Origin: a virus
Taxonomy: Duplodnaviria > Caudoviricetes
DNA: 58,689 nucleotides
Strand: one strand, 5' to 3'
Virus record (IMG/VR): IMGVR_UViG_3300010412_000016
Coordinates: 1 to 58,689 of that record
Shown: piece by piece, positions 1 to 58,689 of the stretch
Layout of the letters: the number at the start of each line of letters is the position of its first letter
Position numbering within the stretch: the first letter of the stretch is position 1
Translations under genes and position numbers: made by a program
Notes under the pieces: model-generated
What the model saw: the letters and a program-made list of their open reading frames with translations, nothing else
The model's database searches: none
What the model was told of the DNA's origin: nothing

Positions 1-41
1 GTAGTTTGGTTAAACCAATTACACTCCATTGGGAGATTTAT

Positions 42-383
42 ATGAAACAAAAAGTGCAAGTCGGTGGAGCAGCGTTCCCCGTGCCTCTTACGTTTGACGT
101 ACTTGATAACGTGTGGTGGTTGAAATTATTAGTTGGTGTTGGTGGAATTACCCTGTCACAAAACACCGTAAGACTTCGTTACGATTTTGATACCGCATTA
201 GATCGTAACCCATTTATAATTGTACACGAAGCAGTTCATATTCAACAAGCTCGAGCATTGGGATGGAAGTACCTCCCTACATACTTGTGGCAGGCAGTTA
301 AAGGTGGTTTCAAGAAATCTAATATTCCAATGGAACAAGAGGCGTATCAGAAACAAGATAACGGTGATTTCATTGTAATATAA
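42..383 (+). CDS. putative zinc metallopeptidase-like protein (HExxH, DUF4157-like)
   Basis: HEAVH motif followed by ...PMEQEAY; GGGAG RBS before ATG 42. Confidence 0.6.
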   Translation: MKQKVQVGGAAFPVPLTFDVLDNVWWLKLLVGVGGITLSQNTVRLRYDFDTALDRNPFIIVHEAVHIQQARALGWKYLPTYLWQAVKGGFKKSNIPMEQEAYQKQDNGDFIVI

Positions 384-455
384 GCCTCTCAAGCATAGAT
401 AGCGATGCAATCGGCTCTTAACCGATAGAATACGGGGCAGTACCGTAGAGGGGCA
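384..455 (+). tRNA. tRNA-Lys(CTT), non-canonical T-loop GGCAGTA
   Basis: Acceptor GCCTCTC/GAGGGGC; anticodon arm ATCGG-CTCTTAA-CCGAT; T arm TACGG-GGCAGTA-CCGTA. Confidence 0.85.
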
Positions 456-458
456 TTG

Positions 459-532
459 GGGTGATTAACTCAGCGGTACAGAGTACCACGTTTACACCGT
501 GGGAGCCGGGGGTTCGAATCCCTCATCACCCA
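459..532 (+). tRNA. tRNA-Val(TAC)
   Basis: GGGTGAT/ATCACCC; CCACG-TTTACAC-CGTGG; TTCGAAT T-loop. Confidence 0.95.
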
Positions 533-536
533 TTAT

Positions 537-611
537 CCGCTCGTAGCCAAGTCCGGTAAAGGCATCGCTCTGATACAGCGACATGCGGTAGTTCAAATCT
601 ATCCGAGCGGA
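537..611 (+). tRNA. tRNA-Ile(GAT)
   Basis: CCGCTCG/CGAGCGG; TCGCT-CTGATAC-AGCGA; TTCAAAT T-loop. Confidence 0.93.
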
Positions 612-628
612 CTAGAATACATTCTTTT

Positions 629-713
629 GGAAGGTTGCCAGAGAGGCCAATTGGCGCTGACTTGAAATCAGATGGTCTGCAAGGACACGGGGGTTCGACT
701 CCCTCACCTTCCG
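629..713 (+). tRNA. tRNA-Ser(TGA)
   Basis: GGAAGGT/ACCTTCC, G73; CTGA-CTTGAAA-TCAG; long variable arm. Confidence 0.92.
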
Positions 714-779
714 CTGTATGTCACAAAAACTCATTGGTCTTGCGGCATACCAATTACTAATGGAGGGGTACAAAGCCAG

Positions 780-1001
780 ATGACATACTACACTGTTGAT
801 TCTAATCCTAGAATATTACCGTTTCGGATTGACAAAGCATTGGATGGTAAACTGTTGTGTCAGGCATGTAATACGTGGGTTAGCGATATACGCAATCATG
901 AATGTCCTGAATTCGAAGCATGGGACAAGATTCATAACGCAGAGTATTACAAGAAATTAGAAGAAATGAACAAAGAATTTGGAAACGATCCAAATGGTTA
1001 G
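780..1001 (+). CDS. hypothetical protein with CxxC...HxC (possible Zn binding)
   Basis: Likely start ATG 780 after GGAGGGG; the ORF-track start lies inside a tRNA; the stop lies in the D-loop of the next tRNA. Confidence 0.55.
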   Translation: MTYYTVDSNPRILPFRIDKALDGKLLCQACNTWVSDIRNHECPEFEAWDKIHNAEYYKKLEEMNKEFGNDPNG

Positions 1002-1062
1002 GAAGTGCATTGGAAATGCATCGCCCGTAACAGGGTTGGAGGTTCGATCCCTCTCGTTTCCG
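981..1062 (+). tRNA. tRNA-Ser(GGA)
   Basis: GGAAACG/CGTTTCC, G73; GTGCA-TTGGAAA-TGCAT; long variable arm. Confidence 0.92.
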
Positions 1063-1064
1063 TT

Positions 1065-1160
1065 GTGGCATCTTAAAAAATCATAATTGTACAGTTATGA
1101 TGCTGTGGTACCGCAGCCGGTAAGATTTAATGGGGGTTCGCCGTAAAATCCCCACCCAGT
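1065..1160 (+). ncRNA. unassigned structured element between tRNA-Ser and tRNA-Tyr
   Basis: Pairings TCATAA/TTATGA, GCTGTGG/CCGCAGC, GGCATC/GATGCT, AAATC/GATTT, TGGGGGTT/AATCCCCA. Confidence 0.4.
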
Positions 1161-1163
1161 CAT

Positions 1164-1247
1164 GGTTGGGCGGCAAAGTAGGAGGGTTGCACAAGTCTGT
1201 AAAACTTGCATCTTCGGATCTAGAGTGTTCGAATCACTCCCCAACCA
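1164..1247 (+). tRNA. tRNA-Tyr(GTA)
   Basis: GGTTGGG/CCCAACC; CAAGT-CTGTAAA-ACTTG; variable arm with TTCG loop. Confidence 0.93.
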
Positions 1248-1265
1248 TTATCATTAAAAAGGTTA

Positions 1266-2309
1266 TTGTTGATGATTCAAAATTTTTTGAATATACGAAA
1301 TAGTTTACGTAATTTAACTGACGAAGAGTTTGAAACTCTTTTGCCGCAATTGGCTATTGAACTAAAAGAGTCAGTTTCATATTACCCGCAGTATTCCGAT
1401 GTTGAATTAAAAACCGATTGGGGAAAATTACTCCATTGGTATCCGATGGTAGATTCCATTTCATCCGTTGAACGAATTGGCATGAAATTGTGTGAGCATT
1501 TCTTTCCCAATTTTTATGAAATTGAAGATAAAAAAGGAAATTCGTTTACATCCTTGTGGACAGCAAAAAATTTGGAGAAGGTACTTCGGTGGAATCGCAA
1601 ATCTCACTCCACTCCCTATTTGTCGGAAATTAAGCGGGGAATCTATTTTAATTTTGGATTACCAAAATCCACGATGTATCGACCGCAGATGGCAAAAATG
1701 GTTGTTGCTAATGTTCGTGGAACTCGTGTATTAGATCCATGCGCCGGATGGGGTGGTCGACTATTGGGTTCTGTGGCGGCGGGGGCGTCATATGTCGGAT
1801 TTGAACCAAATCCCGCAACATATGCAAATTTGCAACGGCTTATTCAGTTTCTCAATATTGAAGACCGTGCCACGGTATACATGGATAGTGCATTAAACAT
1901 GAACAACTATGATATTGCACCGGTTGATGTAATTCTAACATCTCCACCATACTTTGATTTGGAAGTTTATTCACACGATGAGAACCAATCAATTGTTGGA
2001 TGTAATACGTATTCCGTGTGGGTTACACAATTTTTAGTTCCGTTGATTCAGTTATCACTTGCCAAATTAACAAATACAGGTTGGAGTTGCTGGAACGTAC
2101 ACAACATTGGTAAAATGAAAATGATTAATGATGTACGACGAATTCACGAGGACTCCCAATATTTTTCAGGTAAAATATTTTCTATTCTGTCATCTAAACG
2201 ACAAGCCAATCAAGATGTGACAAAAAATCTGAAAAATGCCGACACCACAGTTTGTTTTTCATCACACGATATACAATCACCAATAGCCGCTGATTTTTTT
2301 ATAACTTGA
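1266..2309 (+). CDS. DNA amino-methyltransferase (N4-C/N6-A)
   Basis: Motif I VLDPCAGWGGR and motif IV TSPPY. Confidence 0.85.
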   Translation: MLMIQNFLNIRNSLRNLTDEEFETLLPQLAIELKESVSYYPQYSDVELKTDWGKLLHWYPMVDSISSVERIGMKLCEHFFPNFYEIEDKKGNSFTSLWTAKNLEKVLRWNRKSHSTPYLSEIKRGIYFNFGLPKSTMYRPQMAKMVVANVRGTRVLDPCAGWGGRLLGSVAAGASYVGFEPNPATYANLQRLIQFLNIEDRATVYMDSALNMNNYDIAPVDVILTSPPYFDLEVYSHDENQSIVGCNTYSVWVTQFLVPLIQLSLAKLTNTGWSCWNVHNIGKMKMINDVRRIHEDSQYFSGKIFSILSSKRQANQDVTKNLKNADTTVCFSSHDIQSPIAADFFIT

Positions 2310-2334
2310 CAATTCTGTTATAATAGATTATATT
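2306..2334 (+). promoter_or_regulatory. sigma70-type promoter
   Basis: TTGACA-N17-TATATT upstream of tRNA-Gln/Gly/Arg. Confidence 0.8.
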
Positions 2335-2345
2335 TATGAATACGA

Positions 2346-2416
2346 TGGGATGTAGGTTAACGGCAGACCCCGGGGCTTTGGACCCCGTTGTGAAGGTTCG
2401 AATCCTTCCGTCCCAA
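2346..2416 (+). tRNA. tRNA-Gln(TTG)
   Basis: TGGGATG/CGTCCCA; CGGGG-CTTTGGA-CCCCG. Confidence 0.93.
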
Positions 2417-2419
2417 TAT

Positions 2420-2491
2420 GCGGGTGTAGTTCAGCAGCAGAACGCTACTTTGCCAAAGTAGAGGTCGTGGGGGCAGCACCCACCACCCGTT
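2420..2491 (+). tRNA. tRNA-Gly(GCC), non-canonical T-loop GGCAGCA
   Basis: GCGGGTG/CACCCGT, U73; CTACT-TTGCCAA-AGTAG; D-loop AGCAGCA. Confidence 0.88.
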
Positions 2492-2496
2492 TTAAT

Positions 2497-2568
2497 ACCC
2501 TTATCGTTCAATGGATAGGACAACGCTCTTCTAAAGCGTATATGGGGGTTCGAATCCCTCTAGGGGTG
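2497..2568 (+). tRNA. tRNA-Arg(TCT)
   Basis: ACCCTTA/TAGGGGT; ACGCT-CTTCTAA-AGCGT. Confidence 0.93.
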
Positions 2569-2581
2569 TTGAAAGGAGACT

Positions 2582-2881
2582 GTGAAAACTATGTTTGTAT
2601 TTGAAAAATCAAAATCAATGACATTTGAAGAATTTAAATACGCATATAAACATCGGCCATATAAATTTAAATGGTATTGGGGATTAATTCCCGGTAGAAA
2701 AGTATATTCCGTACAGACATGTGAATTGACACGAAAATGGCTTCCAGATTTCAGAATGGTGTTATTTGAATTGCGGTTTCTTGTACCAAACAAAAACGGA
2801 TTTATTATAGGTGATGGAGTGTCGGTATGCTGGCCGTGGCAGTGGTATCGAAAATATTATAACGCGAGATTTGGAACATGA
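2582..2881 (+). CDS. hypothetical protein
   Basis: AAAGGAG RBS; ATGA overlap with the next gene. Confidence 0.6.
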   Translation: MKTMFVFEKSKSMTFEEFKYAYKHRPYKFKWYWGLIPGRKVYSVQTCELTRKWLPDFRMVLFELRFLVPNKNGFIIGDGVSVCWPWQWYRKYYNARFGT

Positions 2882-3264
2882 TAACTATACTTGTTTGTGG
2901 TGACAGAAATTGGACGAACGAACGGGTTATTCGGGAAACATTAGGAAAGTTTAAACATCCCAAAAATATACATGTGGTACACGGTGCCGCTCGGGGTGCA
3001 GATGCAATAGCGGGACGAGTGGCAAAAGAATTGGGAATGACCGTCACAGAAGTCCCTGCAGAATGGAACAAGTTCGGCCGGGCCGCAGGTGTCTTTCGGA
3101 ATCGAAAGATGTTTGATGAATTTCACCCCGAAGCCATATTTGCTTTTCATTCTAACATTACTGAAAGCAAGGGGACGAAAAATATGGTGGAATACGCCCG
3201 AAGTAAAGGGTGTACAAAGATCATGATTGTTGGTGATCCAAATGTAAATAGAAATACGCCCTGA
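2878..3264 (+). CDS. SLOG-family protein (YspA/DUF2493-like)
   Basis: ILVCGDRNW, VVHGAARGAD, GRAAGVFRN, SKGTKNM motifs. Confidence 0.8.
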   Translation: MITILVCGDRNWTNERVIRETLGKFKHPKNIHVVHGAARGADAIAGRVAKELGMTVTEVPAEWNKFGRAAGVFRNRKMFDEFHPEAIFAFHSNITESKGTKNMVEYARSKGCTKIMIVGDPNVNRNTP

Positions 3265-3329
3265 TGGTGTAACGGAGAGCACAGCAGTCTTCGGAACTGC
3301 TTGTGGGGGTTCGAATCCCTCTTGGGGCA
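3258..3329 (+). tRNA. tRNA-Arg(TCG)
   Basis: GCCCTGA/TTGGGGC; GCAGT-CTTCGGA-ACTGC; the upstream stop codon is inside the acceptor stem. Confidence 0.92.
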
Positions 3330-3357
3330 TTGTGGAACAGTTAAATTAAATTGTATT

Positions 3358-4062
3358 ATGAAACTTGCAGTATATTATTATGGATTAGTACGAACACTTT
3401 TACATACAATTGAATCACACCGTCAGTATCTTCATTCTCAATATGACTGTGATATATTTTTTCATTTTTGGACCTTAAAGGATAGTAGTACTGGTTGGCA
3501 AACCGTGACAAATGTTGATCAACCGGAATTTTCCAGTGATGAATTACAACATATAATAGACAGTTTACATCCCACCAGACATACGTTTGAATCATACAAA
3601 GAAAAACGTCACGGAATATATGCGTTAGCAGACAAATTTGATAATACAACACAACGGTATAATGCTAAAAACACAATAAGTGGATGGTATTCATCGTACA
3701 TGTCCAAAAATTTAGTATTATCTCATATGAAGGAAACCAATATTGTATACGATGCTGTACTACGAATACGGCCAGACACCGAGTTATTAAAATCGGTTGA
3801 AATTACCATACCCGAAGAAAAAACGGTTATTATACCAAATGTCCAAAAATTTCCAATAAATGATCAAATCGCGTTGGGAACACCAATAACAATGGATATT
3901 TATTCCAATTTATATACCACGATTTTAGATACTTCGGTTAATCAAACTAATTACAATTTACATCCAGAGAAAGCATTAGAGCGCCATTTGCAAAAAAACG
4001 ATATTAAAATTGTGGAAAGTAATTTCATTGAATATAAACTATTAAAAACAATCACTGGTTGA
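3358..4062 (+). CDS. putative glycosyltransferase-like protein, paralog of 16482..17237
   Basis: MKLAVYYYGLVR...DIFFHFW...YDAVLRIRPD...NDQIALG...HPE pattern. Confidence 0.6.
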   Translation: MKLAVYYYGLVRTLLHTIESHRQYLHSQYDCDIFFHFWTLKDSSTGWQTVTNVDQPEFSSDELQHIIDSLHPTRHTFESYKEKRHGIYALADKFDNTTQRYNAKNTISGWYSSYMSKNLVLSHMKETNIVYDAVLRIRPDTELLKSVEITIPEEKTVIIPNVQKFPINDQIALGTPITMDIYSNLYTTILDTSVNQTNYNLHPEKALERHLQKNDIKIVESNFIEYKLLKTITG

Positions 4063-4087
4063 CTTTTACAGTCAACACGATTATATT
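4058..4087 (+). promoter_or_regulatory. sigma70-type promoter with a palindrome over the -35
   Basis: TTGACT-N17-TATATT; inverted repeat GTTGACT-TTTAC-AGTCAAC at 4058-4076. Confidence 0.7.
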
Positions 4088-4135
4088 ATTAGTTAACAGT
4101 ATTTCCCTCGTTTATTTTTAAAGGAGAAACAGGTT

Positions 4136-4384
4136 ATGAAAACATTGACACCCACAGAAAAACAAAAACTTCTTTCTGCGTTGAAGGAAATCAGTGCTGC
4201 CATGACACGGCAGGAGGGTGAGAGAGACTTTATCAAATCAACAAAAAAAGAATTACGCGAGGAATTTGATTATAAAGTAAAAACACTAAATCGTCTTGCT
4301 AAAACATTTCACAAGCAGAATCTTCAGGAAGAAGTCGAAGATTTTGAGGAATTTCAGCAGTTATATGAAGTAGTTACAAAATAG
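4136..4384 (+). CDS. T4 DsbA-like dsDNA-binding protein
   Basis: ALKEIS..MTRQEGERDFIK...LNRLAKTFHKQN..EE...F..LYE pattern; AAGGAG RBS. Confidence 0.75.
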   Translation: MKTLTPTEKQKLLSALKEISAAMTRQEGERDFIKSTKKELREEFDYKVKTLNRLAKTFHKQNLQEEVEDFEEFQQLYEVVTK

Positions 4385-4393
4385 TAGTTAAAT

Positions 4394-4477
4394 GTACCCG
4401 TGCATGGAATAGGCAGACAGGCTGGACTTAAAATTCAGTGTTCATTGAACGTGTGGGTTCAAGTCCCACCGGGTACA
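4394..4477 (+). tRNA. tRNA-Leu(TAA)
   Basis: GTACCCG/CGGGTAC; CTGGA-CTTAAAA-TTCAG; long variable arm. Confidence 0.92.
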
Positions 4478-4478
4478 T

Positions 4479-4552
4479 GGGTAATTGGTGTAGTGGTCAA
4501 ACACGTTACCGTGACATGGTAAAGATCGCAGGTTCGATCCCTGCATTACCCA
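4479..4552 (+). tRNA. tRNA-Val(GAC)
   Basis: GGGTAAT/ATTACCC; TTACC-GTGACAT-GGTAA (unusual G32). Confidence 0.9.
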
Positions 4553-4565
4553 TCGGAGATATATT

Positions 4566-5210
4566 ATGAATACTTTGATAGAATTACAAAATCACTATCA
4601 ATTTGATACGGACAAACAAGTTCACCACCAATATCTAACTGAATATGATAAATGGTTTTTACCGCGCAAGTATCAAACCGGATACTTGCTGGAATTGGGT
4701 GTCGCTCGAGGCGGCAGTTTATTGTTGTGGCAAAAATACTTTGAGCATATGAACATCGTTGGAATGGACAGAAATCCGCTTGGTACAGATGTGTATGGAA
4801 ATTTTCCAGATCACACACCATCACTTCCAAGTAGAACGTTCTTTATACAAAAAAATTCATATGAAACCAACACAGTAACATATCTCGCAGACGCTTATAA
4901 ACCATTTAATATTATTATTGATGATGGATCACACGAACTTCGTGATCAACAGTTTGTTGTTACTAACTATCACAAATTAATACAAAACGGGCTTCTTATA
5001 ATTGAAGATGTAATTCGTGCAAATATTATCGCACTACTAGAAACCTGTTACAATGTACTTCGTCATAGAACATTTACATTGACTATGGTCGACAACAATA
5101 ACGCTCGTAGGGTTCCACCTGACAGATCTACATTGCAAAATTATGGAAACATAGAACTTCAATATTCCACTTCCGATGATGTGTTGGTTTGTATAGAACT
5201 GTTTTACTGA
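4566..5210 (+). CDS. class I SAM-dependent methyltransferase
   Basis: LLELGVARGGS, IIIDDGSH, GLLIIED motifs. Confidence 0.85.
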   Translation: MNTLIELQNHYQFDTDKQVHHQYLTEYDKWFLPRKYQTGYLLELGVARGGSLLLWQKYFEHMNIVGMDRNPLGTDVYGNFPDHTPSLPSRTFFIQKNSYETNTVTYLADAYKPFNIIIDDGSHELRDQQFVVTNYHKLIQNGLLIIEDVIRANIIALLETCYNVLRHRTFTLTMVDNNNARRVPPDRSTLQNYGNIELQYSTSDDVLVCIELFY

Positions 5211-5228
5211 AAGCTGGAGAATACTTAC

Positions 5229-5453
5229 ATGAAATTTTATATCGTACGAATGTTTTTTGAAAATGAATCAACTGATCAGCCCGATTTACAAGTATTTGAC
5301 AACCAAGAAGATATGGGTGATTTTGTAAGTTCGATACTCAACGTTCCTTCAATAGATAAAATTGAAGTGTTTGAAACGTCTACTATTCATAAGACGATAG
5401 AACTAAAAAATTTTAAACAAGTTGATAATGAAAATATCAAATATGTATCTTAA
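5229..5453 (+). CDS. hypothetical protein
   Basis: GGAG RBS; 74 aa ORF. Confidence 0.6.
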   Translation: MKFYIVRMFFENESTDQPDLQVFDNQEDMGDFVSSILNVPSIDKIEVFETSTIHKTIELKNFKQVDNENIKYVS

Positions 5454-5454
5454 T

Positions 5455-5638
5455 GGAACCGTGGGTGAATTGGACAAAACCAGCAGTTAATGAATTGGAA
5501 AGTCGGCTGAGATGGTGGGCAGCACTGGTTTGCTAAACCAGCTTACAAGTAAAATTGTAATAAGCGTTCGAATCGCTTACTTTCCGTGAGCCTTCCGATT
5601 GAAAGGTCGGATTACAGGTTCGAGCCCTGTCGGTTCCG
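5455..5638 (+). pseudogene. split tRNA-Ser shell whose anticodon loop is replaced by a complete tRNA-Ser(GCT)
   Basis: 5' half GGAACCG, D arm, GCAGTT (5455-5488); 3' half variable arm TCCGATT-GAAA-GGTCGGA, T arm ACAGG-TTCGAGC-CCTGT, CGGTTCC-G (~5590-5638). Confidence 0.8.
5497..5586 (+). tRNA. tRNA-Ser(GCT), nested
   Basis: GGAAAGT/ACTTTCC, G73; CTGGT-TTGCTAA-ACCAG; variable arm TTACAA/TTGTAA; AAGCG-TTCGAAT-CGCTT. Confidence 0.92.
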
Positions 5639-5671
5639 TGCTTAACTAAACAAAACGAAAGGTAAAATAAT

Positions 5672-6154
5672 ATGAAATTTTTAAGAAACTTTGCACTTCT
5701 TTTCACCGCTGTGCTGTTGTTTACAGCGGCATGTGGTGATGATGTAACGGTTGTTGGGCCACCGGCTCGAGACACGTTGCAGGTGCCAGTACTTATCAAA
5801 CATGATACCGTTTTTGTATACGATACAATTTTCGTACATGACACGGTTCAAGTTGAGAAGATTGTACACGATACGATAATCAAGACTGTTGTGGATACAG
5901 TTGAAAAGATTGTAGTTAAGTGGGATACGCTTGTTGTTACCCGCGTAGATACAGTAACAAAGACTGTGACAGATACTATTGTCAAAGTTGATACGGTAGT
6001 TAAGTTTAGAGTAGATACTGTATTCAAGGATGTTATTAAGTGGGATACGGTGTTTGTAACCAAGACCGATACGGTCTATTTACCAACTCCTCCGTGTGAC
6101 CCAACGAAGCCGCCGGGTCAGCAACCCAAAGAATGTCGGCCAATTAAGCCGTAG
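5672..6154 (+). CDS. lipoprotein with ~8-aa (H/V)DT(V/I) repeats
   Basis: Signal peptide ending TAA-C; many DTV/DTI/DTL repeats; Pro-rich C-terminus. Confidence 0.8.
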   Translation: MKFLRNFALLFTAVLLFTAACGDDVTVVGPPARDTLQVPVLIKHDTVFVYDTIFVHDTVQVEKIVHDTIIKTVVDTVEKIVVKWDTLVVTRVDTVTKTVTDTIVKVDTVVKFRVDTVFKDVIKWDTVFVTKTDTVYLPTPPCDPTKPPGQQPKECRPIKP

Positions 6155-6163
6155 TACAAATTG

Positions 6164-6197
6164 AACGGTGGGTGGGTAAATTCACCCACCGTTTTTT
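6164..6197 (+). terminator. intrinsic terminator
   Basis: AACGGTGGGTG...CACCCACCGTT followed by a T run. Confidence 0.85.
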
Positions 6198-6211
6198 AAT
6201 CTTTATACGAA

Positions 6212-6299
6212 GGAAATGATCTGGCTGGATGAAGAGCTTGATTCGAAATCAAGTATTGCTTATTATTAAGCATTGTGGGTTCGAGTCCCACCGTTTCCG
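6212..6299 (+). tRNA. tRNA-Ser(CGA)
   Basis: GGAAATG/CGTTTCC, G73; CTTGA-TTCGAAA-TCAAG; long variable arm. Confidence 0.9.
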
Positions 6300-6304
6300 T
6301 ACAT

Positions 6305-6378
6305 ACGCTTGTAACTCAGTTGGACAGAGTACCACGCTACGAACGTGGGTGCCGGGGGTTCGAATCCCTCCAAGCGTA
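6305..6378 (+). tRNA. tRNA-Arg(ACG)
   Basis: ACGCTTG/CAAGCGT; CCACG-CTACGAA-CGTGG. Confidence 0.95.
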
Positions 6379-6403
6379 TTTTAAATCTTTAAAGGAGTTT
6401 CTA

Positions 6404-6940
6404 ATGAGAGTTTATATTGGTCCGTTTCGTGATGATAATGAATCACACAACGAATGGCGTCCTACCGAACCATTTGAACGAGATATTCGAATTAATATTG
6501 ATGATTACGATGTGTGGAACATGGATACAACACTTGCGATGATTATTCATCCCATGTTAATTAAACTAAAAGAAATTAAAAACGGTCATCCGTGTATACA
6601 AAAGATGCATAAGGATGCTCCATGCGTAATTAATCAAGACTGTAATTGTAATGAGGAATGGAATACGATTCTTGACAAAATGATTTGGTCTTTCAAACAA
6701 CAATTTGATACGTCTGAAGAGGATCAGTATTATAGTGGTGATCTTGTTTGGGAGGACGAATTAATTCCTACCGATGGAGCCGGTAACGTTGTACCCAAAG
6801 AAGAAGCTACGTTTTTTAGGATGGTTAAAAGCCCAAAAGATACGTTTAAAATTGACACCGATGGACTTACAAAACACTACGAACGAATTCAAGAAGGACT
6901 TGATTTATTCGCTAAATATTATCAAAGCTTATGGGACTAA
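6404..6940 (+). CDS. conserved phage hypothetical protein
   Basis: AAAGGAG RBS; D.YDVWNMD.TLA.II.PML...GL.LF.KYY..LWD pattern familiar from T4-like phages. Confidence 0.7.
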   Translation: MRVYIGPFRDDNESHNEWRPTEPFERDIRINIDDYDVWNMDTTLAMIIHPMLIKLKEIKNGHPCIQKMHKDAPCVINQDCNCNEEWNTILDKMIWSFKQQFDTSEEDQYYSGDLVWEDELIPTDGAGNVVPKEEATFFRMVKSPKDTFKIDTDGLTKHYERIQEGLDLFAKYYQSLWD

Positions 6941-6946
6941 TTATAT

Positions 6947-7019
6947 GGCAGTGGGGAGGCAGGTAAGTCTCAAAACGACTCATAACCGTTTTTAGGCCGT
7001 TCGATTCGGCACACTGCTA
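6947..7019 (+). tRNA. tRNA-Met(CAT), elongator or Ile2 type
   Basis: GGCAGTG/CACTGCT; AACGA-CTCATAA-CCGTT; TTCGATT T-loop. Confidence 0.8.
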
Positions 7020-7040
7020 TTTTTTTAATGGAGAAACACC

Positions 7041-7328
7041 ATGTTTTTATTCAGAGATTATGTTAGAGAAGAAGTTGCTCGTATGGTAATGGAAGTCACA
7101 GATAGAGAAATAACAACTTCTGTAGCACGGGAGACTGCCAAAACTCTTGGATTAGATTTTTCTAAATTGGAGTTTTCATTTGAAGATTTTGCAGAAGGAA
7201 TGCGAGTTGAAATGGAGCACAAAGACATAACAGGTGGTGATCCAATTAAAACTGCTAAAATAGCATTGGCTCATCTTCGAGAACGACCAGATTATTACAC
7301 GCAATTAAAAAAACACGTAGAAAATTAA
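7041..7328 (+). CDS. DUF5661-like protein
   Basis: GMRVEMEH...AKIALAHLRERPDYY..L motif. Confidence 0.7.
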   Translation: MFLFRDYVREEVARMVMEVTDREITTSVARETAKTLGLDFSKLEFSFEDFAEGMRVEMEHKDITGGDPIKTAKIALAHLRERPDYYTQLKKHVEN

Positions 7329-7329
7329 T

Positions 7330-7605
7330 ATGCCACCATTTTATAAACAAGTTTTGTCGTTTGTTGAAGAGATGTGGATTGCAGTTAAATTTCGCCTATC
7401 CAATAAATATATTAAAGTGGATTCGGCAATACAACAACAACGATGGAATGTCTGTCAATCATGTGTATTTTTTCAACGAGGTCGTTGTTCTAAATGCGGA
7501 TGTTTCATGAAACTAAAAACGCAATTAGCAAGTGCATCGTGTCCCGAAAACAAATGGTCGGCAACTATTATCACCACAGACGAATGTGAAATATGTCCAC
7601 CCTAG
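7330..7605 (+). CDS. Cys-rich protein (DUF6171-like)
   Basis: R..VC.SC...RC.KCGCF...K......CP..KW. Confidence 0.7.
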   Translation: MPPFYKQVLSFVEEMWIAVKFRLSNKYIKVDSAIQQQRWNVCQSCVFFQRGRCSKCGCFMKLKTQLASASCPENKWSATIITTDECEICPP

Positions 7606-7706
7606 TTTTTTACTTAGAGAGCCAGATCATAATCTTGAACCGTGGAATCATAATTCGGATTGGATCGCATTTGCAAAAGAACCAATTAAAGAATAATACG
7701 TGGTAT

Positions 7707-7791
7707 GCATCCGTGCATGGAACCGGTAGACAGGACAGACTCAAAATCTGTTGCTCAACTGAGCGTGGGGGTTCGAGTCCCTCCGGATGCA
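7707..7791 (+). tRNA. tRNA-Leu(CAA)
   Basis: GCATCCG/CGGATGC; ACAGA-CTCAAAA-TCTGT; long variable arm. Confidence 0.93.
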
Positions 7792-7816
7792 TTTTACATT
7801 TATGAAAGGTAATGTT

Positions 7817-8377
7817 ATGCTTGTAGATGATATATACAACCAACGATGTGTAGAACCGGGTGACATATACGAATTACTTCCATTATTATACAAATACGCA
7901 TCAAAATGTTCACATGTAACGGAATTTGGTGTAAGGTCATTGGTATCTACATATGCACTTTTGGCAGCAAGACCGCATACTGTTATTTCGTATGATCATA
8001 TTCATCCAGACGCAACCGGAGGTAATTTACAACAAGCCATCGATGCCGCGACCGAAGCTGGTGTTACGTTTATTTTTCGGCAAGAAGATACATTACGTAT
8101 CACTATTGAACCAACAGATATGTTATTTATTGATACACTACACACGTATGATCAATTAAAACAAGAATTAGCACTTCATGCAGATAAAGTACGAAAATAT
8201 TTAGTATTTCATGACACTTCTATAGATTCGTGGGGAATGGGTGGAGAATTGAATAGTTTCGGATTGTGGTTCGCCATTAAAGAATTTCTCAGAGACAATC
8301 CAAATTGGGATGTACTTGAAAAAGTTGAGTATTGTGCTGGATTGACTGTTCTAGTTAAAGATGAATTTACTAAATAA
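7817..8377 (+). CDS. class I SAM-dependent methyltransferase (Methyltransf_24-like)
   Basis: VTEFGVR, DMLFIDTLHTY, LVFHDT motifs. Confidence 0.8.
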   Translation: MLVDDIYNQRCVEPGDIYELLPLLYKYASKCSHVTEFGVRSLVSTYALLAARPHTVISYDHIHPDATGGNLQQAIDAATEAGVTFIFRQEDTLRITIEPTDMLFIDTLHTYDQLKQELALHADKVRKYLVFHDTSIDSWGMGGELNSFGLWFAIKEFLRDNPNWDVLEKVEYCAGLTVLVKDEFTK

Positions 8378-8379
8378 AT

Positions 8380-8579
8380 TGAAACTGAACTATCGCACTA
8401 CGGTGAGGAAGCTCGGAACACTCCCGAACCCCGTGGGAGAGAATTCCCTCGATAATACCACGAGATACCGCAAGGGGGAGTGCAACGCAAACAAGACGAG
8501 ATAAGGTTCATTCGTTGAGTCTGGGTCGCGGCCATAAGACAGATGATAGTTTAAAACAGAATTCCGGCTACTAGTTTCA
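8380..8579 (+). ncRNA. rnpB: RNase P RNA, minimal (reduced specificity domain)
   Basis: P1 TGAAACTG/TAGTTTCA; P2 AACTATC/GATAGTT; GAGGAAGCTCGGAAC (8405-8419) pairs with AACAGAATTCCGGCTA (8555-8570) to form P4 with its bulged U; CACTCCC/GGGAGTG. Confidence 0.85.
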
Positions 8580-8609
8580 CTTAGTTTCACTATCATAGAA
8601 AGGAAAGTT

Positions 8610-9035
8610 ATGATATTATATACTGGGGGCACATTTGATTTATTTCATGCTGGTCATGCAAATTTTCTCTATCATTGTAAAAAAATTGTTGGAGATAGCG
8701 GTAAGGTTATAGTAGCACTTAATACCAACGATTTCGTGCTACGAACCAAAGAAGTACAAATTATTCCCTACGAAGAACGAAAAAGGGTACTAGAGGCATG
8801 TAAATATGTTGATCAAGTAATATGTAATGAAACGGACGAGGATTCAAAACCCACCATTCTAAAAGTAATGCCAAATTTTATCGCCATCGGAACTGATTGG
8901 GCTGTCCGTGATTATTACACACAGATGCAATTCACCCAAAAATGGTTGGATTCACTTAATATAACTTTACTTTATATACCATATTATACTGGAATATCCA
9001 GTACACAAATTAGAGATCTTTTATTAGGAAAATAG
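8610..9035 (+). CDS. cytidylyltransferase (TagD/RfaE-C family)
   Basis: GGTFDLFHAGH (HxGH), YVD.V, GISSTQIR. Confidence 0.9.
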   Translation: MILYTGGTFDLFHAGHANFLYHCKKIVGDSGKVIVALNTNDFVLRTKEVQIIPYEERKRVLEACKYVDQVICNETDEDSKPTILKVMPNFIAIGTDWAVRDYYTQMQFTQKWLDSLNITLLYIPYYTGISSTQIRDLLLGK

Positions 9036-9036
9036 T

Positions 9037-9708
9037 ATGTCACTATCAAACATCTCGTTTGCTATTGCCACAGTAGAAACTTATAAAGAAACAACCATTC
9101 CTGTCGTAATTAATAGTTTACGATTAAATGATATTTCATCAGAGCAAATTCATGTGTTTGTCAACAGTAGCACTAAAAATTCCGACGAAATTGTTGATGG
9201 GATCAATTATCACTATAATGTGGGATTAAGTTATTTTGAATGGATTAACCCAAAACTTATTATTGAACGTAACTTAAAATCAGATTGGTGGTTTTTATTA
9301 CACGATACCGTAGAGTTCGGACTTCGGACGCAAACCGTATTAAAAACTTTCGCCGCAATATCGGACACCAACTGTGGTATTATTAAATTAACCCCGACAC
9401 ATAGTAACAGTATTGGAATGTTACGTCAGCGGATTTTTGATACACATCAAAATTTCTTTTTTGACAAACTTCGATCATTAGATACTATCCATGACGTATT
9501 AGAACGTAAACGATGGTGTATTAAAAATGAAAATTCATTTCTACATTTAGAACCATTTTCATTTTTTCAATCGGATAATGCAATACAAGTGCCAAACCAA
9601 TCAATATATGATACAAAACGAATACGAGAGTATTTTCACGGTATTGACATGATTAAATGGAAAAAGAATAATAGCGGGTACGCTGCAGTTCGTGATGTAC
9701 AACTATGA
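9037..9708 (+). CDS. putative GT-A fold glycosyltransferase-like protein
   Basis: WWFLLHDT (DxD-like position); operon with glycosyltransferases. Confidence 0.5.
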   Translation: MSLSNISFAIATVETYKETTIPVVINSLRLNDISSEQIHVFVNSSTKNSDEIVDGINYHYNVGLSYFEWINPKLIIERNLKSDWWFLLHDTVEFGLRTQTVLKTFAAISDTNCGIIKLTPTHSNSIGMLRQRIFDTHQNFFFDKLRSLDTIHDVLERKRWCIKNENSFLHLEPFSFFQSDNAIQVPNQSIYDTKRIREYFHGIDMIKWKKNNSGYAAVRDVQL

Positions 9709-10400
9709 TTAGTGTAATTATTCCTACTATATGGTTACATCCAGATGCGGTGCATCACATTATCAATCAGTTAATATTAGAATCTTCTATAGGTGAAATT
9801 ATACTCATTAACAATAACAGAAACTATGAGAATTCATCCATTCCAAATCATCCAAAATTGGTATTGGTGGTTCCAGAAAAAAACATTGGTTGTAATCCAG
9901 CGTGGAATATCGGGGCGAAGATGGCATCCTTTGACAAATTGTTTTTTCTGAGTGATGATTTTGCTTTTGATTTTTCTATATGTAAATATATTGAACCCCA
10001 TATAACAGAAACCCGAGGACTAATACTATCTAACACAAATAGTTCGTCTAATGACATGCCAATACGACTTGTTCCCGCAAATTGGCCGGAAAATAGAACG
10101 TTGGGTTGGGCAAGTGGATTTTTTGTACATAAAAAAGTTTATAATCCTATTCCAGAACAACTAAAAGTTTACTGTGGAGATAATTGGTTATTGGATACCA
10201 TTCCATATCCACATTATATGATTCACGGAGTTTCTTTTAATAAGTACTTTTCATACTCGGTGAATTTCGTTCGTAATTTAGGCCCACACCACCCATTGTA
10301 TATTGATTTCTCCGGCGATCAGATTGAATATGAAAATATTAAAAAACAAATGATTGTACCAGATAGAATTAAAGCCAACGAAGTGATATCACTAATATGA
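9705..10400 (+). CDS. glycosyltransferase family 2
   Basis: ISVIIPT, NIGCNPAWNIG, FLSDD, YCGDNW. Confidence 0.85.
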   Translation: MISVIIPTIWLHPDAVHHIINQLILESSIGEIILINNNRNYENSSIPNHPKLVLVVPEKNIGCNPAWNIGAKMASFDKLFFLSDDFAFDFSICKYIEPHITETRGLILSNTNSSSNDMPIRLVPANWPENRTLGWASGFFVHKKVYNPIPEQLKVYCGDNWLLDTIPYPHYMIHGVSFNKYFSYSVNFVRNLGPHHPLYIDFSGDQIEYENIKKQMIVPDRIKANEVISLI

Positions 10401-11155
10401 TAGATATCGTTATTAATTACTGCTCCATAGATTTTCGATTCATTGAAACTAATATTCGTGAATGCTTAAAATTTTCGAATAATATTATTATTCCCGTATG
10501 CGACCATTTGTTCAATGGTGAACCAGAAAATGATGATATTTTACAACAAACATATCAATTACAAACTTTATCACCATCAATCAAATTTTTACAATACACA
10601 TGGAATGAAAATGAAACTGCAAAATACCACCACAACCTTTCTAGATGGATTGGATATGAAAAAAGTACAACTCCATATATTTTGTTTCTGGATGCCGATG
10701 AAATTATGGATGGTGATCTAACACGACAGTACTTTGATAGTAAATCATATGATGGGATGGATGTAATAGCATTCAAATGCTATTGGTATTTTAGAGAACC
10801 AACATATAGAGCGAAACGTACAGAAATGGCAGCAACACTTCGAAGTGAGCGTTCGTGTATTCATGATTTAATTTTTCACCCTCAGGAACGATGGGCATAT
10901 AGAGGTTATAGTGGTTTACGGGTTCGTGAAGAAGAAACGTACGATAATAAAATTTTATGTCATCATTATTCGTGGGTACGAACTGAAAAGGAAATGCTAA
11001 AAAAAGTTGCTACTTGGGCACACTCAACCGATAAAAATTGGACAAGTTTAGTAAAAGAAGAATTTGGTAGGGAATTCAATGGAACTGATTTTGTACATGG
11101 ATATCAATATGATATACTACCTTCATTAGAATCCCCATTGACAAAAGTATCATAA
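10397..11155 (+). CDS. GT2-like glycosyltransferase
   Basis: YILFLDADE DxD motif; HHYSWVR. Confidence 0.7.
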   Translation: MIDIVINYCSIDFRFIETNIRECLKFSNNIIIPVCDHLFNGEPENDDILQQTYQLQTLSPSIKFLQYTWNENETAKYHHNLSRWIGYEKSTTPYILFLDADEIMDGDLTRQYFDSKSYDGMDVIAFKCYWYFREPTYRAKRTEMAATLRSERSCIHDLIFHPQERWAYRGYSGLRVREEETYDNKILCHHYSWVRTEKEMLKKVATWAHSTDKNWTSLVKEEFGREFNGTDFVHGYQYDILPSLESPLTKVS

Positions 11156-11166
11156 TGTATTATATT
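11138..11166 (+). promoter_or_regulatory. sigma70-type promoter
   Basis: TTGACA-N17-TATATT. Confidence 0.8.
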
Positions 11167-11193
11167 TAACAATGATTTAGAAGGATTGATAAT

Positions 11194-11865
11194 ATGATTA
11201 TTTTAATTGGTGACGTTCATGGTCGATTCGGGGTATTTGACCGACTGGCTGCACTTTTACCATCGTCAGAAATCAACGGTGAACAAATCACGGTAATTCA
11301 AGTGGGTGATTTTGGTATTTGGCCGGGATGGGAGCAGACTTGGCCGACAAATTTACCGTGGCCAGTTTATTTCATTGATGGAAATCATGAACATTCTCCT
11401 ACTATTAAAAACTGGACTGATTCTAATGAAGGGAAAAAAGAACCAATTCAAGTTCATACCAATCTTTTTTATATCCCCCGTGGTACAGTCATGAATCTTG
11501 AAAACAAAACGTTTGGATTTATGGGTGGGGGAGACTCCATTGATTACAAATGGAGAACACTTGGTGAAGATTGGTTTCATGAAGAACGAGTACAACGTAC
11601 TGATCTTGATCCACTTCTCAATCAAAAAATTGATGTGTTGGTAACACACGTTCCTCCAGCAATAATGCTACAAAGAGCATTTCCACCATTAGTTTTAGAA
11701 AACTGGGGATTGTCAGTGTGGGATGATGTATCTGCCGATCAGATTAATTTTTTATGGAAAGAATTAGGATGCCCCAATCTTTATTGTGGTCATATGCATC
11801 AGATTGTACAATGGAATAATTGTCGAGTATTAGCAGAAAACGAAATACTTGAATTAAAATTATAG
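11194..11865 (+). CDS. calcineurin-like metallophosphoesterase
   Basis: GDVHG, VGDFG, DGNHE, VTH, GHMH motifs. Confidence 0.9.
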   Translation: MIILIGDVHGRFGVFDRLAALLPSSEINGEQITVIQVGDFGIWPGWEQTWPTNLPWPVYFIDGNHEHSPTIKNWTDSNEGKKEPIQVHTNLFYIPRGTVMNLENKTFGFMGGGDSIDYKWRTLGEDWFHEERVQRTDLDPLLNQKIDVLVTHVPPAIMLQRAFPPLVLENWGLSVWDDVSADQINFLWKELGCPNLYCGHMHQIVQWNNCRVLAENEILELKL

Positions 11866-11875
11866 GGGGTGATCC

Positions 11876-12157
11876 ATCATAACAAACGTATATAGAGTTT
11901 CCGTACACCATGATCATGCCGACACGCCATCCCATCATAAGGCACTTACACGAGTTGTACCGAATTTAACAAGTGCTATAAACTTGGTAAGAATGATGGG
12001 AGATCACTACGAAAAGTTTTACAACGACAACCCAGAAACAGATGATCATGTAAAGGTTACAATATCTATTATACCAACTGAATCTGTATCTCGGGTGGAA
12101 TCTGATTGCGTGTCCCGTACAATGACTGGTAATGCACCCACAACACTACTTAGATAA
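11876..12157 (+). CDS. hypothetical protein with a probable non-AUG (ATC/ATA) start
   Basis: 94-codon stop-free frame filling the gap, preceded by SD-like GGGGGTGA; first ATG only at codon ~40. Confidence 0.45.
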   Translation: MITNVYRVSVHHDHADTPSHHKALTRVVPNLTSAINLVRMMGDHYEKFYNDNPETDDHVKVTISIIPTESVSRVESDCVSRTMTGNAPTTLLR

Positions 12158-12180
12158 TATAAATTGTATCAAGGAGTGTT

Positions 12181-12441
12181 GTGGGTAACAATAATCGTCG
12201 TTTAACTTCTTATCAACTTATAAAAGAAATTCGAGAGGACTTGAATTTTACAAAAATCAAATTAGATTTATTCATACGTTATGGAATAGGATCATCAAAT
12301 GATGAATTATTGAATGATGATAAAACGTATGATTGGTTTAATTATCTCCATTGGAGAAAAGAACGAATGAACAGAGAGACTGGAAAAAGCGAGGTAATTG
12401 CATGGGATTTCCAAAAAAGAGAAGAGGACGACGAAAAATAG
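12181..12441 (+). CDS. hypothetical protein
   Basis: AAGGAG RBS, GTG start. Confidence 0.6.
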   Translation: MGNNNRRLTSYQLIKEIREDLNFTKIKLDLFIRYGIGSSNDELLNDDKTYDWFNYLHWRKERMNRETGKSEVIAWDFQKREEDDEK

Positions 12442-12485
12442 GTTCTAAAAAACGAAAGAATCGTAAAAAGAACAAAAAGCGTTAG
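12402..12485 (+). CDS. very basic 27-aa peptide MGFPKKRRGRRKIGSKKRKNRKKNKKR
   Basis: GAGGT RBS 6 nt before ATG; 17 of 27 residues are K/R. Confidence 0.55.
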   Translation: MGFPKKRRGRRKIGSKKRKNRKKNKKR

Positions 12486-12506
12486 TCAAATACTAATGTT
12501 TATTAA

Positions 12507-13796
<1,290 letters not shown>

Positions 13797-13810
13797 CCGT
13801 GGGGGTTAAA

Positions 13811-14065
13811 ATGGAGTTGAAAAATTCTAAAATATATTCCTCGTTTCAGTTTTTATTTCAGGTAATCGGTCCACTTCTACTACTCGGTGCTCTTGGAATC
13901 TACTGGATTCCGAAACAGATGAAAGAAAAGAAACTTGCATACAAAGCGGAACAGGAAGTAACCTGCCCGTCTTTATTAAGTATTGCTCGTTCGGCACGCG
14001 ACACACTGATTGTTATGCGAGACAAATCCATGTGTACGGAATATATGTTAAAGCATCTAAAGTAA
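13811..14065 (+). CDS. membrane-anchored hypothetical protein
   Basis: One N-terminal hydrophobic segment. Confidence 0.6.
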   Translation: MELKNSKIYSSFQFLFQVIGPLLLLGALGIYWIPKQMKEKKLAYKAEQEVTCPSLLSIARSARDTLIVMRDKSMCTEYMLKHLK

Positions 14066-14130
14066 TCGTAATCTTAATTATATCTCTATTTATACACACA
14101 ATATATGGCCGTTTTTAATAGAGATATTTT

Positions 14131-14325
14131 ATGCAAAATTCATCACAACGAGCACGAAAACATTTTTGTGTAGCAATGTTTGGAATGGGTTTATTTTGTG
14201 GACTTACTATACACGGCGATAGTATTGCGCATAACATAGTAATCACTATATTTGGTATGTTGGTTTTTTACATTACCGATGTCGCAGTAAACAAAATGGG
14301 AACAGTTAAACACACATCTAGATAA
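14131..14325 (+). CDS. small two-TM membrane protein
   Basis: Two hydrophobic segments; TATTTATA motif at 14087-14094. Confidence 0.5.
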   Translation: MQNSSQRARKHFCVAMFGMGLFCGLTIHGDSIAHNIVITIFGMLVFYITDVAVNKMGTVKHTSR

Positions 14326-14363
14326 AATACCCATGTGTTTACCGCGAATTAGAGATTACTACT

Positions 14364-14780
14364 ATGGATTCCCTCGTTAACATTTTGGCAAGTCAAGAAC
14401 AACTGTGGGTGACAATTTTAGCTGTTTCTGCAGTTGGCTTAGGCAAAATTTTAGAAAAATTCTTAAACAAGGATGTACAAGAATTAAATGAATCATTAGA
14501 AATGCGAAAAGCATTACGTGAGGAAGTTAATTCATTGCACACACAATTAAAAGAAATTAACGATGACTTAGATTCAGAACGAGATGATGCCGACGAATGG
14601 CGTTCGAAATTCTGGAAGGAAGTACAATTAAATTCGGAACATCAACTTAAAATTTTGCAATTAAAGCAAGACCTAGAAGATACTAAGTCGGAACTACAAG
14701 ATTATAAGGAATTAGCATTACGGTTAACTTCTCCTCAAGCATCACCAAGATTATTATCTGGAGAAATTTCACAAGAATGA
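14364..14780 (+). CDS. membrane-anchored coiled-coil protein
   Basis: N-terminal TM followed by a heptad-rich region. Confidence 0.6.
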   Translation: MDSLVNILASQEQLWVTILAVSAVGLGKILEKFLNKDVQELNESLEMRKALREEVNSLHTQLKEINDDLDSERDDADEWRSKFWKEVQLNSEHQLKILQLKQDLEDTKSELQDYKELALRLTSPQASPRLLSGEISQE

Positions 14781-15088
14781 TTGTTTATACTATAACTGTA
14801 ATTGATATCAACGACAGAAAAAACATCTTAGGAGTTCGTAGAACCCCGGCCATCTTTTCAACACTACAAGCAGCAGCTTTTACAGTTCGTAATAACATTG
14901 GTGATTTATCTGATGGTGGTTTATACTTGTATGCGGTTATTGAAGAATCACTACTCAATGAAGTCCGTCCCAATATTGAAAGACAATCAAAACAACTATG
15001 GTTTAGATATAATTGTGTACTACAAGAATATGAACCTATTTTAAAGCCGGAACAATTCAAAAATCAATTTGGATTTGGAATAGGTTGA
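14777..15088 (+). CDS. hypothetical protein
   Basis: ATGA overlap, GGAG RBS. Confidence 0.65.
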   Translation: MIVYTITVIDINDRKNILGVRRTPAIFSTLQAAAFTVRNNIGDLSDGGLYLYAVIEESLLNEVRPNIERQSKQLWFRYNCVLQEYEPILKPEQFKNQFGFGIG

Positions 15089-15113
15089 CAAACGTACATG
15101 AAGTCGTTATATT
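15085..15113 (+). promoter_or_regulatory. sigma70-type promoter
   Basis: TTGACA-N17-TATATT. Confidence 0.8.
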
Positions 15114-15139
15114 TAAAGTGTAAATTATAGAAGGTTATT

Positions 15140-15541
15140 ATGAATACTATATTTTTAGTTGGACTGACAGTTTTTAATGTTATTTTCGTAGTATTAAATT
15201 TTGCTCTATTACTTTTTATTCTTAACTACTTTCATAAAGTGATGGAACAACTGAGTATATTACGATATACCTACGAAAAAGTTTTTAAGATGGAAAGTAT
15301 ATTACAGCACATGCAAATGAGTGTAATGACCGAACCATATATGTCAGAAAGTACTGCTAGAGCTATTAGAACCCCCGGTGGAATTGTTATGGCGACTTCA
15401 CTGGAAGATTTTTTACGTAAAATTAACAATGATCCCATGTTCAAGGGAATTAGTAAAGAACAACTAGAAGAACTACGTAGGTTATTTGAAGAACACAATG
15501 ACCCGGATGGAGATTTTGATGACGACGAAAAATCGCAATAA
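15140..15541 (+). CDS. membrane-anchored hypothetical protein
   Basis: N-terminal TM, acidic tail. Confidence 0.65.
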   Translation: MNTIFLVGLTVFNVIFVVLNFALLLFILNYFHKVMEQLSILRYTYEKVFKMESILQHMQMSVMTEPYMSESTARAIRTPGGIVMATSLEDFLRKINNDPMFKGISKEQLEELRRLFEEHNDPDGDFDDDEKSQ

Positions 15542-15725
15542 GAAAAATAAAACACTGGCAGAAATGTCAGTTAAAGATGTGGAACGTTTGGCTAGAAAAG
15601 CTTTAAAAAAAGCAGGACTAAAAATTAAGAATAATACTGTATATTCATCAGAAGTTGACGATAGAATACCATCCGAAGCTGATAAGATGTTTCGGGAAAT
15701 GGCTCGTCGACCGTTTGAGGATTAA
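15519..15725 (+). CDS. hypothetical basic protein
   Basis: GGAG RBS before ATG 15519. Confidence 0.55.
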   Translation: MTTKNRNKKNKTLAEMSVKDVERLARKALKKAGLKIKNNTVYSSEVDDRIPSEADKMFREMARRPFED

Positions 15726-15873
15726 TCCTCACTACTTATAACTAAACTAGATTGCGCGCAAATACTCTTAACGTAAATCCTTTATATCTTAGTTAAAAAA
15801 GGGATATTCGTCTTGCCTACTGAAATTTCTATTATAAAAGAAAAAGTAAGCAAAAAGAAAAGAAAAAACTAAA

Positions 15874-16212
15874 ATGTTATATAAATCTATTTCTGAACAG
15901 TTTCCCGGTTGGAGTTTTATAGAAACAGAATTAAAACCAATCGCAGAACTCTCACTTTTAAAATTAGATAAAATAGATATAAACAAACATGGACTTCTGG
16001 AAATAAAGTTTCTGGAAACGGACGATTGTATTCGTAATAATCTGGGCAATATTTTAGAATGGTATTATCAACGCCGGGCGGCGGAATATTGCCAGCAGTG
16101 TGGGAATTCCGGATATCGTAGAAAGATATTTCCTGATGTTCCCACTTTATGTCACCGTTGTTATGTCTTCAGATATAACGACTACTTTGATGAAATCAAC
16201 AAGGAGCAATAA
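15874..16212 (+). CDS. Zn-ribbon protein
   Basis: CQQCG...TLCHRC. Confidence 0.65.
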   Translation: MLYKSISEQFPGWSFIETELKPIAELSLLKLDKIDINKHGLLEIKFLETDDCIRNNLGNILEWYYQRRAAEYCQQCGNSGYRRKIFPDVPTLCHRCYVFRYNDYFDEINKEQ

Positions 16213-16485
16213 ATGTTCTATCAAAACGATGATGTTAAGCCGGCGGTATTAATGTGTGAAAGTCTTTTAGGTCCCAACGGAAGGATTGTTGAGAACGGTA
16301 TTAAAAATTTGGCAGTGGCGACAGATGCCTTTGGAAAAATCTGGTATGGCGATATGGATGGACCTAACTTGGATGTGGACACATTGCAAAAAATTGCTAA
16401 TGTACTTTCAGTTCAAGTACATTTACTTGATAGTACAGGGTACGGTCGGCCTATTCATACGTTCTATCCTTCAACAGCTGCATGA
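16213..16485 (+). CDS. hypothetical protein
   Basis: AAGGAG RBS; GKIWYGD motif. Confidence 0.65.
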   Translation: MFYQNDDVKPAVLMCESLLGPNGRIVENGIKNLAVATDAFGKIWYGDMDGPNLDVDTLQKIANVLSVQVHLLDSTGYGRPIHTFYPSTAA

Positions 16486-17237
16486 AAATAGCTCTCTGTC
16501 TTTCTGGCCAACCTAGAGGATTGCGGGCATTTGAATACGTAGAACGTAATCTGTTGAGTCAGTACGATGTGGATGTGTTCTGTCATATGTGGACACATCC
16601 GAATCCAAAACTGGCAACCCAACATTTTTCATTTATAATAAACAACTATCATCCTAGAGCTATTGTAGCAGACCAAGAATGGGACTCTACGGTTGGACAC
16701 AAATATACACGAGTAACAATGCCGGAATGGTATCCTGCTCATTTTACACTTGCATATCATTATTCGTTGTATACAGCGAACCAATTAAAAAAGGTCGCAG
16801 AAGAAGAAAACGGCAGAAAATATGATGTGGTAATACGTTCTAGATATGATTATGCCATTAATTTTATTATTCCAGTTAATGACGTTGTGGAAGGAAAAGT
16901 TTATGTACCGTCAGACAGAATGAACGAAGCTCATGATTTTTGTAATCCTGAATTCGCATACGGAACATCTACAGTAATGGACAAATATAGTGCCACTCAT
17001 CTGTACATTGACGAATATTACAATGGTGGAGCATCTATTATAGGAGAAGATTTATTACAGGCAAATTTACGCAAGCACAATTTAATTGGCGAAAATTTAG
17101 TATATGTTGATGTAAACAATCCATTTCCTCCCGGCGCATATAATGGAAATCCCCACTCTATTGTACGCGATGATATAATGGACTGGAAGGCCAAAGAATT
17201 GTTTTTCCTAGATAACACCAGACATAATAGAATATGA
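16482..17237 (+). CDS. putative glycosyltransferase-like protein, paralog of 3358..4062
   Basis: MKIALCLSGQPR...DVFCHMW...YDVVIRSRYD...FAYG. Confidence 0.65.
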   Translation: MKIALCLSGQPRGLRAFEYVERNLLSQYDVDVFCHMWTHPNPKLATQHFSFIINNYHPRAIVADQEWDSTVGHKYTRVTMPEWYPAHFTLAYHYSLYTANQLKKVAEEENGRKYDVVIRSRYDYAINFIIPVNDVVEGKVYVPSDRMNEAHDFCNPEFAYGTSTVMDKYSATHLYIDEYYNGGASIIGEDLLQANLRKHNLIGENLVYVDVNNPFPPGAYNGNPHSIVRDDIMDWKAKELFFLDNTRHNRI

Positions 17238-18259
17238 CATTATTTACAAGAGTTTTTAATAAGTGGCAGATTGATTATCAAAAAGGAGTCGCTGTAAAGT
17301 TCAGTGACAATCAAAAGATGCTGGATGAAATAGAATATTATCTGGAAATACAAAAGACTCCATTTAGTATTTATTTTCCCCGTGTTATTGATTATGAATT
17401 ACGCAGTGTCCGTCCTCCGTTTCATGGAAGTAAATTGGTATTCGAATGGTACAATTATGATGATCTGGGAAATTTTTACATTAAAAACATCCACGAACGA
17501 TTACATTTATATACCGACAGAAAAGACATATATCAGTGGACAGAAATTTTTACTTCGTTGCGTAGTATACTAAAAGAATTTGAAAATAGCGGATATATGT
17601 CTCCATCACTAAAGGGTAGTAAAAAGTTTTGTGAGGACATGTACTTGGGAAAAACACAGTATTATTATGACGAATTTAAACGAACCCAAGATTCGGAATT
17701 GTTTGATTCTTCAACTGTAACTTTAAATGGTGTAACATATCAGCATCTTGATACTCTGTGGGATTCTATTGTTGATTATGTTAAATTACAATTACTAGAT
17801 AATAGTGAACGTTATTGGGGTATAATACACGGAGATTTTTGCTTCAGTAACATTTTACGTGGTACGTCTGGCACATTGCGGTTTATTGATCCACGAGGAA
17901 GTTTTGGTGCAGTTGGAATTTATGGTGATCGACGATATGACATTGCTAAACTGTGGCATTCCGTTGACGGGTTATATGATCTGTTGAATCATGGTGAATT
18001 CACATTACAACGAGATGGTAAAAACGGTTGGAATTTACAATATCCAATTATTCCACCCAATGTGGATTTTATTAGAGATGAATTTTGTAAAATATTTTTT
18101 AGAGACGTTGCGTATGAAATTCAAATATCAATGATTACCGGTTTAATTTTTGTTGGTGCAGCCGCTCGTCATTATGAAAATAGAGATCGACAAATAGCTT
18201 TATATTTGACTGGTATAAAGTTATTAAATGAGGGGCTTGACAAATTCAAGCAAATGTGA
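17234..18259 (+). CDS. APH/choline-kinase-like phosphotransferase (capsule-cluster type)
   Basis: IHGDFCFSNI, FIDPRG, YDIAKL. Confidence 0.8.
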   Translation: MTLFTRVFNKWQIDYQKGVAVKFSDNQKMLDEIEYYLEIQKTPFSIYFPRVIDYELRSVRPPFHGSKLVFEWYNYDDLGNFYIKNIHERLHLYTDRKDIYQWTEIFTSLRSILKEFENSGYMSPSLKGSKKFCEDMYLGKTQYYYDEFKRTQDSELFDSSTVTLNGVTYQHLDTLWDSIVDYVKLQLLDNSERYWGIIHGDFCFSNILRGTSGTLRFIDPRGSFGAVGIYGDRRYDIAKLWHSVDGLYDLLNHGEFTLQRDGKNGWNLQYPIIPPNVDFIRDEFCKIFFRDVAYEIQISMITGLIFVGAAARHYENRDRQIALYLTGIKLLNEGLDKFKQM

Positions 18260-18265
18260 TACATT
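18237..18265 (+). promoter_or_regulatory. sigma70-type promoter
   Basis: TTGACA-N17-TACATT. Confidence 0.7.
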
Positions 18266-18320
18266 TATACACATACCGCGCCGGACGGATTCCGGTAATG
18301 ATAACAAAAGAGGTTATATT

Positions 18321-18623
18321 ATGGCACGTTCAAAGAACACTTTCACTCGTCCACGTAGTTTCACGAACAAGGAACGCGCACAGATGACAAACAAGATCCG
18401 TACGTATCTTCGTTCGTTGTCTAACCGTCGTTCGAATGGCTATGTTTCTGCCGACGATGTTCATACCTATCTTACTAGGGAGAACGTTCTTCCGGGTCAG
18501 GTTCGTACCCGTCTTTCGTTCATTAATTCGGTTCTTCGTGAACCCGATTTTGAACCAGTCGATACTGTTCCTTCCAGTCGACCGGCTGCGAAGGGCAGAA
18601 TGATTACGGCTTGGACAGCCTAA
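18321..18623 (+). CDS. small basic putative DNA-binding protein
   Basis: Arg-rich; GAGG RBS; own promoter and terminator. Confidence 0.6.
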   Translation: MARSKNTFTRPRSFTNKERAQMTNKIRTYLRSLSNRRSNGYVSADDVHTYLTRENVLPGQVRTRLSFINSVLREPDFEPVDTVPSSRPAAKGRMITAWTA

Positions 18624-18640
18624 GTCATAAAGTCTGACTG

Positions 18641-18682
18641 AATAGATAATGGTGTGAATTTACGTTCACACCATTTCTATTT
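18641..18682 (+). terminator. probable intrinsic terminator
   Basis: AATGGTGTGAA-TTTACG-TTCACACCATT hairpin with T-rich tail. Confidence 0.7.
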
Positions 18683-18713
18683 ATATTTATAGGTAGTTTT
18701 GTAAGGAGCTTTT

Positions 18714-19868
18714 ATGAAGTTACATTTATTTGGATTACCACATACAATTACTACAAACGAATACAGTCATTGTGCATATACCGGAAAAATTAAACGGTTT
18801 GCTCCAATGTTACGTTCTGTTGGATATGAAGTGATTCATTATGGTGTGGCTGGAGCAGATTCCGGGGCCAATACTCAAGTGGATTTACTTTCGTATACAG
18901 AGTGGATGGATATTCTTCATAGAATGGCCAAGAGTTTATATCCCGACAGAGATGAGAGTCAATTACTTTCAAAGAAAAACTTTTTTCAAGATTTCGTTCG
19001 CCCCAACAGTGAGTTGTATACTGAATTTAATAAACGATTGGAATATCATCTAATACAGCATTATGAAGCAGGGGATATTATTTGTTTACCTTTTGGACAA
19101 GCACACGATGATGCATTGGTACGACATTTTCAGGGTGCTATAAAAGTAGAAACTGGTATTGGATATGAACATTCATATCAACCATATCGTATTTTTGAAA
19201 GTTATGCATGGTATCACTATACCGCTGGCAAACAGAACCAGTTTTATGGAAGTGATTATTGGTTTGTTATTCCAAATTACTATGATTTGAGTGAGTGGGA
19301 ATTCAATCAAACTCCCAAACGATATGTAGCCTTTATGGGACGTTTGATTGATACTAAGGGATTGAGTATTTTTGTAGAAATGGCTCGTCGAAGACCCGAC
19401 TTAAAATTTATTATGTGTGGTCAGGGTGATCCGACTCCGTGGTTGGTTCTTCCGAACATTGAATATCAAGAACCAAAACACGGACTAGAACGTTCAGAGT
19501 TTCTTGGTAACGCATTGGCATTTTTTGCAGGAAGTCGTTATATTGAACCGTTTGGTGGAGTCGCCGTTGAAGCACAACTGTGTGGTACCCCAGTACTGGG
19601 TTCTGGATTTGCATGTTTCACCGAAACAATTGAACATGGAATGACAGGATATAATTGTCACACGCTTGGTGATTTTTTAGTAGGACTGGAGGCCATTGAA
19701 AAAGGCACCGTAATAAATCGTAATTATGTTCGTTATAGAGCATCACAATTATATGACATGTATAAAGTGGCACATCAATATGATGCGGCATTTAGACAAA
19801 TTTTGGATGTAAGTCAAGACGGTTGGTTTAAACCTGTGTCATATACTACATATCGTTATAGAGTATAA
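18714..19868 (+). CDS. GT-B (GT4-like) glycosyltransferase
   Basis: AFMGRL..TKG, EPFGGVAVEAQLCGTPV, ETIEHG.TG. Confidence 0.9.
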   Translation: MKLHLFGLPHTITTNEYSHCAYTGKIKRFAPMLRSVGYEVIHYGVAGADSGANTQVDLLSYTEWMDILHRMAKSLYPDRDESQLLSKKNFFQDFVRPNSELYTEFNKRLEYHLIQHYEAGDIICLPFGQAHDDALVRHFQGAIKVETGIGYEHSYQPYRIFESYAWYHYTAGKQNQFYGSDYWFVIPNYYDLSEWEFNQTPKRYVAFMGRLIDTKGLSIFVEMARRRPDLKFIMCGQGDPTPWLVLPNIEYQEPKHGLERSEFLGNALAFFAGSRYIEPFGGVAVEAQLCGTPVLGSGFACFTETIEHGMTGYNCHTLGDFLVGLEAIEKGTVINRNYVRYRASQLYDMYKVAHQYDAAFRQILDVSQDGWFKPVSYTTYRYRV

Positions 19869-19882
19869 AGTATTTTTATCTC

Positions 19883-19911
19883 TTGACAATTGAAAGTAGA
19901 TGTAGTATATT
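19883..19911 (+). promoter_or_regulatory. sigma70-type promoter
   Basis: TTGACA-N17-TATATT. Confidence 0.75.
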
Positions 19912-19939
19912 GTTATATACTAAAATCTGGACGGTTACA

Positions 19940-20179
19940 ATGAATAAAGATGAATCCAAAAATATTAAAATACAACTTATTTTTGAGTTAGGACCAGTAA
20001 CCACAGTAATACTAGTTCAATTGATGTTGGTACTATTAAAAATTACTAACTACTTACCAACATGGTCATGGCCTACAGTTTTTATACCTATTTGGATAGT
20101 GTTACTAATTATATGTGGGACTGTAATCTTGGGGTTTTTATATTGGGTTGCGACGACATTTATTCTTAGACGTAAGTAA
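19940..20179 (+). CDS. small membrane protein
   Basis: LLKI....WSW..VFIPIW pattern, two TMs. Confidence 0.65.
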   Translation: MNKDESKNIKIQLIFELGPVTTVILVQLMLVLLKITNYLPTWSWPTVFIPIWIVLLIICGTVILGFLYWVATTFILRRK

Positions 20180-20188
20180 AGGAGTTCG

Positions 20189-20296
20189 ATGAACATTTCA
20201 GTAATTGATACAATTAATGATATCGCTGTCATTGCTGTTACTGTCTTGGTCATTTTTTGGGGATTTGCGTTAGTAGACCGCGAACGTAAAAACTAA
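20189..20296 (+). CDS. 35-aa membrane peptide
   Basis: AAGGAG RBS; single TM. Confidence 0.5.
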   Translation: MNISVIDTINDIAVIAVTVLVIFWGFALVDRERKN

Positions 20297-20298
20297 AG

Positions 20299-20640
20299 GG
20301 GTCCGTTTGGTATCGACAGACGTTTAAAAATAAAAAGTGGCGTGTCGGGAATAATTCAATCCCGTAAAATGAATTAAAATACATAAAAGCAAACGAAACA
20401 TTTGCCCTTGCTGCTTAAGTCAGCAACCTCTTTTTAGTTTTTCTCACGGATTAAAATAGAGGCCGATAGTGAGGCTGAATACGAGAAGTTCACGCATCGT
20501 AACTCAGAGTAAGTGAATAGTTAGTCGAAGAGTTGAGCGGTTTTCTCAAAGACAACGATGTATAATAAAACCGCTATACACACGTAGATACTTTTATGAG
20601 TAAGATGGACTGGACAAGGGTTCGAATCCCTTCGGATCCA
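20299..20640 (+). ncRNA. ssrA: tmRNA, tag ANETFALAA
   Basis: Acceptor GGGTCCG/CGGATCC-A with G3-U70; TCGAC after the 5' stem; T arm AAGGG-TTCGAAT-CCCTT; tag frame GCA...GCT GCT TAA at 20389-20418. Confidence 0.95.
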
Positions 20641-20656
20641 TACTGGAGGAAATGAT

Positions 20657-20866
20657 ATGGAAAGCGCAATGGATTATGTAGTAATTATAGGTGCAGCAGC
20701 ATTTGCCATATTTATTATATGGAATATGTTTTTTAAAGATATGTTTTCAAATCCCGGTAATCCGGGTGGTAGCGGGGGTGGTACTGGCGGCGGTACTGGT
20801 GGTGGCACTGGTGGCGGAACTGGTGGTGGCGATAGTACCGACGACGAAGAAATAATTTTACCTTAA
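20657..20866 (+). CDS. small membrane protein with (GGGT)n repeat
   Basis: GGAGG RBS; TM followed by Gly/Thr repeats. Confidence 0.7.
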   Translation: MESAMDYVVIIGAAAFAIFIIWNMFFKDMFSNPGNPGGSGGGTGGGTGGGTGGGTGGGDSTDDEEIILP

Positions 20867-20881
20867 TAGGAGTTACACTAT

Positions 20882-21118
20882 ATGAAGAAGTTATTGTGGC
20901 TGGGATTAATTTTTGTATTGGCATGTAAACCCACACCGTCTGGTGGTGGTACTGGTGGCGGGACTGGTGGTGGCACTGGTGGTGGCACTGGTGGCGAAAA
21001 CGGTGGTTGTGATCCAGAAACCGCAGTTGAAACTTGCGATGGTTCTGACCCACGTGCCGAAATGTCTGCCGGACGTACTGATTCGGTTGTCATTTCTATT
21101 GACACTACTGGAAATTAA
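20882..21118 (+). CDS. lipoprotein with (GGGT)n repeat
   Basis: AGGAG RBS; lipobox VLA-C; Gly/Thr repeats. Confidence 0.7.
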   Translation: MKKLLWLGLIFVLACKPTPSGGGTGGGTGGGTGGGTGGENGGCDPETAVETCDGSDPRAEMSAGRTDSVVISIDTTGN

Positions 21119-21127
21119 TTAAAAACA

Positions 21128-21217
21128 TTCATAACGGAAACGCGAAGATGGTGTGCTTCGCGCCGAATGGGGATAAGGACTGATTCGGGCAAATGGTGAC
21201 AATATTTCCGTTATGAG
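21128..21217 (+). ncRNA. unassigned three-helix structured RNA
   Basis: TCATAACGGAAA/TTTCCGTTATGA closing CGCGAAG/CTTCGCG and CCGAAT/ATTCGG. Confidence 0.55.
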
Positions 21218-21265
21218 TACTTTTTGTAAATCCGATTCGTTAATTCGGAATTATAAATGTGGGGC

Positions 21266-21310
21266 TTGACAAATAAACGATATTGTAGTATATTTAGTAT
21301 CGTTCTTTGA
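21266..21310 (+). promoter_or_regulatory. sigma70-type promoter plus boxA-like element
   Basis: TTGACA-N17-TATATT, then GTTCTTTGA at 21302-21310. Confidence 0.75.
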
Positions 21311-21311
21311 G

Positions 21312-22207
21312 AGGTAGGAAGTAACGGGCTGTTTGGAGTCCGTAATCATAATACGAGGTAACCCGTATAAAGGGGGATTGGCACCTCACCGCCCCGCCTG
21401 ACGTAAGTTGGGAGAATCCAAACAAGCCACATTCAGTTACCCGCGAGGGTAATGTATCGGATGAAACCGGTAATAGGCTGGAAGTGTGTGAAAGGGAAAG
21501 AACCTTAGCTTAAGTGCCACGATTCAGTTCGGCTGGCGTGGGAACACTTGCAAGGAAAGACTGACGGGTGGTGCCGGGATCCTTTCAAACCAACACACGA
21601 CAGAGTATGAACAAGTGGTAATCAATTAGTGCAAGCGGGGGACCGTGAGTGTTAATTGGTAGTATGAGTGGATCTGGTTTCCCAGCGGATTCCAAAGAGG
21701 AGCCAGAATCACAAAATACGAAGGAGTACCTTCACAGGGAAACTTAGCAGTGGAGTGTCGCATTTCGATGTTCAAAAGATATCGAAACGACTGGAGGCGC
21801 ACTTCACGGAGGTTAACAGCTAGGTAGCTTGAAACTACCACAAGAATTTGGATCTTGTACATTTCAAAAAAAGGAAAGACGCCTCCGGTGCTACGCGAAA
21901 AGGTTTCTTGAAGTAGCGTAACGCCAGACTTCTTCGGAAGAATCTGGCAGGGTTATTGTCCCCAAGACGATGATTCTTCAATCGGCATCCGCACATAACG
22001 GGGTAGCTCCCGTGAACGGCTCGCAAGGTCGGTGGTAGGATTAAGGTTGAGTAACGTAGCATGACAGTCTCACCGCAGAGACTTTAATAAACGCCGCTAT
22101 GATTCTTTACCTACATGAGTAGGTGGATACGAGAAGAACGGTGGGATGGGAATCCCATTGATAATGTCTCAAAAGGAGAATCACAAAGGCTGTAATCTCA
22201 AGCCTTC
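21312..22207 (+). ncRNA. large structured ncRNA, probably GOLLD RNA
   Basis: ~900 nt with no credible ORF and elevated GC; many helices (GGCTGTTTGGA/TCCAAACAAGCC, TTACCC-GCGA-GGGTAA, GCCAGA/TCTGGC with a TTCG loop, terminal AAGGCT-GTAATCTCA-AGCCTT); own promoter; directly followed by tRNAs. Confidence 0.7.
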
Positions 22208-22211
22208 TCTT

Positions 22212-22280
22212 GCGGCCTTAGTGTTAATGAGCACGGTTGGCTTCCAGCCGACAGGTCCGGTTCAAATCCGAGAGGTCGCT
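22212..22280 (+). tRNA. tRNA-Gly(TCC), degenerate copy
   Basis: GCGGCCT/AGGTCGC, U73; GTTGG-CTTCCAG-CCGAC; D-loop lacks GG; imperfect T stem. Confidence 0.7.
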
Positions 22281-22311
22281 CTTCGAGCTAAATAGTATAG
22301 TTATAATACAC

Positions 22312-22383
22312 GGCCCTATCGTCTACTGGCTAGGATGCGACCCTTTCAAGGTCGAGAAACGAGATCGATACTCGTTAGGGCTA
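22312..22383 (+). tRNA. tRNA-Glu(TTC)
   Basis: GGCCCTA/TAGGGCT; CGACC-CTTTCAA-GGTCG; T-loop ATCGATA (A54). Confidence 0.9.
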
Positions 22384-22389
22384 TTTCGA

Positions 22390-22461
22390 CGCGGGGTAGA
22401 GAAGTAGCAACTCGTCACGCTCATAATGTGAAGATCGTGGGTGCAAATCCCACCCCCGCCA
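22390..22461 (+). tRNA. initiator-like tRNA-fMet(CAT)
   Basis: CGCGGGG/CCCCGCC with C1:C72 mismatch; TCACG-CTCATAA-TGTGA; T-loop TGCAAAT. Confidence 0.85.
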
Positions 22462-22521
22462 TTTTTAAACAAACATGAAAAAACACGATATTTATTGATA
22501 CAACCCAATGGGGAGTTATCA

Positions 22522-22809
22522 ATGACTAACGTGTTTGACCGTTATGGTAATATGGTCGCAAAAACAAATGGTAGTGAATTATTTGACCGATATCATAATT
22601 TAGTGGGTTATATTGACACCAAAGCGGTGTACGATAGATTTAAAAATATGATTGGACATTTACGACCAGCTTCATTTGGGATAGATGTATTTGACCGATA
22701 TGGTAATAAAGTCGGTTCATATGAAAATGGATTAGTAAAAGATCGATATGGAAATATGATAGGTGGTTGTGGCATTGCAGCAGGTGCAGCATACTTACTA
22801 CTTATATAA
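22522..22809 (+). CDS. repeat protein ((F/Y)DRYGN x5; beta-flower-like)
   Basis: Five DR(Y/F)xN repeats; C-terminal AAGAAYLLLI; GGGAG RBS. Confidence 0.65.
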   Translation: MTNVFDRYGNMVAKTNGSELFDRYHNLVGYIDTKAVYDRFKNMIGHLRPASFGIDVFDRYGNKVGSYENGLVKDRYGNMIGGCGIAAGAAYLLLI

Positions 22810-22813
22810 GTGA

Positions 22814-22958
22814 TGTGGATAGAACTTCTATAGCCCCGCCACAGGCTTTTAAAGTACAACGGGGTTGCCCCTAGAAAGAGTTCAATTCCACACAAGAACC
22901 AGTAAAGTCCTTGTGAACGTCTGGGTTAATAAAACGTGGTTTTACAGACTAGGGGCAA
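22814..22958 (+). ncRNA. unassigned structured element with alternative folds
   Basis: Rod TGTGGA..GAACT..TCTA..TAGCCCCG / CGGGGTTG..TAGA..AGTTC..TCCACA competes with TTGCCCCTAG/CTAGGGGCAA plus GTAAAGTC/GGTTTTAC. Confidence 0.55.
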
Positions 22959-22959
22959 T

Positions 22960-23030
22960 GCCTTCATGGTGTAGCAGGAACACGACAGCCTTCCAAGCTG
23001 TAGTCATCGGGGCAGAACCGATTGGGGGCT
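22960..23030 (+). tRNA. tRNA-Gly(TCC), non-canonical T-loop GGCAGAA
   Basis: GCCTTCA/TGGGGGC, U73; ACAGC-CTTCCAA-GCTGT; ATCGG/CCGAT T stem. Confidence 0.85.
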
Positions 23031-23057
23031 CTGAGTTTATGGGTAAAAAGTGAGGAC

Positions 23058-23086
23058 TTGACAAAAACTCATATATAGTGTATATT
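23058..23086 (+). promoter_or_regulatory. sigma70-type promoter
   Basis: TTGACA-N17-TATATT. Confidence 0.8.
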
Positions 23087-23098
23087 TATACATGTAGT

Positions 23099-23288
23099 AA
23101 AAACTTAGCTAATGGTAATCACGCGGTTGGAGCTTTATACTAATATTTGCTTTACTGTAAACAGTACGTAGACTGCTCTCGCGTTAACGGAATCTTAAAG
23201 GGTGTCCGAACGGAGCACCGCCGTTGAGTAAAGAACATATTGATCCCTGACTCGTGTTTTCAATATGATTACCATTACTAAGTTTTTT
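23099..23288 (+). ncRNA. unassigned ~190-nt multibranch ncRNA
   Basis: AAAAACTTAG-C-TAATGGTAATCA pairs with TGATTACCATTA-CTAAGTTTTT; three internal domains; promoter 12 nt upstream; T run at the end. Confidence 0.7.
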
Positions 23289-23313
23289 ATATCCATTTCA
23301 AAAGGAAGGTTAT

Positions 23314-23598
23314 ATGGCTGCAATTGTTTCATTTGATCCGACACGTTCAGACGGGCCACAAATAGTTGAACATCCGGTATATCATTCAGATAACCCTCGA
23401 GTTGATCGACCATATGACAGTGATTGGAAAAAACCAAGTTTGAATATGTCAATTCCAATGTTGATTGCTGATCATGCTCCTGCAAGGATTGAAGAAATCA
23501 GCATTAAACTAAGAAAATTGGACGAACAAATTACTGAGTTGGAAAAAGAAAAAAGAATTCTGGATGAGTTACTAAAAGTTGTACAATCTTCTCGTTAA
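23314..23598 (+). CDS. hypothetical protein with C-terminal coiled coil
   Basis: AGGAAGG RBS; heptads. Confidence 0.65.
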   Translation: MAAIVSFDPTRSDGPQIVEHPVYHSDNPRVDRPYDSDWKKPSLNMSIPMLIADHAPARIEEISIKLRKLDEQITELEKEKRILDELLKVVQSSR

Positions 23599-23632
23599 TA
23601 ATTACTACTTATACTAAAGTGGGGAAACGGTT

Positions 23633-24112
23633 ATGAAACTGCGAAGAGCAACGTCAAAAAAACACGCTCGCCAAGTAATGAAAACTGGTAAGCAATGGTT
23701 GTTGTGTAGTAAATGTCAAGGCGCAGAAATGGAGGTTTTAGGAGATGTATCATCAGTTATTTGCAGTGACTGCGTACAACGAATGGTTCCTCCGCCGGAG
23801 CAAAAAACTATTAAGGCACATCTTGATAGTAATGGAGAAAAATTTCCCCGTGGTTGGCATCTCAAGAAGCGATTTGTCGCTTCAGATGGGACTGTATATG
23901 AACGAGGAAAAAAAGTCGGAGAATCAACCGGAAGTGACACAAAATCAGTTTCCGGAAAAAGAAATAAAGTTACAGGCGGAAGTAGAAAGCGTGGACGACC
24001 TCCAAAGTCTGCGAAGTCGAGTGCTGGAAAGCGTGGACGGCCCCCAAAGCTTACAAAACTCGTCAGCAAGTCAAAAGGACGTCGAGGGCGTCCTCCAAAA
24101 CGTAGAAAATGA
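23633..24112 (+). CDS. Zn-ribbon plus triple AT-hook protein
   Basis: CSKC...CSDC; RKRGRPPK, KRGRPPK, RRGRPPKR. Confidence 0.75.
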   Translation: MKLRRATSKKHARQVMKTGKQWLLCSKCQGAEMEVLGDVSSVICSDCVQRMVPPPEQKTIKAHLDSNGEKFPRGWHLKKRFVASDGTVYERGKKVGESTGSDTKSVSGKRNKVTGGSRKRGRPPKSAKSSAGKRGRPPKLTKLVSKSKGRRGRPPKRRK

Positions 24113-24128
24113 TGTAGGAAAAATTTTA

Positions 24129-24428
24129 ATGATACCTCAGAGAATGGTAAAATCTTTGAGAAAATTTTTTCTGAATAATCCAGATGTAATGCACAAGTTT
24201 CTACTTAATAAAATTTCCACTGCAATTGAAAAAGATATTACAGAAGCTAAGTTATTTTATTTGGGAAATTTGGATACGCTTGCAACTATAAAGTATAATG
24301 ATTACGATAAAGTTTTAAATGATGCAATGGCATTTTTTATTAAAACCGAACAGTATGAATTGGCAGAGAAATGTAAGCAATCAATTACTACCCATACGAT
24401 AGAAAAACTAATTAAAAGTGTAAAATGA
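24129..24428 (+). CDS. hypothetical protein with UVR-like C-terminal motif
   Basis: EQYELAEKCK; probable start ATG 24129 (the longer ORF overlaps the previous gene). Confidence 0.55.
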   Translation: MIPQRMVKSLRKFFLNNPDVMHKFLLNKISTAIEKDITEAKLFYLGNLDTLATIKYNDYDKVLNDAMAFFIKTEQYELAEKCKQSITTHTIEKLIKSVK

Positions 24429-24441
24429 GTTGAGTATTTTT

Positions 24442-24951
24442 ATGTTAGAAACAATTAGATGTGTGGTGTTAAATTCCACCTATAGACCAATGCATGTAAT
24501 TCCGGCGAAACGTGCTCTGAAACTGTACTTTGAAGGTAAGGTACACATTGTTGAACAGCATCCTACGTATATGGTTCACTCAGTTCGGGCAAGTTGGCCC
24601 GTTCCAATTATAGTAGCATTGAAGAAATTTATTAAGGAGCGGGTTGGTCCTGCGATTCTTACGAAGAGAAATTTGTTTATTCGTGACAAATACACTTGTC
24701 AATATTGTGGTCGTGCTAAGAGCCAATTTAAACCACAGGAATTTTTAACCGTTGATCATGTCATACCACAAGCACGAGGCGGTACAAATACGTGGTTGAA
24801 TGTAGTTAGTGCATGCTCTACATGTAACAATTTGAAAGGCGATACACCACTTGAAAAAACTCGTATGCGCCTATTGACTAAACCTACAATTCCTACTATA
24901 TTCGAGATATGGAGTAAGTATCTTTCTAAAAAATATCATTTAACTGTATAA
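24442..24951 (+). CDS. HNH endonuclease (McrA-like)
   Basis: VLNSTYRP, RDKYTCQYCG, TVDHVIPQARGG, WLNVVSAC.TCN..KG. Confidence 0.9.
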   Translation: MLETIRCVVLNSTYRPMHVIPAKRALKLYFEGKVHIVEQHPTYMVHSVRASWPVPIIVALKKFIKERVGPAILTKRNLFIRDKYTCQYCGRAKSQFKPQEFLTVDHVIPQARGGTNTWLNVVSACSTCNNLKGDTPLEKTRMRLLTKPTIPTIFEIWSKYLSKKYHLTV

Positions 24952-24959
24952 AAATAGGA

Positions 24960-25619
24960 TTGATTATGGTTACGGAAGAACAAATTAAAGAACAATATGA
25001 ACGGTTTATGAAGTTGATTCAGGAAGATTCTCGTAATGAGAATTTACTGAAAATGTATGAAGTTTTGGGAGAACGGCTTATAGAAGCTCCCGCTTCATCT
25101 CGCATTCACTTTCATAACGCATTTCCGGGCGGCTATCTCGATCACGTGCTGAGCGTATACGATGCCGCCCTTCGCGTTGCGAAACTGTTTAAGGAACTCG
25201 GCGGCGTGCTAAATTTTACCAAACAAGAATTAACAATGGCTGCACTTCATCACGATTTGGGTAAGTTGGGAGACTTAGACCAGCCATATTATTTGGATCA
25301 AGATTCCGATTGGCATCGTCGGCGCGGCGAAGTTTTTAAAATGAATGATGCCCTACAATTTATGCACGTTCCGGACAGAGCATTGTTTTTACTTCAGCAT
25401 TTTGATGTTAAATTAACTAGAGCAGAATGGTTATCTATAAAACTATCTGATGGTATGTATGATGATGGAAATAAGGCATATTTAAAGCATGTTCCATATC
25501 CATATTCAATGCACACCAATCTACCATACATCATTCACACCGCTGATTATTTGGCTTGTAGTGCGGAACGTGATCAGAGCAGAATTAATCTTGAGGATGA
25601 TTCTACAAGCGAGAGTTAA
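24960..25619 (+). CDS. HD-domain phosphohydrolase
   Basis: APAS...HNAFPGGYLDH, LHHDLGK, IHTAD. Confidence 0.85.
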   Translation: MIMVTEEQIKEQYERFMKLIQEDSRNENLLKMYEVLGERLIEAPASSRIHFHNAFPGGYLDHVLSVYDAALRVAKLFKELGGVLNFTKQELTMAALHHDLGKLGDLDQPYYLDQDSDWHRRRGEVFKMNDALQFMHVPDRALFLLQHFDVKLTRAEWLSIKLSDGMYDDGNKAYLKHVPYPYSMHTNLPYIIHTADYLACSAERDQSRINLEDDSTSES

Positions 25620-25796
25620 ATGTTTGGATATATGATTGCATGGACAATTATAATAGCATTTTTAGCCGAAATGATTTCGCAACAACATGGGAATGAGTGG
25701 GGTTATGTAACGATTTGGATATTGTCGGGATTAGTAGTTAGATTGTATGATAAAATTAAAAAATACGAACGTGAAAATTTTATGGAAAACGATTAA
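25620..25796 (+). CDS. small two-TM membrane protein
   Basis: 58-aa ORF abutting the HD gene. Confidence 0.55.
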   Translation: MFGYMIAWTIIIAFLAEMISQQHGNEWGYVTIWILSGLVVRLYDKIKKYERENFMEND

Positions 25797-25826
25797 AACC
25801 GAACTATTAAATATATTTATAGGTGT

Positions 25827-25875
25827 GAGATTGCCCACTTGGGAATCTCCAAATCAACGCCCATGATGGGGTTGA
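25827..25875 (+). promoter_or_regulatory. hsp20 leader with tandem bulged-G hairpins
   Basis: GAGATT-G-CCCA-CT-TGGG-AATCTC and TCAAC-G-CCCA-TGA-TGGG-GTTGA, after TATTTATA (25814-25821). Confidence 0.6.
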
Positions 25876-25899
25876 AAATTTAACAAAAGGAGGTCTTAT

Positions 25900-26397
25900 A
25901 TGACAAATTTAATGCGCAAGAGCGGTACACCTGTTACGGTACTTAGAAACAGAGACAATTACATTAATTCATTTGACAGAATTTTTGATGAAATGTTTAA
26001 AACAACATTTCCAGAAATTTTTAAAATTTCGGGAATTGAAACCATCGATGGTGGATACCCAAAAGTTAATGTAATGTCATATCCAGAATCAATTGTTATT
26101 GAAGCAGAGATTGCTGGTATGGACAAGAAGGACATTTCTGTTGATGTAAATATTGAGCATGGTGAGAAATATCTTACCATTAGAGGCTCCAAATCAACGG
26201 ACGTATCGGAAAAAAATGAAGATGAAGTTGTATATCTTCGTAGAGAGTTGAAGCGTTCATCGTTTAGTAGAACGTTCCACGTAGGAAATACTCTCAATCT
26301 TGATAACATTAGTGCTGAATTTAATAATGGGTTACTAACCATTACCATCCCAAAGATGGAAAAGGAGACAGGTGTTACAAAAGTAGAAATTAAATAG
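25900..26397 (+). CDS. small heat-shock protein (Hsp20/alpha-crystallin)
   Basis: YPKVNV, AEIAG..K.DI.V, LTI.G, RE..RSSF.RTF, ISA.F.NGLL.ITIPK. Confidence 0.95.
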   Translation: MTNLMRKSGTPVTVLRNRDNYINSFDRIFDEMFKTTFPEIFKISGIETIDGGYPKVNVMSYPESIVIEAEIAGMDKKDISVDVNIEHGEKYLTIRGSKSTDVSEKNEDEVVYLRRELKRSSFSRTFHVGNTLNLDNISAEFNNGLLTITIPKMEKETGVTKVEIK

Positions 26398-26512
26398 TTG
26401 TTAACAATTTGAATCAGGAGAAATACATGAGTATGTTACTCCTTCCCGAAAAAACAAACTGTAATCATTAAAAGGGGGTGATCTTTTAACGGTTACACTT
26501 GGGATTAACAAC
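26397..26512 (+). ncRNA. unassigned structured RNA between hsp20 and its terminator
   Basis: GTTGTTAA/TTAACAAC closing GGAG/CTCC, TCCCGA/TTGGGA, TGTAATC/GGTTACA and TTAAAAG/CTTTTAA. Confidence 0.55.
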
Positions 26513-26519
26513 AAACGAT

Positions 26520-26549
26520 GAGGGAGGCAAAACTGCCTCCCTCTTTTTT
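26520..26549 (+). terminator. intrinsic terminator
   Basis: GAGGGAGGCA-AAAC-TGCCTCCCTC-TTTTTT. Confidence 0.9.
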
Positions 26550-26558
26550 GAGAAATAT

Positions 26559-27662
26559 ATGAAATTGACATTTAAACATTTACTAACAGTTACAACAACT
26601 TTTATTGCCGGATGTGCGGCATTTTTCTCGGTGTGGGGAATTGGTAAGTTATTTGCCGGCGCCTCAGTTTCAACAATGATTATGGCAGCTTCGTTGGAAG
26701 CCGGAAAAATCGTTGCGGTAACTTTTTTATATCGTTATTGGGCAAAGATAAAATTGTTCTTTCGTTCGTATCTGTTGGTGGGCGCATTACTACTAATGGT
26801 TATCACTTCAATGGGAATTTACGGATACCTGTCGGCTGCGTATGCAAGTGCCGCATTGGGATTTCAATCGCAACGTGGCGAAATTTCACTATTGGAAACT
26901 CAGCAAAATTCGGTAACATCTACCTACACAAGTAATTTAGAACGAATCAAAAACAATGATGAACGAATACGTCAATTACAACAGTATAGATTACAACAAG
27001 AAACCCGATTGGATTCTTTAGTTGGACGAAATGGATTCGTAACACAGCAGAACATAGTTCGTCAAGCAGATGTTGACATTCGCAGACTACAGGCAGAAAG
27101 TCGTGATATTGAAAAAGAAAACGTGGGGTTACTTACTCGACGGGATTCGTTAGAATCGGTAAAATTGGTTAAAGAAACAGAGACTAATACAAATTCTAAG
27201 TTAGGTACGTTTTGGTATATTGCAGAAGCAATTGGCGTTCCATTAGACACTGTGGTAAAATGGTTTATATTGATGATTGTGTTGGTGTTCGATCCCCTTT
27301 CAATTGCGTTGGTAATCGCATACAACGTAATCAAACGAACCGACGAGGATGGAGGACAGGGTGATGGATTACATGTGATATCACATCCCGTTGCAACCGG
27401 ACCATTACCAGAAAGTGTTATCACGAGTACGAGTGTTCCCGATGATAAAACGCAGGTGTGGGTTGATATGAGTACACCTACCCCTCGTACTATCCAAACG
27501 GAGTTTATTGAACCGGAAATAAAACACAATTTAACTACCACTCCACCAGTAAATTATCTACCATATTATTTACAACCGGATTTTGATTGGAGCAACAAAG
27601 AGTTGTGGGAAAGTGACCCGGAAGCTCGCCAGTTTAATGAGCAACGTTTGAAATCACGATAG
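26559..27662 (+). CDS. multi-TM coiled-coil membrane protein
   Basis: Three N-terminal TMs (LEAGK, ITSMGIYGYLS), coiled coil, TM with VFDPL. Confidence 0.75.
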   Translation: MKLTFKHLLTVTTTFIAGCAAFFSVWGIGKLFAGASVSTMIMAASLEAGKIVAVTFLYRYWAKIKLFFRSYLLVGALLLMVITSMGIYGYLSAAYASAALGFQSQRGEISLLETQQNSVTSTYTSNLERIKNNDERIRQLQQYRLQQETRLDSLVGRNGFVTQQNIVRQADVDIRRLQAESRDIEKENVGLLTRRDSLESVKLVKETETNTNSKLGTFWYIAEAIGVPLDTVVKWFILMIVLVFDPLSIALVIAYNVIKRTDEDGGQGDGLHVISHPVATGPLPESVITSTSVPDDKTQVWVDMSTPTPRTIQTEFIEPEIKHNLTTTPPVNYLPYYLQPDFDWSNKELWESDPEARQFNEQRLKSR

Positions 27663-27671
27663 GAAATGGTA

Positions 27672-27700
27672 TTGACAAAGTTATAGTTGTATAGTATATT
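27672..27700 (+). promoter_or_regulatory. sigma70-type promoter
   Basis: TTGACA-N17-TATATT. Confidence 0.8.
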
Positions 27701-27729
27701 TACACTGTATCTATTACACAAAAGGTTAT

Positions 27730-28158
27730 ATGCAAACATTTCTACCATATCCCGATTTTGTTCAGACTGCCAAGATTCTTGATTATCGTCGCTTAGGAAA
27801 ACAGCGAGTAGAAGCTTGGCAGATTCTTAATACGCTTCGGGGAACGTCCAACGGCCGGGGGTGGGTTAATCATCCAGCAACTAAAATGTGGCGTGGATAT
27901 GAAATGGCATTGATTCATTATGGTATTGCCATGTGTGAAGAATGGATACGCCGGGGATATAAAGATACTCTGTTACCACGATTTAAAAGTTTAATTCCCA
28001 ACCCCAACATTATTTACAGCTTTGAATTACCATCGTGGATTGGTGATGAGAAATTTCATCGTTCTCATCGTAGTAATTTACTTCGTAAAAAGCCAGACTT
28101 CTATCGTCAATTTTGGCCGAAAGAAACTGACAACTTAGATTATGTGTGGCCTGTATGA
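27730..28158 (+). CDS. pyrimidine-dimer DNA glycosylase-like protein (DenV/MSMEG_6728 family)
   Basis: MQTFLPY...LD.RRLGKQRVEA, W.NHPA..MW.G, SHRSNLLRK, YVWP. Confidence 0.85.
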   Translation: MQTFLPYPDFVQTAKILDYRRLGKQRVEAWQILNTLRGTSNGRGWVNHPATKMWRGYEMALIHYGIAMCEEWIRRGYKDTLLPRFKSLIPNPNIIYSFELPSWIGDEKFHRSHRSNLLRKKPDFYRQFWPKETDNLDYVWPV

Positions 28159-28343
28159 CTAAGTGTTGGCAATGTTACTTCAATGGTCGGGGTGACGGTG
28201 TTATGATACTAGATGAGCATCCCCACAATCCGGCAGGTGACGAGCACTGGAAGTGCATAATATGTCAGACAGAATATAACGTATTTAATACGGAATTTAC
28301 GTTTTCATTTGAATACGATGATGATATAGAGGAACGTACATGA
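28155..28343 (+). CDS. small CxxC...CxxC protein
   Basis: ATGA overlap; CWQC and CIIC. Confidence 0.55.
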   Translation: MTKCWQCYFNGRGDGVMILDEHPHNPAGDEHWKCIICQTEYNVFNTEFTFSFEYDDDIEERT

Positions 28344-28416
28344 TAAAATTTTTATTGGTAATTGTTTGCCTATGGATGATAATGTTTACAGTAGTTACTT
28401 TACGGGATGAAGATAA

Positions 28417-29043
28417 ATGAAAATTTCATATTTGATTACCACACATAACGAAGGAAAATATATTTCAGATTTAATGACATCAATATTACTTTCATCACAA
28501 TTAGATGGTGATGAAATTGTTATTATCGATGATTATTCAAATGATAACGAAACAAAAAATATTATCAATGCTTATATAAATCAACCCAACGTTAAAGTTT
28601 ATGAGCATCATTTGAATCGTAATTTTGCAGAACATAAAAATTTTGGAAATTCTAAGTGTACAGGAGATTTTATTTTTCAATTGGACGCCGATGAAATTCC
28701 GCCAGCAGAATTAATTAAAAATATTCATAGTGTTATACAAAACACAAATGTTGATTTAATCGTTGTTCCTAGAATTAATATTGTAGATGGACTGACAGAC
28801 GACGATATTCGCATGTGGGGATGGAAAGTAAATGAGCAAGGTTGGGTAATGTTTCCTGATTATCAATCGCGTATATATAAAAATGATCCAAATATTAAAT
28901 GGTATGGTAATGTTCATGAAACCATCATAGGACATAAAACGGTGGCATATCTACCCGCAGAAGAAACGTGGAGCATAAAGCATTTTAAATCCATTGAACG
29001 CCAGCGAAGTCAAAACAGATTATATCAAGAAATGATGAGGTAA
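28417..29043 (+). CDS. glycosyltransferase family 2
   Basis: ISYLITTHNE, IDDYS, FQLDADE, FPDYQ.R, W...VHE. Confidence 0.9.
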   Translation: MKISYLITTHNEGKYISDLMTSILLSSQLDGDEIVIIDDYSNDNETKNIINAYINQPNVKVYEHHLNRNFAEHKNFGNSKCTGDFIFQLDADEIPPAELIKNIHSVIQNTNVDLIVVPRINIVDGLTDDDIRMWGWKVNEQGWVMFPDYQSRIYKNDPNIKWYGNVHETIIGHKTVAYLPAEETWSIKHFKSIERQRSQNRLYQEMMR

Positions 29044-29044
29044 T

Positions 29045-30160
29045 ATGAGTCGTATTATTAACGAAACTTTGACGTTTGATGACGTACAAATTTTACCGGA
29101 GTACAGTAGTATAAGAACACGAGACAGCGTATGCTTGAAAACTCGTTTTACTAAACAATATCAAATTGAAATTCCATATGTAGCATCGTGTATGCCAGAT
29201 GTATGTGAAGTTGACATGGCATGTGCTATGTGGCATGCCGGTGGAGTTGGTGTTATCCACCGATTCATGACCATTGACGATCAGTCAAGAATGGTTGAGA
29301 GCGTGTGGAAACATATTAAGGATGAACTGTCACGTTGGCCGAATAGAAAACAGGATAGACATTTTGATCCAATTAGTTTACGTAAAGACTATCCTGTTGT
29401 TGCCGCGGCAATTGGTGCTGTAGATGATTATTTTTCACGAGCAGTATCACTACTCATGTCGGGTGCAAATGTACTCATGTTGGATGTGGCACATGGGCAT
29501 CACGAAAATGTTAAAGTGGCAATGGGTGAATTAATCAAACTTAGAAATGAATATAGTTTTGATATCATTGCTGGTACAATTGCTACATCCCAAGCGGCGT
29601 TGGATTTGATTGATTGGGGTGCAGATGCATTGCGAGTTGGTGTCGGGGGCGGCTCTGCCTGCGAAACACGAATACGAACTGGTATTGGCGTTCCACAATT
29701 ACAATCTGTTATGGATGTGGCGGAAGCTGCCGATACATACGACATTCCAATAGTATCTGATGGTGGTATTCGTTATCCCGGTGATGTGGCGAAGGCAATT
29801 GTTGCTGGCGCAGAAACCGTTATGATGGGAAATTTATTTGCTGGATGTGACGAATCTCCGGGTATGGAATTAGTGACTGGAAAGTGGCCCGACATCAAAA
29901 AGCAACGTATTTATAAGGGTGCTGCTTCAGCCAGTCAAAAACTGGGATATAATGGAGCAGTTAGTTATGTAGAAGGTGCTACAAAGATTATTGACGCACG
30001 CGGTCCTGTTTCCGAAATGATCAAGAGCTTGGAAGAAGGACTTCGTTCGTCATTAAGTTATGTGGGTGCAGAAGATATAGAACAGTTTCAAAGTAAGGCG
30101 CGTTTTATTAGAATTACTAATGCAGGAATGATTGAAGCACACCCACATATGTTATATTAA
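29045..30160 (+). CDS. IMPDH/GMP reductase family enzyme (no CBS domains; GMPR-like flap)
   Basis: LTFDDV, DVAHGH, GVGGGSACETR, SDGGIR..GD, GLRSSLSYVG. Confidence 0.9.
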   Translation: MSRIINETLTFDDVQILPEYSSIRTRDSVCLKTRFTKQYQIEIPYVASCMPDVCEVDMACAMWHAGGVGVIHRFMTIDDQSRMVESVWKHIKDELSRWPNRKQDRHFDPISLRKDYPVVAAAIGAVDDYFSRAVSLLMSGANVLMLDVAHGHHENVKVAMGELIKLRNEYSFDIIAGTIATSQAALDLIDWGADALRVGVGGGSACETRIRTGIGVPQLQSVMDVAEAADTYDIPIVSDGGIRYPGDVAKAIVAGAETVMMGNLFAGCDESPGMELVTGKWPDIKKQRIYKGAASASQKLGYNGAVSYVEGATKIIDARGPVSEMIKSLEEGLRSSLSYVGAEDIEQFQSKARFIRITNAGMIEAHPHMLY

Positions 30161-30181
30161 CCATAACAAGGAGTAGTAGTT

Positions 30182-30721
30182 GTGAAATACTTGAAACTAA
30201 TAATGTTTTATACGCTGGTGATTTTTGTGATGCTAGCGACCAAAAACAAAACAGAAGTAGAGTCATATCAAGTTTTACAATCAAAATTAACACCACTAGA
30301 ATTATATATGAGGGATATTGGATACCGAGAGAGCGGTGGGAATCATACTGTTACAAATAGATTTGGAATGTTGGGGTTGTACCAGTTTAGTATGCCCACA
30401 CTTAAATCGCTTGGATATTCTAGAAGTGCCGCAGAGTTTTTACAAAACAAACATTTACAAGATACTATGATGGTTAAATATTTAAGTTCAAATTATAAAA
30501 CATTGAAACCGTATATTAAACGATATAATAATAAAACAATTAAAGGTGTTCGTGTCACTACCGCCGGCGTTCTAGCCGCCGCACATTTGGGTGGCCCCGG
30601 TAGTGTAATTAACTGGTTTACAAGTGACGATTATGAAGGGCGAACGGATGCCAACGGTACGTCTGTTCGTCAATACATGATTTTATTTGGTAAACACGGA
30701 GAGGTACTTGGTTCACTATGA
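30182..30721 (+). CDS. lysozyme/SLT-fold peptidoglycan hydrolase with N-terminal anchor
   Basis: RESGGN, LGLYQF, LAAAHLGG. Confidence 0.7.
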   Translation: MKYLKLIMFYTLVIFVMLATKNKTEVESYQVLQSKLTPLELYMRDIGYRESGGNHTVTNRFGMLGLYQFSMPTLKSLGYSRSAAEFLQNKHLQDTMMVKYLSSNYKTLKPYIKRYNNKTIKGVRVTTAGVLAAAHLGGPGSVINWFTSDDYEGRTDANGTSVRQYMILFGKHGEVLGSL

Positions 30722-31002
30722 TATATTTCATATTAGGTTTTGCTGTTATACTGATTGGAACACTAGGTTATGTAGTGTATAACTTAATGCGAAAAGTAGA
30801 AATGTACGAAACTGCATTAACAACATATTACATTAATACAACAAATATTTTACGAACTGCACGAGAATTAGATAGTATGGAAATGTTTGAAAAAGACGAC
30901 GAAGTTGGTTCGCTCTTTCATCAATTAATAAATACTATTGGAAATCTTCGTGAAGTGGTATATGAGGATTTTTATGGTAATGAAAAAGGGAAGACCCAGT
31001 AA
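30718..31002 (+). CDS. membrane-anchored hypothetical protein
   Basis: N-terminal TM; FEKDDEVG.LF motif. Confidence 0.65.
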   Translation: MIYFILGFAVILIGTLGYVVYNLMRKVEMYETALTTYYINTTNILRTARELDSMEMFEKDDEVGSLFHQLINTIGNLREVVYEDFYGNEKGKTQ

Positions 31003-31780
31003 GAAACGAAAAGCGGGTGATAGCTCTCCAACGAGAGCAGCACGTTCTTCAAATAAAGTGTATTTCACACAGGAAACAGAAAACGCTATTGTATTATATA
31101 ATACTCTCGAAGATGAAATGGAACGAGAGTTGTTGTATAAAAACGAAATTCATAAGCCACTTGATAAATTAGCAGAAAATGTCATCAATAGATTTAAATT
31201 TCCCTATATTCAGGGAACATTTGATGAGGTTAAAGCTCAAGTGGTTTCTTTTTTGGTAATTAACTTACACAAATACACAGCCAATAAAGGAAAGGCATTT
31301 TCATACTTCAGCGTTATTGCTAAAAATTATTTGATAGCTCATAACAATACGGCGTGGAAAGAAGAAAAGCGAATTGCTTATCTTGCTGACAAGCAGGATG
31401 AGCAATTTTCATTGGAGGAAGTGTTAACAGTTGATAATGAAGATAAAGAAATTCGTTCTGATTTTTCTGAATTTTTTAGATTGGCAATACAATATTGGGA
31501 TTTTAATTTGACTAGAATTTTTAAAAAACGTCGAGATATTGAAATTGCCAACGCCGTAATAGAATTGATGCGTCACGTTGATAGTTTGGATAACTTTAAT
31601 AAAAAGGCATTATATGTCATGATACGGGAAATGACAAATTATAAAACCTCTCATATTACAAAGGTAACTAATAAAATGAGGGGAATTATGATGCAGCAGC
31701 TTACCGAATTTAAACGTACCGGACATATAGCCGATCCGACAATGTATTTCGAATACCAGTCAAAGAAACGGGTTAAATGA
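30974..31780 (+). CDS. phage RNA polymerase sigma factor (gp55-like, probably late)
   Basis: Region-2-like LHKY...KGKAFSYFSVIAKNYLI; directly upstream of the structural operon. Confidence 0.7.
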   Translation: MVMKKGRPSKKRKAGDSSPTRAARSSNKVYFTQETENAIVLYNTLEDEMERELLYKNEIHKPLDKLAENVINRFKFPYIQGTFDEVKAQVVSFLVINLHKYTANKGKAFSYFSVIAKNYLIAHNNTAWKEEKRIAYLADKQDEQFSLEEVLTVDNEDKEIRSDFSEFFRLAIQYWDFNLTRIFKKRRDIEIANAVIELMRHVDSLDNFNKKALYVMIREMTNYKTSHITKVTNKMRGIMMQQLTEFKRTGHIADPTMYFEYQSKKRVK

Positions 31781-31788
31781 TATTTATA
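31781..31788 (+). promoter_or_regulatory. putative late-promoter motif TATTTATA
   Basis: Same motif at 14087, 18684, 25814, 46885, 49555 and 54517, each upstream of a gene start and with no -35. Confidence 0.6.
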
Positions 31789-31822
31789 AGTAATATATAA
31801 CCCAAAATGTATAGGAACTGGT

Positions 31823-32236
31823 ATGTCGGCCTTTGAAAATACAATATTTGATGATAAAACGTTGGCTGATATGTTTAGAGATGTGTATAATAATACTGAA
31901 TCTAAACGTAAACAAATCAACGAGTTTATTAAAAAAATGGCAATGATGATCAAGACCCCGGAGGATGCGGTGATCTTAGGTCCCGTCATTGCCGATTTTT
32001 TTGAAGTAAATGTTAAAAACGACGAACATTTGGTTCGTATGGCCCAGATAGCACAACGGGTGGTTTCAATAAGTACAAAATTAAGTAATTCCAACGAAAT
32101 CCTTACGGAGTTGGAAAAAGAGCAATTACTTAATGAACTTCATGTGGAAGTGGCCGAAGTTAAAAAGCAAGCACAGGCACTTGATGATGAATTTGACGAG
32201 TTAAGTATAAATTATGCCTCAAGATTGGTTAAGTAG
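31823..32236 (+). CDS. conserved hypothetical helical protein
   Basis: VKNDEHLV.MA.I.QR pattern; first gene of the structural operon. Confidence 0.65.
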   Translation: MSAFENTIFDDKTLADMFRDVYNNTESKRKQINEFIKKMAMMIKTPEDAVILGPVIADFFEVNVKNDEHLVRMAQIAQRVVSISTKLSNSNEILTELEKEQLLNELHVEVAEVKKQAQALDDEFDELSINYASRLVK

Positions 32237-33608
32237 AATGGGATTGGGAAGTAACAAGACTTCCCATCCCACAATTTCTAGTACTCACACGGGGGGTTCT
32301 GCTACAAAGTTTCCATTTGTTTATGAGGAAGCACTTGTACGGGATATAATTTTGAACGAGGAACATCCGTTGTATAGTACTTCTGGTCTGAACGTTGGAA
32401 TGGCACTGATTCGTTTTAAGAGTGACATTCAAAAAACAGATGCGCAACTTTCATGGGCAAACCCGATTGAAAGTAATATTCAAGAATATCCATTAAAAAA
32501 TGAAATGGTTTTGGTATATCAGATTCTTGGGCAGTGGTTTTATACTAGAAAAATAAATATAACCCGTAAAATTACACAGAATAGTTTTTGGGTGTTAAAT
32601 AAAGAGTTGAGTGTAGAAACGGATAAGATGCGGGCGGATAAATTTAGTTCGGTTCGCCGTGGAATGTTACCCGCCGATACAGTAGATGCTAGAGGAGAGG
32701 TAGTTGATTTAGGTAGAGATTTTGTTGAAAATCGTGACTTACTTCAGTTAAAACACTTCCCCGGTGATATTATATTACAGGGTAGATTTGGAAATTCTAT
32801 TCGTTTTGGAAGCAGTATGTTGGTAAATGATAGAATATTACAAAGTCCCAATTTAATTTTACGAGTTGGTCAAAGTAAAAAGGGAAAGTTGGTAACGTCT
32901 GCTGCATCAAAAAATGCTTTAATTGTGGAAGATATCAATGATGACGATACATCAATTTGGATGGTATCTGAACAGGCTGTTCCTATTAAATTGGCAACAC
33001 ATGGTTCGGCGGCATATTTAAGAAATTTTAAATCGTATTCAAATAATAAGCGAGTTGATAGATATGTAGGAAATCAAATTGCTGTTAATAGTGATCGAAT
33101 CATTATTAATTCAAAACGAAAAGATATTACGTTGACTTCGAATTACAACATTAATTTAAATACCATTCGTGATGTGGCCATTGATACGAATGGAGAATTT
33201 ATAAGTTATTCAAATAAAATGCGATTACATTGGACAGCAGACCACACAGAAGAATATTCTAAAAAAGATCACTGTATAGTTGCCAATCGTATTTTTATAG
33301 GAACATCCACTGCGAAGGATTCTGCCGAACCGTTAGTATTGGGATATCAATTGGCGCAATTTTTGTGGGAATTCATTCAAGCACATATAACGTACGCCCC
33401 GGCTCACGTATTAACATCTATGGGTCCGGGTGCCCTCAACCCAGCATTGGTTGCAAAGTTGATTGAATTGCAGAAAAACTATGTGGACATAATGAATCCT
33501 TTGAAGGATATTAAGGGGCAAAAGGCGCTGACTAAGATTTGTAGCAATAATAGTTTTGTTTCTCGTGGTGATTATGAAATTAAGATGGATGAAGCAAAGG
33601 AAACATAA
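32214..33608 (+). CDS. baseplate central spike protein (gp5/VgrG-like)
   Basis: YPLKNE.V OB-like region, GD..LQGRFGNSIRFGS, beta-repeat NSDRIIINSK, EPLVLG; lies upstream of gp25. Confidence 0.65.
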   Translation: MPQDWLSRMGLGSNKTSHPTISSTHTGGSATKFPFVYEEALVRDIILNEEHPLYSTSGLNVGMALIRFKSDIQKTDAQLSWANPIESNIQEYPLKNEMVLVYQILGQWFYTRKINITRKITQNSFWVLNKELSVETDKMRADKFSSVRRGMLPADTVDARGEVVDLGRDFVENRDLLQLKHFPGDIILQGRFGNSIRFGSSMLVNDRILQSPNLILRVGQSKKGKLVTSAASKNALIVEDINDDDTSIWMVSEQAVPIKLATHGSAAYLRNFKSYSNNKRVDRYVGNQIAVNSDRIIINSKRKDITLTSNYNINLNTIRDVAIDTNGEFISYSNKMRLHWTADHTEEYSKKDHCIVANRIFIGTSTAKDSAEPLVLGYQLAQFLWEFIQAHITYAPAHVLTSMGPGALNPALVAKLIELQKNYVDIMNPLKDIKGQKALTKICSNNSFVSRGDYEIKMDEAKET

Positions 33609-34102
33609 TGTCATTTATCACCAATCAACCCGGAATTGTTTCTGATTTGCCGGAAAATAAACTGGAGCGTATACATCCTAAAGTTCAGACGGCCATTTTG
33701 CAGTTGGCTGCATATTCCGTAGAGTTAGGATATACATTGAAAATTGTTTCTGGATTTAGAACTCTGGCAGAGCAGATGTTACGTTGGGAAAGTTATATAA
33801 ATGGTATTAGTCCATATCCAGCACGGCCTCCCAGATTTTCTGCTCACGAAGGTCCTACTTTGGATTTTATATATTCGTTGGCTGCAGACATGTTAATTTT
33901 AGATATTAATAACGAAGAAATTGATGTAAATAACCAAGTATACAAGCAATATGGGAGAGTGTGGAATAGATTAAATTCTATTGAAATTGATGGTGTAGAA
34001 TATTATCCTCGTTGGAATATGGGCTATAACCCGATTCATTTTGAGTATAACAAAGCAACTGTTAAAATACCACCTATACTTTATTTTGACGAGGAAGAGT
34101 AA
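33608..34102 (+). CDS. M15-family peptidoglycan peptidase
   Basis: SGFRT.AEQ, S.HE....AAD, PIHFE. Confidence 0.75.
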   Translation: MSFITNQPGIVSDLPENKLERIHPKVQTAILQLAAYSVELGYTLKIVSGFRTLAEQMLRWESYINGISPYPARPPRFSAHEGPTLDFIYSLAADMLILDINNEEIDVNNQVYKQYGRVWNRLNSIEIDGVEYYPRWNMGYNPIHFEYNKATVKIPPILYFDEEE

Positions 34103-34108
34103 TTTAAT

Positions 34109-34789
34109 ATGGCAATTTATTCAGTGTATTCTTGGGTTTCTGATCAAAAATATAGACGAGTACTTGACGTTATTCGTTTCAATGAAGGCGGTATACAAAG
34201 AGATCCGACTGATATTGGAAATTGGTATTGTTCACAAAATGTACTTAATCAACTGGGAATCCAACAGCAGGATTGTAATGGAAGAACCCCCGGAGCACAA
34301 TTGATAGGAACGTATCATGGCGTTGCCGCTAAATGGTGGCAAGATAAATTGGATGTTCGACAGGTAACAAAGAATGATGCCGCAGAAATATTTTATAATA
34401 ACTATTATAAAGCGGTTGGAGCCGACAGAGTACCGTGGCCGATGGATTTATTTTTGACCGATGCTGCTGTAAATCATGGTGTGGGTGGAGCAAATAAAAT
34501 ATTACAGGCTTCGGGTGGAAATCCTCGTAGATATTTAGATGAAAGACACAAATACATAGATACACTTACGAAGGTTACTCCAACTTGGAAACGGGCATTA
34601 CACAATCGTACTGATAGTCTGTACAAATATTTACAGGATTCTTCTCAGCCAAAAGTGGTGGTCGCTGAACAGCCACCCGGAACGGTGGAGGGTTCCCAAC
34701 CATCAACAAACGTATCATCTTCTGTTCCTCCGTCTGTTGTGGTGGCCCGGTCGGAAGTTAAACCAATAGAAGTTCCTTGTAATGCCTAA
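34109..34789 (+). CDS. GH108-like lysozyme
   Basis: NEGG...DP.D.G, GT.HG, A..IF...YY, D.AVNHG. Confidence 0.75.
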   Translation: MAIYSVYSWVSDQKYRRVLDVIRFNEGGIQRDPTDIGNWYCSQNVLNQLGIQQQDCNGRTPGAQLIGTYHGVAAKWWQDKLDVRQVTKNDAAEIFYNNYYKAVGADRVPWPMDLFLTDAAVNHGVGGANKILQASGGNPRRYLDERHKYIDTLTKVTPTWKRALHNRTDSLYKYLQDSSQPKVVVAEQPPGTVEGSQPSTNVSSSVPPSVVVARSEVKPIEVPCNA

Positions 34790-34845
34790 AAATCGCTTAA
34801 GTTATTGAAAGATATCTAATTATATTAGATAGAGGAGAGTTTACT

Positions 34846-35256
34846 ATGGATAAGTCGAAAATGGTTCAATTAAAGGGTATAATACGACAGGTTGTTAACG
34901 AAGAAATAGAAGCTATTATGCCTGATTTACTATCGGAAGTTAAGAAGGCGATTGATAATCGTGTTAAGGTGTTGTTGGCTGAAGCTAATAAATCTAAAGC
35001 TACTATAACCGATCCGCCTGCTTCTCCGTCCCGAGTTTCCAAGCAAATGATTGCTGAAATGTTGGGTGGAAATTTTGGTAAAGAAAAAGATACAGTGCGA
35101 GTTTCTACACAGAATCTAATAACTCCACAATCAGAAACTTCATCTGGAATCAAGCCAGCCGAAGAAGTTGTTCGTGCCATCACACGGGATTATAGTGATT
35201 TGATGACAAAGTTGAACCAAATACGACCGGATGTAAAGGGGGTATATAGAGTCTAA
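34846..35256 (+). CDS. hypothetical protein
   Basis: GAGGAG RBS; A.TRDYS.LM motif. Confidence 0.7.
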   Translation: MDKSKMVQLKGIIRQVVNEEIEAIMPDLLSEVKKAIDNRVKVLLAEANKSKATITDPPASPSRVSKQMIAEMLGGNFGKEKDTVRVSTQNLITPQSETSSGIKPAEEVVRAITRDYSDLMTKLNQIRPDVKGVYRV

Positions 35257-35633
35257 TGGCCGCACTGGGAATATTACTTCCAATTGAACGGGGATCTGTT
35301 GGATATTTTCAACAGGGTTATACTACTCTTGAACAGATTAAAAGCAATTTTATTAACCTAATTTTGACTAGAATAGGTGAACGGGTGCATCAGCCAGAGT
35401 TTGGGTGTAAAATACACAACTTTTTGTTTGAACAAAAAACAGCAGAAACGCTTGAATTAGCAAGACTGTCGGTTATTGATGCGGTGTCTAAGTGGATGCC
35501 TTTTTTGGAAATGGTGGAAGTGTCAATTGATGAAGTAGTATCAAACATAAACACAAACAACATCCAACTATATGCCAAATATCGTCTGCGAAACGCCCCA
35601 AATATGATGGATGAGATAGTCTTAACTTTCTGA
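35256..35633 (+). CDS. baseplate wedge protein gp25/GPW family
   Basis: NLILT..GERV.QPEFG..I...LFE; WMPF. Confidence 0.9.
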   Translation: MAALGILLPIERGSVGYFQQGYTTLEQIKSNFINLILTRIGERVHQPEFGCKIHNFLFEQKTAETLELARLSVIDAVSKWMPFLEMVEVSIDEVVSNINTNNIQLYAKYRLRNAPNMMDEIVLTF

Positions 35634-35640
35634 GAACTAT

Positions 35641-37587
35641 ATGGCATTACAAAAAATTAACAAAAAATCGGCTCCGGTTCTAAAAGAAGTAAAATATTTG
35701 AATAAAAACTTTTTAGACTTTAGACAATCTCTTATTGGATTGTCAAAAGGGTATTATCCAAATACTTACACCGATTTTAACGAAGCATCGCCCGGCATGA
35801 TGTTCATTGAAATGGCATCGTACGTTGGTGATGTATTGTCATTTTATATTGACAATACATTTAAAGAAAATCTTTTGGCATACGCAGAAGAACGAAACAA
35901 TATAATTTCAATTGCACAGTCTTTGGGATTTAAACCACGATTAACATCTCCATCTGTTTGTGATGCCACTTTATTTCAAATTGTACCGGCTACCGCAGGA
36001 TTAGAACCCGACGATGATTATCTTTTACACGTTGATGTAAATGGAACATTTTATAGTGCAACAACTCCACAGGTATTATTTAGAAATATAGATGTGATTG
36101 ATTTTGCAGATCCTGCGGATAGAGAAGTTACTGTATATGCCAGAGATGGAATAACACAGGAACCAACATTTTTCTTAGTATCAAAAAAAATGCGATTAGT
36201 TTCCAGTGTAATCAAAACTGTTCAAGTGTCCGTAACTGATGCTGAAAAGTTTTTAACTGTTACGTTGGGTGACTCAAATGTAATTTCCGTTATCAGCGTT
36301 GTTGATTCCGAAGGTAATCCGTGGCACGAAGTGGATTTTCTAGCTCAAGATTTTGTTTTTGACGATACAACTCCAACAATATATACTTCTGAGCCGGGTG
36401 TTCCTCCACTATATAGAGCCCAATTAAAAACTGCTCCACGGCGATTTGTTACAAGAATAAGTGATACTGGGAATTTTCAATTGATGTTTGGCTCGGGAAC
36501 AGGAACAGTATCATCAGAACTGACAAATATTGATCCTCGTCACATTGCAAATCGTTGGTATTCTACTAATTTAGCAAATACGTCTCTAAATGACATTAAC
36601 TTTTTGGAATCGGATGCGTTTGGTGTTGCTCCCGCCAATACTACACTTACCATTACCTATGCAATAGGCGGCGGTGTAGAATCTAATGTTCCATCCAACT
36701 CTATTGTATATGTTGCATCTATAAACGTTTTAAATGATACTACCGATATGTCTGCGGCACAACGTTCTATTCTAAATACTGCAATACAATCGGTTGCAGT
36801 AAATAATGACATGCCGGCAACTGGCGGAGCAGCAGCACCATCGGTAGAAGAAATTCGCCAAAATTCATTGGGTTGGTTTAATGCTCAAAATCGTGTGGTG
36901 ACATATAGAGATTATGTTACCAGAACATTGGGTATGCCCGCAAAGTATGGGTCGGTGGCCAAAGCATTTGCCATCAAAGATGATCAGATTAATAAAGTTA
37001 TCACTTCTGATGTTAGTACTCGTACAGAAAATACAGATCAAAACCCATATAATAACGTGTCGTATGTAAATGATCCGGTTCGTCCTAATGCTGTTAATTT
37101 GTATGTGTTGGGATACAACAGTAATAAAAAATTGACCACATTGAATACGGCTGTCAAGGAAAATTTAGCATTGTACTTGGATCAATACCGGGTATTAACG
37201 GATGAAATAAACATATTGGATGCGTTTGTTGTTAATATCGGTGTTGAATTTGAAATTTTAGTATTTAAAAATTTCATCATGCGAGACGTGCTGGCTAGAT
37301 GTATTGATGCAATTGATCAGTATTTTAACATTGATTATTGGCAAATTCAACAACCCATTATTTTGAACGACATTGTGTTACAAATTGCGGCAGTTGAGGG
37401 CGTACAGTCAGTTAAAAATTTGAAAATATTTAATCGTTATAAATTTAAAGATGGATTGGATTATCAAAACTATCGTTATGACATTGATGAGGCAACGATT
37501 GATGGAATCGTTTACCCAAGTTTAGATCCATGTGTATTTGAAATTCGTTATCCTGAACGTGATATTATAGGTCACGCTACGCAATAA
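35641..37587 (+). CDS. baseplate wedge subunit (gp6/baseplate J-like)
   Basis: DFNEASPGMMFIE..SYVGDVLSFY, GG...S.EEIR, QNR.VT..DY. Confidence 0.85.
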   Translation: MALQKINKKSAPVLKEVKYLNKNFLDFRQSLIGLSKGYYPNTYTDFNEASPGMMFIEMASYVGDVLSFYIDNTFKENLLAYAEERNNIISIAQSLGFKPRLTSPSVCDATLFQIVPATAGLEPDDDYLLHVDVNGTFYSATTPQVLFRNIDVIDFADPADREVTVYARDGITQEPTFFLVSKKMRLVSSVIKTVQVSVTDAEKFLTVTLGDSNVISVISVVDSEGNPWHEVDFLAQDFVFDDTTPTIYTSEPGVPPLYRAQLKTAPRRFVTRISDTGNFQLMFGSGTGTVSSELTNIDPRHIANRWYSTNLANTSLNDINFLESDAFGVAPANTTLTITYAIGGGVESNVPSNSIVYVASINVLNDTTDMSAAQRSILNTAIQSVAVNNDMPATGGAAAPSVEEIRQNSLGWFNAQNRVVTYRDYVTRTLGMPAKYGSVAKAFAIKDDQINKVITSDVSTRTENTDQNPYNNVSYVNDPVRPNAVNLYVLGYNSNKKLTTLNTAVKENLALYLDQYRVLTDEINILDAFVVNIGVEFEILVFKNFIMRDVLARCIDAIDQYFNIDYWQIQQPIILNDIVLQIAAVEGVQSVKNLKIFNRYKFKDGLDYQNYRYDIDEATIDGIVYPSLDPCVFEIRYPERDIIGHATQ

Positions 37588-37600
37588 TTGAGATTGATGT

Positions 37601-38596
37601 ATGAGAACTTTTATTTTCCCAACAAAAGACACTTCAATTTATAGAGCATATCCATACAACAATGCTGGATATGATGAAATTTTAGAAGTAGGAAAACTTG
37701 AAAGTGATGGTGATTATTACCCCGTTCGTGGATTAATTCATTTTAATTTTTCTGACGTACCCTCGGGTTCAATAGCAAAATTGCGATTACATTTTGCTCG
37801 AGCAGAAAATTTAGACAGTACACAAATTTTATATGTCTATCCGTTGAGTCAATCGTGGGATGAAGGTACATCTTATTTTTATCAAGAACCAATTAATGTT
37901 CGGGATGGGGCAAGTTGGTATTCTGCATCATCTGTGTTAGGATGGGCACAAACGGGATCGGCATATTTAAACACACCGAGTGCATCTATACAAATTAATA
38001 CCCAACCATTAACAGATTTGGCAATTGATATAACGGATATCGTAGCAGAAATGTCATCGTCGACAATTCCCAATTATGGACTTTTGTTACGATTGGACGA
38101 TACTACGGAAAACGGCATAACTGACAAGGCAAACTGCAAGTTTTTTAGTAAACAGACGCATACTATATTTCAACCGGTGGTTGAAATATTACAAGACAAC
38201 GAAACGTATGTTACTGGTTCACTGCGACTGTTAACCTCATCTTCAGCACAGATTTCTACAACAACGTTGAAGACGCATTATGAAAAGGGAGAAAAGGATA
38301 TAATTCGTTTCTTGGTTCGTGATAAATATCCATCTAAAGTATTTGATACTTCTCCAAGATATAAAGCAAAATATGCACTACCTCAAAATACCTATTTTGA
38401 AATAAAAGACCTATCTGCTGATATGGCGGTGTATCCTGCGGATGAATATGATAGATTGGCGTGTGATGCTAATGGATCTTATTTTATATTAGATACGACA
38501 TATTTGTACAGAAATCGTGAGTATGGAGTTCGCTTGAAAATTGATTATGGGGTTGAAATTGAATATGTTGATGTTGGTGAATTTAGAGTGAAATAA
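37601..38596 (+). CDS. virion protein with DNRLRE/CBM96-like domain
   Basis: KDT.IY, RGLI.F, W.EG.S, DIT.IV, NYGLLL. Confidence 0.6.
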   Translation: MRTFIFPTKDTSIYRAYPYNNAGYDEILEVGKLESDGDYYPVRGLIHFNFSDVPSGSIAKLRLHFARAENLDSTQILYVYPLSQSWDEGTSYFYQEPINVRDGASWYSASSVLGWAQTGSAYLNTPSASIQINTQPLTDLAIDITDIVAEMSSSTIPNYGLLLRLDDTTENGITDKANCKFFSKQTHTIFQPVVEILQDNETYVTGSLRLLTSSSAQISTTTLKTHYEKGEKDIIRFLVRDKYPSKVFDTSPRYKAKYALPQNTYFEIKDLSADMAVYPADEYDRLACDANGSYFILDTTYLYRNREYGVRLKIDYGVEIEYVDVGEFRVK

Positions 38597-38598
38597 TT

Positions 38599-38964
38599 AT
38601 GTCATCAAATTACATACAAACGTTATACGTTACCAGTAATACTTTTTTTAATGATACACTCAATTTCAGAGTTAATCCGGCATTAATAGACCCGAGATTA
38701 ATAACGGAATTACAAACATCACAAAGTATCTTAGTCGGTACAGAATTTGAGAGAGAAGTTTCAGTAGATTTCAAATATATTGCACAGGTATATGTTGATA
38801 CTATTTTTGCTCCTGTAACCGCTTCACAGCACTATGAAATTACAGTACAAACTCCCATAGCAAACAGAGAAGTATTTTTGCAAACCATAGATACCACGTT
38901 TAGAGAATTGGATGTATTGGCAACGGAGTTAGATGATGAATTTATTGGAGAATATGTTGAATAA
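38599..38964 (+). CDS. virion/baseplate hypothetical protein
   Basis: Tight operon context. Confidence 0.6.
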   Translation: MSSNYIQTLYVTSNTFFNDTLNFRVNPALIDPRLITELQTSQSILVGTEFEREVSVDFKYIAQVYVDTIFAPVTASQHYEITVQTPIANREVFLQTIDTTFRELDVLATELDDEFIGEYVE

Positions 38965-39821
38965 TGGCAAACCAAATAAATTATAAACAAGACATTAATT
39001 CAATTGCTCGTAGAGATGGTGTATTACGATTCGCTACGAATTTAACTGACCCGATAATTCTAGAAGAAGATGCGGCATATTTTGCATATACTAGATTTGA
39101 TAATGTTGAATTACATCTATATGAAATTGCGTCAAATATATTAATTGCATCAGCAATTGTACCTCTTACGGACGGAACGATTTCAGCAAGAGTGTATACA
39201 AATGAGCATGTAGATTTTGCACAAAAAATTGTATTGGAAATGACCGAAATTGTCAGAAAATATTTTCAGGATGTTAAACCCGGAATATATGATTTAACTA
39301 TAAATTTCTTCTCAGACATGGTAGGTTCCAGTGAAGAAAAGTTACGAATTAGTACAATATCTCCGTCCAGAAAAGAAATTGTTGTAACTTTCGGTGATTC
39401 TCCAACTCCCCAACAATTATTACAATTGGCAGAGTTTGTACCACCTTCTGTAAATAAACGGTTGGCGCAGGGAATTATAGAGCAGTTATTTAATTCCCAA
39501 AATGTTCTTGATCAAACTGCCACCGCCGCAGAAAGTTTAACTGTAGACGATGTGGATGCGGCAACGAGTACCACCACGGCGGGAATTCGATTGGACTACA
39601 TTAATCAATATGATAAGTTGATGTCGCTGATACCCGGCCTATTAGATAAAATTTATAAAAATACGATTAAGCAATTGGTAGATGCAAGTACAATGTATCC
39701 AGAACGTTATACTAGAATTCAACAAGCGGATTTGGAACTATTTATAGTGACAGCTATCAATGAAGAAGTAACCAAGTTTATACAAGCGGGGCATTTTGAT
39801 GCTCGAGTGAGGTTAAGTTAA
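38964..39821 (+). CDS. virion/baseplate hypothetical protein
   Basis: I..ISPSRKEI motif; operon context. Confidence 0.65.
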   Translation: MANQINYKQDINSIARRDGVLRFATNLTDPIILEEDAAYFAYTRFDNVELHLYEIASNILIASAIVPLTDGTISARVYTNEHVDFAQKIVLEMTEIVRKYFQDVKPGIYDLTINFFSDMVGSSEEKLRISTISPSRKEIVVTFGDSPTPQQLLQLAEFVPPSVNKRLAQGIIEQLFNSQNVLDQTATAAESLTVDDVDAATSTTTAGIRLDYINQYDKLMSLIPGLLDKIYKNTIKQLVDASTMYPERYTRIQQADLELFIVTAINEEVTKFIQAGHFDARVRLS

Positions 39822-39823
39822 TT

Positions 39824-41632
39824 ATGGCATTTACATTAGATAAAATTATATTCTCACCCCTCCTTGATCCAATATCTATTACACACACCGTGGGATTTGG
39901 ATCGAGTTTGAGTCGTGTATACTCGGTTCAAAATACAGATGTAAACGAAGTTAAGCTCAAAATTAAAGCCCCACAGGGAATTACGGTATCCCCCACGTTT
40001 ATTCAATTGGCACCAAATCAAAAACAGAATGTTATGATTACGGCAGACCGAACATTTTTTGATTCGTTACCAAAGGGCTCTAACTCATTTAATATATCAT
40101 TTGAATTTGAAGGACAAGGAGATCCAATTGATCCAACAACCGATGTGATTGTGTATGAACTGCAGCTAACTTCTACACCCAGTCTGACTCTTAAGGTTGG
40201 TCAAACTTCGGCTATTACAGCGCAAGTGATGGAAAAGAATCTCACTCAGCAGACACAGAATGTTGCAATGAACAAGGTTATTGCATATCAATCATCAAAT
40301 GCGGGAGTTGTTTCTGTGGGTCAGTTAACCGGAATCGCAACTGGAGTTGGACCGGGAAACGCTGAAATTACCGTTTCAAGTGCTGGCGTTGGTTCCGCAC
40401 GGGTGTTGGTTGGAGTCTATGCTGACCCACCAGCACCGCTGTGGTGGGAGAAGGTTGAAGTTAATAAGACTTATAGCCAGAGATTTTGGAGAGGTCCATA
40501 TACTACACCGATACAACCATATCCCACCCGTGAAACGAGAAATGGTGTGGTATATGATGTTTATTATGTAGAAGTGTCAGAAGACAGAATGAATGAAACT
40601 ACATATTATTATGATTGGAGAGATGTAACCAATTTGGTATCTGGACTTACCGACTCGGAAAAAATTGCGCAGGGGTACGTTTCTAGTTCAACAAAGCCGG
40701 CGGCACCAACGCCGGTTAAGGTTGATACTGGTGTAGTTCGTGTTGTGACAAATTCTAGGTTCGAAGAACGTATTGTACCGGTAATAGTAAGTCCATCACC
40801 GACACCATTCCCATCTATCAGTCCATCGCCATATGCTCCAATGCCAACACCGCCACCAACGCCATCACGATATATTGCACCATGTCCTGAGTCTGGCAGC
40901 GTAGAAAGTTCATTACAATTAGCAGATGGTTCGTTTGAAATTTGTTATTGGACTAATGATCCGATAAATGGTGGATGTGATGTTATATGTAAAACTACAG
41001 GTCCGGTATTCCCATCACCAACACCAACGCCGTACCCATCACCATCTAAACCTGCAACACCACTTACGTGCTGGACATATAGAATTTGGTTTGATCAGGC
41101 GAGTATTGAAGTTTATCCACCACCAACTATTACTTACACCAATTGTAATGGTGCCGTAGTTACCAGTGATGTCAGTTTCAATAGTTCAGCATCCAATCCA
41201 CAGACGATTTGTGCATACAACATTTTAAGTACATACAGAACTAATGTTGGAACTGCAACAGCCGGATGTAGCGCACCGCCACCACCGCCGGCATCGCCAT
41301 CGCCGTCACCGACACCACTTCCACCACAAACTATAACTCTTGGAGTATTTGGTGGTAGAGGAACTATTAACGGAAAAGGAACGACTTTTAGTACAACCGT
41401 TCCGTGGGGCTCTGCAATTTCAATTAGTTGCGTTCCTGCCAGCGGGTATGAATTTGATTACGCGACAACTGTAAATTCGTTTGGAGTTGGTACGGGAACA
41501 TATATTTATCCGGATTTCATGGTATACGCCAATGGTAATTTGGATGAAGTAAGAGCTTACTTTAAAGCATTACCAACGTCCGGACCAACTGGCGGAACCT
41601 ATGCCGGTGATGGTAAACAACTTTTGTTTTAA
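39824..41632 (+). CDS. virion protein with Ig-like domains and P/S/T-rich linkers
   Basis: Big_2-like YQSSN..VVSV...G.ATGV..G.AEIT; SPSPTP linkers; Cys-paired modules. Confidence 0.7.
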   Translation: MAFTLDKIIFSPLLDPISITHTVGFGSSLSRVYSVQNTDVNEVKLKIKAPQGITVSPTFIQLAPNQKQNVMITADRTFFDSLPKGSNSFNISFEFEGQGDPIDPTTDVIVYELQLTSTPSLTLKVGQTSAITAQVMEKNLTQQTQNVAMNKVIAYQSSNAGVVSVGQLTGIATGVGPGNAEITVSSAGVGSARVLVGVYADPPAPLWWEKVEVNKTYSQRFWRGPYTTPIQPYPTRETRNGVVYDVYYVEVSEDRMNETTYYYDWRDVTNLVSGLTDSEKIAQGYVSSSTKPAAPTPVKVDTGVVRVVTNSRFEERIVPVIVSPSPTPFPSISPSPYAPMPTPPPTPSRYIAPCPESGSVESSLQLADGSFEICYWTNDPINGGCDVICKTTGPVFPSPTPTPYPSPSKPATPLTCWTYRIWFDQASIEVYPPPTITYTNCNGAVVTSDVSFNSSASNPQTICAYNILSTYRTNVGTATAGCSAPPPPPASPSPSPTPLPPQTITLGVFGGRGTINGKGTTFSTTVPWGSAISISCVPASGYEFDYATTVNSFGVGTGTYIYPDFMVYANGNLDEVRAYFKALPTSGPTGGTYAGDGKQLLF

Positions 41633-41643
41633 GAGAATTGTAA

Positions 41644-42510
41644 ATGGCGTCATTAGCATTGAAGTATCAAAATAAAATAACACCAATTGATCCTACAATT
41701 CCCGGCGGAGCCGCAACATTTGCGGGATATGTTAACGAATTGGTTAACATGGGGTTAATAGCATATAATGATTCGGGAACTGAAGTTAACCCAATAGTAG
41801 ATGATATTCAATGGAGCATTACAAATTCCACGGTTGCGACACTCGGAGCCACGGTTGGATTAACTAACTCAGTTACATTTGGACCAAATATTGGAGAAAC
41901 TACTATTACAGTGGTGTGGAAAAGTAAAAATGTTAAAGGAACATTTAGAGTAATAACAGTTTCTCATACAACAATGACCACGGTTTCATATGATGATGGT
42001 GTTGTACTCGGCCAACTTATTAAAATAGTTACAGAACCAACTGTTCCCGGTTCTAATGACCCCGCAGGCCGAACAAAAATTTACATTGCTAATGATACTA
42101 TTCCAAATCTCAATGAGATTAATAGTAAAACGGGACAATCTACTATAGATTCACGAGGAAGTATTATAAAAATGACAGATGCAATGACTATTACTGGAGA
42201 TGGTTTATTACCCATCAAAATTAATAGTAATGTCGGTGATCCAATTAATGTTAAAAAAACACTAACATTTTATAATAAAACGTTAAATGTTCCTATACAG
42301 GTTACATTGTTAGCAGCTGATTATTTTGATATCTATACTGAGTTTGGTTCACTGAAAAATTTTAATTTCATTGTACAGCCACAAGAAGTTCAAACGGTTG
42401 AATATGGAATTAATAAAGATACAATTAAATTGTTATCTCCGGATGTGTATAACAATCCAATTCGTATAAAAATGTTTTCGTTGGATTCTGGACAAATACT
42501 ACTGAGTTAA
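41644..42510 (+). CDS. virion protein with Ig-like domain
   Basis: WS..N.TVAT...G.TTIT. Confidence 0.6.
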   Translation: MASLALKYQNKITPIDPTIPGGAATFAGYVNELVNMGLIAYNDSGTEVNPIVDDIQWSITNSTVATLGATVGLTNSVTFGPNIGETTITVVWKSKNVKGTFRVITVSHTTMTTVSYDDGVVLGQLIKIVTEPTVPGSNDPAGRTKIYIANDTIPNLNEINSKTGQSTIDSRGSIIKMTDAMTITGDGLLPIKINSNVGDPINVKKTLTFYNKTLNVPIQVTLLAADYFDIYTEFGSLKNFNFIVQPQEVQTVEYGINKDTIKLLSPDVYNNPIRIKMFSLDSGQILLS

Positions 42511-42513
42511 TAT

Positions 42514-45500
42514 ATGGTGAATCAGATAGTTGCTTATACTCTTAACTTACCAATTGATGTATATGTTGTAGATCCGATACCGTCATCTACAAACTTGTCA
42601 GTGGTAGTTAATATAGTAGAACCCATCCTTGCGATTGAACCATTAGAAATACAAGTTGGAAGTTCTATTGAATTGACACCGATTCAATATAATCTTACAC
42701 AGACATTGAAGTTATTAGCCGAAGCGTTGGTACGGGACAAGATTACAACCGCATTTGACACCGACATTGAAATGAAGATGTTGTTGAATTTTGGAGACGA
42801 TATTCAACAGTTGTTGGTTGCAAAAGAATTCTACCAATCAAAGCCAACCCATGTCAAATTGAAACTTCTGGATCCATTAATTCCACAATTTGATATTAAT
42901 TCGGAACTATGGATTTCACGAGAGGTTGCATCGTCTGTCTTGGATAGAGTTAATTTACTCCCCGCACCACTAATTGATACTACACCCTATCTTCGTCCAC
43001 GAAATACCAACATTCGTTTTGCAAATCTGTCAGGAAAAAATTTACGAAATATCACATGGGATAAATTAAATCTTAATATTACTGGTAATTTAACTGGATC
43101 AGCGCCTACCGCATTGTGGAATTATAAAGATGACGTAATGCGAAGATGGTATACCGACGATTGGAAATCCAGTGAGTTAAATATAGACTTTTCTGATTAT
43201 GCTAACTTTGTAATGTATGGCTCAGCAGAAAAACGACTTGCCGTATTTGTGGAAAAATTAAAACAGATAGAACATTATCAATCACAATCATATAGTGCTG
43301 ATATCTCGGCATCCCTCCAAACATCGCAGAAATATTCGTTGGAGATAGAAAATATAATACGATCTTTTGATCCTTATGAAACGCATCTGTATTTCGAAAC
43401 TGGAGTTCCATATTCTGCATCAACTACGTGGGCGGGCACCGAATACAATGTGGACGGAACATGGCCAAAATCTGGCGGAGTTCCCGTATCGCCATACAGT
43501 GTAACTGGTATAGACTGGTATACTTCACAGAGTGCTATTGCAGAACGATTTGATGGAGCTAATCAAAATTATTTGACGAGTAATTTACCGGGTCATATTC
43601 TTGACAATGATGAGAATATTGAATTTTGGGATTTTATTGACATGATTGGTCATTATTTTGACAATATTAAACCATACGTTGATGCGGCTAAATATATCTA
43701 CAGCCGTACTCCAAATGTCGATAGAGAGCTATCCGAAGATTTAATATGGCAGGTGGCATATTCATTTGGTACTGAATTACCAAATAAATCTGCACTAGAT
43801 ACATTAAGTAGATATCTATTTGGTGAAAATAGTTCGTTGGCAGGTCGGGCATTTACATCGGAAATTTGGAAGCGAATTTTACATAGCTATGTGTTCCTAA
43901 CAAAGATGAAAGGAACAAGATCAGCAGTTCGTTCTATTTTCCATTCGTTCGGTATTTCCGCACATCAATTACCGATACGAGAAACTGCTCGCCCCGTAAC
44001 ATCATCTGTGTTCTACTCAGATGAAAGTACATATGCGTTGAATTTTAATGATGGTGCATATATTATTGTACCGTGGACAGCATCGGTACGAGATAACTAT
44101 GCAATAGAATTTAGATTTAGTACCACCGATAACAATTTAACTACCTTGTTAAATGCGGAAGATTCGTGGAAACTTCAACTGGTTCCCCATCCAACAATAG
44201 AAACTTATTCAAGATTAGAAGTACAAGATGGTGCAAGTACCACACTCTTATCTTCGTCATATGACACATTTACTGATGGTACTTTTTATAATGTGGTATT
44301 ACAAAAAGATTTGAGTGGTACACCAAAAATTGAATTGGATGTACGTCAAACTGATGGAACTCGCGTTTTGGTATCGTCATATAATAGCATTTCAACTGGT
44401 TCATTTACAACATTTGATACCCCAACGAACATCTATCTTGGAGGAAGTGGTTCTATATCCACCAATACCTTCAGTGGAATGGTGGATGAATTTAGAATTT
44501 GGGGTATTACGTTAGATGAAGAAACCAAAGAAGAACATGCATATAATGCCGGAAGTCATACCGGAAATGAAATCTCTGATGCGTACAACTATTTGTATGT
44601 GATGTTGTCGTTTAATAAACCAGAAAACGTTGCCGGTTCATTCGGTTTGGTAACTAACGAAACACCATATTTTAACGTGGATGGTATTAGTAAACCATTT
44701 GACATTCTTCGTACTAACTTATCTGTATTTCAAACATATGGATTTGCAAATGTGGCAACATATCCATATCAAACGAATATAATAACCAGAGTTTCTCGTT
44801 ATCGTGGAATTGTTGGTGGAAGTTTATCGTACGTTTCAAATAAGGTACGAATTGCAGAGCCACCGGTGACAGGTTCAGACTATACATTGTTATCACACAA
44901 AATGAGTATAGTTCCAATTACCGATAAACGCGACGAAACGGTTGGTTCAAATGTGGTTGGCATTTTTATGTCTCCAACTGACGTAATTAATCAAATGGTT
45001 TATCGTGCGTTTGGTTATTTTGATTTGGACGATTACATTGGATACCCGGGAGACAAATTCAAAAATAAATACACATCGTTATATACTATTCAAAATATCT
45101 TTGCAAATCAGTATTTCAAGGGTTATAATCCCGGTGAATTTATACGATTCTTTGATAGTTTTACTAATAGTATATTTGAGTATTTAATAGAATTTATTCC
45201 CGCGAAGGCGGTGTTGGCCCGTGGTATTATAATAGAACCATCCGTGTTAGAACGGTCTAAACAAACAATAAATCAACCGCTGCGCATTGATGGTACGGGG
45301 ACAAGAAATAGTAATGCTGGTACTCATGATTCAATTTATGGATTGGAAGCAGAAACTATTGATACAAAAACTGATATTGGTCTAACCGGTGATTTAACAA
45401 ACTTCTTTGGTGAGATTGGTGTAGAATTACAATCAGCATTCAGTGAATATTCAACATTTGAAGGTCGTGTAACTGAGTCGTCACGAACTGAAATAGATTT

Positions 45501-46869
45501 GGAATACTCTTTGTATGAAGCGGATATCACTGCATTCGATCAGTCTGATGTCCCGGCTGAATTTACATACTACGAGGGACTTACTGCAATTGATAATGAA
45601 ACTACCATATTGCCAGAATATGTCACTTTTGAAACAAGTCAGAGTTTAGATTTGTCCGTTGATGGTGAATATGAATATTCTAATTTTGATTGGTATGTAC
45701 CACTCAATGTCAACTATACGCAATCTGCTGTAATGCCATACGAGCTTGCTGGTTCATATCCATTTGTGTATGAAATTGGCCCAAATACCGATTTAAATGA
45801 CATTGGAGTTACCACATATTTTAATCAAAAAGAAGGAATATACAATAGAATTTCATATATCAAACGACCGATAACTGCATCGTATATGACAATACCCCCA
45901 ACTACTATTCCTGAGTGGACGCCGGGTGAGTTTTACACAAAGGGGGACATTGTTCAACAGGTCGGTTTATACGAACAGGAATTTTGGAGCGGATCTGCTG
46001 TGCAAGGTTCTGCACTGAGTGGTAACGGAAAATATTTTGTTTTTACAACCGATCAGCAAATTTCCGGTTCAACCATAATTAAATTCCAATCATTCAATCC
46101 TCCCCAATATGATACTCGTAATTGGCAACCAATACAGTATATTACTAAGGCATATAATACACGTAAGCGAGTTATATATGTTGACCCAACACAAGAAGAA
46201 TTGTTAACTGGTAGAGTACAATTAACATGTGTTGAGTTAGATAGAATTGCAACCGATACGGGATTACGAAAAATTTATAAAACGGATAATATTGAATTAT
46301 TGGGAAGCTCATCGACAACTGGTGTTATTAAGCTTGAAAAAGCATTTATTATTTTAACATTGTTTAGTACCGAAGATAATTATAGATTACGGTTGTATGG
46401 TAATGAAGAATCTAGAAATGTAGATTCGGGAAGAGCATTTGGAGTAGACCCAGATGAATCAGTAAATGTTATTTTAGATATCATTTTTGAAAGTGGAACC
46501 CAAAATGTTGAAATACGAATGAATCCTCCGGTTTCTGGAATGATAGATAATGCAGTTTTACCGAATTTCGTTTATTATACACTAGATAATTTGGATTCTA
46601 CTGCAAAAAATTTAGAAATAACGTTCAATTTATTTATTTTAGAAGGTGTTTTAAAGGTTCCAAAGGAATATCTAGCAAGACATTACAGATTTTTCCGTGA
46701 TAATAGTACGGGTACAAAACGACGAAATTTTATAGGGTGTTTACAGACTCAAGAAACGACTACCGATAATAAACCGCCAGTAGAAATCTTCTCGTCTGAG
46801 GGTAATACGTTAACGGTTCAACCGGGTAGTAACACAATTGGTGGTAATGAATTCTTGAACGTGACTTAA
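42514..46869 (+). CDS. large baseplate/tail protein with LamG-like domain
   Basis: DMIGHYFD, KMKGTRSAV...FGI baseplate pattern; FSG.VDEFRIW LamG motif; GIIIEP.VLER.K. Confidence 0.7.
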   Translation: MVNQIVAYTLNLPIDVYVVDPIPSSTNLSVVVNIVEPILAIEPLEIQVGSSIELTPIQYNLTQTLKLLAEALVRDKITTAFDTDIEMKMLLNFGDDIQQLLVAKEFYQSKPTHVKLKLLDPLIPQFDINSELWISREVASSVLDRVNLLPAPLIDTTPYLRPRNTNIRFANLSGKNLRNITWDKLNLNITGNLTGSAPTALWNYKDDVMRRWYTDDWKSSELNIDFSDYANFVMYGSAEKRLAVFVEKLKQIEHYQSQSYSADISASLQTSQKYSLEIENIIRSFDPYETHLYFETGVPYSASTTWAGTEYNVDGTWPKSGGVPVSPYSVTGIDWYTSQSAIAERFDGANQNYLTSNLPGHILDNDENIEFWDFIDMIGHYFDNIKPYVDAAKYIYSRTPNVDRELSEDLIWQVAYSFGTELPNKSALDTLSRYLFGENSSLAGRAFTSEIWKRILHSYVFLTKMKGTRSAVRSIFHSFGISAHQLPIRETARPVTSSVFYSDESTYALNFNDGAYIIVPWTASVRDNYAIEFRFSTTDNNLTTLLNAEDSWKLQLVPHPTIETYSRLEVQDGASTTLLSSSYDTFTDGTFYNVVLQKDLSGTPKIELDVRQTDGTRVLVSSYNSISTGSFTTFDTPTNIYLGGSGSISTNTFSGMVDEFRIWGITLDEETKEEHAYNAGSHTGNEISDAYNYLYVMLSFNKPENVAGSFGLVTNETPYFNVDGISKPFDILRTNLSVFQTYGFANVATYPYQTNIITRVSRYRGIVGGSLSYVSNKVRIAEPPVTGSDYTLLSHKMSIVPITDKRDETVGSNVVGIFMSPTDVINQMVYRAFGYFDLDDYIGYPGDKFKNKYTSLYTIQNIFANQYFKGYNPGEFIRFFDSFTNSIFEYLIEFIPAKAVLARGIIIEPSVLERSKQTINQPLRIDGTGTRNSNAGTHDSIYGLEAETIDTKTDIGLTGDLTNFFGEIGVELQSAFSEYSTFEGRVTESSRTEIDLEYSLYEADITAFDQSDVPAEFTYYEGLTAIDNETTILPEYVTFETSQSLDLSVDGEYEYSNFDWYVPLNVNYTQSAVMPYELAGSYPFVYEIGPNTDLNDIGVTTYFNQKEGIYNRISYIKRPITASYMTIPPTTIPEWTPGEFYTKGDIVQQVGLYEQEFWSGSAVQGSALSGNGKYFVFTTDQQISGSTIIKFQSFNPPQYDTRNWQPIQYITKAYNTRKRVIYVDPTQEELLTGRVQLTCVELDRIATDTGLRKIYKTDNIELLGSSSTTGVIKLEKAFIILTLFSTEDNYRLRLYGNEESRNVDSGRAFGVDPDESVNVILDIIFESGTQNVEIRMNPPVSGMIDNAVLPNFVYYTLDNLDSTAKNLEITFNLFILEGVLKVPKEYLARHYRFFRDNSTGTKRRNFIGCLQTQETTTDNKPPVEIFSSEGNTLTVQPGSNTIGGNEFLNVT

Positions 46870-46920
46870 AACGAGAATAATACATATTTATACTAGACAT
46901 ATGGTTTGAAGGAGCCAAAA

Positions 46921-47553
46921 ATGGGATATCTAAATAACGCTACAATAACAGTCGATGCTGTTTTAACTAAGAAGGGTAGAGAACTACTCGCTCGAGGCCG
47001 AACCGGGTTTAATATTACACAATTTGCCGTGGCCGACGACGAAATTGATTATACTCTTTATACAACTTCTCACCCGCTTGGAACCGCTTATTACGGTTCT
47101 ATCATCGAAGCTATGCCGGTGTTAGAAGCAATTCCAGACGAGACGCAATCTCTTCGTTTTAAGTTGGTGACATTACCTCGAGGAACAAAAGAAATTCCGT
47201 TTATTAGTCTTCCAGTTAGTAGTATTACACTAACTTATGGTGTTGGAACACCATTTAGTATTACGCCTACCACATCACAAGGATTTAATGGTCCGGGATT
47301 TGGTTATACGGCAATTTTATATGATTCGGACGCCGCTGTATTATCCGGCACCGGATTGACAGGTACAGTTACTACACCGTTGTTTATCGGAGATACAATG
47401 AGTGCTAATTCTGTGGTCGTACAAGGTACATCGTTTACATTAAGTCCAAAAGATGTTCGTTCACAACGCACCACCAAACTTACACTAATCGGTAATCAGA
47501 CCGGCGCTGCAGTAAACGTTCCTGTTGTAGTTAACCCTCGTCCTACGGTCTAA
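46921..47553 (+). CDS. virion structural protein
   Basis: MGYL.N.TITVDAVLTKKGRELLA...DDEIDY; AAGGAG RBS; late motif upstream. Confidence 0.7.
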   Translation: MGYLNNATITVDAVLTKKGRELLARGRTGFNITQFAVADDEIDYTLYTTSHPLGTAYYGSIIEAMPVLEAIPDETQSLRFKLVTLPRGTKEIPFISLPVSSITLTYGVGTPFSITPTTSQGFNGPGFGYTAILYDSDAAVLSGTGLTGTVTTPLFIGDTMSANSVVVQGTSFTLSPKDVRSQRTTKLTLIGNQTGAAVNVPVVVNPRPTV

Positions 47554-47566
47554 GGAGTTTTAACAT

Positions 47567-48658
47567 ATGATTTTCAAGCGATTTGATACCGACGATATTA
47601 TACAGGGAAATCCCAGTGAAGTAACCACTGGATTGTGGACGGGTGACACAGGAAGTTTGGTTGGATTTATTACCTCGTCAACACAGGTGGCCTCCGATAG
47701 CAGTAAATATTATGTAAATATTTACGATGTTGATGGAGCAGATCAAGAAATACAATTTGCAGTTGCATATGGTCATGCCGAAGGCGGTGGTAGTTCAACA
47801 TTAGCACAAGATGACAATGCCAAACTAGAAACCAAAGTAACTTATTTACAGTATAAAAATTTACTTCTTGACCCAACAGATGATTATTTTACATTCGGAA
47901 CATTTACCTCTAAGCATATCTATGTAGTTAATATACAACGTTCTCGTACTCGTGGCCGTTTGGACGCTGGTAATTGGCAATTGGTGTTGTCTGGGTCTCG
48001 TGGTACCAGTACATTTATTGACGATAGTTTACAGACTCTTGGTGCCAATGTTACGTTTGGCAAATCGGGTCGTGTCTTCAATATCGTATCTGGCTCATTG
48101 ACAGGAGAAAGTGGAAGTACTATTGCTGCAACCAGTTCTTCAAATGCTGGTACATATGGACTTTGTTATCCAGATTTGGGTATATTGGTGTTTAACCCGT
48201 CAGCAATTTCTGAAAGTGTTGGATTTACTGCAAAAACAGAAACTTCCAGTAGTTTGACAAACATGGCCCCAGTCTGGAATACTCCATTTGCTCCATATAC
48301 TGCATCATTGGTCGGCAGTAGTGGTACGTATTATCCACAATATAATCATTGGGCATTTGTTCGTTCAATGCAATTGGCTGGCGATTTCCAAGCTCGTTCA
48401 TCGGAAATTATTTCTTCGACACATTATTTTGTGCGCTTAAGAAATAAAGAATTCAATTATACCAACAACCCATCATTCTACAATCTTTCAAACGGTACTA
48501 TTAATAATGAAGATTTTGTGAACAATCCGAGGGTGTATGTTACCACCATTGGTTTGTACAATGATAACAATGAATTGTTGGCAGTTGGTAAGTTGAGTAA
48601 GCCGATTGAAAAGACTTATGAAAAAGAAGCACTGATTCGTGTTCGTTTAGATTTCTAA
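47567..48658 (+). CDS. baseplate/tail structural protein
   Basis: EFNY.NNPSF...YVTTIGLYND.NELLAVGKLSKP...RVRLDF C-terminus. Confidence 0.7.
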   Translation: MIFKRFDTDDIIQGNPSEVTTGLWTGDTGSLVGFITSSTQVASDSSKYYVNIYDVDGADQEIQFAVAYGHAEGGGSSTLAQDDNAKLETKVTYLQYKNLLLDPTDDYFTFGTFTSKHIYVVNIQRSRTRGRLDAGNWQLVLSGSRGTSTFIDDSLQTLGANVTFGKSGRVFNIVSGSLTGESGSTIAATSSSNAGTYGLCYPDLGILVFNPSAISESVGFTAKTETSSSLTNMAPVWNTPFAPYTASLVGSSGTYYPQYNHWAFVRSMQLAGDFQARSSEIISSTHYFVRLRNKEFNYTNNPSFYNLSNGTINNEDFVNNPRVYVTTIGLYNDNNELLAVGKLSKPIEKTYEKEALIRVRLDF

Positions 48659-48697
48659 GTATTGCTGGCTTAACAACTTAAAAGATTTGTTGGTGAC

Positions 48698-49540
48698 ATG
48701 AGTATAACATTTAAAGCTTTAAGTAAGGATGACTATATTGTAGAACCATATGTTGCCAAAGCTACACAAATTTATGATATAGTTTCTGGATCAATAAGCA
48801 ATCCTCCACAAGTAGCTATAGATCTAGCAGAAGAACCCCCGCTCCTTTGGCCATCTTCCGACGAAGGGGCGGTGGGTTTTATAAACGATTCTGGACGATA
48901 TTCCTATTATATTTGGAAATCGTTACTCCAAACGGTTTATTGGCCGTCTGCGAGTATAGATCAAATTTATGACTACTATCCCTCCGATGCAGTATATGTG
49001 GTTAGCATGGCAGCAGAAGCTATTGGAGATGGTATTTATCCCGGCTCATTTCAGTATTCCTTAGTAGGTCTTAACGATTCAATTGTTGATGATCGTTATG
49101 GAAATTTATATTTAAGTAGCTCTCCGAATACCATATTAGGAAGTATTAATTATACACAGGGATTGGCTGTCATCAAGAAAGATACTGGAACAGGAACTCC
49201 GGGAATTACAACCAGTGGTGTATATTTTAATACATCCAACACTTCACGAGTAACGTTTAAATCAACAACCATCATTTATCAACACACTGCATATTGTAAG
49301 ATGACACCGGCGGATTTTAATTTTACATTAAACCCAACTGCACAGAAACATGTTACGAGTGGAAGCAGCACTGGTTCGTTAGTATATGATATGTTTGATA
49401 CAGGAAGTTTGACTCCATATGTAACGACCGTGGGACTCTACGATCAACAGTATAATTTACTTGCGATAGGCAAAATAGCAAATCCAATCCCACGTTCACA
49501 GTTTACTGAACAAACAATAGTAATTAAATTTGATACGTAA
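48698..49540 (+). CDS. baseplate/tail structural protein, paralog of the preceding gene
   Basis: DFNFTLNPT...YVTTVGLYD..YNLLAIGK.ANP...IKFDT. Confidence 0.7.
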   Translation: MSITFKALSKDDYIVEPYVAKATQIYDIVSGSISNPPQVAIDLAEEPPLLWPSSDEGAVGFINDSGRYSYYIWKSLLQTVYWPSASIDQIYDYYPSDAVYVVSMAAEAIGDGIYPGSFQYSLVGLNDSIVDDRYGNLYLSSSPNTILGSINYTQGLAVIKKDTGTGTPGITTSGVYFNTSNTSRVTFKSTTIIYQHTAYCKMTPADFNFTLNPTAQKHVTSGSSTGSLVYDMFDTGSLTPYVTTVGLYDQQYNLLAIGKIANPIPRSQFTEQTIVIKFDT

Positions 49541-49587
49541 ACCTCATATAATACTATTTATATAGGACTCTTTTGGAGACTTAGGAT

Positions 49588-49968
49588 ATGACACTCCTTG
49601 ATTTATACACACAAAGTAATGCCAAAAACGTAACTGATGCTCGTCAGCAATCGGAGGGTAAATTAACCGTTAATTATTTTGATGGTGAAGCACGTGGACA
49701 GGGTAATAATCAACCCGATTCTGTTCAACGTCAATTTACGGCTCGTCCTGTTGGCCAAAAAACCATTGAATTGTCACAAGAAGACGATCAGACAAAAGGT
49801 ACGTGGCTTGCTCCCGCATTTAATCGTTACCAAGACTTTTTGTCACGAGTAAATCTTCGTAGTTATCGTGGTAAAATAGTACATATTTTTGATCGATATA
49901 ACGATCAATTTGTAAAATTAAACGAAGCAGCACCCGGCGTTATTCGTCGTTATTGGAACGGATTATAA
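49588..49968 (+). CDS. hypothetical protein
   Basis: GGAG/AGGA RBS; late motif at 49555. Confidence 0.65.
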   Translation: MTLLDLYTQSNAKNVTDARQQSEGKLTVNYFDGEARGQGNNQPDSVQRQFTARPVGQKTIELSQEDDQTKGTWLAPAFNRYQDFLSRVNLRSYRGKIVHIFDRYNDQFVKLNEAAPGVIRRYWNGL

Positions 49969-49985
49969 ATTTATAATTTGGAATA

Positions 49986-50031
49986 AACTCTCCTGTAGGC
50001 TCTTGACAGTCTGCGGGAGAGTTCGTATATT
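49986..50031 (+). promoter_or_regulatory. sigma70-type promoter whose -35 sits in the loop of a 15-bp hairpin
   Basis: TTGACA(50003)-N17-TATATT; AACTCTCCTGTAGGC/GTCTGCGGGAGAGTT. Confidence 0.75.
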
Positions 50032-50052
50032 TAATACCATCGGGAGTTATGT

Positions 50053-50418
50053 ATGAAACCACGTTCGGCAAAGTCAAAAGGTCGCCGTCTTCAACAATTG
50101 ATTCGTGAACAAATACTACAGAAGTTTCCAGAATTAGAACCAGATGATGTTAAGGTTGCAATTATGGGAGAATCGGGAGTAGACATTCATTTGAGCCCAC
50201 ATGCCAGACGGCTGTTACCATTGTCTATTGAGGCTAAAAATCAAGAATCACTTAATATCTGGAGTGCATTGCAGCAAGCAGAAGAAAACTGCAAAGATCA
50301 CACATTTCCAGCAGTTGTATTTAAACGGAATCATTCAGAGCAATATATTGCATTGAAATTTGAAGATTTTTTTAAGTTAATACACACAGGAGTAAATTCC
50401 ATTTCGGAAACTTCATGA
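50053..50418 (+). CDS. PD-(D/E)xK nuclease, Holliday-junction resolvase-like
   Basis: SAKSKGRRLQ, MGESGVDI, SIEAKNQE. Confidence 0.8.
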   Translation: MKPRSAKSKGRRLQQLIREQILQKFPELEPDDVKVAIMGESGVDIHLSPHARRLLPLSIEAKNQESLNIWSALQQAEENCKDHTFPAVVFKRNHSEQYIALKFEDFFKLIHTGVNSISETS

Positions 50419-51335
50419 CAGATGCATTGGTTATTTTAGAACGGTTATTGGGAATTTCTTTGAAAACGGCAAAAGGAGAACATCTATTTCATTGCCCGTT
50501 TTGCCTACACAGAAAAAAGAAACTCTCGGTTAATCTCGGAACAAAATTTGGAGTGTGGAAGTGTTGGGTCTGTCATCGGGCAGGCCGAAGACTGACATCG
50601 TTGTTGCATGCTATAAATGCTCCGATAAATGATATTCAGAAAATACGAGAGATTGATCCAGAATACCGAAAGTATTATAAAAGTGAGCCCGATGTTCCAC
50701 AGGTAATTTCCTTACCAACCGAATATATGCCCCTGTGGAAGCCACAACAAACATACAAGTATCGTCATGCGTTGTCGTATTTATTATCACGAGGATTTAA
50801 TGTTAATGATATTTTAAAACATAGAATAGGTTATTGTGAATCTGGCCCATATGCAGACAGATTGATAATTCCTTCCTATGATAAAACGCATCAGTTAAAT
50901 TATTTTGTGTCCCGTAGTTTTTATCCGGATAGTTCGTTTAAATACAAAAATCCTCCCATTAGTAAAAATATAATTGTATTTGAAAATATGATAAATTGGA
51001 AGCTACCCATTGTATTAGTTGAGGGTGTTTTTGATGCAATTACTATTCGTCGAAATGCTATACCGTTGTTGGGAAAGTTTATTGGACATACGTTACTTGA
51101 AACGTTACTTGTACAACGACCTCCTATGATTTATGTGTGTTTAGATAAAGATGCCCAAGAAGATGCTTATGATTTATGTAGTATGTTACGATCATATGGG
51201 TTGGAAGTAAAAAATGTAGCACCATCTGATAAAGATGCTAATGAAATGGGCTTTGATAAAATCTGGAAACAGATTGTTTCGGCTCATGAACCAAGTTTTA
51301 AAGAAACAATACTTCAAAAATTATATGACAGTTAA
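50415..51335 (+). CDS. DNA primase (Zn finger plus Toprim)
   Basis: CPFC.H...CWVC; KYKNP; LVEGVFDA; LDKDA; KDANE. Confidence 0.9.
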   Translation: MTDALVILERLLGISLKTAKGEHLFHCPFCLHRKKKLSVNLGTKFGVWKCWVCHRAGRRLTSLLHAINAPINDIQKIREIDPEYRKYYKSEPDVPQVISLPTEYMPLWKPQQTYKYRHALSYLLSRGFNVNDILKHRIGYCESGPYADRLIIPSYDKTHQLNYFVSRSFYPDSSFKYKNPPISKNIIVFENMINWKLPIVLVEGVFDAITIRRNAIPLLGKFIGHTLLETLLVQRPPMIYVCLDKDAQEDAYDLCSMLRSYGLEVKNVAPSDKDANEMGFDKIWKQIVSAHEPSFKETILQKLYDS

Positions 51336-54300
51336 ATTTAAAATAACAGTTCCGTTTGAAAACCTAAAAACAGTGGCGCACATCTCTGATATTCACATAC
51401 GATTATTTAAGCGGCACGAAGAATATAGAGACAGTTTCAATACACTATATAATCAGTTGCGTCATAAAAATTTACTTAATGATGGTATTATTGTCGTGGC
51501 GGGTGACGTTGTGCATGCCAAAACTGACATGTCACCAGAAATGCTACAGTTGGCATCTGAATTTCTCAGTTCACTTGCCAACATTGCACCAACAATAGTA
51601 ATTGCTGGTAATCATGATTTAAATTTGGCAAACGTTCATAGATTAGATGCACTTACGCCCATCATAGACAACTTACAGAATCCTAACTTACACTATCTTA
51701 AGCGCAGTGGAATTTATCAAATAGCAGATGTTGATTTTGCTGTACATTCTGTGTTGGATGACAAGAGCCTGTGGCCTCTTGTAGATCAATGTACAACCAA
51801 AACTAAAGTTGCCTTGTATCACGGACCCGTGTATGGAGCGTTAACGGACGGAAATTATACCATAACTGATCGACATGTATATGTTGATATGTTTACTGGA
51901 TATGATATTGTCATGTTGGGGGATATACATAAATATCAAATATTGCAAGAACGAGACGAGGAAAAATTACGACCGGTTGTGGTATATTCATCGTCGTTAA
52001 TTCAGCAGAATCACGGTGAAAGTTTGACTGGCCACGGCTGGTGTTTGTGGGATATAGCCACAGCAACTCATCAATTTAAAGAGTTACCCAATCAATACGG
52101 TTACTATACATTAGAAGCAATTGATGGTCGCTTGTCATTCCCAAATTCACTGCCAAATAACGTTCGCTTACGTTTGTTTACCGGTGATGCAGACGAATCG
52201 CTTATTAAAAAGATGGTCAGCTCAATTAGAAAAAAATACAATGTTATTGAACTGAGTGTAAATAGAACTCGTTACGTTCAGGTAAATAAAAAACAACGAG
52301 TAGATTTATTAGATTTCGGTGATTTAACTAATGTAGATATACAAAATTCATTAATTGATTCGTGGCTTAAAACGGCGTATGGAAAACAGATAAGTAATAA
52401 ACTTGCTAAAAAAATATTAGATATTAATAAAAAGTTAAATGGTGAAATTCATCACGAAGATCAGTCTCGTGGAGTACATTGGAAACCACTGGAATTACGA
52501 TTTTCAAATATTTTTTCGTATGGAGAAGATAATGTAATACGATTTGATTCCATGAGTGGAACGTATGGAATTTTCGCCCCAAACGCCAGCGGAAAATCAT
52601 CTTCAATGGATGCGTTGATTTTCGCATTGTTTGATAAGACTCCCCGTGCGTTTAAGGGAAGTGATATCATGAACAATCGTAAATCAGATTTTGACGTACA
52701 GTTAATATTTGAAATTAATGGTTCGCATTATGTTATTCGCCGCCGTGGGACACGGAAGAAAAACGGTGCAGTAAAGGTTGTAGTGGATTTTCTTTTAATA
52801 AACGCAGATGGTTCATTTACTTCTTTAAACGGTGCAGAACGTTCAGATACGAATGCAAATATACGTTCGTTAATAGGGTCGTATGAAGATTTTATATTAA
52901 CCGCTCTGAGTGGGCAAACCTCAAACTCGTTATTTATTGACAAATCTCATTCAGAACGAAAAGATTTGTTAAATCAGTTTATGGGATTAACCATTTTTGA
53001 CAAATTACAAACTCGTGCAAATGATTTATCAAAGGAAGTTCAAGGTGCCCTTCGTAAATTTAAGGGTGATGACTTTACGCAAAGTTTAGCTGATGTTCAA
53101 ATTGATTTGGACAACTATATTACAAATAAACAGATATTAGAAGACCAGAGAAATATTGAAACCGAAAAGTTGCAAAACTTGGACAAACTTATTAATGATC
53201 TGTATCATAAAAAATTGCCCATTGATGGAGATGTAATTGATTTAGAAAGTGAGGAAAGTAAAGTAAAAGAATTTGGTGAAAAAATTGATAGTATAAATAA
53301 GCAGATCGCAGAATTACAAGGAAATATCGTCACAATAGAAAACAAATTGAATAAGTTACCACCTTCAATTTATTCGGAAACAGATGTTTCGAACGCATCG
53401 GAGCGTATTACAAAAATCAATAAGAACTTATCTAAGTTGTCTCAAAAAATAACTAAAGAACAGACGTTATACAATACTATTCTAGAGCGAGTCAGTTGGC
53501 TTGATACACACGAGTATGATGAAAATTGTACATATTGTGTCAATAACATTTTCTTTAAGTCTGCACTACGAGAAAAAGAAGAAATGTTACAACATAAAAC
53601 TGCGGTACAAAATTTAGAAGAAGAGCAAAAGGTATTATTTGAACAACTGTCTAAGGAAGAAGAATTACTGTCAGTTTATAAAGAATCTGTTCTGGTTAAA
53701 ACGGAATCTGAGCGACTGTCGACTAGTAAGTTGAAATTGGAGTTGGAACTACAGCAGAAGTTGGTTTCAATAACTTCTTATGAAAAAGCTATTATTGAAT
53801 CGGAATCAAAGATTACTAAATATAGAATACAAGAAAATGCAATAGTACACAACGAAAGTATAGATGTTGAAATACAAGACTACAAAAATAACAAAGATAA
53901 TATTGTTCTCACCATATCGGATTTGGACAAGAAACTCCGAGAAATTTATGCAGCCATAGAAGTATGCAAAACTAAGAAAGAAGAGTTTTTACGAAAACTA
54001 AGTGAGGCCGAGGAGTTGGAATTGGAGTACGAAGGATACAAATATTATATGGATGCCGTTGGTAGGGACGGTGTTCCATATGAATTGATGACCAAGATCA
54101 TTCCATCTATAGAATCTGAAATAAATAATATTTTAACTCAAGTAGTTGATTTCACTGTGAGTTTGACCGTTGATGATAAAAACATCAACGGTAAGATAGT
54201 ATACGACTACGAACGTCTCTGGCCGCTGGAGAATAGCTCTGGAATGGAGCGGTTTATTACTTCACTGGCAATACGGGTGGCATTAATGAAAGCGTCCAAT

Positions 54301-54510
54301 TTACCAAAACCAAACTTCCTTATATTAGATGAAGGAATGGGTACTTTGGATGCAGATAACCTGACTAGTATGAGTAATTTATTTACAATACTGAAAACAC
54401 AGTTTGATTTCGTGATAATTATCAGCCATCTGGACACCGTTCGGGATATGGTGGATTACATAATTGAACTCAAGAAAGAAGATGGCTATTCTTTCATTCA
54501 ATATGTCTAA
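51325..54510 (+). CDS. fused SbcD-SbcC (Mre11-Rad50; T4 gp47-gp46) nuclease/ATPase
   Basis: SDIH, GD, GNHD, GDIH phosphoesterase motifs; Walker A APNASGKSS; hook CTYC; signature SSGMERF; LILDEG; IISH. Confidence 0.92.
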   Translation: MTVKFKITVPFENLKTVAHISDIHIRLFKRHEEYRDSFNTLYNQLRHKNLLNDGIIVVAGDVVHAKTDMSPEMLQLASEFLSSLANIAPTIVIAGNHDLNLANVHRLDALTPIIDNLQNPNLHYLKRSGIYQIADVDFAVHSVLDDKSLWPLVDQCTTKTKVALYHGPVYGALTDGNYTITDRHVYVDMFTGYDIVMLGDIHKYQILQERDEEKLRPVVVYSSSLIQQNHGESLTGHGWCLWDIATATHQFKELPNQYGYYTLEAIDGRLSFPNSLPNNVRLRLFTGDADESLIKKMVSSIRKKYNVIELSVNRTRYVQVNKKQRVDLLDFGDLTNVDIQNSLIDSWLKTAYGKQISNKLAKKILDINKKLNGEIHHEDQSRGVHWKPLELRFSNIFSYGEDNVIRFDSMSGTYGIFAPNASGKSSSMDALIFALFDKTPRAFKGSDIMNNRKSDFDVQLIFEINGSHYVIRRRGTRKKNGAVKVVVDFLLINADGSFTSLNGAERSDTNANIRSLIGSYEDFILTALSGQTSNSLFIDKSHSERKDLLNQFMGLTIFDKLQTRANDLSKEVQGALRKFKGDDFTQSLADVQIDLDNYITNKQILEDQRNIETEKLQNLDKLINDLYHKKLPIDGDVIDLESEESKVKEFGEKIDSINKQIAELQGNIVTIENKLNKLPPSIYSETDVSNASERITKINKNLSKLSQKITKEQTLYNTILERVSWLDTHEYDENCTYCVNNIFFKSALREKEEMLQHKTAVQNLEEEQKVLFEQLSKEEELLSVYKESVLVKTESERLSTSKLKLELELQQKLVSITSYEKAIIESESKITKYRIQENAIVHNESIDVEIQDYKNNKDNIVLTISDLDKKLREIYAAIEVCKTKKEEFLRKLSEAEELELEYEGYKYYMDAVGRDGVPYELMTKIIPSIESEINNILTQVVDFTVSLTVDDKNINGKIVYDYERLWPLENSSGMERFITSLAIRVALMKASNLPKPNFLILDEGMGTLDADNLTSMSNLFTILKTQFDFVIIISHLDTVRDMVDYIIELKKEDGYSFIQYV

Positions 54511-54552
54511 GTGTAATATTTATAGCATATTAACACTTCATTGTGATATGCT

Positions 54553-56751
54553 ATGTCCCGTATACGAAAAGTTGTTACCAAGCTAAACTTAAAAGACGTA
54601 CCAGTTTATATAACTGATACTAAATCCTACTCAGAATACTTTTCCCTTTCACAGTTTGACAGGTATTTTTATAGTGGTAAGAATGGATTTCTTATCACCG
54701 GTACGTCTTTTCTTGCCCCCCGGTCAGAAATTCTACTGGAACTCATAGACGCTTCTGGAAATCCGGTATTTTTAAACCCCATCACCAATTACTCCGAGGG
54801 CGGTGGTCGGCTTATATCCGTGGAGGTATATGAGAACACACCGGCAGGTCCGGGTATATTGTATATTTTAGGAATTGCACAAACTTTAGCATCCGGCCAA
54901 CCCATTCCAGCTGCTTGGGCCGGTAAATTTAATGTTCGGTGGGCTGTTCCGGTGAACATAGAACCAAGCAGAAAAAACAATTCCATAATACGATTCAAAA
55001 CACACCCCGAGATATTTGTAACTGAGCGGGTGGGAGACAAACAAATTGTTTCCCGAGAGATAATTTCTCAATCTGCAATTCAAATACCCATACAGCCTCA
55101 GTTTGTCAACTCTCGTCAAACGGGATATGTGTTATATCCAACCGAATCTTTTTTCAATAGAGATATGTTGGGTGGAACTATTATTGGAACCATTACAAAA
55201 TTAACCACTACACAATCTATTGTCAATAGTGTTGATTCGTTTGTTTATGTGGAACAAACATGTTCGGTACAACTTCCCATAGATAAAATTTTAAATACCA
55301 CTCGTGCATTTACCAACACCAATATTATAGATCAGAATAATAAAATTTTTCAAGTGTCAATTCTTGAAGATGGTATTTCAAATGTTACACAGAGTGTGGT
55401 GACTCAATCCGCCAACATGTATAAAGTGTGTACTACATCAACATCCCAAAGTAATTTTAGAATAGAATATGAGCGAGATGTTATCAACACCGTTTCGGGT
55501 CAATCCAACGTATTTGCTGATCTTCGAATTATTAATTTAAATACTTTGTCTGGTGAAGTTGCCAGAATAAAAACGTTTGCTAAGGAACCCAAAGCACAAG
55601 GTGACTATTATTTATTGGCCGATACGAAACCCACACCGCAGAATTTCTTTATTAGTGGTGGGGTGATTGACACCGGAATTTTTACAACTGCATCGTTTGT
55701 TGATAATGTGTGGTTTGCAGATCTATCTGGAAGTACTTCATATTTTAGTGGTTCAACAACTTCTTTAGTTGAAATGATTACGGGAAGTACTCCCCGATTG
55801 TTAGATGGAGTAACTTTTAATATTGTTGACCCAGCATTGTCGGGAAGTTATTTTTTTGGAACGCAGGAACCATTATTATTCTTCACCGGTAGTGAATACA
55901 CACTTTCGTATGATGTTATGTATACAAAGGAGTATAATGGACAATCGTATGTCAACGATGGTGCATTAGGCGTATATTTGTATGGAAGTGGTTCGGCTCG
56001 ATCAATTAATGAAACTCCTCTAGGACAATTAATTGACTCAATTTCTTTTACTGGTAGAACAATATCTTTATTTGAAAACCGAGAAGTAAACTTCATTGTT
56101 AAACAAAACGGATATGCGTATCTACGATTCTTGATGAATAATGGATATTTTACTTATAGTAATATAAAATTAAAAACAGCAGAAGAGTTTGGTTTTAATT
56201 CCGACGAAGTGAATATTATAGTTCCAGTAGATACCTATGGTAGCTCTTCATTGATATTTAAAACTGAATTCTATGATATTAACAATAACAACGTTAATCT
56301 GGAAACGTTGTCCGAACCTATCTTTCTTTCTCCCACATCAACGATTGCATTTGGATCTGCATCATATGCTGAAACATCGTCATATACTCCGGGTATTGCA
56401 ACAGTATCGTTTGTCGTTAATGGGGGGAATTATCCAATAACAACGGGATTCAAAGGTTCCGTTCGAATGCCAACAAATGTTGTATTGTCTAATGTTGGAT
56501 TGTATACCAGTGGTTCTGGAAGTGTAAATGTAGACATTCGTAAACAAACCCATGACACATACGAACCATTAAGCTCATCGCCGGTTTCCATTGTTGGCAC
56601 TCCTCTGTCCATGAGTAACGATACCAAATATTTAGATACCACATTGTCTGGGTGGACAACCATTCTATCAACAAATGATATCTTAAACTTTTTTGTTACC
56701 GAAGCAGATGGTGCAGAATTAAAAGTGGTTACTGTTTATTCGTTATGTTAA
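54553..56751 (+). CDS. virion structural protein (tail/baseplate-associated)
   Basis: S/T/G-rich beta protein; late motif at 54517; the C-terminus looks clipped. Confidence 0.65.
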   Translation: MSRIRKVVTKLNLKDVPVYITDTKSYSEYFSLSQFDRYFYSGKNGFLITGTSFLAPRSEILLELIDASGNPVFLNPITNYSEGGGRLISVEVYENTPAGPGILYILGIAQTLASGQPIPAAWAGKFNVRWAVPVNIEPSRKNNSIIRFKTHPEIFVTERVGDKQIVSREIISQSAIQIPIQPQFVNSRQTGYVLYPTESFFNRDMLGGTIIGTITKLTTTQSIVNSVDSFVYVEQTCSVQLPIDKILNTTRAFTNTNIIDQNNKIFQVSILEDGISNVTQSVVTQSANMYKVCTTSTSQSNFRIEYERDVINTVSGQSNVFADLRIINLNTLSGEVARIKTFAKEPKAQGDYYLLADTKPTPQNFFISGGVIDTGIFTTASFVDNVWFADLSGSTSYFSGSTTSLVEMITGSTPRLLDGVTFNIVDPALSGSYFFGTQEPLLFFTGSEYTLSYDVMYTKEYNGQSYVNDGALGVYLYGSGSARSINETPLGQLIDSISFTGRTISLFENREVNFIVKQNGYAYLRFLMNNGYFTYSNIKLKTAEEFGFNSDEVNIIVPVDTYGSSSLIFKTEFYDINNNNVNLETLSEPIFLSPTSTIAFGSASYAETSSYTPGIATVSFVVNGGNYPITTGFKGSVRMPTNVVLSNVGLYTSGSGSVNVDIRKQTHDTYEPLSSSPVSIVGTPLSMSNDTKYLDTTLSGWTTILSTNDILNFFVTEADGAELKVVTVYSLC

Positions 56752-58689
56752 TACAGCATCATCTGGGGGTGATGGTACTACCAATGCGACCAGTGGAGCT
56801 AATGCAGCATATGCAGGTATTCGTGCTGCATTAAATGCGGAGTATAATGGTGGTGCCGGAACTTATGCGGATTTAGTAAGTGCAGACGTTATTTTAAAAT
56901 TTGTGTGTGAAGGTGGAGATGATACCTCCGGAAGTGATTATACAGTACCAGCATTCACAACCGATGCGACACGATATATATGGATTTATGTAGCTCCTGC
57001 CAATAGACATGCCGGTAAATATGATACCACCAAGTACAGAATCTCTGGAACACTTGGCAGTAGTGGTTATATATGGAATTCCGGCCTTGCTCATGAAATA
57101 TATGAGGGAGTGCAGTTTATATCCAATACGACTAATACGTATAAGGGATGTTTTCTACAAACCGCATCAAATTTTAGATCCAAACATTACTCTGTTGTTT
57201 TTCATAAGGTTGCCACTGGTACGCCGAACAGTTATCATTTTTATGCCAACGTATATGATGCAACAAAAACATTTCATTTTGTAAATTGTATTGTATCTGG
57301 TAGGTCAATCTACGGATTGGCCATCCATCGCCGCGTGTTTGGAAATAATGGTGATTGGATTATATATAACAACACCATAGTTGGCCCGAATACAGGAATT
57401 TTGGGACCAAATGAGCAGGGCAGTACTGCTAATTGTATACGACTTAAGAACAACATTATCTCCGGCAGCGGGCAAAATTATAACATTGCATATGAAGTAG
57501 CAGAAACCGCCAATAACATTACTGCGGATGCATCATCTCCGGATGTTTCTTATAGAAATTTGGAACCGACTTTTGTAAATAAGGGTAGTTTTGATTTTCA
57601 TTTGAGCAATTCGGACACCGTTGCAGTTGGCAAAGGTGTTGATTTACGAGCAGATACCTATTATCCATTTGATGTTGATGCCGAAGAAAATACTCGCGGT
57701 GCTACATGGGACATAGGAGCACTACAGGAAGGTTCATTTCAATATTTACAAGCAGCTGAAGATATTACCGACAACTCTACCTATACCTTTAGTTCACAAA
57801 ATTTGGGTACGGTGGAAAGTGATCGTTATATTGTAGTTGCTATTCACTCTCGAAAAACTGGTGCTACGACTACACTTAGTAGTGTCACCATCGGTGGTGT
57901 ATCTGCAGATATAACTATACAAAGAGCTGCTACTGCTACAAATACAAATGTTGTAGCACTTGCTATTGCCAACGTTCCAACAGGAACAACCGGAGATATA
58001 GTTGTAACATTTGCAGATACAATGATACGATGTGCAATTGGAGTATATCGAATTGCCGGTCTTACGTCAACAACTGCATACTCCTCTGGTTCTGACGCTA
58101 CGACAGATCCATCACTTTTATTGAATATTCCCAGTAATGGTATTACAATTGGTGCCGCACAGAGTGCTGCGTCTGGAACAACGGCAACGTGGAGTGGATT
58201 AACTGAGCAGTATGATAGTATTATAGAATCATTCTTAAATTACACCGGTGCTGGTAATTCCGGAATGGCTGCAGAAAGTAATAGATCAATATCAACGACT
58301 TTTACAGCAAATACTGAACCAGTACTAGTAGCCGCATCGTGGCAGCCTACAGATATTCCAGTAACACCAACACCCACGATGACACCAACACCAAGTAGAA
58401 CACCATCAATTACGCCAAGCATAACACCGAGCATAACATCTACCCCTCTCTTTACTGTAATTGGGTACGATACTACGTTTACCAGTGGTTCTTCCGCCGC
58501 CGGGTCGGTTTCGTCATTTGCAGCAAACATGACTGTTGCAAGCAATTCCAATAGAATATTGGTTGTTGGTATTACGCATGAATCAACGGTCGATAGTTCG
58601 GCATCGGCGGTTACTTATGCCGGACAAAATCTTACTAAAATAGATAAGGTAACTGGATTTGTAAGCCCAAATTACCAAACGGTAGAACT
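56738..58689 (+). CDS. tail fibre/spike-like protein (beta-helix plus TP-rich linker), no canonical start, runs off the window
   Basis: Stop-free frame IRYVNTASSGGDG... to the window end; NNTI, NNI, DFHLS...G.G.D...R...WDIGA beta-helix signature; TPTPTMTPTPS linker. Confidence 0.75.
   Translation, partial: MRYVNTASSGGDGTTNATSGANAAYAGIRAALNAEYNGGAGTYADLVSADVILKFVCEGGDDTSGSDYTVPAFTTDATRYIWIYVAPANRHAGKYDTTKYRISGTLGSSGYIWNSGLAHEIYEGVQFISNTTNTYKGCFLQTASNFRSKHYSVVFHKVATGTPNSYHFYANVYDATKTFHFVNCIVSGRSIYGLAIHRRVFGNNGDWIIYNNTIVGPNTGILGPNEQGSTANCIRLKNNIISGSGQNYNIAYEVAETANNITADASSPDVSYRNLEPTFVNKGSFDFHLSNSDTVAVGKGVDLRADTYYPFDVDAEENTRGATWDIGALQEGSFQYLQAAEDITDNSTYTFSSQNLGTVESDRYIVVAIHSRKTGATTTLSSVTIGGVSADITIQRAATATNTNVVALAIANVPTGTTGDIVVTFADTMIRCAIGVYRIAGLTSTTAYSSGSDATTDPSLLLNIPSNGITIGAAQSAASGTTATWSGLTEQYDSIIESFLNYTGAGNSGMAAESNRSISTTFTANTEPVLVAASWQPTDIPVTPTPTMTPTPSRTPSITPSITPSITSTPLFTVIGYDTTFTSGSSAAGSVSSFAANMTVASNSNRILVVGITHESTVDSSASAVTYAGQNLTKIDKVTGFVSPNYQTVE

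Follow-up and report, generated by a model that had tools for sequence, protein, structure and literature searches.

A tRNA-Ser(GCT) gene nested in the anticodon arm of another tRNA-Ser(GCT) in a phage tRNA array, a probable recent strain-level gene replacement

A complete tRNA-Ser(GCT) gene lies within the anticodon arm of a second, interrupted tRNA-Ser(GCT) gene in the tRNA array of an uncultured marine-sediment phage, and the nested and intact states of this locus occur in strains that are only ~0.3% apart. The DNA analysed, referred to here as the window, is a 58,689-base IMG/VR virus record with a CheckV completeness of ~29%. We consider it probable that a recent strain-level gene replacement in this array produced the nest, leaving a working inner tRNA in a pseudogene shell formed by the outer halves.

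The original prediction of a complete tRNA-Ser(GCT) at 5497-5586 on the plus strand was confirmed by ARAGORN, which sets the bounds at 5496-5587, and by a match over the full length of Rfam family RF00005 (45 bits, gathering score 29, E = 1.5e-08, model positions 1-71 of 71); inverted repeats I7 and I8 mark the same gene. Its acceptor stem is GGAAAGT/ACTTTCC, its anticodon stem pairs 5525-5529 with 5537-5541 and displays the anticodon GCT at 5532-5534, and it carries a long variable arm (a 6-7 pair stem in the ARAGORN drawing), a T arm and G73 at 5586, without an encoded CCA. A long variable arm and G73 are identity elements for seryl-tRNA synthetase (SerRS), and the inner gene has all the features of a class II serine tRNA, namely these two and a serine anticodon; it is presumed to be a working gene. 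On either side of it the insert includes a 10-base leader (TTAATGAATT, 5487-5496, plus strand), the end of which bears a weak likeness to the leader of the array's tRNA-Ser(GGA), and a 3-base trailer (TGA, 5587-5589, plus strand). When the inner tRNA was aligned with the intact form of the outer one, 61 of 98 columns were identical; the 7-base anticodon loops of the two are the same, and their anticodon stems differ. None of the window's other class II tRNAs exceeded 57% identity to the inner tRNA in a joint alignment, and the inner gene is thus not a local duplicate.

The outer tRNA-Ser(GCT) survives as two remnants on the plus strand. The 5' remnant (5455-5486) comprises the acceptor strand (5455-5461), positions 8-9 (5462-5463), the D arm (5464-5481), position 26 (5482) and the first four bases of the 5' anticodon strand (5483-5486), while the 3' remnant (5590-5638) comprises the last two bases of the 3' anticodon strand (5590-5591), the variable arm (5594-5611), the T arm (5614-5630), the acceptor 3' strand (5631-5637) and G73 (5638). 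The acceptor strands GGAACCG and CGGTTCC form a perfect 7-bp inverted repeat (I5), so that the outer acceptor stem with G73 is as originally predicted, and the D arm, the GAAA-capped variable arm (seven pairs) and the T arm, all described beforehand as intact, are indeed so in the ARAGORN drawing of the allele found in sister strains (below), from which the outer arms were read and whose shell bases are identical to those of the window. In its present, interrupted form the outer gene draws no ARAGORN call and no Rfam call at E up to 10 in 5350-5750. After in-silico excision of the inner gene, ARAGORN called a tRNA in 313 of 440 junction variants; among the 80 variants listed, the 'anticodon' shifts with the junction and often has two or four bases, which indicates a genuine outer frame that lacks a genuine anticodon arm. 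As a control for chance, each of 178 ARAGORN-called tRNAs in 204 records (2.06 Mb in total; one of them, L001, is a copy of this region) was deleted with 128 junction variants each. For the inner tRNA, and likewise for its L001 copy, 108 of 128 variants gave a junction-spanning tRNA call, compared with 5 of 128 for the next best tRNA and none for 166 of the 178. The outer shell is far beyond chance.

Public sequencing data supply the uninterrupted form of the outer gene. Parts of the region 4400-6500 are held by 20 public runs from 8 studies, and contigs from four of these runs, each from a different study (X4, X5, X7 and X10), were aligned to it. One contig from X4 (study P3, estuary) and one from X5 (study P4, marine sediment) agree with the window to either side of the site; they follow it to 5486, skip the 103 bases at 5487-5589, leader and trailer included, and resume at 5590, joining the two flanks through the same 11 letters. 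In order, these letters complete the 5' anticodon strand with its last base, form a 7-base loop that displays GCT as the anticodon and begin the 3' strand with its first three bases; together with the window's two halves they yield a complete tRNA-Ser(gct) cloverleaf of 94 bases by ARAGORN bounds. The outer gene is therefore a normal tRNA-Ser(GCT) in sister strains. A competing reading of the variable arm as the anticodon arm was rejected, as it would make the variable region too short and the sister allele resolves the point against it. In the flanks, the X4 contig differs from the window at 4 of 1,258 aligned bases and the X5 contig at 4 of 971, at the same four sites; across the 81 shell bases, including the 49-base 3' remnant, neither differs at all. 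The X7 and X10 contigs gave no usable cover of the site, and a 99-base X7 contig aligned to 5474-5510 with 7 mismatches was treated as a chance match. The window's own form was traced indirectly by word share, with Logan contigs of X1 holding a fraction of 1.00, and those of X2 and X3 0.98, of 219 sampled 31-letter words from 4400-6500; these three runs may be the source sample of the window. None of the 20 public runs listed is an RNA run holding this region.

Compared with its sisters, the window strain has exchanged 11 bases for 103, made up of the 10-base leader, the tRNA and the 3-base trailer. Deleting the insert could not create a matching anticodon arm, and the intact form must therefore have come first. 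This comparison refines the original account of what was lost, which named the anticodon loop and the 3' anticodon strand: the 7-base loop is gone, but only the first three bases of the 3' strand are missing, with a G and a C surviving at 5590-5591, and the last base of the 5' strand has been lost as well. The T at 5487 is part of the insert and not, as first read, of the outer stem, since the X4 and X5 contigs leave the window after 5486. The idea that the nest is a scar in which a putatively nuclease-targeted anticodon was replaced by a new isoacceptor holds for the scar, given the intact gene in X4 and X5 and the 103-for-11 exchange, but not for the new isoacceptor, because the inner tRNA has the same anticodon and is an isodecoder with a different body.

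The setting is a large and crowded array. Default ARAGORN reported 16 tRNAs and a tmRNA in the whole window, and Rfam added three tRNAs that default ARAGORN had missed, at 981-1062 (39.9 bits), 2420-2491 (50.7 bits) and 6212-6298 (38.1 bits). The last of these is a class II tRNA whose Rfam match is to the tRNA-Sec model and falls below the threshold of that model. At a lower ARAGORN threshold (-ps80), 981-1062 was called as Ser(gga) and 6212-6298 as Ser(cga), and the anticodon GCC could be seen by eye in the loop of 2420-2491. The tmRNA gene of the phage (20299-20640) encodes the tag peptide ANETFALAA according to ARAGORN. Four serine isoacceptors are present, Ser(TGA), Ser(GGA), Ser(CGA) and Ser(GCT), each with an acceptor stem that begins GGAA. 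By the combined ARAGORN and Rfam calls, the GCT reader is the single one in the array, and AGT and AGC make up 323 of the 1,045 serine codons in 38 long open reading frames (ORFs); loss of the outer gene without replacement would thus plausibly be costly. None of the 20 listed tRNAs is followed by an encoded CCA, and neighbours among them are separated by 1-20 bases, so the tRNAs are presumably cut from long transcripts. At the tight end, a single base separates tRNA-Leu(taa) from tRNA-Val(gac) (4394-4552), and the gap between tRNA-Ser(cga) and tRNA-Arg(acg) is 6 bases; the array is very tightly packed.

Searches for the origin of the insert returned no donor. Two 24-base patterns had no matches in viral_contigs or genome_contigs, although exact patterns of this kind could miss a diverged donor, and blastn of the 103-base insert, a short query, against 50,697 phage records gave only four partial matches with 20-25% coverage and E values of 0.3-1. 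No direct repeat or duplicated tRNA segment was found at the junctions. An 8-base repeat (AAACCAGC) and a 9-base repeat (TGAATTGGA) were each considered as recombination microhomology and set aside, since both lie away from the junctions and are close to what chance would produce. Pfam and PHROG comparisons of 12 ORFs of the array region produced no endonuclease family, and neither an integrase nor an endonuclease adjoins the insert. A lipoprotein-like signal (MKFLRNFALLFTAVLLFTAAC, as read from the DNA) opens the ORF directly downstream (5672-6154), which is mosaic between strains and matched no Pfam or PHROG family. In an X4 contig, 195 bases (5848-6044) are swapped for 156 others, and the adjoining stretches of 118 and 110 bases carry 13 and 25 differences, respectively; the neighbourhood is mosaic, and exchange happens next door to the nest.

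Relatives of the locus itself were not recovered. Scans of viral_contigs with three neighbouring ORFs found none, a 33-base pattern of the outer 3' half had no matches in viral_contigs, blastn of 5300-5800 against the 50,697 phage records gave no match and tblastn of the ORF at 9705-10400 found none; the 184-base nest, searched in four chosen records, produced only chance-level matches of 14-22 bases. Other genes of the window are more widely represented. An adenylosuccinate-synthetase-like gene (12537-13796) matches PHROG 1211, which is labelled as a PurZ-type enzyme; PurZ is associated with 2-aminoadenine DNA. Its protein is ~39% identical to bacterial PurA, and all its tblastn matches are below 60% identity. 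Six metagenomic relatives at 53-72% identity form a small clade; a metagenome scan with universal PurA motifs gave at least 80 loci at 38-48% identity, with the 53-72% relatives not among the matches listed, and an alignment-based scan of viral_contigs gave 37 loci, all at or below 40% identity. A baseplate-wedge-like protein (35641-37587) has more than 7,000 relatives at E values of 1e-10 or better; among the 120 listed, most are 52-56% identical, only two reach 80-82% and some are on contigs of 170-216 kb, which places the phage in a very large and widely sampled clade of big phages. The baseplate-wedge alignment yielded one relative at 79% (L119), on a 22.9-kb contig that begins with this gene and extends in the direction opposite to the tRNA region. 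Within the array, the ORFs at 4566-5210 and 7787-8377 have weak Methyltransf_24 matches, both below the Pfam threshold, and the former also matches a PHROG methyltransferase family. A gene at 24430-24951 has a Pfam HNH match of 54.5 bits and lies ~2 kb downstream of a second tRNA cluster (22212-22461).

In the lineage of the window, the resident outer tRNA-Ser(GCT) lost 11 bases, including its anticodon, and the 103-base insert took their place. The inner gene probably came from another, unsampled phage, because it is not a copy of any tRNA of the window, and our guess is that it entered by illegitimate or break-induced recombination during co-infection. Such a disruption would be self-compensating, as the incoming tRNA would restore the only AGY-serine reader of the array. 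The region would be transcribed with the rest of the array, RNase P and 3' trimming would free the inner tRNA and CCA would be added after release, as the lack of an encoded CCA suggests. The outer halves would then remain as functionless remnants of leader and trailer, perfect only through youth. The negative outcome of the donor searches speaks against this replacement reading, and so does the position of the insert: if insertion is random, it is a striking coincidence that the tRNA came to lie precisely within the anticodon arm of a gene with the same anticodon, and a selective filter explains the survival of the nested allele, not its position.

An alternative interpretation, which we consider unlikely, is that the insert reflects selected escape or a homing-like event, in which the resident tRNA-Ser(GCT) was the target of a nuclease, either a DNA endonuclease or an RNA nuclease of a host defence, and the insert destroyed that target while bringing a body with the same anticodon; if DNA was cut, intact alleles would receive a copy of the insert through homology provided by the outer halves. 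Targeting would produce the same anticodon and the exact anticodon-arm position more easily than chance would, and the identical anticodon loops on differing stems, along with the free-standing HNH endonuclease gene at 24430-24951, are in keeping with it. Published work gives context: T4 SegB sits in a tRNA cluster, recognizes tRNA-gene DNA and drives inheritance of the tRNA region (PMC2330249), SegB-driven rearrangement aids escape from a tRNA-cleaving defence (PMC13096335), and phage tRNAs are reported to evade anticodon nucleases (PMC10264068, PMC11464382 and PMC11555353). However, no nuclease is linked to the site, the 12 ORFs scanned in the array region of a window that covers ~29% of the genome include no endonuclease family, and the nest is a single instance, with both studies that cover the site (X4 and X5) holding the intact form. 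A bolder version, which we hold to be more doubtful still, treats the insert as a same-anticodon tRNA cassette, in effect an 'intron that needs no splicing', that would be directed into, or strongly selected in, the cognate anticodon arm, where it would destroy a nuclease target, supply decoding and spread in co-infection by means of the outer halves as homology arms.

The original prediction also raised a functional two-in-one precursor, from which the inner tRNA would be excised to leave a nicked, anticodon-less tRNA as a decoy or serine donor. In the version weighed here, the outer halves would stay paired and be CCA-tailed and serylated for such a role, or would act as a scaffold that stabilizes the precursor. 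Bacterial SerRS reads the long variable arm and the acceptor end rather than the anticodon, and because it needs no anticodon a serylated shell is physically conceivable; the outer halves might stay paired for a while, as the predicted fold of the 184-nt nested RNA closes both acceptor stems in the minimum-free-energy and centroid structures (-62.4 kcal/mol, z -3.1), with the inner arms also in place. Every outer stem is intact, and engineered tRNA scaffolds are reported to take cargo in place of the anticodon arm. We nevertheless regard a functional shell as highly improbable. At the divergence of the flanks (4 of 1,258), only ~0.26 changes are expected in the 81 shell bases without any constraint, so the perfect outer stems say nothing about function and the decoy or serine-donor shell loses its sole argument; moreover, the sister strains do well with a plain gene, and the nest was not found in any relative by viral_contigs patterns, blastn or comparison with the chosen records. 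The outer halves are most likely a very young scar, a fresh pseudogene shell rather than a device. That the nest is an assembly artefact, with two tRNA-Ser(GCT) alleles or genes of one sample wrongly stitched together, has in our view only a very slim chance of being correct. The contigs aligned across the site (X4 and X5) show the un-nested form only, and X1-X3, in which word share points indirectly to the nested form, may be the source sample, but the inner and outer genes share no repeat longer than 9 bases in 5400-5700, which leaves nothing to mislead a k-mer assembler, the insert is a whole tRNA with clean ends, and the X1 Logan contigs hold 219 of 219 sampled words, which at ~1 word per 10 bases should, by our estimate, include both junctions.

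Among known systems, the nest fits best as an unusual outcome of the ordinary turnover of tRNA genes in phage arrays. The tRNA region of T4 and T2 with SegB (PMC2330249) is likewise a dense array with gain, loss and exchange of entire tRNA genes between related phages and with strain-level polymorphism of tRNA content; here, in contrast, the incoming gene lies inside the replaced gene, not beside it, and no endonuclease gene accompanies it. Group I introns in bacterial tRNA anticodon loops (10.1101/2020.01.27.920355, PMC13168695) share the anticodon-region position and the two halves flanking a structured RNA, but the nest has no ribozyme match (none among eight Rfam matches at E up to 10), and 103 bases are too short for one. 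Splicing could not restore the outer tRNA, from which 11 exon bases including the anticodon are gone, and the insert is itself a tRNA. A group I intron in a tRNA gene was rejected on these missing bases and on the absence of an intron family from the Rfam matches, and a bulge-helix-bulge intron or split tRNA on an exon-joining test, in which joining 5486 to 5590 leaves no loop. The split and intron-bearing archaeal tRNAs of PMC4090602 and the engineered scaffolds of PMC3753655 resemble the nest in having halves held by the acceptor stem and a foreign RNA at the anticodon arm. The archaeal systems, however, rebuild a full anticodon loop and need a splicing endonuclease, whereas the window phage has bacterial hallmarks such as a tmRNA, and the scaffolds with anticodon-arm cargo are man-made.

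Integrase-mediated insertion into tRNA genes (10.64898/2026.04.20.719267) is alike in that, in the passages on anticodon insertion, a tRNA gene is the landing site and its anticodon region can be the crossover; the same passages describe no tRNA inside a tRNA. Here there is no integrase, the cargo is 103 bases and no segment is duplicated or directly repeated at the junctions, and whereas integrase elements restore their target gene, this target was destroyed and functionally replaced by the cargo. An integrase-borne element was accordingly rejected, as 103 bases leave no room for an integrase gene beside a 90-base tRNA and the junctions have no repeat. Phage tRNAs that evade tRNA-cleaving defences (PMC10264068, PMC11464382 and PMC11555353) are comparable in that the phage carries a tRNA version whose body or loop is unlike the vulnerable one. 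Those cases set a phage tRNA against a host tRNA, whereas here a phage tRNA replaces a phage tRNA with the same anticodon and an identical 7-base loop, in an exchange with no known link to a defence system. Our literature search found no description of a tRNA nested in a tRNA in phages; the search was narrow and is thin ground for a claim of first sighting.

The nested allele calls for caution in annotation, as the only AGY-serine tRNA of the array is inside a pseudogene and intact stems are no proof of function in so young an event. The allele is also a natural test of processing enzymes and of SerRS on an anticodon-less shell, and a direct comparison of the nested and intact strains could cover fitness, processing and how sensitive each is to tRNA nucleases. 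Current views place phage tRNA arrays within the arms race over tRNA-cleaving defences, and if the insert were a cassette directed into or selected in its cognate anticodon arm, it would be a novel route by which pressure from defences leads phage arrays to exchange tRNA bodies. The replacement of one tRNA gene by another is rarely caught in the act, and the nested and intact pair is a dated snapshot of such a replacement.

What the first reader, a model, noticed from the sequence alone, without database searches (positions are those of the whole stretch)
8380..8590. Phage-encoded minimal RNase P RNA (~200 nt) with a collapsed specificity domain
Seen: the catalytic core is recognisable, with P1, P2 and P4 (AGC-U-CGGAA/UUCCGGCU with the bulged U). 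Only ~55 nt of short hairpins lie between CACTCCC and GGGAGTG. I see no CR-II/CR-III sequences. Established: bacterial RNase P RNAs are typically ~350-400 nt and use CR-II/III T-loops to bind the tRNA elbow; S-domain-less forms are known from Pyrobaculum (type T). No RnpA gene is visible in this window. Inference: a phage ribozyme for maturing its own tRNA/tmRNA array, perhaps with relaxed elbow recognition. The 3' P1 strand TAGTTTCAC is tandemly duplicated (8572-8590).
Basis: partly seen in the sequence, partly recalled or inferred. Interest (0 to 1): 0.8.

Follow-up and report, generated by a model that had tools for sequence, protein, structure and literature searches.

The report
Phage-encoded miniature RNase P RNA
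A 200-base RNA gene in this phage is a stripped-down relative of the bacterial tRNA-trimming ribozyme RNase P, one of a large family found inside phage tRNA gene clusters, and I found no published description of such a gene.

Summary
Window 8380-8579 (+) lies in a gap between two ORFs. It folds into P1-P2-P3, P4 with a bulged U, P5, a P6 pseudoknot, P7 plus one hairpin, and P15-P16/17. There is no P18 and no P8-P14. Covariation supports every helix: 93.1% of cells pair against 64.6% shuffled, and the score is 0.723 against 0.182. A model built only from the phage family hits a genuine bacterial type-A RNase P RNA end to end (60.4 bits, E 7e-16). No Rfam RNase P model reaches the window. Copies lie inside tRNA arrays on the tRNAs' strand (1231 of 1233 tRNAs). 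Only 2 of 185,579 species genomes hold one, both MAGs, and one of those also has a normal RNase P RNA. No RnpA gene was found in 6 virus records. Shorter relatives lack the S-domain entirely and longer ones keep P18-like hairpins. Eight literature searches found no prior description. Catalysis, protein partner and expression are untested.

The parts
8380..8579 (+). The whole mini RNase P RNA (200 nt), from the P1 5' strand to the P1 3' strand
   Evidence: Model R1 matches 8365-8585 at 157.1 bits. It lies in the gap between ORF 7787-8377 and ORF 8610-9035.
8380..8387 (+). P1 5' strand, pairs with 8572-8579
   Evidence: All 8 pairs show changes on both sides in the family; 84% of cells pair (helix 1).
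8388..8394 (+). P2 5' strand, pairs with 8545-8551 (7 bp)
   Evidence: All 7 pairs covary; 85% and 99% of cells pair (helices 2 and 3).
8396..8405 (+). Mini P3: a 3-bp stem capped by a UACG tetraloop. GNRA loops or longer stems replace it in relatives.
   Evidence: 97% of cells pair and 2 of 3 pairs covary (helix 4).
8405..8418 (+). J3/4 GAGGAA and the P4 5' strand AGC-U-CGGAA, with bulged U8413
   Evidence: P4 pairs in 99.9% of cells. In hits fetched without any P4 bases, GAGGAA is exact in 115 of 126 and the bulged base is U in 121 of 126. The register matches the Rfam consensus GAGGAAAGUCCGG.
8419..8425 (+). P5 5' strand. 8419-8423 pair with 8478-8482 across the family; this copy extends to 8424-8425 / 8476-8477.
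   Evidence: 4 of 5 pairs covary; 90.7% of cells pair (helix 6).
8426..8430 (+). P6 pseudoknot 5' strand GAACC, pairs with GGUUC 8505-8509 in the P17 loop
   Evidence: A sequence's own J5/7 and own P17 loop share a Watson-Crick run of at least 5 bp in 88 of 101 rows. The figure is 9.6% for cross-sequence pairings and 9.3% for shuffled loops.
8432..8462 (+). S-domain remnant: P7 (8432-8436 / 8458-8462), the internal loop G8437 A8438 / 8451-8457, and a hairpin 8439-8441 / 8448-8450
   Evidence: P7 pairs in 94.3% of cells and the hairpin in 96%. G8436, A8438, G8439 and A8457 are invariant in 101 of 101 rows, and C8458 in 100 of 101. P7 aligns with P7 of a genuine bacterial RNase P RNA.
8468..8475 (+). 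Small optional hairpin CC-GCAA-GG between the P7 3' and P5 3' strands, present in a subset of relatives
   Evidence: Read by eye from alignment A2. Not counted separately.
8483..8493 (+). J5/15 CAA (8483-8485), P15 5' strand (8486-8488) and the L15 5' side AAACA (8489-8493)
   Evidence: C 100, A 98 and A 101 of 101 rows. P15 pairs in 97.4% of cells and all 3 pairs covary. The Rfam consensus reads CAA-ggcc-AAAUAG at the same place.
8494..8522 (+). P16 (8494-8497 / 8519-8522) enclosing the P17 region, whose loop carries the P6 3' strand
   Evidence: P16 pairs in 94.6% of cells and all 4 pairs covary (helix 10). RNAalifold also finds P17 in relatives. In the window itself the P17 pairing is irregular.
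8523..8530 (+). L15 3' side UGGGUC, with GGU at 8524-8526, then the P15 3' strand (8528-8530)
   Evidence: G, G and U are each present in 100 of 101 rows. None of these bases was in the patterns that fetched those rows. Rfam has CGGGUa at the same place.
8531..8551 (+). J15/2, which takes the place of P18 and J18/2 and holds AGACAGAUG (8537-8545), then the P2 3' strand
   Evidence: A8537 and G8538 are in 100 rows, A8543 in 99, U8544 in 100 and G8545 in 95, of 101. Rfam has AGAugAAUG directly before the P2 3' strand, after P18. The window has no P18 hairpin.
8552..8570 (+). J2/4 with ACAGAA (8556-8561), the P4 3' strand UUCCGGCU (8562-8569) and A8570
   Evidence: In hits fetched without P4 bases, ACAGAA is exact in 109 of 126 and ACAAAA occurs in 10 more; all 8 P4 pairs form in 108 of 126. 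Rfam has ACAGAACCCGGCUUA.
8572..8590 (+). P1 3' strand (8572-8579) and its tandem duplicate: TAGTTTCAC at 8572-8580 and at 8582-8590
   Evidence: The duplication occurs in 1 of 129 distinct family tails, the window only.

Best explanation
Window 8380-8579 (+) encodes a phage-borne, miniaturised homologue of the bacterial type-A RNase P RNA.

**What it keeps.** The whole catalytic domain: P1-P2-P3, P4 with its bulged U and the flanking GAGGAA and ACAGAA joints, P5, the P6 pseudoknot, J5/15 CAA, and P15-L15 (with GGU)-P16/17.

**What it has lost.** P18 is gone, and the specificity domain is cut down to P7 plus one hairpin with a conserved internal loop.

**Most likely mechanism.** It is transcribed together with the phage's tRNA genes and trimmed out of that transcript by the tRNA-end-processing enzymes. 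It then binds the host's RnpA protein, since the phages carry none. It acts in trans as an RNase P, cutting the 5' leaders off the phage's many pre-tRNAs, and perhaps off the phage tmRNA. It would recognise the acceptor stem, leader and 3' end, and not the tRNA elbow.

**Shown by computation:** the family, the fold, homology with bacterial RNase P RNA, restriction to phages, linkage to tRNA arrays, and absence of a phage rnpA.

**Inferred:** transcription and excision, RnpA binding, catalysis and substrate range.
For: **1. Family.**
- 16 viral contigs, at least 118 metagenome stretches, 18 longer and 9 shorter viral forms.
- At least 120 viral contigs with a pattern that holds no P4 bases.

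**2. Structure.**
- On a plain MAFFT alignment of 111 sequences, 86.9% of cells pair against 62.8% shuffled. The covariation score is 0.584 against 0.174 (0 of 500 shuffles reach it) and 0.064-0.135 when partners are slid.
- On the model-based alignment the figures are 93.1% against 64.6%, and 0.723 against 0.182 and at most 0.119.
- RNAalifold alone recovers P3, P4, P5, P15, P16 and P17.
- P4, which was not in the model's structure, covaries: pair 3 is CG 55, UG 27, GC 29; pair 6 is GC 42, AU 66. It covaries at nearly all positions in the set fetched without P4 bases.
- P6: 88 of 101 rows have an own-sequence run of at least 5 bp, against 9.6% and 9.3% in the controls.

**3. Homology.**
- Model R1, built from phage copies only, hits a genuine RF00010 RNA (209.7 bits to Rfam) at 60.4 bits, E 7e-16, end to end. 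All other hits score under 10 bits.
- In a 2-Mb MAG it finds only the mini copy and the genuine RNase P RNA.
- The motif order and register equal the Rfam consensus.
- Bases not imposed by the search are nearly invariant: CAA, GGU and AGA..AUG.

**4. Context.**
- 117 of 137 loci have tRNAs. 1231 of 1233 tRNAs are on the element's strand. The median distance to the nearest tRNA is 11 nt.
- In the independent set, 1032 of 1033 tRNAs are on the same strand.

**5. Phage, not cell.**
- The window has baseplate, tail and virion genes.
- Relatives include records with terminal repeats, one rated 100% complete.
- Only 2 of 185,579 species genomes match, both MAGs.

**6. No RnpA** in the window or in 5 related virus records.

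**7. Published experiments (abstract of PMC5839562).** A type-A C-domain without its S-domain is active at reduced efficiency. That activity depends on a P6-like contact, and it does not need P18. The phage RNAs keep P6 and drop P18, the same combination.
Against: - No Rfam RNase P model (bacterial A or B, archaeal, type T, nuclear) matches, even at E<=10 on a 501-nt search.
- The single-sequence fold is no more stable than shuffles (z 0.00).
- There is no activity data, and no evidence of any kind on transcription.
- The S-domain that normally binds the tRNA elbow is missing. Published C-domain-only constructs are less efficient.
- No protein cofactor is encoded, so use of the host RnpA is an assumption.
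- The L15 GGU, which pairs with 3'-CCA in type-A enzymes, is kept equally where neighbouring tRNAs do and do not encode CCA. In the window 0 of 16 tRNAs encode CCA. The one substrate-matching test I could devise was therefore uninformative.
- In the window the copy is not next to a tRNA. The nearest ends 588 nt upstream, and the copy sits between protein genes.
- 5 other partial viral records that share neighbouring gene families have no copy.
Confidence: 0.75

Rival explanations
1. RnpA sponge or specificity switch. The RNA is kept mainly to capture the host's RNase P protein. That would shut down or redirect host tRNA maturation during takeover, and the RNA's own catalysis would matter little.
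For: The phages encode no RnpA. The regions next to P2, P3 and P4 are strongly conserved; that these bind the protein in bacterial enzymes is recalled, not tested. A MAG that carries a copy also has its own full RNase P RNA, so the two RNAs could compete in one cell if that MAG is the host.
Against: A pure decoy would not need the active-site and substrate-contact features. Yet the bulged U (121 of 126), J5/15 CAA and L15 GGU (100 of 101) are nearly invariant. The tight same-strand linkage to tRNA arrays points to tRNAs as clients, not to host shut-off.
Confidence: 0.12
2. A non-catalytic derivative of RNase P RNA with another job in the tRNA-array transcript, such as a folding or processing scaffold, a protective cap, or a signal for other RNases.
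For: There is no activity data. The S-domain and P18 are missing. The even shorter forms (cores of 113-120 nt) are far below any bacterial RNase P RNA. GOLLD, another large RNA of unknown function, shares the same tRNA islands (PMC6582537, passages read).
Against: The conservation falls on exactly the elements that experiments show a C-domain-only ribozyme needs: P4, P6, J5/15 and L15 (abstract of PMC5839562). A scaffold role would not predict this.
Confidence: 0.1
3. Not a phage gene: a reduced RNase P RNA of small-genome cellular organisms whose contigs were misclassified as viral, or a decaying pseudogene.
For: Two hits lie in MAGs, one Flavobacteriales and one Planctomycetia. Many metagenome contigs are short and unclassified.
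Against: - The window has phage baseplate, tail and virion genes.
- Relatives include virus records with terminal repeats (357 kb rated 100% complete; 142 kb).
- Only 2 of 185,579 species genomes match, and one of those MAGs has its own normal RNase P RNA on another contig.
- Pervasive compensatory changes rule out a pseudogene.
Confidence: 0.02

Closest known systems
Bacterial RNase P RNA, type A (Rfam RF00010; E. coli M1 RNA is the recalled archetype)
   Same: - Same helix order and joints in the catalytic domain: CGC-P3-GAGGAA-P4 (bulged U)-P5, P6 pseudoknot, CAA-P15-A-rich loop-P16/17-GGGU-P15', AGAUnAAUG-P2'-ACAGAA-P4'-P1'.
- The family model cross-hits a genuine member at E 7e-16.
- P2 is 7 bp and the J5/15 linker is 3 nt.
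   Different: - About 200 nt, against a 367-position Rfam model.
- P8-P14, with CR-II and CR-III, are absent.
- P18 is absent in most copies and P3 is reduced to a tetraloop hairpin.
- It is encoded by phages inside tRNA arrays, not by cells.
- It does not reach the Rfam threshold.
Archaeal type T RNase P RNA (Thermoproteaceae; Rfam RNaseP-T; PMC3579882, sections 3 and 5 read)
   Same: A natural RNase P RNA that keeps the catalytic domain and lacks most of the specificity domain. It too was missed by the existing Rfam models for that reason.
   Different: - Type T has a 3-bp P2, a 2-nt P5/P15 linker and a shortened P15 on an archaeal core, and it works with archaeal proteins.
- The phage RNAs have a 6-7-bp P2 and a 3-nt CAA linker on a bacterial core.
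- No Rfam match of any kind was found.
- This is an independent reduction, not shared descent.
Engineered C-domain-only type-A ribozymes (abstract of PMC5839562)
   Same: No S-domain. Activity depends on a P6-like contact, and P18 is dispensable. The phage RNAs keep P6 with covariation and lack P18. The shortest phage forms (L202-L210) are in effect natural C-domains.
   Different: The laboratory constructs are truncations of E. coli RNA. The phage RNAs are natural and under selection, and most keep a P7-hairpin remnant with invariant loop bases of unknown role.
Reduced organellar and Mycoplasma RNase P RNAs
   Same: Natural size reduction of a bacterial-type RNase P RNA with P1 and P4 retained.
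   Different: Those are the sole RNase P RNA of a cell or organelle. Here a second, mobile copy is brought into a cell that presumably has its own.

Membership tests
Bacterial RNase P RNA type A (RF00010) | P4 helix of 3 + 5 pairs with a bulged U, flanked by GAGGAA (J3/4) and ACAGAA (J2/4) | tested here: met
   Window 8405-8418 / 8556-8569. P4 pairs in 99.9% of cells and 3 of its 8 pairs covary. In the set fetched without P4 bases, U is the bulged base in 121 of 126 and all 8 pairs form in 108 of 126. The register equals the Rfam consensus.
Bacterial RNase P RNA type A (RF00010) | P1, P2 and P3 helices in order before P4, with a 6-7-bp P2 | tested here: met
   helices 1-4: all P1 and P2 pairs covary and P3 pairs in 97% of cells. 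P3 is much shorter than in the Rfam consensus.
Bacterial RNase P RNA type A (RF00010) | J5/15 CAA, then P15 with an internal loop whose 3' side carries GGU, then P16/P17 | tested here: met
   CAA in 100, 98 and 101 of 101 rows and GGU in 100 of 101. P15 pairs in 97.4% and P16 in 94.6% of cells.
Bacterial RNase P RNA type A (RF00010) | P6 pseudoknot between J5/7 and the P17 loop | tested here: met
   88 of 101 rows have an own-sequence run of at least 5 bp, against 9.6% cross-sequence and 9.3% shuffled.
Bacterial RNase P RNA type A (RF00010) | P18 hairpin between P15 and P2 | tested here: not met
   The window has 14 nt there (8531-8544) with no hairpin. Only a few long relatives (L187/L198, L190, L194, L201, L091) carry GAAA-capped hairpins at this place.
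Bacterial RNase P RNA type A (RF00010) | Specificity domain, P8-P14, with CR-II and CR-III | tested here: not met
   Only P7 plus one hairpin remains: 22 model positions against 89 nt in a genuine member. Nine shorter relatives have nothing at all after P5.
Bacterial RNase P RNA type A (RF00010) | Reaches the Rfam gathering score of 100 bits | tested here: not met
   No match at the gathering threshold and none at E<=10 on 8250-8750.
Bacterial RNase P RNA type A (RF00010) | Cuts pre-tRNA 5' leaders and binds RnpA | not testable with these tools
No rnpA was found in 6 virus records.
Archaeal type T RNase P RNA | 3-bp P2, 2-nt P5/P15 linker and a P15 one pair shorter (PMC3579882, section 5) | tested here: not met
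   P2 is 7 bp and the linker is the 3-nt CAA. P15 is 3 bp here, which is short. No Rfam match of any RNase P family was found.
Bacterial RNase P RNA type B (RF00011) | Matches the type B model, with P5.1, P10.1 and P15.1 (helix names recalled) | tested here: not met
   No RF00011 match. The helices found are the type-A set.

The most novel reading that the evidence does not exclude
[quoted passage not shown] These are natural ribozymes with little or no S-domain, about 150-250 nt long, and would be the smallest bacterial-type RNase P RNAs known. During infection they would take over tRNA 5' maturation, either with the host's RnpA or with no protein, under a recognition rule that ignores the tRNA elbow. 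That would make RNase P part of the phage-host contest over translation, alongside phage tRNAs, tmRNA and GOLLD. It would also show that evolution reached, more than once, the minimal ribozyme that laboratories built by truncation.
Probability: 0.6. Interest if true: 0.92.

Novelty: new variant of a known kind. Interest (0 to 1): 0.88.

Why it matters
RNase P RNA is one of the two ribozymes shared by all domains of life, and I know of no published viral example.

- **New to phage biology.** A virus-encoded version would add a catalytic RNA to the set of translation parts that large phages carry.
- **A natural test of the minimal ribozyme.** The family forms a graded series: P18 plus a large remnant, then P7 plus a hairpin, then no S-domain at all. 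That tests what the catalytic domain can do alone and what the S-domain and P18 are for. It matches predictions from truncation experiments (abstract of PMC5839562).
- **Open biological questions.** Why would host RNase P be limiting, or be targeted, during infection? Do phage tRNAs need a different recognition rule?
- **Practical uses.** A covariance model of this family would annotate hundreds of currently blank intergenic regions in phage genomes. Compact RNase P ribozymes are also of interest as tools.

Tried and rejected
- **Rfam.** No RNase P family was found in the whole window at the gathering threshold, in 8250-8750 at E<=10, or with RF00010 over the record. The weak hits (snoRNAs, U6, BtsR1, a CRISPR repeat; E 0.21-6.3) are chance.
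- **Single-sequence folding.** Neither strand folds better than shuffles.
- **INPHARED blastn.** No match for the region.
- **Synteny.** 42 loci with relatives of the downstream cytidylyltransferase and 4 with relatives of the upstream methyltransferase-like gene were fetched. The three closest loci have a coding gene where the window has the RNA, and a motif screen of all 46 found nothing convincing. R1 found no copy in 5 whole records of such relatives.
- **CCA test.** I asked whether the L15 loop differs between phages whose tRNAs encode CCA and those whose tRNAs do not. tRNA sets are sharply bimodal: of 88 loci with at least 5 tRNAs, 44 have at least 80% with CCA, 42 have at most 20%, and 2 lie between. 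GGU is kept in both groups (GGGU in 26 of 35 CCA-minus and 37 of 40 CCA-plus loci). The S-domain-less forms occur with both kinds of tRNA set. The test is uninformative. My first CCA heuristic was too loose and I discarded it.
- **Expression.** No RNA holder is listed for 7600-9100. The one metatranscriptome laid (X21) touches only a tRNA-like stretch at 7719-7754, at under 90% likeness and with loose ends. This is no evidence either way.
- **Promoter and terminator scan of 6900-9200.** Counts are at chance level.
It is ORF 12351-12485 (44 aa), which overlaps ORF 12181-12441 in another frame. It has no Pfam match at E<=1, and PF00825 is absent from the window. Rejected as a supported cofactor.
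- **S-domain remnant loop.** I considered a k-turn or a T-loop for the conserved internal loop (GGAG / CGUUUGYAC). The sequence does not fit a k-turn and fits a T-loop only loosely. This is my own reading against recalled motif rules, not a test. It stays unexplained.
- **Supplements.** Supplementary files of papers were not consulted. Those of PMC6582537 (tRNA-cluster figures) might show such an element unrecognised.
Full report
**The locus.** The window is an IMG/VR virus record of 58,689 bp that CheckV rates about 29% complete. It carries phage baseplate, tail and virion genes, 16 tRNA genes and a tmRNA by ARAGORN, and a GOLLD RNA. The finding lies in a 232-nt gap between ORF 7787-8377 (weak methyltransferase match) and ORF 8610-9035 (cytidylyltransferase-like, 71 bits).
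- P4: AGC-U-CGGAA (8410-8418, bulged U8413) pairs with UUCCGGCU (8562-8569).
- CACTCCC and GGGAGTG enclose 50 nt.
- TAGTTTCAC is duplicated in tandem at 8572-8590.

**Standard checks fail.** No Rfam RNase P model matches at the gathering score, or at E<=10 on a 501-nt search. The minimum-free-energy fold is no better than shuffles (z 0.00). INPHARED has no similar DNA. The closest relatives of the flanking genes have no such spacer. On these results alone the finding would have been dismissed.

**It is a large family.**
- A two-part pattern made from the putative P4 strands matched 16 viral contigs.
Both are MAG contigs.
- This gave 137 loci and 113 distinct cores of 149-171 nt.
- Longer spacings gave 18 more viral contigs and shorter ones 9.
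- A pattern that holds no P4 bases at all (J5/15 to L15 only) matched at least 120 viral contigs. These gave 132 distinct complete hits, of which 73 do not fit the first pattern.

**The fold is supported by covariation.**
- RNAalifold on 14 sequences recovered P3, P4 with the bulged U, P5, P15, P16 and P17. Of its 27 pairs, 16 show compensatory changes.
- I wrote an explicit structure on the window row and counted it on a plain MAFFT alignment of 111 distinct sequences. 86.9% of cells pair against 62.8% shuffled. The covariation score is 0.584 against 0.174 (0 of 500 shuffles reach it) and 0.064-0.135 when partners are slid.
- On an alignment made with a covariance model (R1; 101 rows from 100 of the 111 distinct loci, the last 11 in the list left out) the figures are 93.1% against 64.6%, and 0.723 against 0.182 and at most 0.119. 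That alignment leans towards the nested helices by construction.
- P4 was not in the model, and it pairs in 99.9% of cells.
- The three P4 pairs left free by the pattern covary: CG 55, UG 27, GC 29; GC 42, AU 66, UA 1, CG 1 and one mismatch; GC 104, AU 4, GU 3.
- In the set fetched without P4 bases, P4 varies at nearly every position while all 8 pairs form in 108 of 126. The bulged base is U in 121 of 126, GAGGAA is exact in 115 and ACAGAA in 109. My simple locator probably missed some copies with long insertions.
- I tested the P6 pseudoknot without relying on an alignment. Each sequence's J5/7 segment and its own P17 loop share a Watson-Crick run of at least 5 bp in 88 of 101 rows. The figure is 9.6% for other members' loops and 9.3% for shuffled loops.

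**It is homologous to bacterial type-A RNase P RNA.**
- One MAG that carries a mini copy also has a normal RNase P RNA on another contig (RF00010, 209.7 bits).
- R1, built only from phage copies, matches that genuine RNA end to end at 60.4 bits (E 7e-16). It places the extra sequence at the S-domain (89 nt against 22 model positions) and in the P16-P18 region. Nothing else in 60.8 kb exceeds 10 bits.
- Over the whole 2-Mb MAG, R1 finds only the mini copy (155 bits) and the genuine RNA (37.2 bits, E 7e-8).
- The Rfam consensus printed and the phage consensus share order and register. Both run CGC, P3, GAGGAA, P4 5' strand, P5, CAA, P15, an A-rich loop, P16/17, GGGU, P15 3' strand, AGAUnAAUG, P2 3' strand, ACAGAA, P4 3' strand, A, P1 3' strand.
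- Bases not fixed by the fetching pattern are nearly invariant in 101 rows: CAA 100, 98 and 101; GGU 100 each; A8537 and G8538 100; U8544 100.

**What is missing.**
- P18 is absent from the window and from most copies.
- Of the S-domain only P7 and one hairpin remain. They are joined by an asymmetric internal loop with invariant G8436, A8438, G8439 and A8457, and with C8458 in 100 of 101 rows. I could not assign this loop to a known motif.
- Nine shorter relatives, some on contigs of 121-380 kb, have no remnant at all. In them P5 is closed by a loop that carries the P6 strand.
- Some longer relatives have GAAA-capped hairpins where P18 belongs, or a larger remnant hairpin.
- R1 recognises all 21 such loci that I tested: 92-147 bits for the long forms and 76-92 bits for the short ones.

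The window's copy is therefore the middle grade of a reduction series. This agrees with published experiments (abstract of PMC5839562): a type-A C-domain alone is active though less efficient, it needs a P6-like contact, and it does not need P18, whose partner P8 lies in the S-domain.

It is not type T. Those archaeal RNAs have a 3-bp P2 and a 2-nt P5/P15 linker (PMC3579882, sections 3 and 5). Here P2 is 7 bp and the linker is CAA.

**Context points to tRNAs as the clients.**
- Of 137 loci, 117 hold at least one tRNA gene.
- 1231 of 1233 tRNAs are on the element's strand.
- The nearest tRNA is within 50 nt in 74 loci, and the median distance is 11 nt.
- 76 loci have tRNAs on both sides.
- In the independently fetched set, 87 of 102 loci have tRNAs and 1032 of 1033 tRNAs are on the same strand.

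The window's copy is an exception in detail. Its nearest tRNA ends 588 nt upstream, although 13 tRNAs lie upstream within 8 kb on the same strand. No promoter or terminator signal above chance surrounds it. Co-transcription, followed by release through the processing of flanking tRNAs, is the simplest reading. That step is an inference.

**Protein partner.** PF00825 (RnpA) is absent in six frames from the window and from five related virus records. Those include one of 357 kb with terminal repeats rated 100% complete, and one of 142 kb with terminal repeats. The RNA would therefore use the host's RnpA, act alone, or use an unrecognised protein. I favour the host's RnpA, because the joints around P2, P3 and P4 are so well kept; that these joints bind the protein in bacteria is recalled knowledge, not a test done here.

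**Results that do not help the reading.**
- The L15 GGU is kept whether or not neighbouring tRNAs encode CCA, and the window's 16 tRNAs encode none.
- No RNA-seq evidence exists.
- Five partial viral records that share neighbouring gene families lack the element.

**Novelty.** Eight full-text searches found no paper describing an RNase P RNA encoded by a phage or virus.
- A 2024 review of RNase P (PMC11143913, passages only) speaks of phage-encoded tRNAs only.
- PMC6582537 (passages) treats host RNase P RNA and GOLLD in horizontally acquired tRNA clusters.
- Rfam 15 has no model that matches.

The library lacks most subscription journals, and supplements were closed, so earlier mention elsewhere cannot be excluded. 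I class the element as a new variant of a known kind.

**Verdict.**
- Identity as a phage-borne, S-domain-reduced homologue of bacterial RNase P RNA is very likely, about 0.95.
- That it is an active RNase P for the phage's pre-tRNAs is likely, about 0.75, but untested.
- The tandem repeat of the P1 strand is a quirk of this copy.

Noticed in passing
window 20299-20643 and 21750-22461: A phage-encoded tmRNA (121 bits; tag ANETFALAA by ARAGORN) and a GOLLD RNA (171.9 bits) that is followed directly by three or four tRNA genes. With the mini RNase P RNA, this gives three large structured RNAs in one phage tRNA region.
   Followed up: no
L086 8417-8540 (+), just upstream of the full copy at 8544-8746: A second, partial copy of the element (54.1 bits, model positions 32-158) lies in tandem with a complete one. 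It may be a duplication remnant.
   Followed up: no
family loci: Phage tRNA arrays are sharply bimodal for encoded 3'-CCA. Of 88 loci with at least 5 tRNAs, 44 have CCA in at least 80% and 42 in at most 20%. The window has 0 of 16. This probably tracks host lineage or a CCA-adding enzyme.
   Followed up: partly
L090 571-644 (-) and L110 2002-2079 (-): ARAGORN calls suppressor-type tRNAs (anticodons CUA and UUA) inside arrays that also hold the element. This hints at stop-codon recoding in some of these phages.
   Followed up: no
window 12537-13796, 29045-30160, 24960-25619: An adenylosuccinate synthetase (440 bits), an IMPDH/GMP-reductase-type protein (336 bits) and a weak HD-domain match. This is a purine-metabolism set in a phage. 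Whether it relates to modified-base pathways was not examined.
   Followed up: no
window 8610-11155 and 18714-19868: A cytidylyltransferase, glycosyltransferase-like genes and methyltransferase-like genes are interspersed with the tRNA region. This looks like a possible sugar-modification module.
   Followed up: no
window 8436-8439 and 8450-8458: The internal loop of the S-domain remnant has bases invariant in 101 of 101 rows (G8436, A8438, G8439, A8457), yet matches no motif I could name. It may be the surviving substrate or protein contact.
   Followed up: partly
window 7787-7792: The listed start of ORF 7787-8377 overlaps the 3' end of tRNA-Leu (7706-7792), so the true start codon is probably further downstream.
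   Followed up: no

Follow-up and report, generated by a model that had tools for sequence, protein, structure and literature searches.

A structured RNA element of about 190 nt behind a near-consensus promoter in the tRNA/tmRNA island of a large phage

The RNA-gene island and its promoters

The window analysed here is a virus contig from IMG/VR, taken over its whole length of 58,689 nucleotides (58.7 kb), which we estimate to represent ~29% of a large phage genome and which carries all of its genes and promoters on the + strand. The nearest cultured relative that we found, Flavobacterium phage vB_FspM_immuto, is distant, sharing 41.6% identity in an HD-domain protein. RNA genes crowd window positions 1–8000 and 20300–23030, and ARAGORN called 16 tRNAs in the window. 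An initial annotation had drawn attention to an RNA of about 190 nt within an island that also holds tmRNA, a GOLLD-like RNA and tRNAs, a setting borne out by Rfam and ARAGORN. This element (gene stretch 23058–23292) is the last member of the island, preceded by tmRNA, GOLLD, tRNAs and a tRNA-like gene, and is followed by protein-coding genes. The features around it are:

20299–20643, tmRNA
21750–22204, GOLLD RNA (Rfam match, RF02032), the sole GOLLD match in the window
22960–23030, tRNA-like gene (Rfam, 47 bits; uncalled by ARAGORN), ending 28 nt before the promoter of the element
23058–23086, + strand, sigma-70-type promoter (TTGACA at 23058–23063, 17-nt spacer, TATATT at 23081–23086)
23314–23598, + strand, ORF of 94 aa, 22 nt after the RNA, with ribosome-binding site (RBS) AAGGAAGG at 23303–23310 and the AGGTTAT-ATG start context
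23633–24112, + strand, zinc-ribbon ORF of 159 aa encoding a conserved protein, two genes downstream of the element
1.1 kb downstream of the element, HNH gene (small homing-type endonuclease)

The near-consensus sigma-70 promoter that had been proposed to precede the RNA was found where the initial annotation had placed it, and matches the consensus at 11 of 12 positions. The motif TTGACA-N17-TATATT, allowing at most one mismatch, occurs 11 times in the window, always on the + strand, compared with 1.49 copies expected, and none of 100 shuffled sequences reached this number. Eight of the 11 copies sit 25–50 nt before an ATG in the usual AGGTTAT start context, while the remaining three precede RNA genes, namely tRNA-Gln, GOLLD and the ~190-nt element; GOLLD, with the identical promoter motif, lies in the same island 900 nt upstream of the element. 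The fold described below begins 12 nt after the −10 box, and transcription would start near 23092–23094, ~5 nt before the first helix.

Predicted fold and its conservation in a second phage

The RNA predicted in this stretch comprises 189 nt (23099–23287), and its core is a four-way junction of helices P1–P4, with joining strands of 1, 1, 10 and 0 nt. Its parts are given below, together with differences from a homologous copy on L051, a 6.3-kb metagenome contig of a related, clearly different phage:

23099–23120, + strand, 5′ strand of P1, forming the 21-bp terminal helix with 23267–23287; C23109 bulged
23122–23183, + strand, P2 arm, with P2a (CGCG/CGCG) formed by 23122–23125 and 23180–23183
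23126–23128, + strand, GUU bulge of P2, conserved
23129–23133 with 23175–23179, + strand, P2b (GGAGC/GCUCU)
23134–23174, + strand, distal P2, variable in sequence and length (41 nt here, 34 nt in L051)
23185–23226, + strand, P3 arm, with P3a (UAACGG/CCGUUG) formed by 23185–23190 and 23221–23226
23191–23200, + strand, one-sided internal loop of P3, 10 nt (AAUCUUAAAG), of which one of the ten positions differs in L051
23201–23219, + strand, P3b hairpin (GGUGUCC-GAAC-GGA-G-CACC), with loop GAAC and a one-base bulge
23227–23236, + strand, J3/4, a junction strand of 10 nt (AGUAAAGAAC) with one difference in L051
23237–23266, + strand, P4 hairpin, with a 7-bp stem (AUAUUGA/UCAAUAU) and a 16-nt loop (UCCCUGACUCGUGUUU)
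23267–23292, + strand, 3′ strand of P1 (23267–23287), then UUUUUUAUAU, the candidate 3′ end

The minimum free energy of this RNA (−57.6 kcal/mol) was well below that of 200 dinucleotide shuffles (−40.1 ± 4.4 kcal/mol; z −3.95), none of which folded as well. A window-wide scan of 2926 segments of 200 nt placed the element at about −2.8 sd from the regression on GC content, a residual calculated from the fit, the 40-nt step having missed the element itself. The opposite strand folds about equally well (−55.2 kcal/mol, z −5.5), as is expected where almost every pair is Watson-Crick. There is no ORF of at least 30 aa on the + strand inside the fold.

Much of the architecture had been anticipated by the initial annotation. 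The terminal helix of ~22 bp with one bulged C and a U-run end is confirmed as a 21-bp helix with C23109 bulged, and the three domains said to be enclosed by it all lie at the positions given, but they meet P1 in a four-way rather than a three-way junction. On the other hand, the proposed inner hairpin of P2, UACUG-UAAA-CAGUA (or alternatively UUUGC/GUAAA), is not conserved in L051. A further proposal, the long-range pairing of CUUUACU at the P2 tip with AGUAAAG in J3/4, can form 7 bp in the window, but L051 did not confirm it, the counterpart there being a 6-bp UUUUUU/AAAAAA pairing in a register shifted by three. Pairing between J3/4 and the distal P2 loop is therefore only suggestive, since the strands are A/U-rich and only two sequences are available.

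At its 3′ side, helix P1 runs into the TTTTTT at 23283–23288, while the L051 copy ends in ...GUUUUCUUUUCC with UUUUCUUUUCC as its U-rich stretch. Read as a terminator, P1 is not textbook: it encloses ~145 nt, its base is A-U-rich, and the U-run is partly paired with the 5′ A-run. A consensus scan of the 20–25 kb region returned five terminator-like sites compared with 3.9 expected, and P1 with its U-run is missing from these because the enclosed part far exceeds a loop of 3–8 nt.

The second copy was found with a single-sequence covariance model of the window element (R1), run on 31 metagenome loci that had been fetched via alignment of the 159-aa zinc-ribbon protein. R1 matched one of the 31 (L051:2805–2990, 151.1 bits, E 5e-38), and this contig keeps the promoter, the spacing, the fold, the loop sequences and the downstream gene order. 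Protein identities between the window and L051 are 80% for HNH, 74% for HD, 47% for a beta-flower protein, 46% for the zinc-ribbon protein and 24.5% for the small ORF after the RNA, and the DNA common to both, in the flanking genes, is 52–73% identical. Folded alone, the L051 RNA reached −64.1 kcal/mol (z −5.96, 0 of 200 shuffles), and the same architecture was predicted for it independently. Three copies of the promoter motif lie on L051, compared with 0.09 expected, and one of them, an exact copy at L051:2767–2795, ends 11 nt before P1 of the homologue. The initial annotation had credited the RNA with its own promoter, which agrees with the enrichment of the motif in the window and its presence before the L051 homologue. 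As far as the two sequences tell, the promoter is real and conserved and is kept at a fixed distance from the fold.

Covariation was the check named beforehand in the initial annotation, and the second phage provided it. The alignment built with the model covers 60 pairs, of which 50 were comparable; the other ten lie in the variable P2 tip. Of these 50 pairs, in a single comparison of two sequences, 35 were unchanged, two had one-sided changes (G-C/G-U), 13 had compensatory double changes and none was broken. None of 500 shuffles reached these values, and sliding the 3′ partners by 1–3 columns left only 0–2 double changes and 37–50% pairing. Given that the model-based alignment is fitted to the model, we repeated the test with a model-free MAFFT alignment and RNAalifold, which agreed on the helices and on all 13 core pairs and added two alignment-dependent pairs in the variable P2 tip.

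The double changes are distributed over P1 (8), P2a (1), P3a (3) and P3b (1). In P1 (helix 1; 21 pairs, none broken), seven of the inner nine pairs changed, and the outermost pair, A-U in the window, is G-C in L051. P2a and P2b (helices 2 and 3) together had one double and one one-sided change, P3a (helix 6) changed in four of its six pairs (three double, one one-sided) and P3b (helix 7) had its one double change, again with no pair broken, while the seven pairs of P4 (helix 8) never vary. Sequence conservation is concentrated elsewhere in the molecule: almost invariant are outer P1 with the bulged C, the GUU bulge and P2b, the P3 internal loop, the P3b loop, J3/4 and P4. The outer 12 nt of the P1 5′ strand (AAAACUUAGCUA) are the same in both phages, and in P4 the stem is invariant and the loop has one substitution and one deletion in L051. 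On the MAFFT alignment we counted identical bases at 43 of 48 unpaired core positions, compared with 72 of 100 paired ones.

We consider it highly probable that the locus encodes a genuine RNA and that selection has maintained the fold described here. Chance is excluded, and from the comparison of the two copies we infer that selection acts on both the RNA fold and particular loop sequences. The + strand is the RNA strand: read from it, two conserved-helix pairs in the window are G-U, whereas the other strand would turn them into C-A, and the promoter points the same way.

These data also bear on the idea that the stretch works at the level of DNA, as a MITE, a set of protein-binding palindromes or a single-strand DNA signal, with the hairpins as a by-product. 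Three observations would suit such an element: almost every stem is a perfect inverted repeat, folding of the opposite strand is about equally favourable, and conservation of the outer stalk and of the P4 stem is seen in their sequence rather than in covariation. However, the compensatory changes fall in nested stems of 4–7 bp and are accompanied by G-U pairs possible on the + strand only, which is not the pattern of repeat homogenisation. In addition, the element is present as a single copy in the window, no target-site duplication is found at its flanks, and the promoter stands at a fixed distance. The 22-nt P1 arm occurs only once in 185,579 species genomes, in a coding gene of an unrelated MAG, which is a chance match. 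A DNA-level repeat element is thus very unlikely, and we give it scarcely any credence as an explanation of the locus.

Known RNA families and further copies

The initial annotation had recognised no known RNA class in the element, and the Rfam check on both copies agrees. With the 4227 models of Rfam 15 at gathering scores, the whole-window search gave no match at 23058–23292, and at E ≤ 10 both copies had only scattered matches of 11–20 bits to unrelated families, which differed between the copies. No Rfam model of GOLLD, ROOL or a ribozyme family matched either copy, and neither the tRNA model nor ARAGORN found a tRNA inside 23097–23290, where no tmRNA was called either.

Further copies were sought in viral and cellular sequences. 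Searched by blastn against 50,697 cultured-phage records, the element and the surrounding 20000–26000 region returned nothing, or only 53-nt promoter-like matches in Staphylococcus phages, and the L051 copy returned nothing. Around the genes of HD-protein relatives, 46 loci were searched with nhmmer and blastn, which found no homologue; R1, run on these 46 loci and the window, matched only the element itself, and it had no match in five whole virus records. A covariance model (R2) revealed no further copy in 74 loci (a set from which L008, L009, L050 and L051 were left out) and no match in Flavobacterium phage NC_055915. Six exact or degenerate patterns gave two matches in IMG/VR, both inside coding genes and both failing the model; such pattern scans see exact matches only, so that more distant homologues could be missed. 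Overall, no further copy was found in IMG/VR, the cultured phages or the 185,579 species genomes, and the element represents a family with two known members that is filed nowhere.

In the closest relative in IMG/VR (L004), a small ORF and homologues of the genes located downstream of the element in the window come immediately after the tmRNA, and the element is absent. With the closest other relatives lacking it, the RNA is therefore dispensable for the group.

Several known RNAs nevertheless resemble the element in some respects. GOLLD and ROOL are likewise phage-borne, promoter-driven structured RNAs beside tRNA genes, with a function that is similarly obscure, but they are at least four times larger and show no sequence or structure match to the element. 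Both are reported to form homo-oligomers (cryo-EM study PMC12286853). Inspection of the alignment by eye revealed no palindromic loop that the two copies of the element have in common. Phage T4 encodes small stable RNAs in its tRNA cluster, species 1 and 2, whose role is obscure. These are comparable to the element as small stable RNAs encoded with phage tRNAs, a likeness by description with no homology claimed.

A closer analogy is offered by Y RNAs. According to PMC4201824, more than 250 species of bacteria and phages carry, in the vicinity of Ro60 genes, Y RNAs that have tRNA-like domains, and those of the YrlA type, as presented there, have 5′ and 3′ ends joined in a long conserved bulged helix with a multi-arm module on top, including phage examples. 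The element could accordingly be imagined as a Y-RNA-like or tRNA-mimicking particle, whose stalk would bind Ro60/Rsr or another RNA-handling enzyme and whose arms would mimic tRNA as a scaffold or decoy. Its long end helix with a single bulged C, conserved sequence and U-rich 3′ end would suit this role, the junction strands of 1, 1, 10 and 0 nt recall a cloverleaf layout, the location in a tRNA/tmRNA island fits, and precedents near Ro60 genes are known from both phages and bacteria (PMC4201824). However, no Rfam family, tRNA included, fits 23097–23290 at E ≤ 10, and the element has no match to a Y RNA covariance model. In Y RNAs, a Ro-contact motif resembling GGUCCGA sits in the 5′ strand of the stem (PMC4201824), and a motif of this type is absent from P1; UCCGA occurs only in hairpin P3b, where the preceding base differs between the two phages. 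Moreover, a TROVE gene (PF05731) is absent from the window, which covers ~29% of the phage, while the control search found it in two of 14 named genomes. We regard a Y-RNA-like particle as quite unlikely.

A self-cleaving or catalytic RNA of a new type, which would excise itself from a polycistronic transcript, was also considered. The compact multi-helix junction with near-invariant unpaired nucleotides would be in keeping with this, and in an island without canonical terminators between genes, processing must release the RNAs. On the other hand, no Rfam ribozyme matches, the sequence offers no pointer to a cleavage site, and an RNA whose task is binding would be just as likely to conserve both its fold and its loops, so that we attach very little probability to catalysis. 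The element is a new family among the structured RNA genes of phage tRNA/tmRNA islands, and is filed under no known family.

Downstream genes and possible roles of the element

The genes behind the element are relevant to whether it acts on its own transcript. In L051, a small ORF starts 31 nt after the RNA and is followed by the zinc-ribbon ORF, the same order as in the window. Compared with 5.8 billion proteins, the 94-aa protein had no relative and matched only itself. Neither it nor the 159-aa protein had close relatives in IMG/VR or belonged to a Pfam or PHROG family, and the AlphaFold model of the 159-aa zinc-ribbon protein (mean pLDDT 69) had no PDB match at E ≤ 0.001. Retron, bridge-RNA and omega-RNA guide roles were tried and rejected, as the downstream ORFs scanned were without a reverse transcriptase, recombinase or TnpB-like family (Pfam, PHROG).

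Between the RNA and the 94-aa ORF there is no room for another promoter, and the only internal promoter candidate, TTGATC-18-TATGAT, loses its −10 box in L051, where it becomes TATGGC. Therefore, some transcripts must read through into the ORFs. Contigs of three metatranscriptome runs from three studies (X15, X17 and X19) and of a DNA run (X7) were aligned to 20200–24500; the RNA contigs cover only GOLLD. Since tmRNA, tRNAs and ORFs of the phage are uncovered just like the element at 23058–23292, this gives no verdict on expression of the element, nor on the discrete, early-expressed transcript suggested by the initial annotation.

The main alternative to a stand-alone RNA is that the fold is a cis-acting 5′ leader of an operon comprising the 94-aa ORF, the zinc-ribbon ORF and later genes, and that it stays attached to the mRNA or is cut off, a reading that we hold as possible, although on the improbable side. 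Such a leader might work by attenuation at the stalk and U-run, possibly in dependence on a ligand or protein, or by shielding the mRNA at its 5′ end, and we put this forward with equal reserve. Both phages place the fold between the promoter and the same ORFs, 22–31 nt from the start codon, with no good independent ORF promoter conserved. All other mRNA promoters of this class lie 25–50 nt before an ATG, so that the fold resembles an insert in a promoter-ORF unit.

The four-way junction and the possible pairing of the P2 loop with J3/4 also resemble some riboswitch aptamers. SAM-I-class aptamers have a four-way junction in which a hairpin loop pairs with the strand joining P3 and P4, and the element shares with them four helices, a possible loop-J3/4 pairing and, in both phages, the position between promoter and ORF. 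In contrast to riboswitches of this type, however, it has no Rfam match, its closing helix has 21 bp instead of a few, it lacks a conserved expression platform, and the gene downstream is a poorly conserved orphan.

Several points weigh against the leader more generally. A closing helix of 21 bp is far too stable for a switch, and no RBS-hiding hairpin or alternative pairing is common to both phages. For the 94-aa ORF, extended folds keep the same junction, and the small hairpin over the RBS in the window is without a counterpart in L051, so that no conserved hairpin hiding this RBS is shared by the two. The first gene is a fast-evolving orphan (24.5% identity), while the RNA loops are ~90% identical, which is the reverse of the usual pattern of a sensor and its gene, and relatives run the same ORFs directly behind tmRNA with no such element. 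Should the element prove to be a leader after all, control of this kind would be unusual for a phage operon, here one that lies directly behind tmRNA in related phages.

A trans-acting RNA fits better than a sensor, because there is no conserved RBS-hiding hairpin and the next gene evolves far faster than the RNA. We favour a stand-alone molecule since the loops are more conserved than the next gene, the stalk is too stable to switch, and the element lies in an island of stable RNAs without canonical terminators between genes. Taken as a whole, the statement that 23058–23292 is the gene of a ~190-nt structured non-coding RNA that stands alone and acts in trans has, in our estimation, about an even chance of being correct.

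As a stand-alone RNA, the element would be transcribed from ~5 nt before P1 and released as a discrete, stable molecule, with its ends set by the terminal stalk and the U-run. Release could occur by termination at the U-rich stretch behind the stalk, or a double-strand cut in the stalk could free the RNA from a longer transcript. A stalk of 21 bp suits the double-strand-specific RNase III. Once released, the RNA may work in trans by offering a binding platform to another molecule, either a protein or an RNA, that belongs to the translation or RNA-processing machinery. Contacts would be made through the outer part of the stalk including its bulged C, the internal loop of P3, J3/4 and the loop of P4, and a pairing of J3/4 with the variable tip of P2 may lock the junction.

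The stable-RNA islands of large phages are only partly understood: tRNAs and tmRNA are explained, while GOLLD and the like are not. The element adds a small, well-defined member to such an island, with a clean promoter, clear borders and loops more conserved than any neighbouring protein. At ~190 nt it suits probing, structure work and partner fishing, and offers a more tractable entry than the 800-nt RNAs beside it.

A more specific version of the trans-acting reading, which we consider unlikely but worth stating, is that there is a new phage RNA class, with the two copies as its founding members, built as a cloverleaf-like four-way junction on a conserved bulged stalk, through which the phage would decoy, or provide a scaffold for, a host enzyme that handles RNA or takes part in defence. 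Such an enzyme might be a nuclease directed at tRNA, a processing nuclease or a ring protein of the Ro type. In that case, the tRNA/tmRNA tool kit of the phage would be extended by molecular mimicry.

Transcription of the GOLLD region and a shared promoter class

Contigs from three metatranscriptome studies, compared with window positions 20200-24500, matched the GOLLD region (21342-22183) with 0-1 differences, and gave zero cover of the ORFs, tRNAs and tmRNA of the phage.

RNA contigs matching the GOLLD region
X15: window 21364-22178
X17: window 21342-22141
X19: three pieces

This confined cover suggests a GOLLD transcript of ~840 nt, with its 5' end shortly past the promoter at 21266-21294 and its 3' end just short of the tRNA-Gly gene (22212). 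The match to the Rfam GOLLD model was confined to the 3' 455 nt of this transcript, ending at 22204.

A motif search of the window recovered 11 copies of the promoter motif TTGACA-N17-TATATT, 11/11 of them on the plus strand and frequently extended by TATATTTA.

Promoter motif starts
2306, 4059, 11138, 15085, 18237, 19883, 21266, 23058, 24874, 27672, 50003; plus strand; TTGACA-N17-TATATT

This class drives mRNAs and RNA genes alike, and L051, a 6.3-kb metagenome contig from a related phage, carries three copies at places matching those in the window. In its consensus the motif follows the classical sigma-70 pattern, although the host of the nearest cultured relative is a Flavobacterium.

A tRNA-like gene, its upstream spacer and the P4 loop

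The tRNA-like gene at 22960-23030, which duplicates the tRNA-Gly(UCC) at 22212, carries CUUCCAA as its anticodon loop (UCC, Gly), and its T-loop is odd; it scored 47 bits in Rfam and was not called by ARAGORN. Its counterpart in L051 (2296-2368) had a normal tRNA score of 62.5 bits. The 130-nt spacer separating the beta-flower gene from this tRNA-Gly-like gene was conserved in both phages (window 22833-22958; L051:2166-2296), with an invariant hairpin, GCCCCG/CGGGGU, a 9-bp helix, UGCCCCUAG/CUAGGGGCA, that encloses a variable middle, and two compensatory pairs between the window and L051. The thermodynamic signal of the spacer was weak (z -1.3) and it had no Rfam match; it may be another RNA element outside the filed families, or else a stalk that serves in processing.

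Among the contigs of the DNA run X7, two that were identical and of low depth ended at 23241 and resumed at 23269, leaving the P4 hairpin loop of the folded RNA element without cover. This gap (23242-23268) may reflect low cover or strain variation within the loop.

A zinc-ribbon protein family near phage tmRNA genes

The window ORF at 23633-24112 and its relatives in L051-L081, loci from a metagenome scan, belong to one family, whose small members measure 98-175 aa. Their N-terminus is basic, the zinc ribbon has the form CxxC...CxxC, the motif P-x-G-W-H is invariant, and the tail, rich in lysine and arginine, contains GRP repeats in the window and L051. The family had no Pfam or PHROG assignment, and a PDB fold search with the predicted model returned no match. 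Among 16 loci scanned with Rfam, the gene lay a few hundred bases past a phage tmRNA gene in 15, L051 being the exception. These might be tmRNA- or RNA-associated proteins.

Other structured stretches and further genes

In a 200-nt sliding fold scan of the window, six stretches stood out as having the most structure relative to their G+C content (-3 to -3.8 sd). Part of them fall between ORFs, counting ORFs of at least 150 aa, and none of the six had a match in the Rfam scan of the window.

Structured stretches from the fold scan
18481-18760, plus strand
12121-12320, plus strand
6041-6280, minus strand
21081-21320, plus strand
49841-50040, plus strand
31841-32040, plus strand

The phage also encodes an adenylosuccinate synthetase of full length (440 bits) and a member of the IMP dehydrogenase/GMP reductase family (336 bits), along with several glycosyltransferases and an Hsp20.

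Positions of the two enzyme genes
Adenylosuccinate synthetase; IMP dehydrogenase/GMP reductase family: 12537-13796 and 29045-30160
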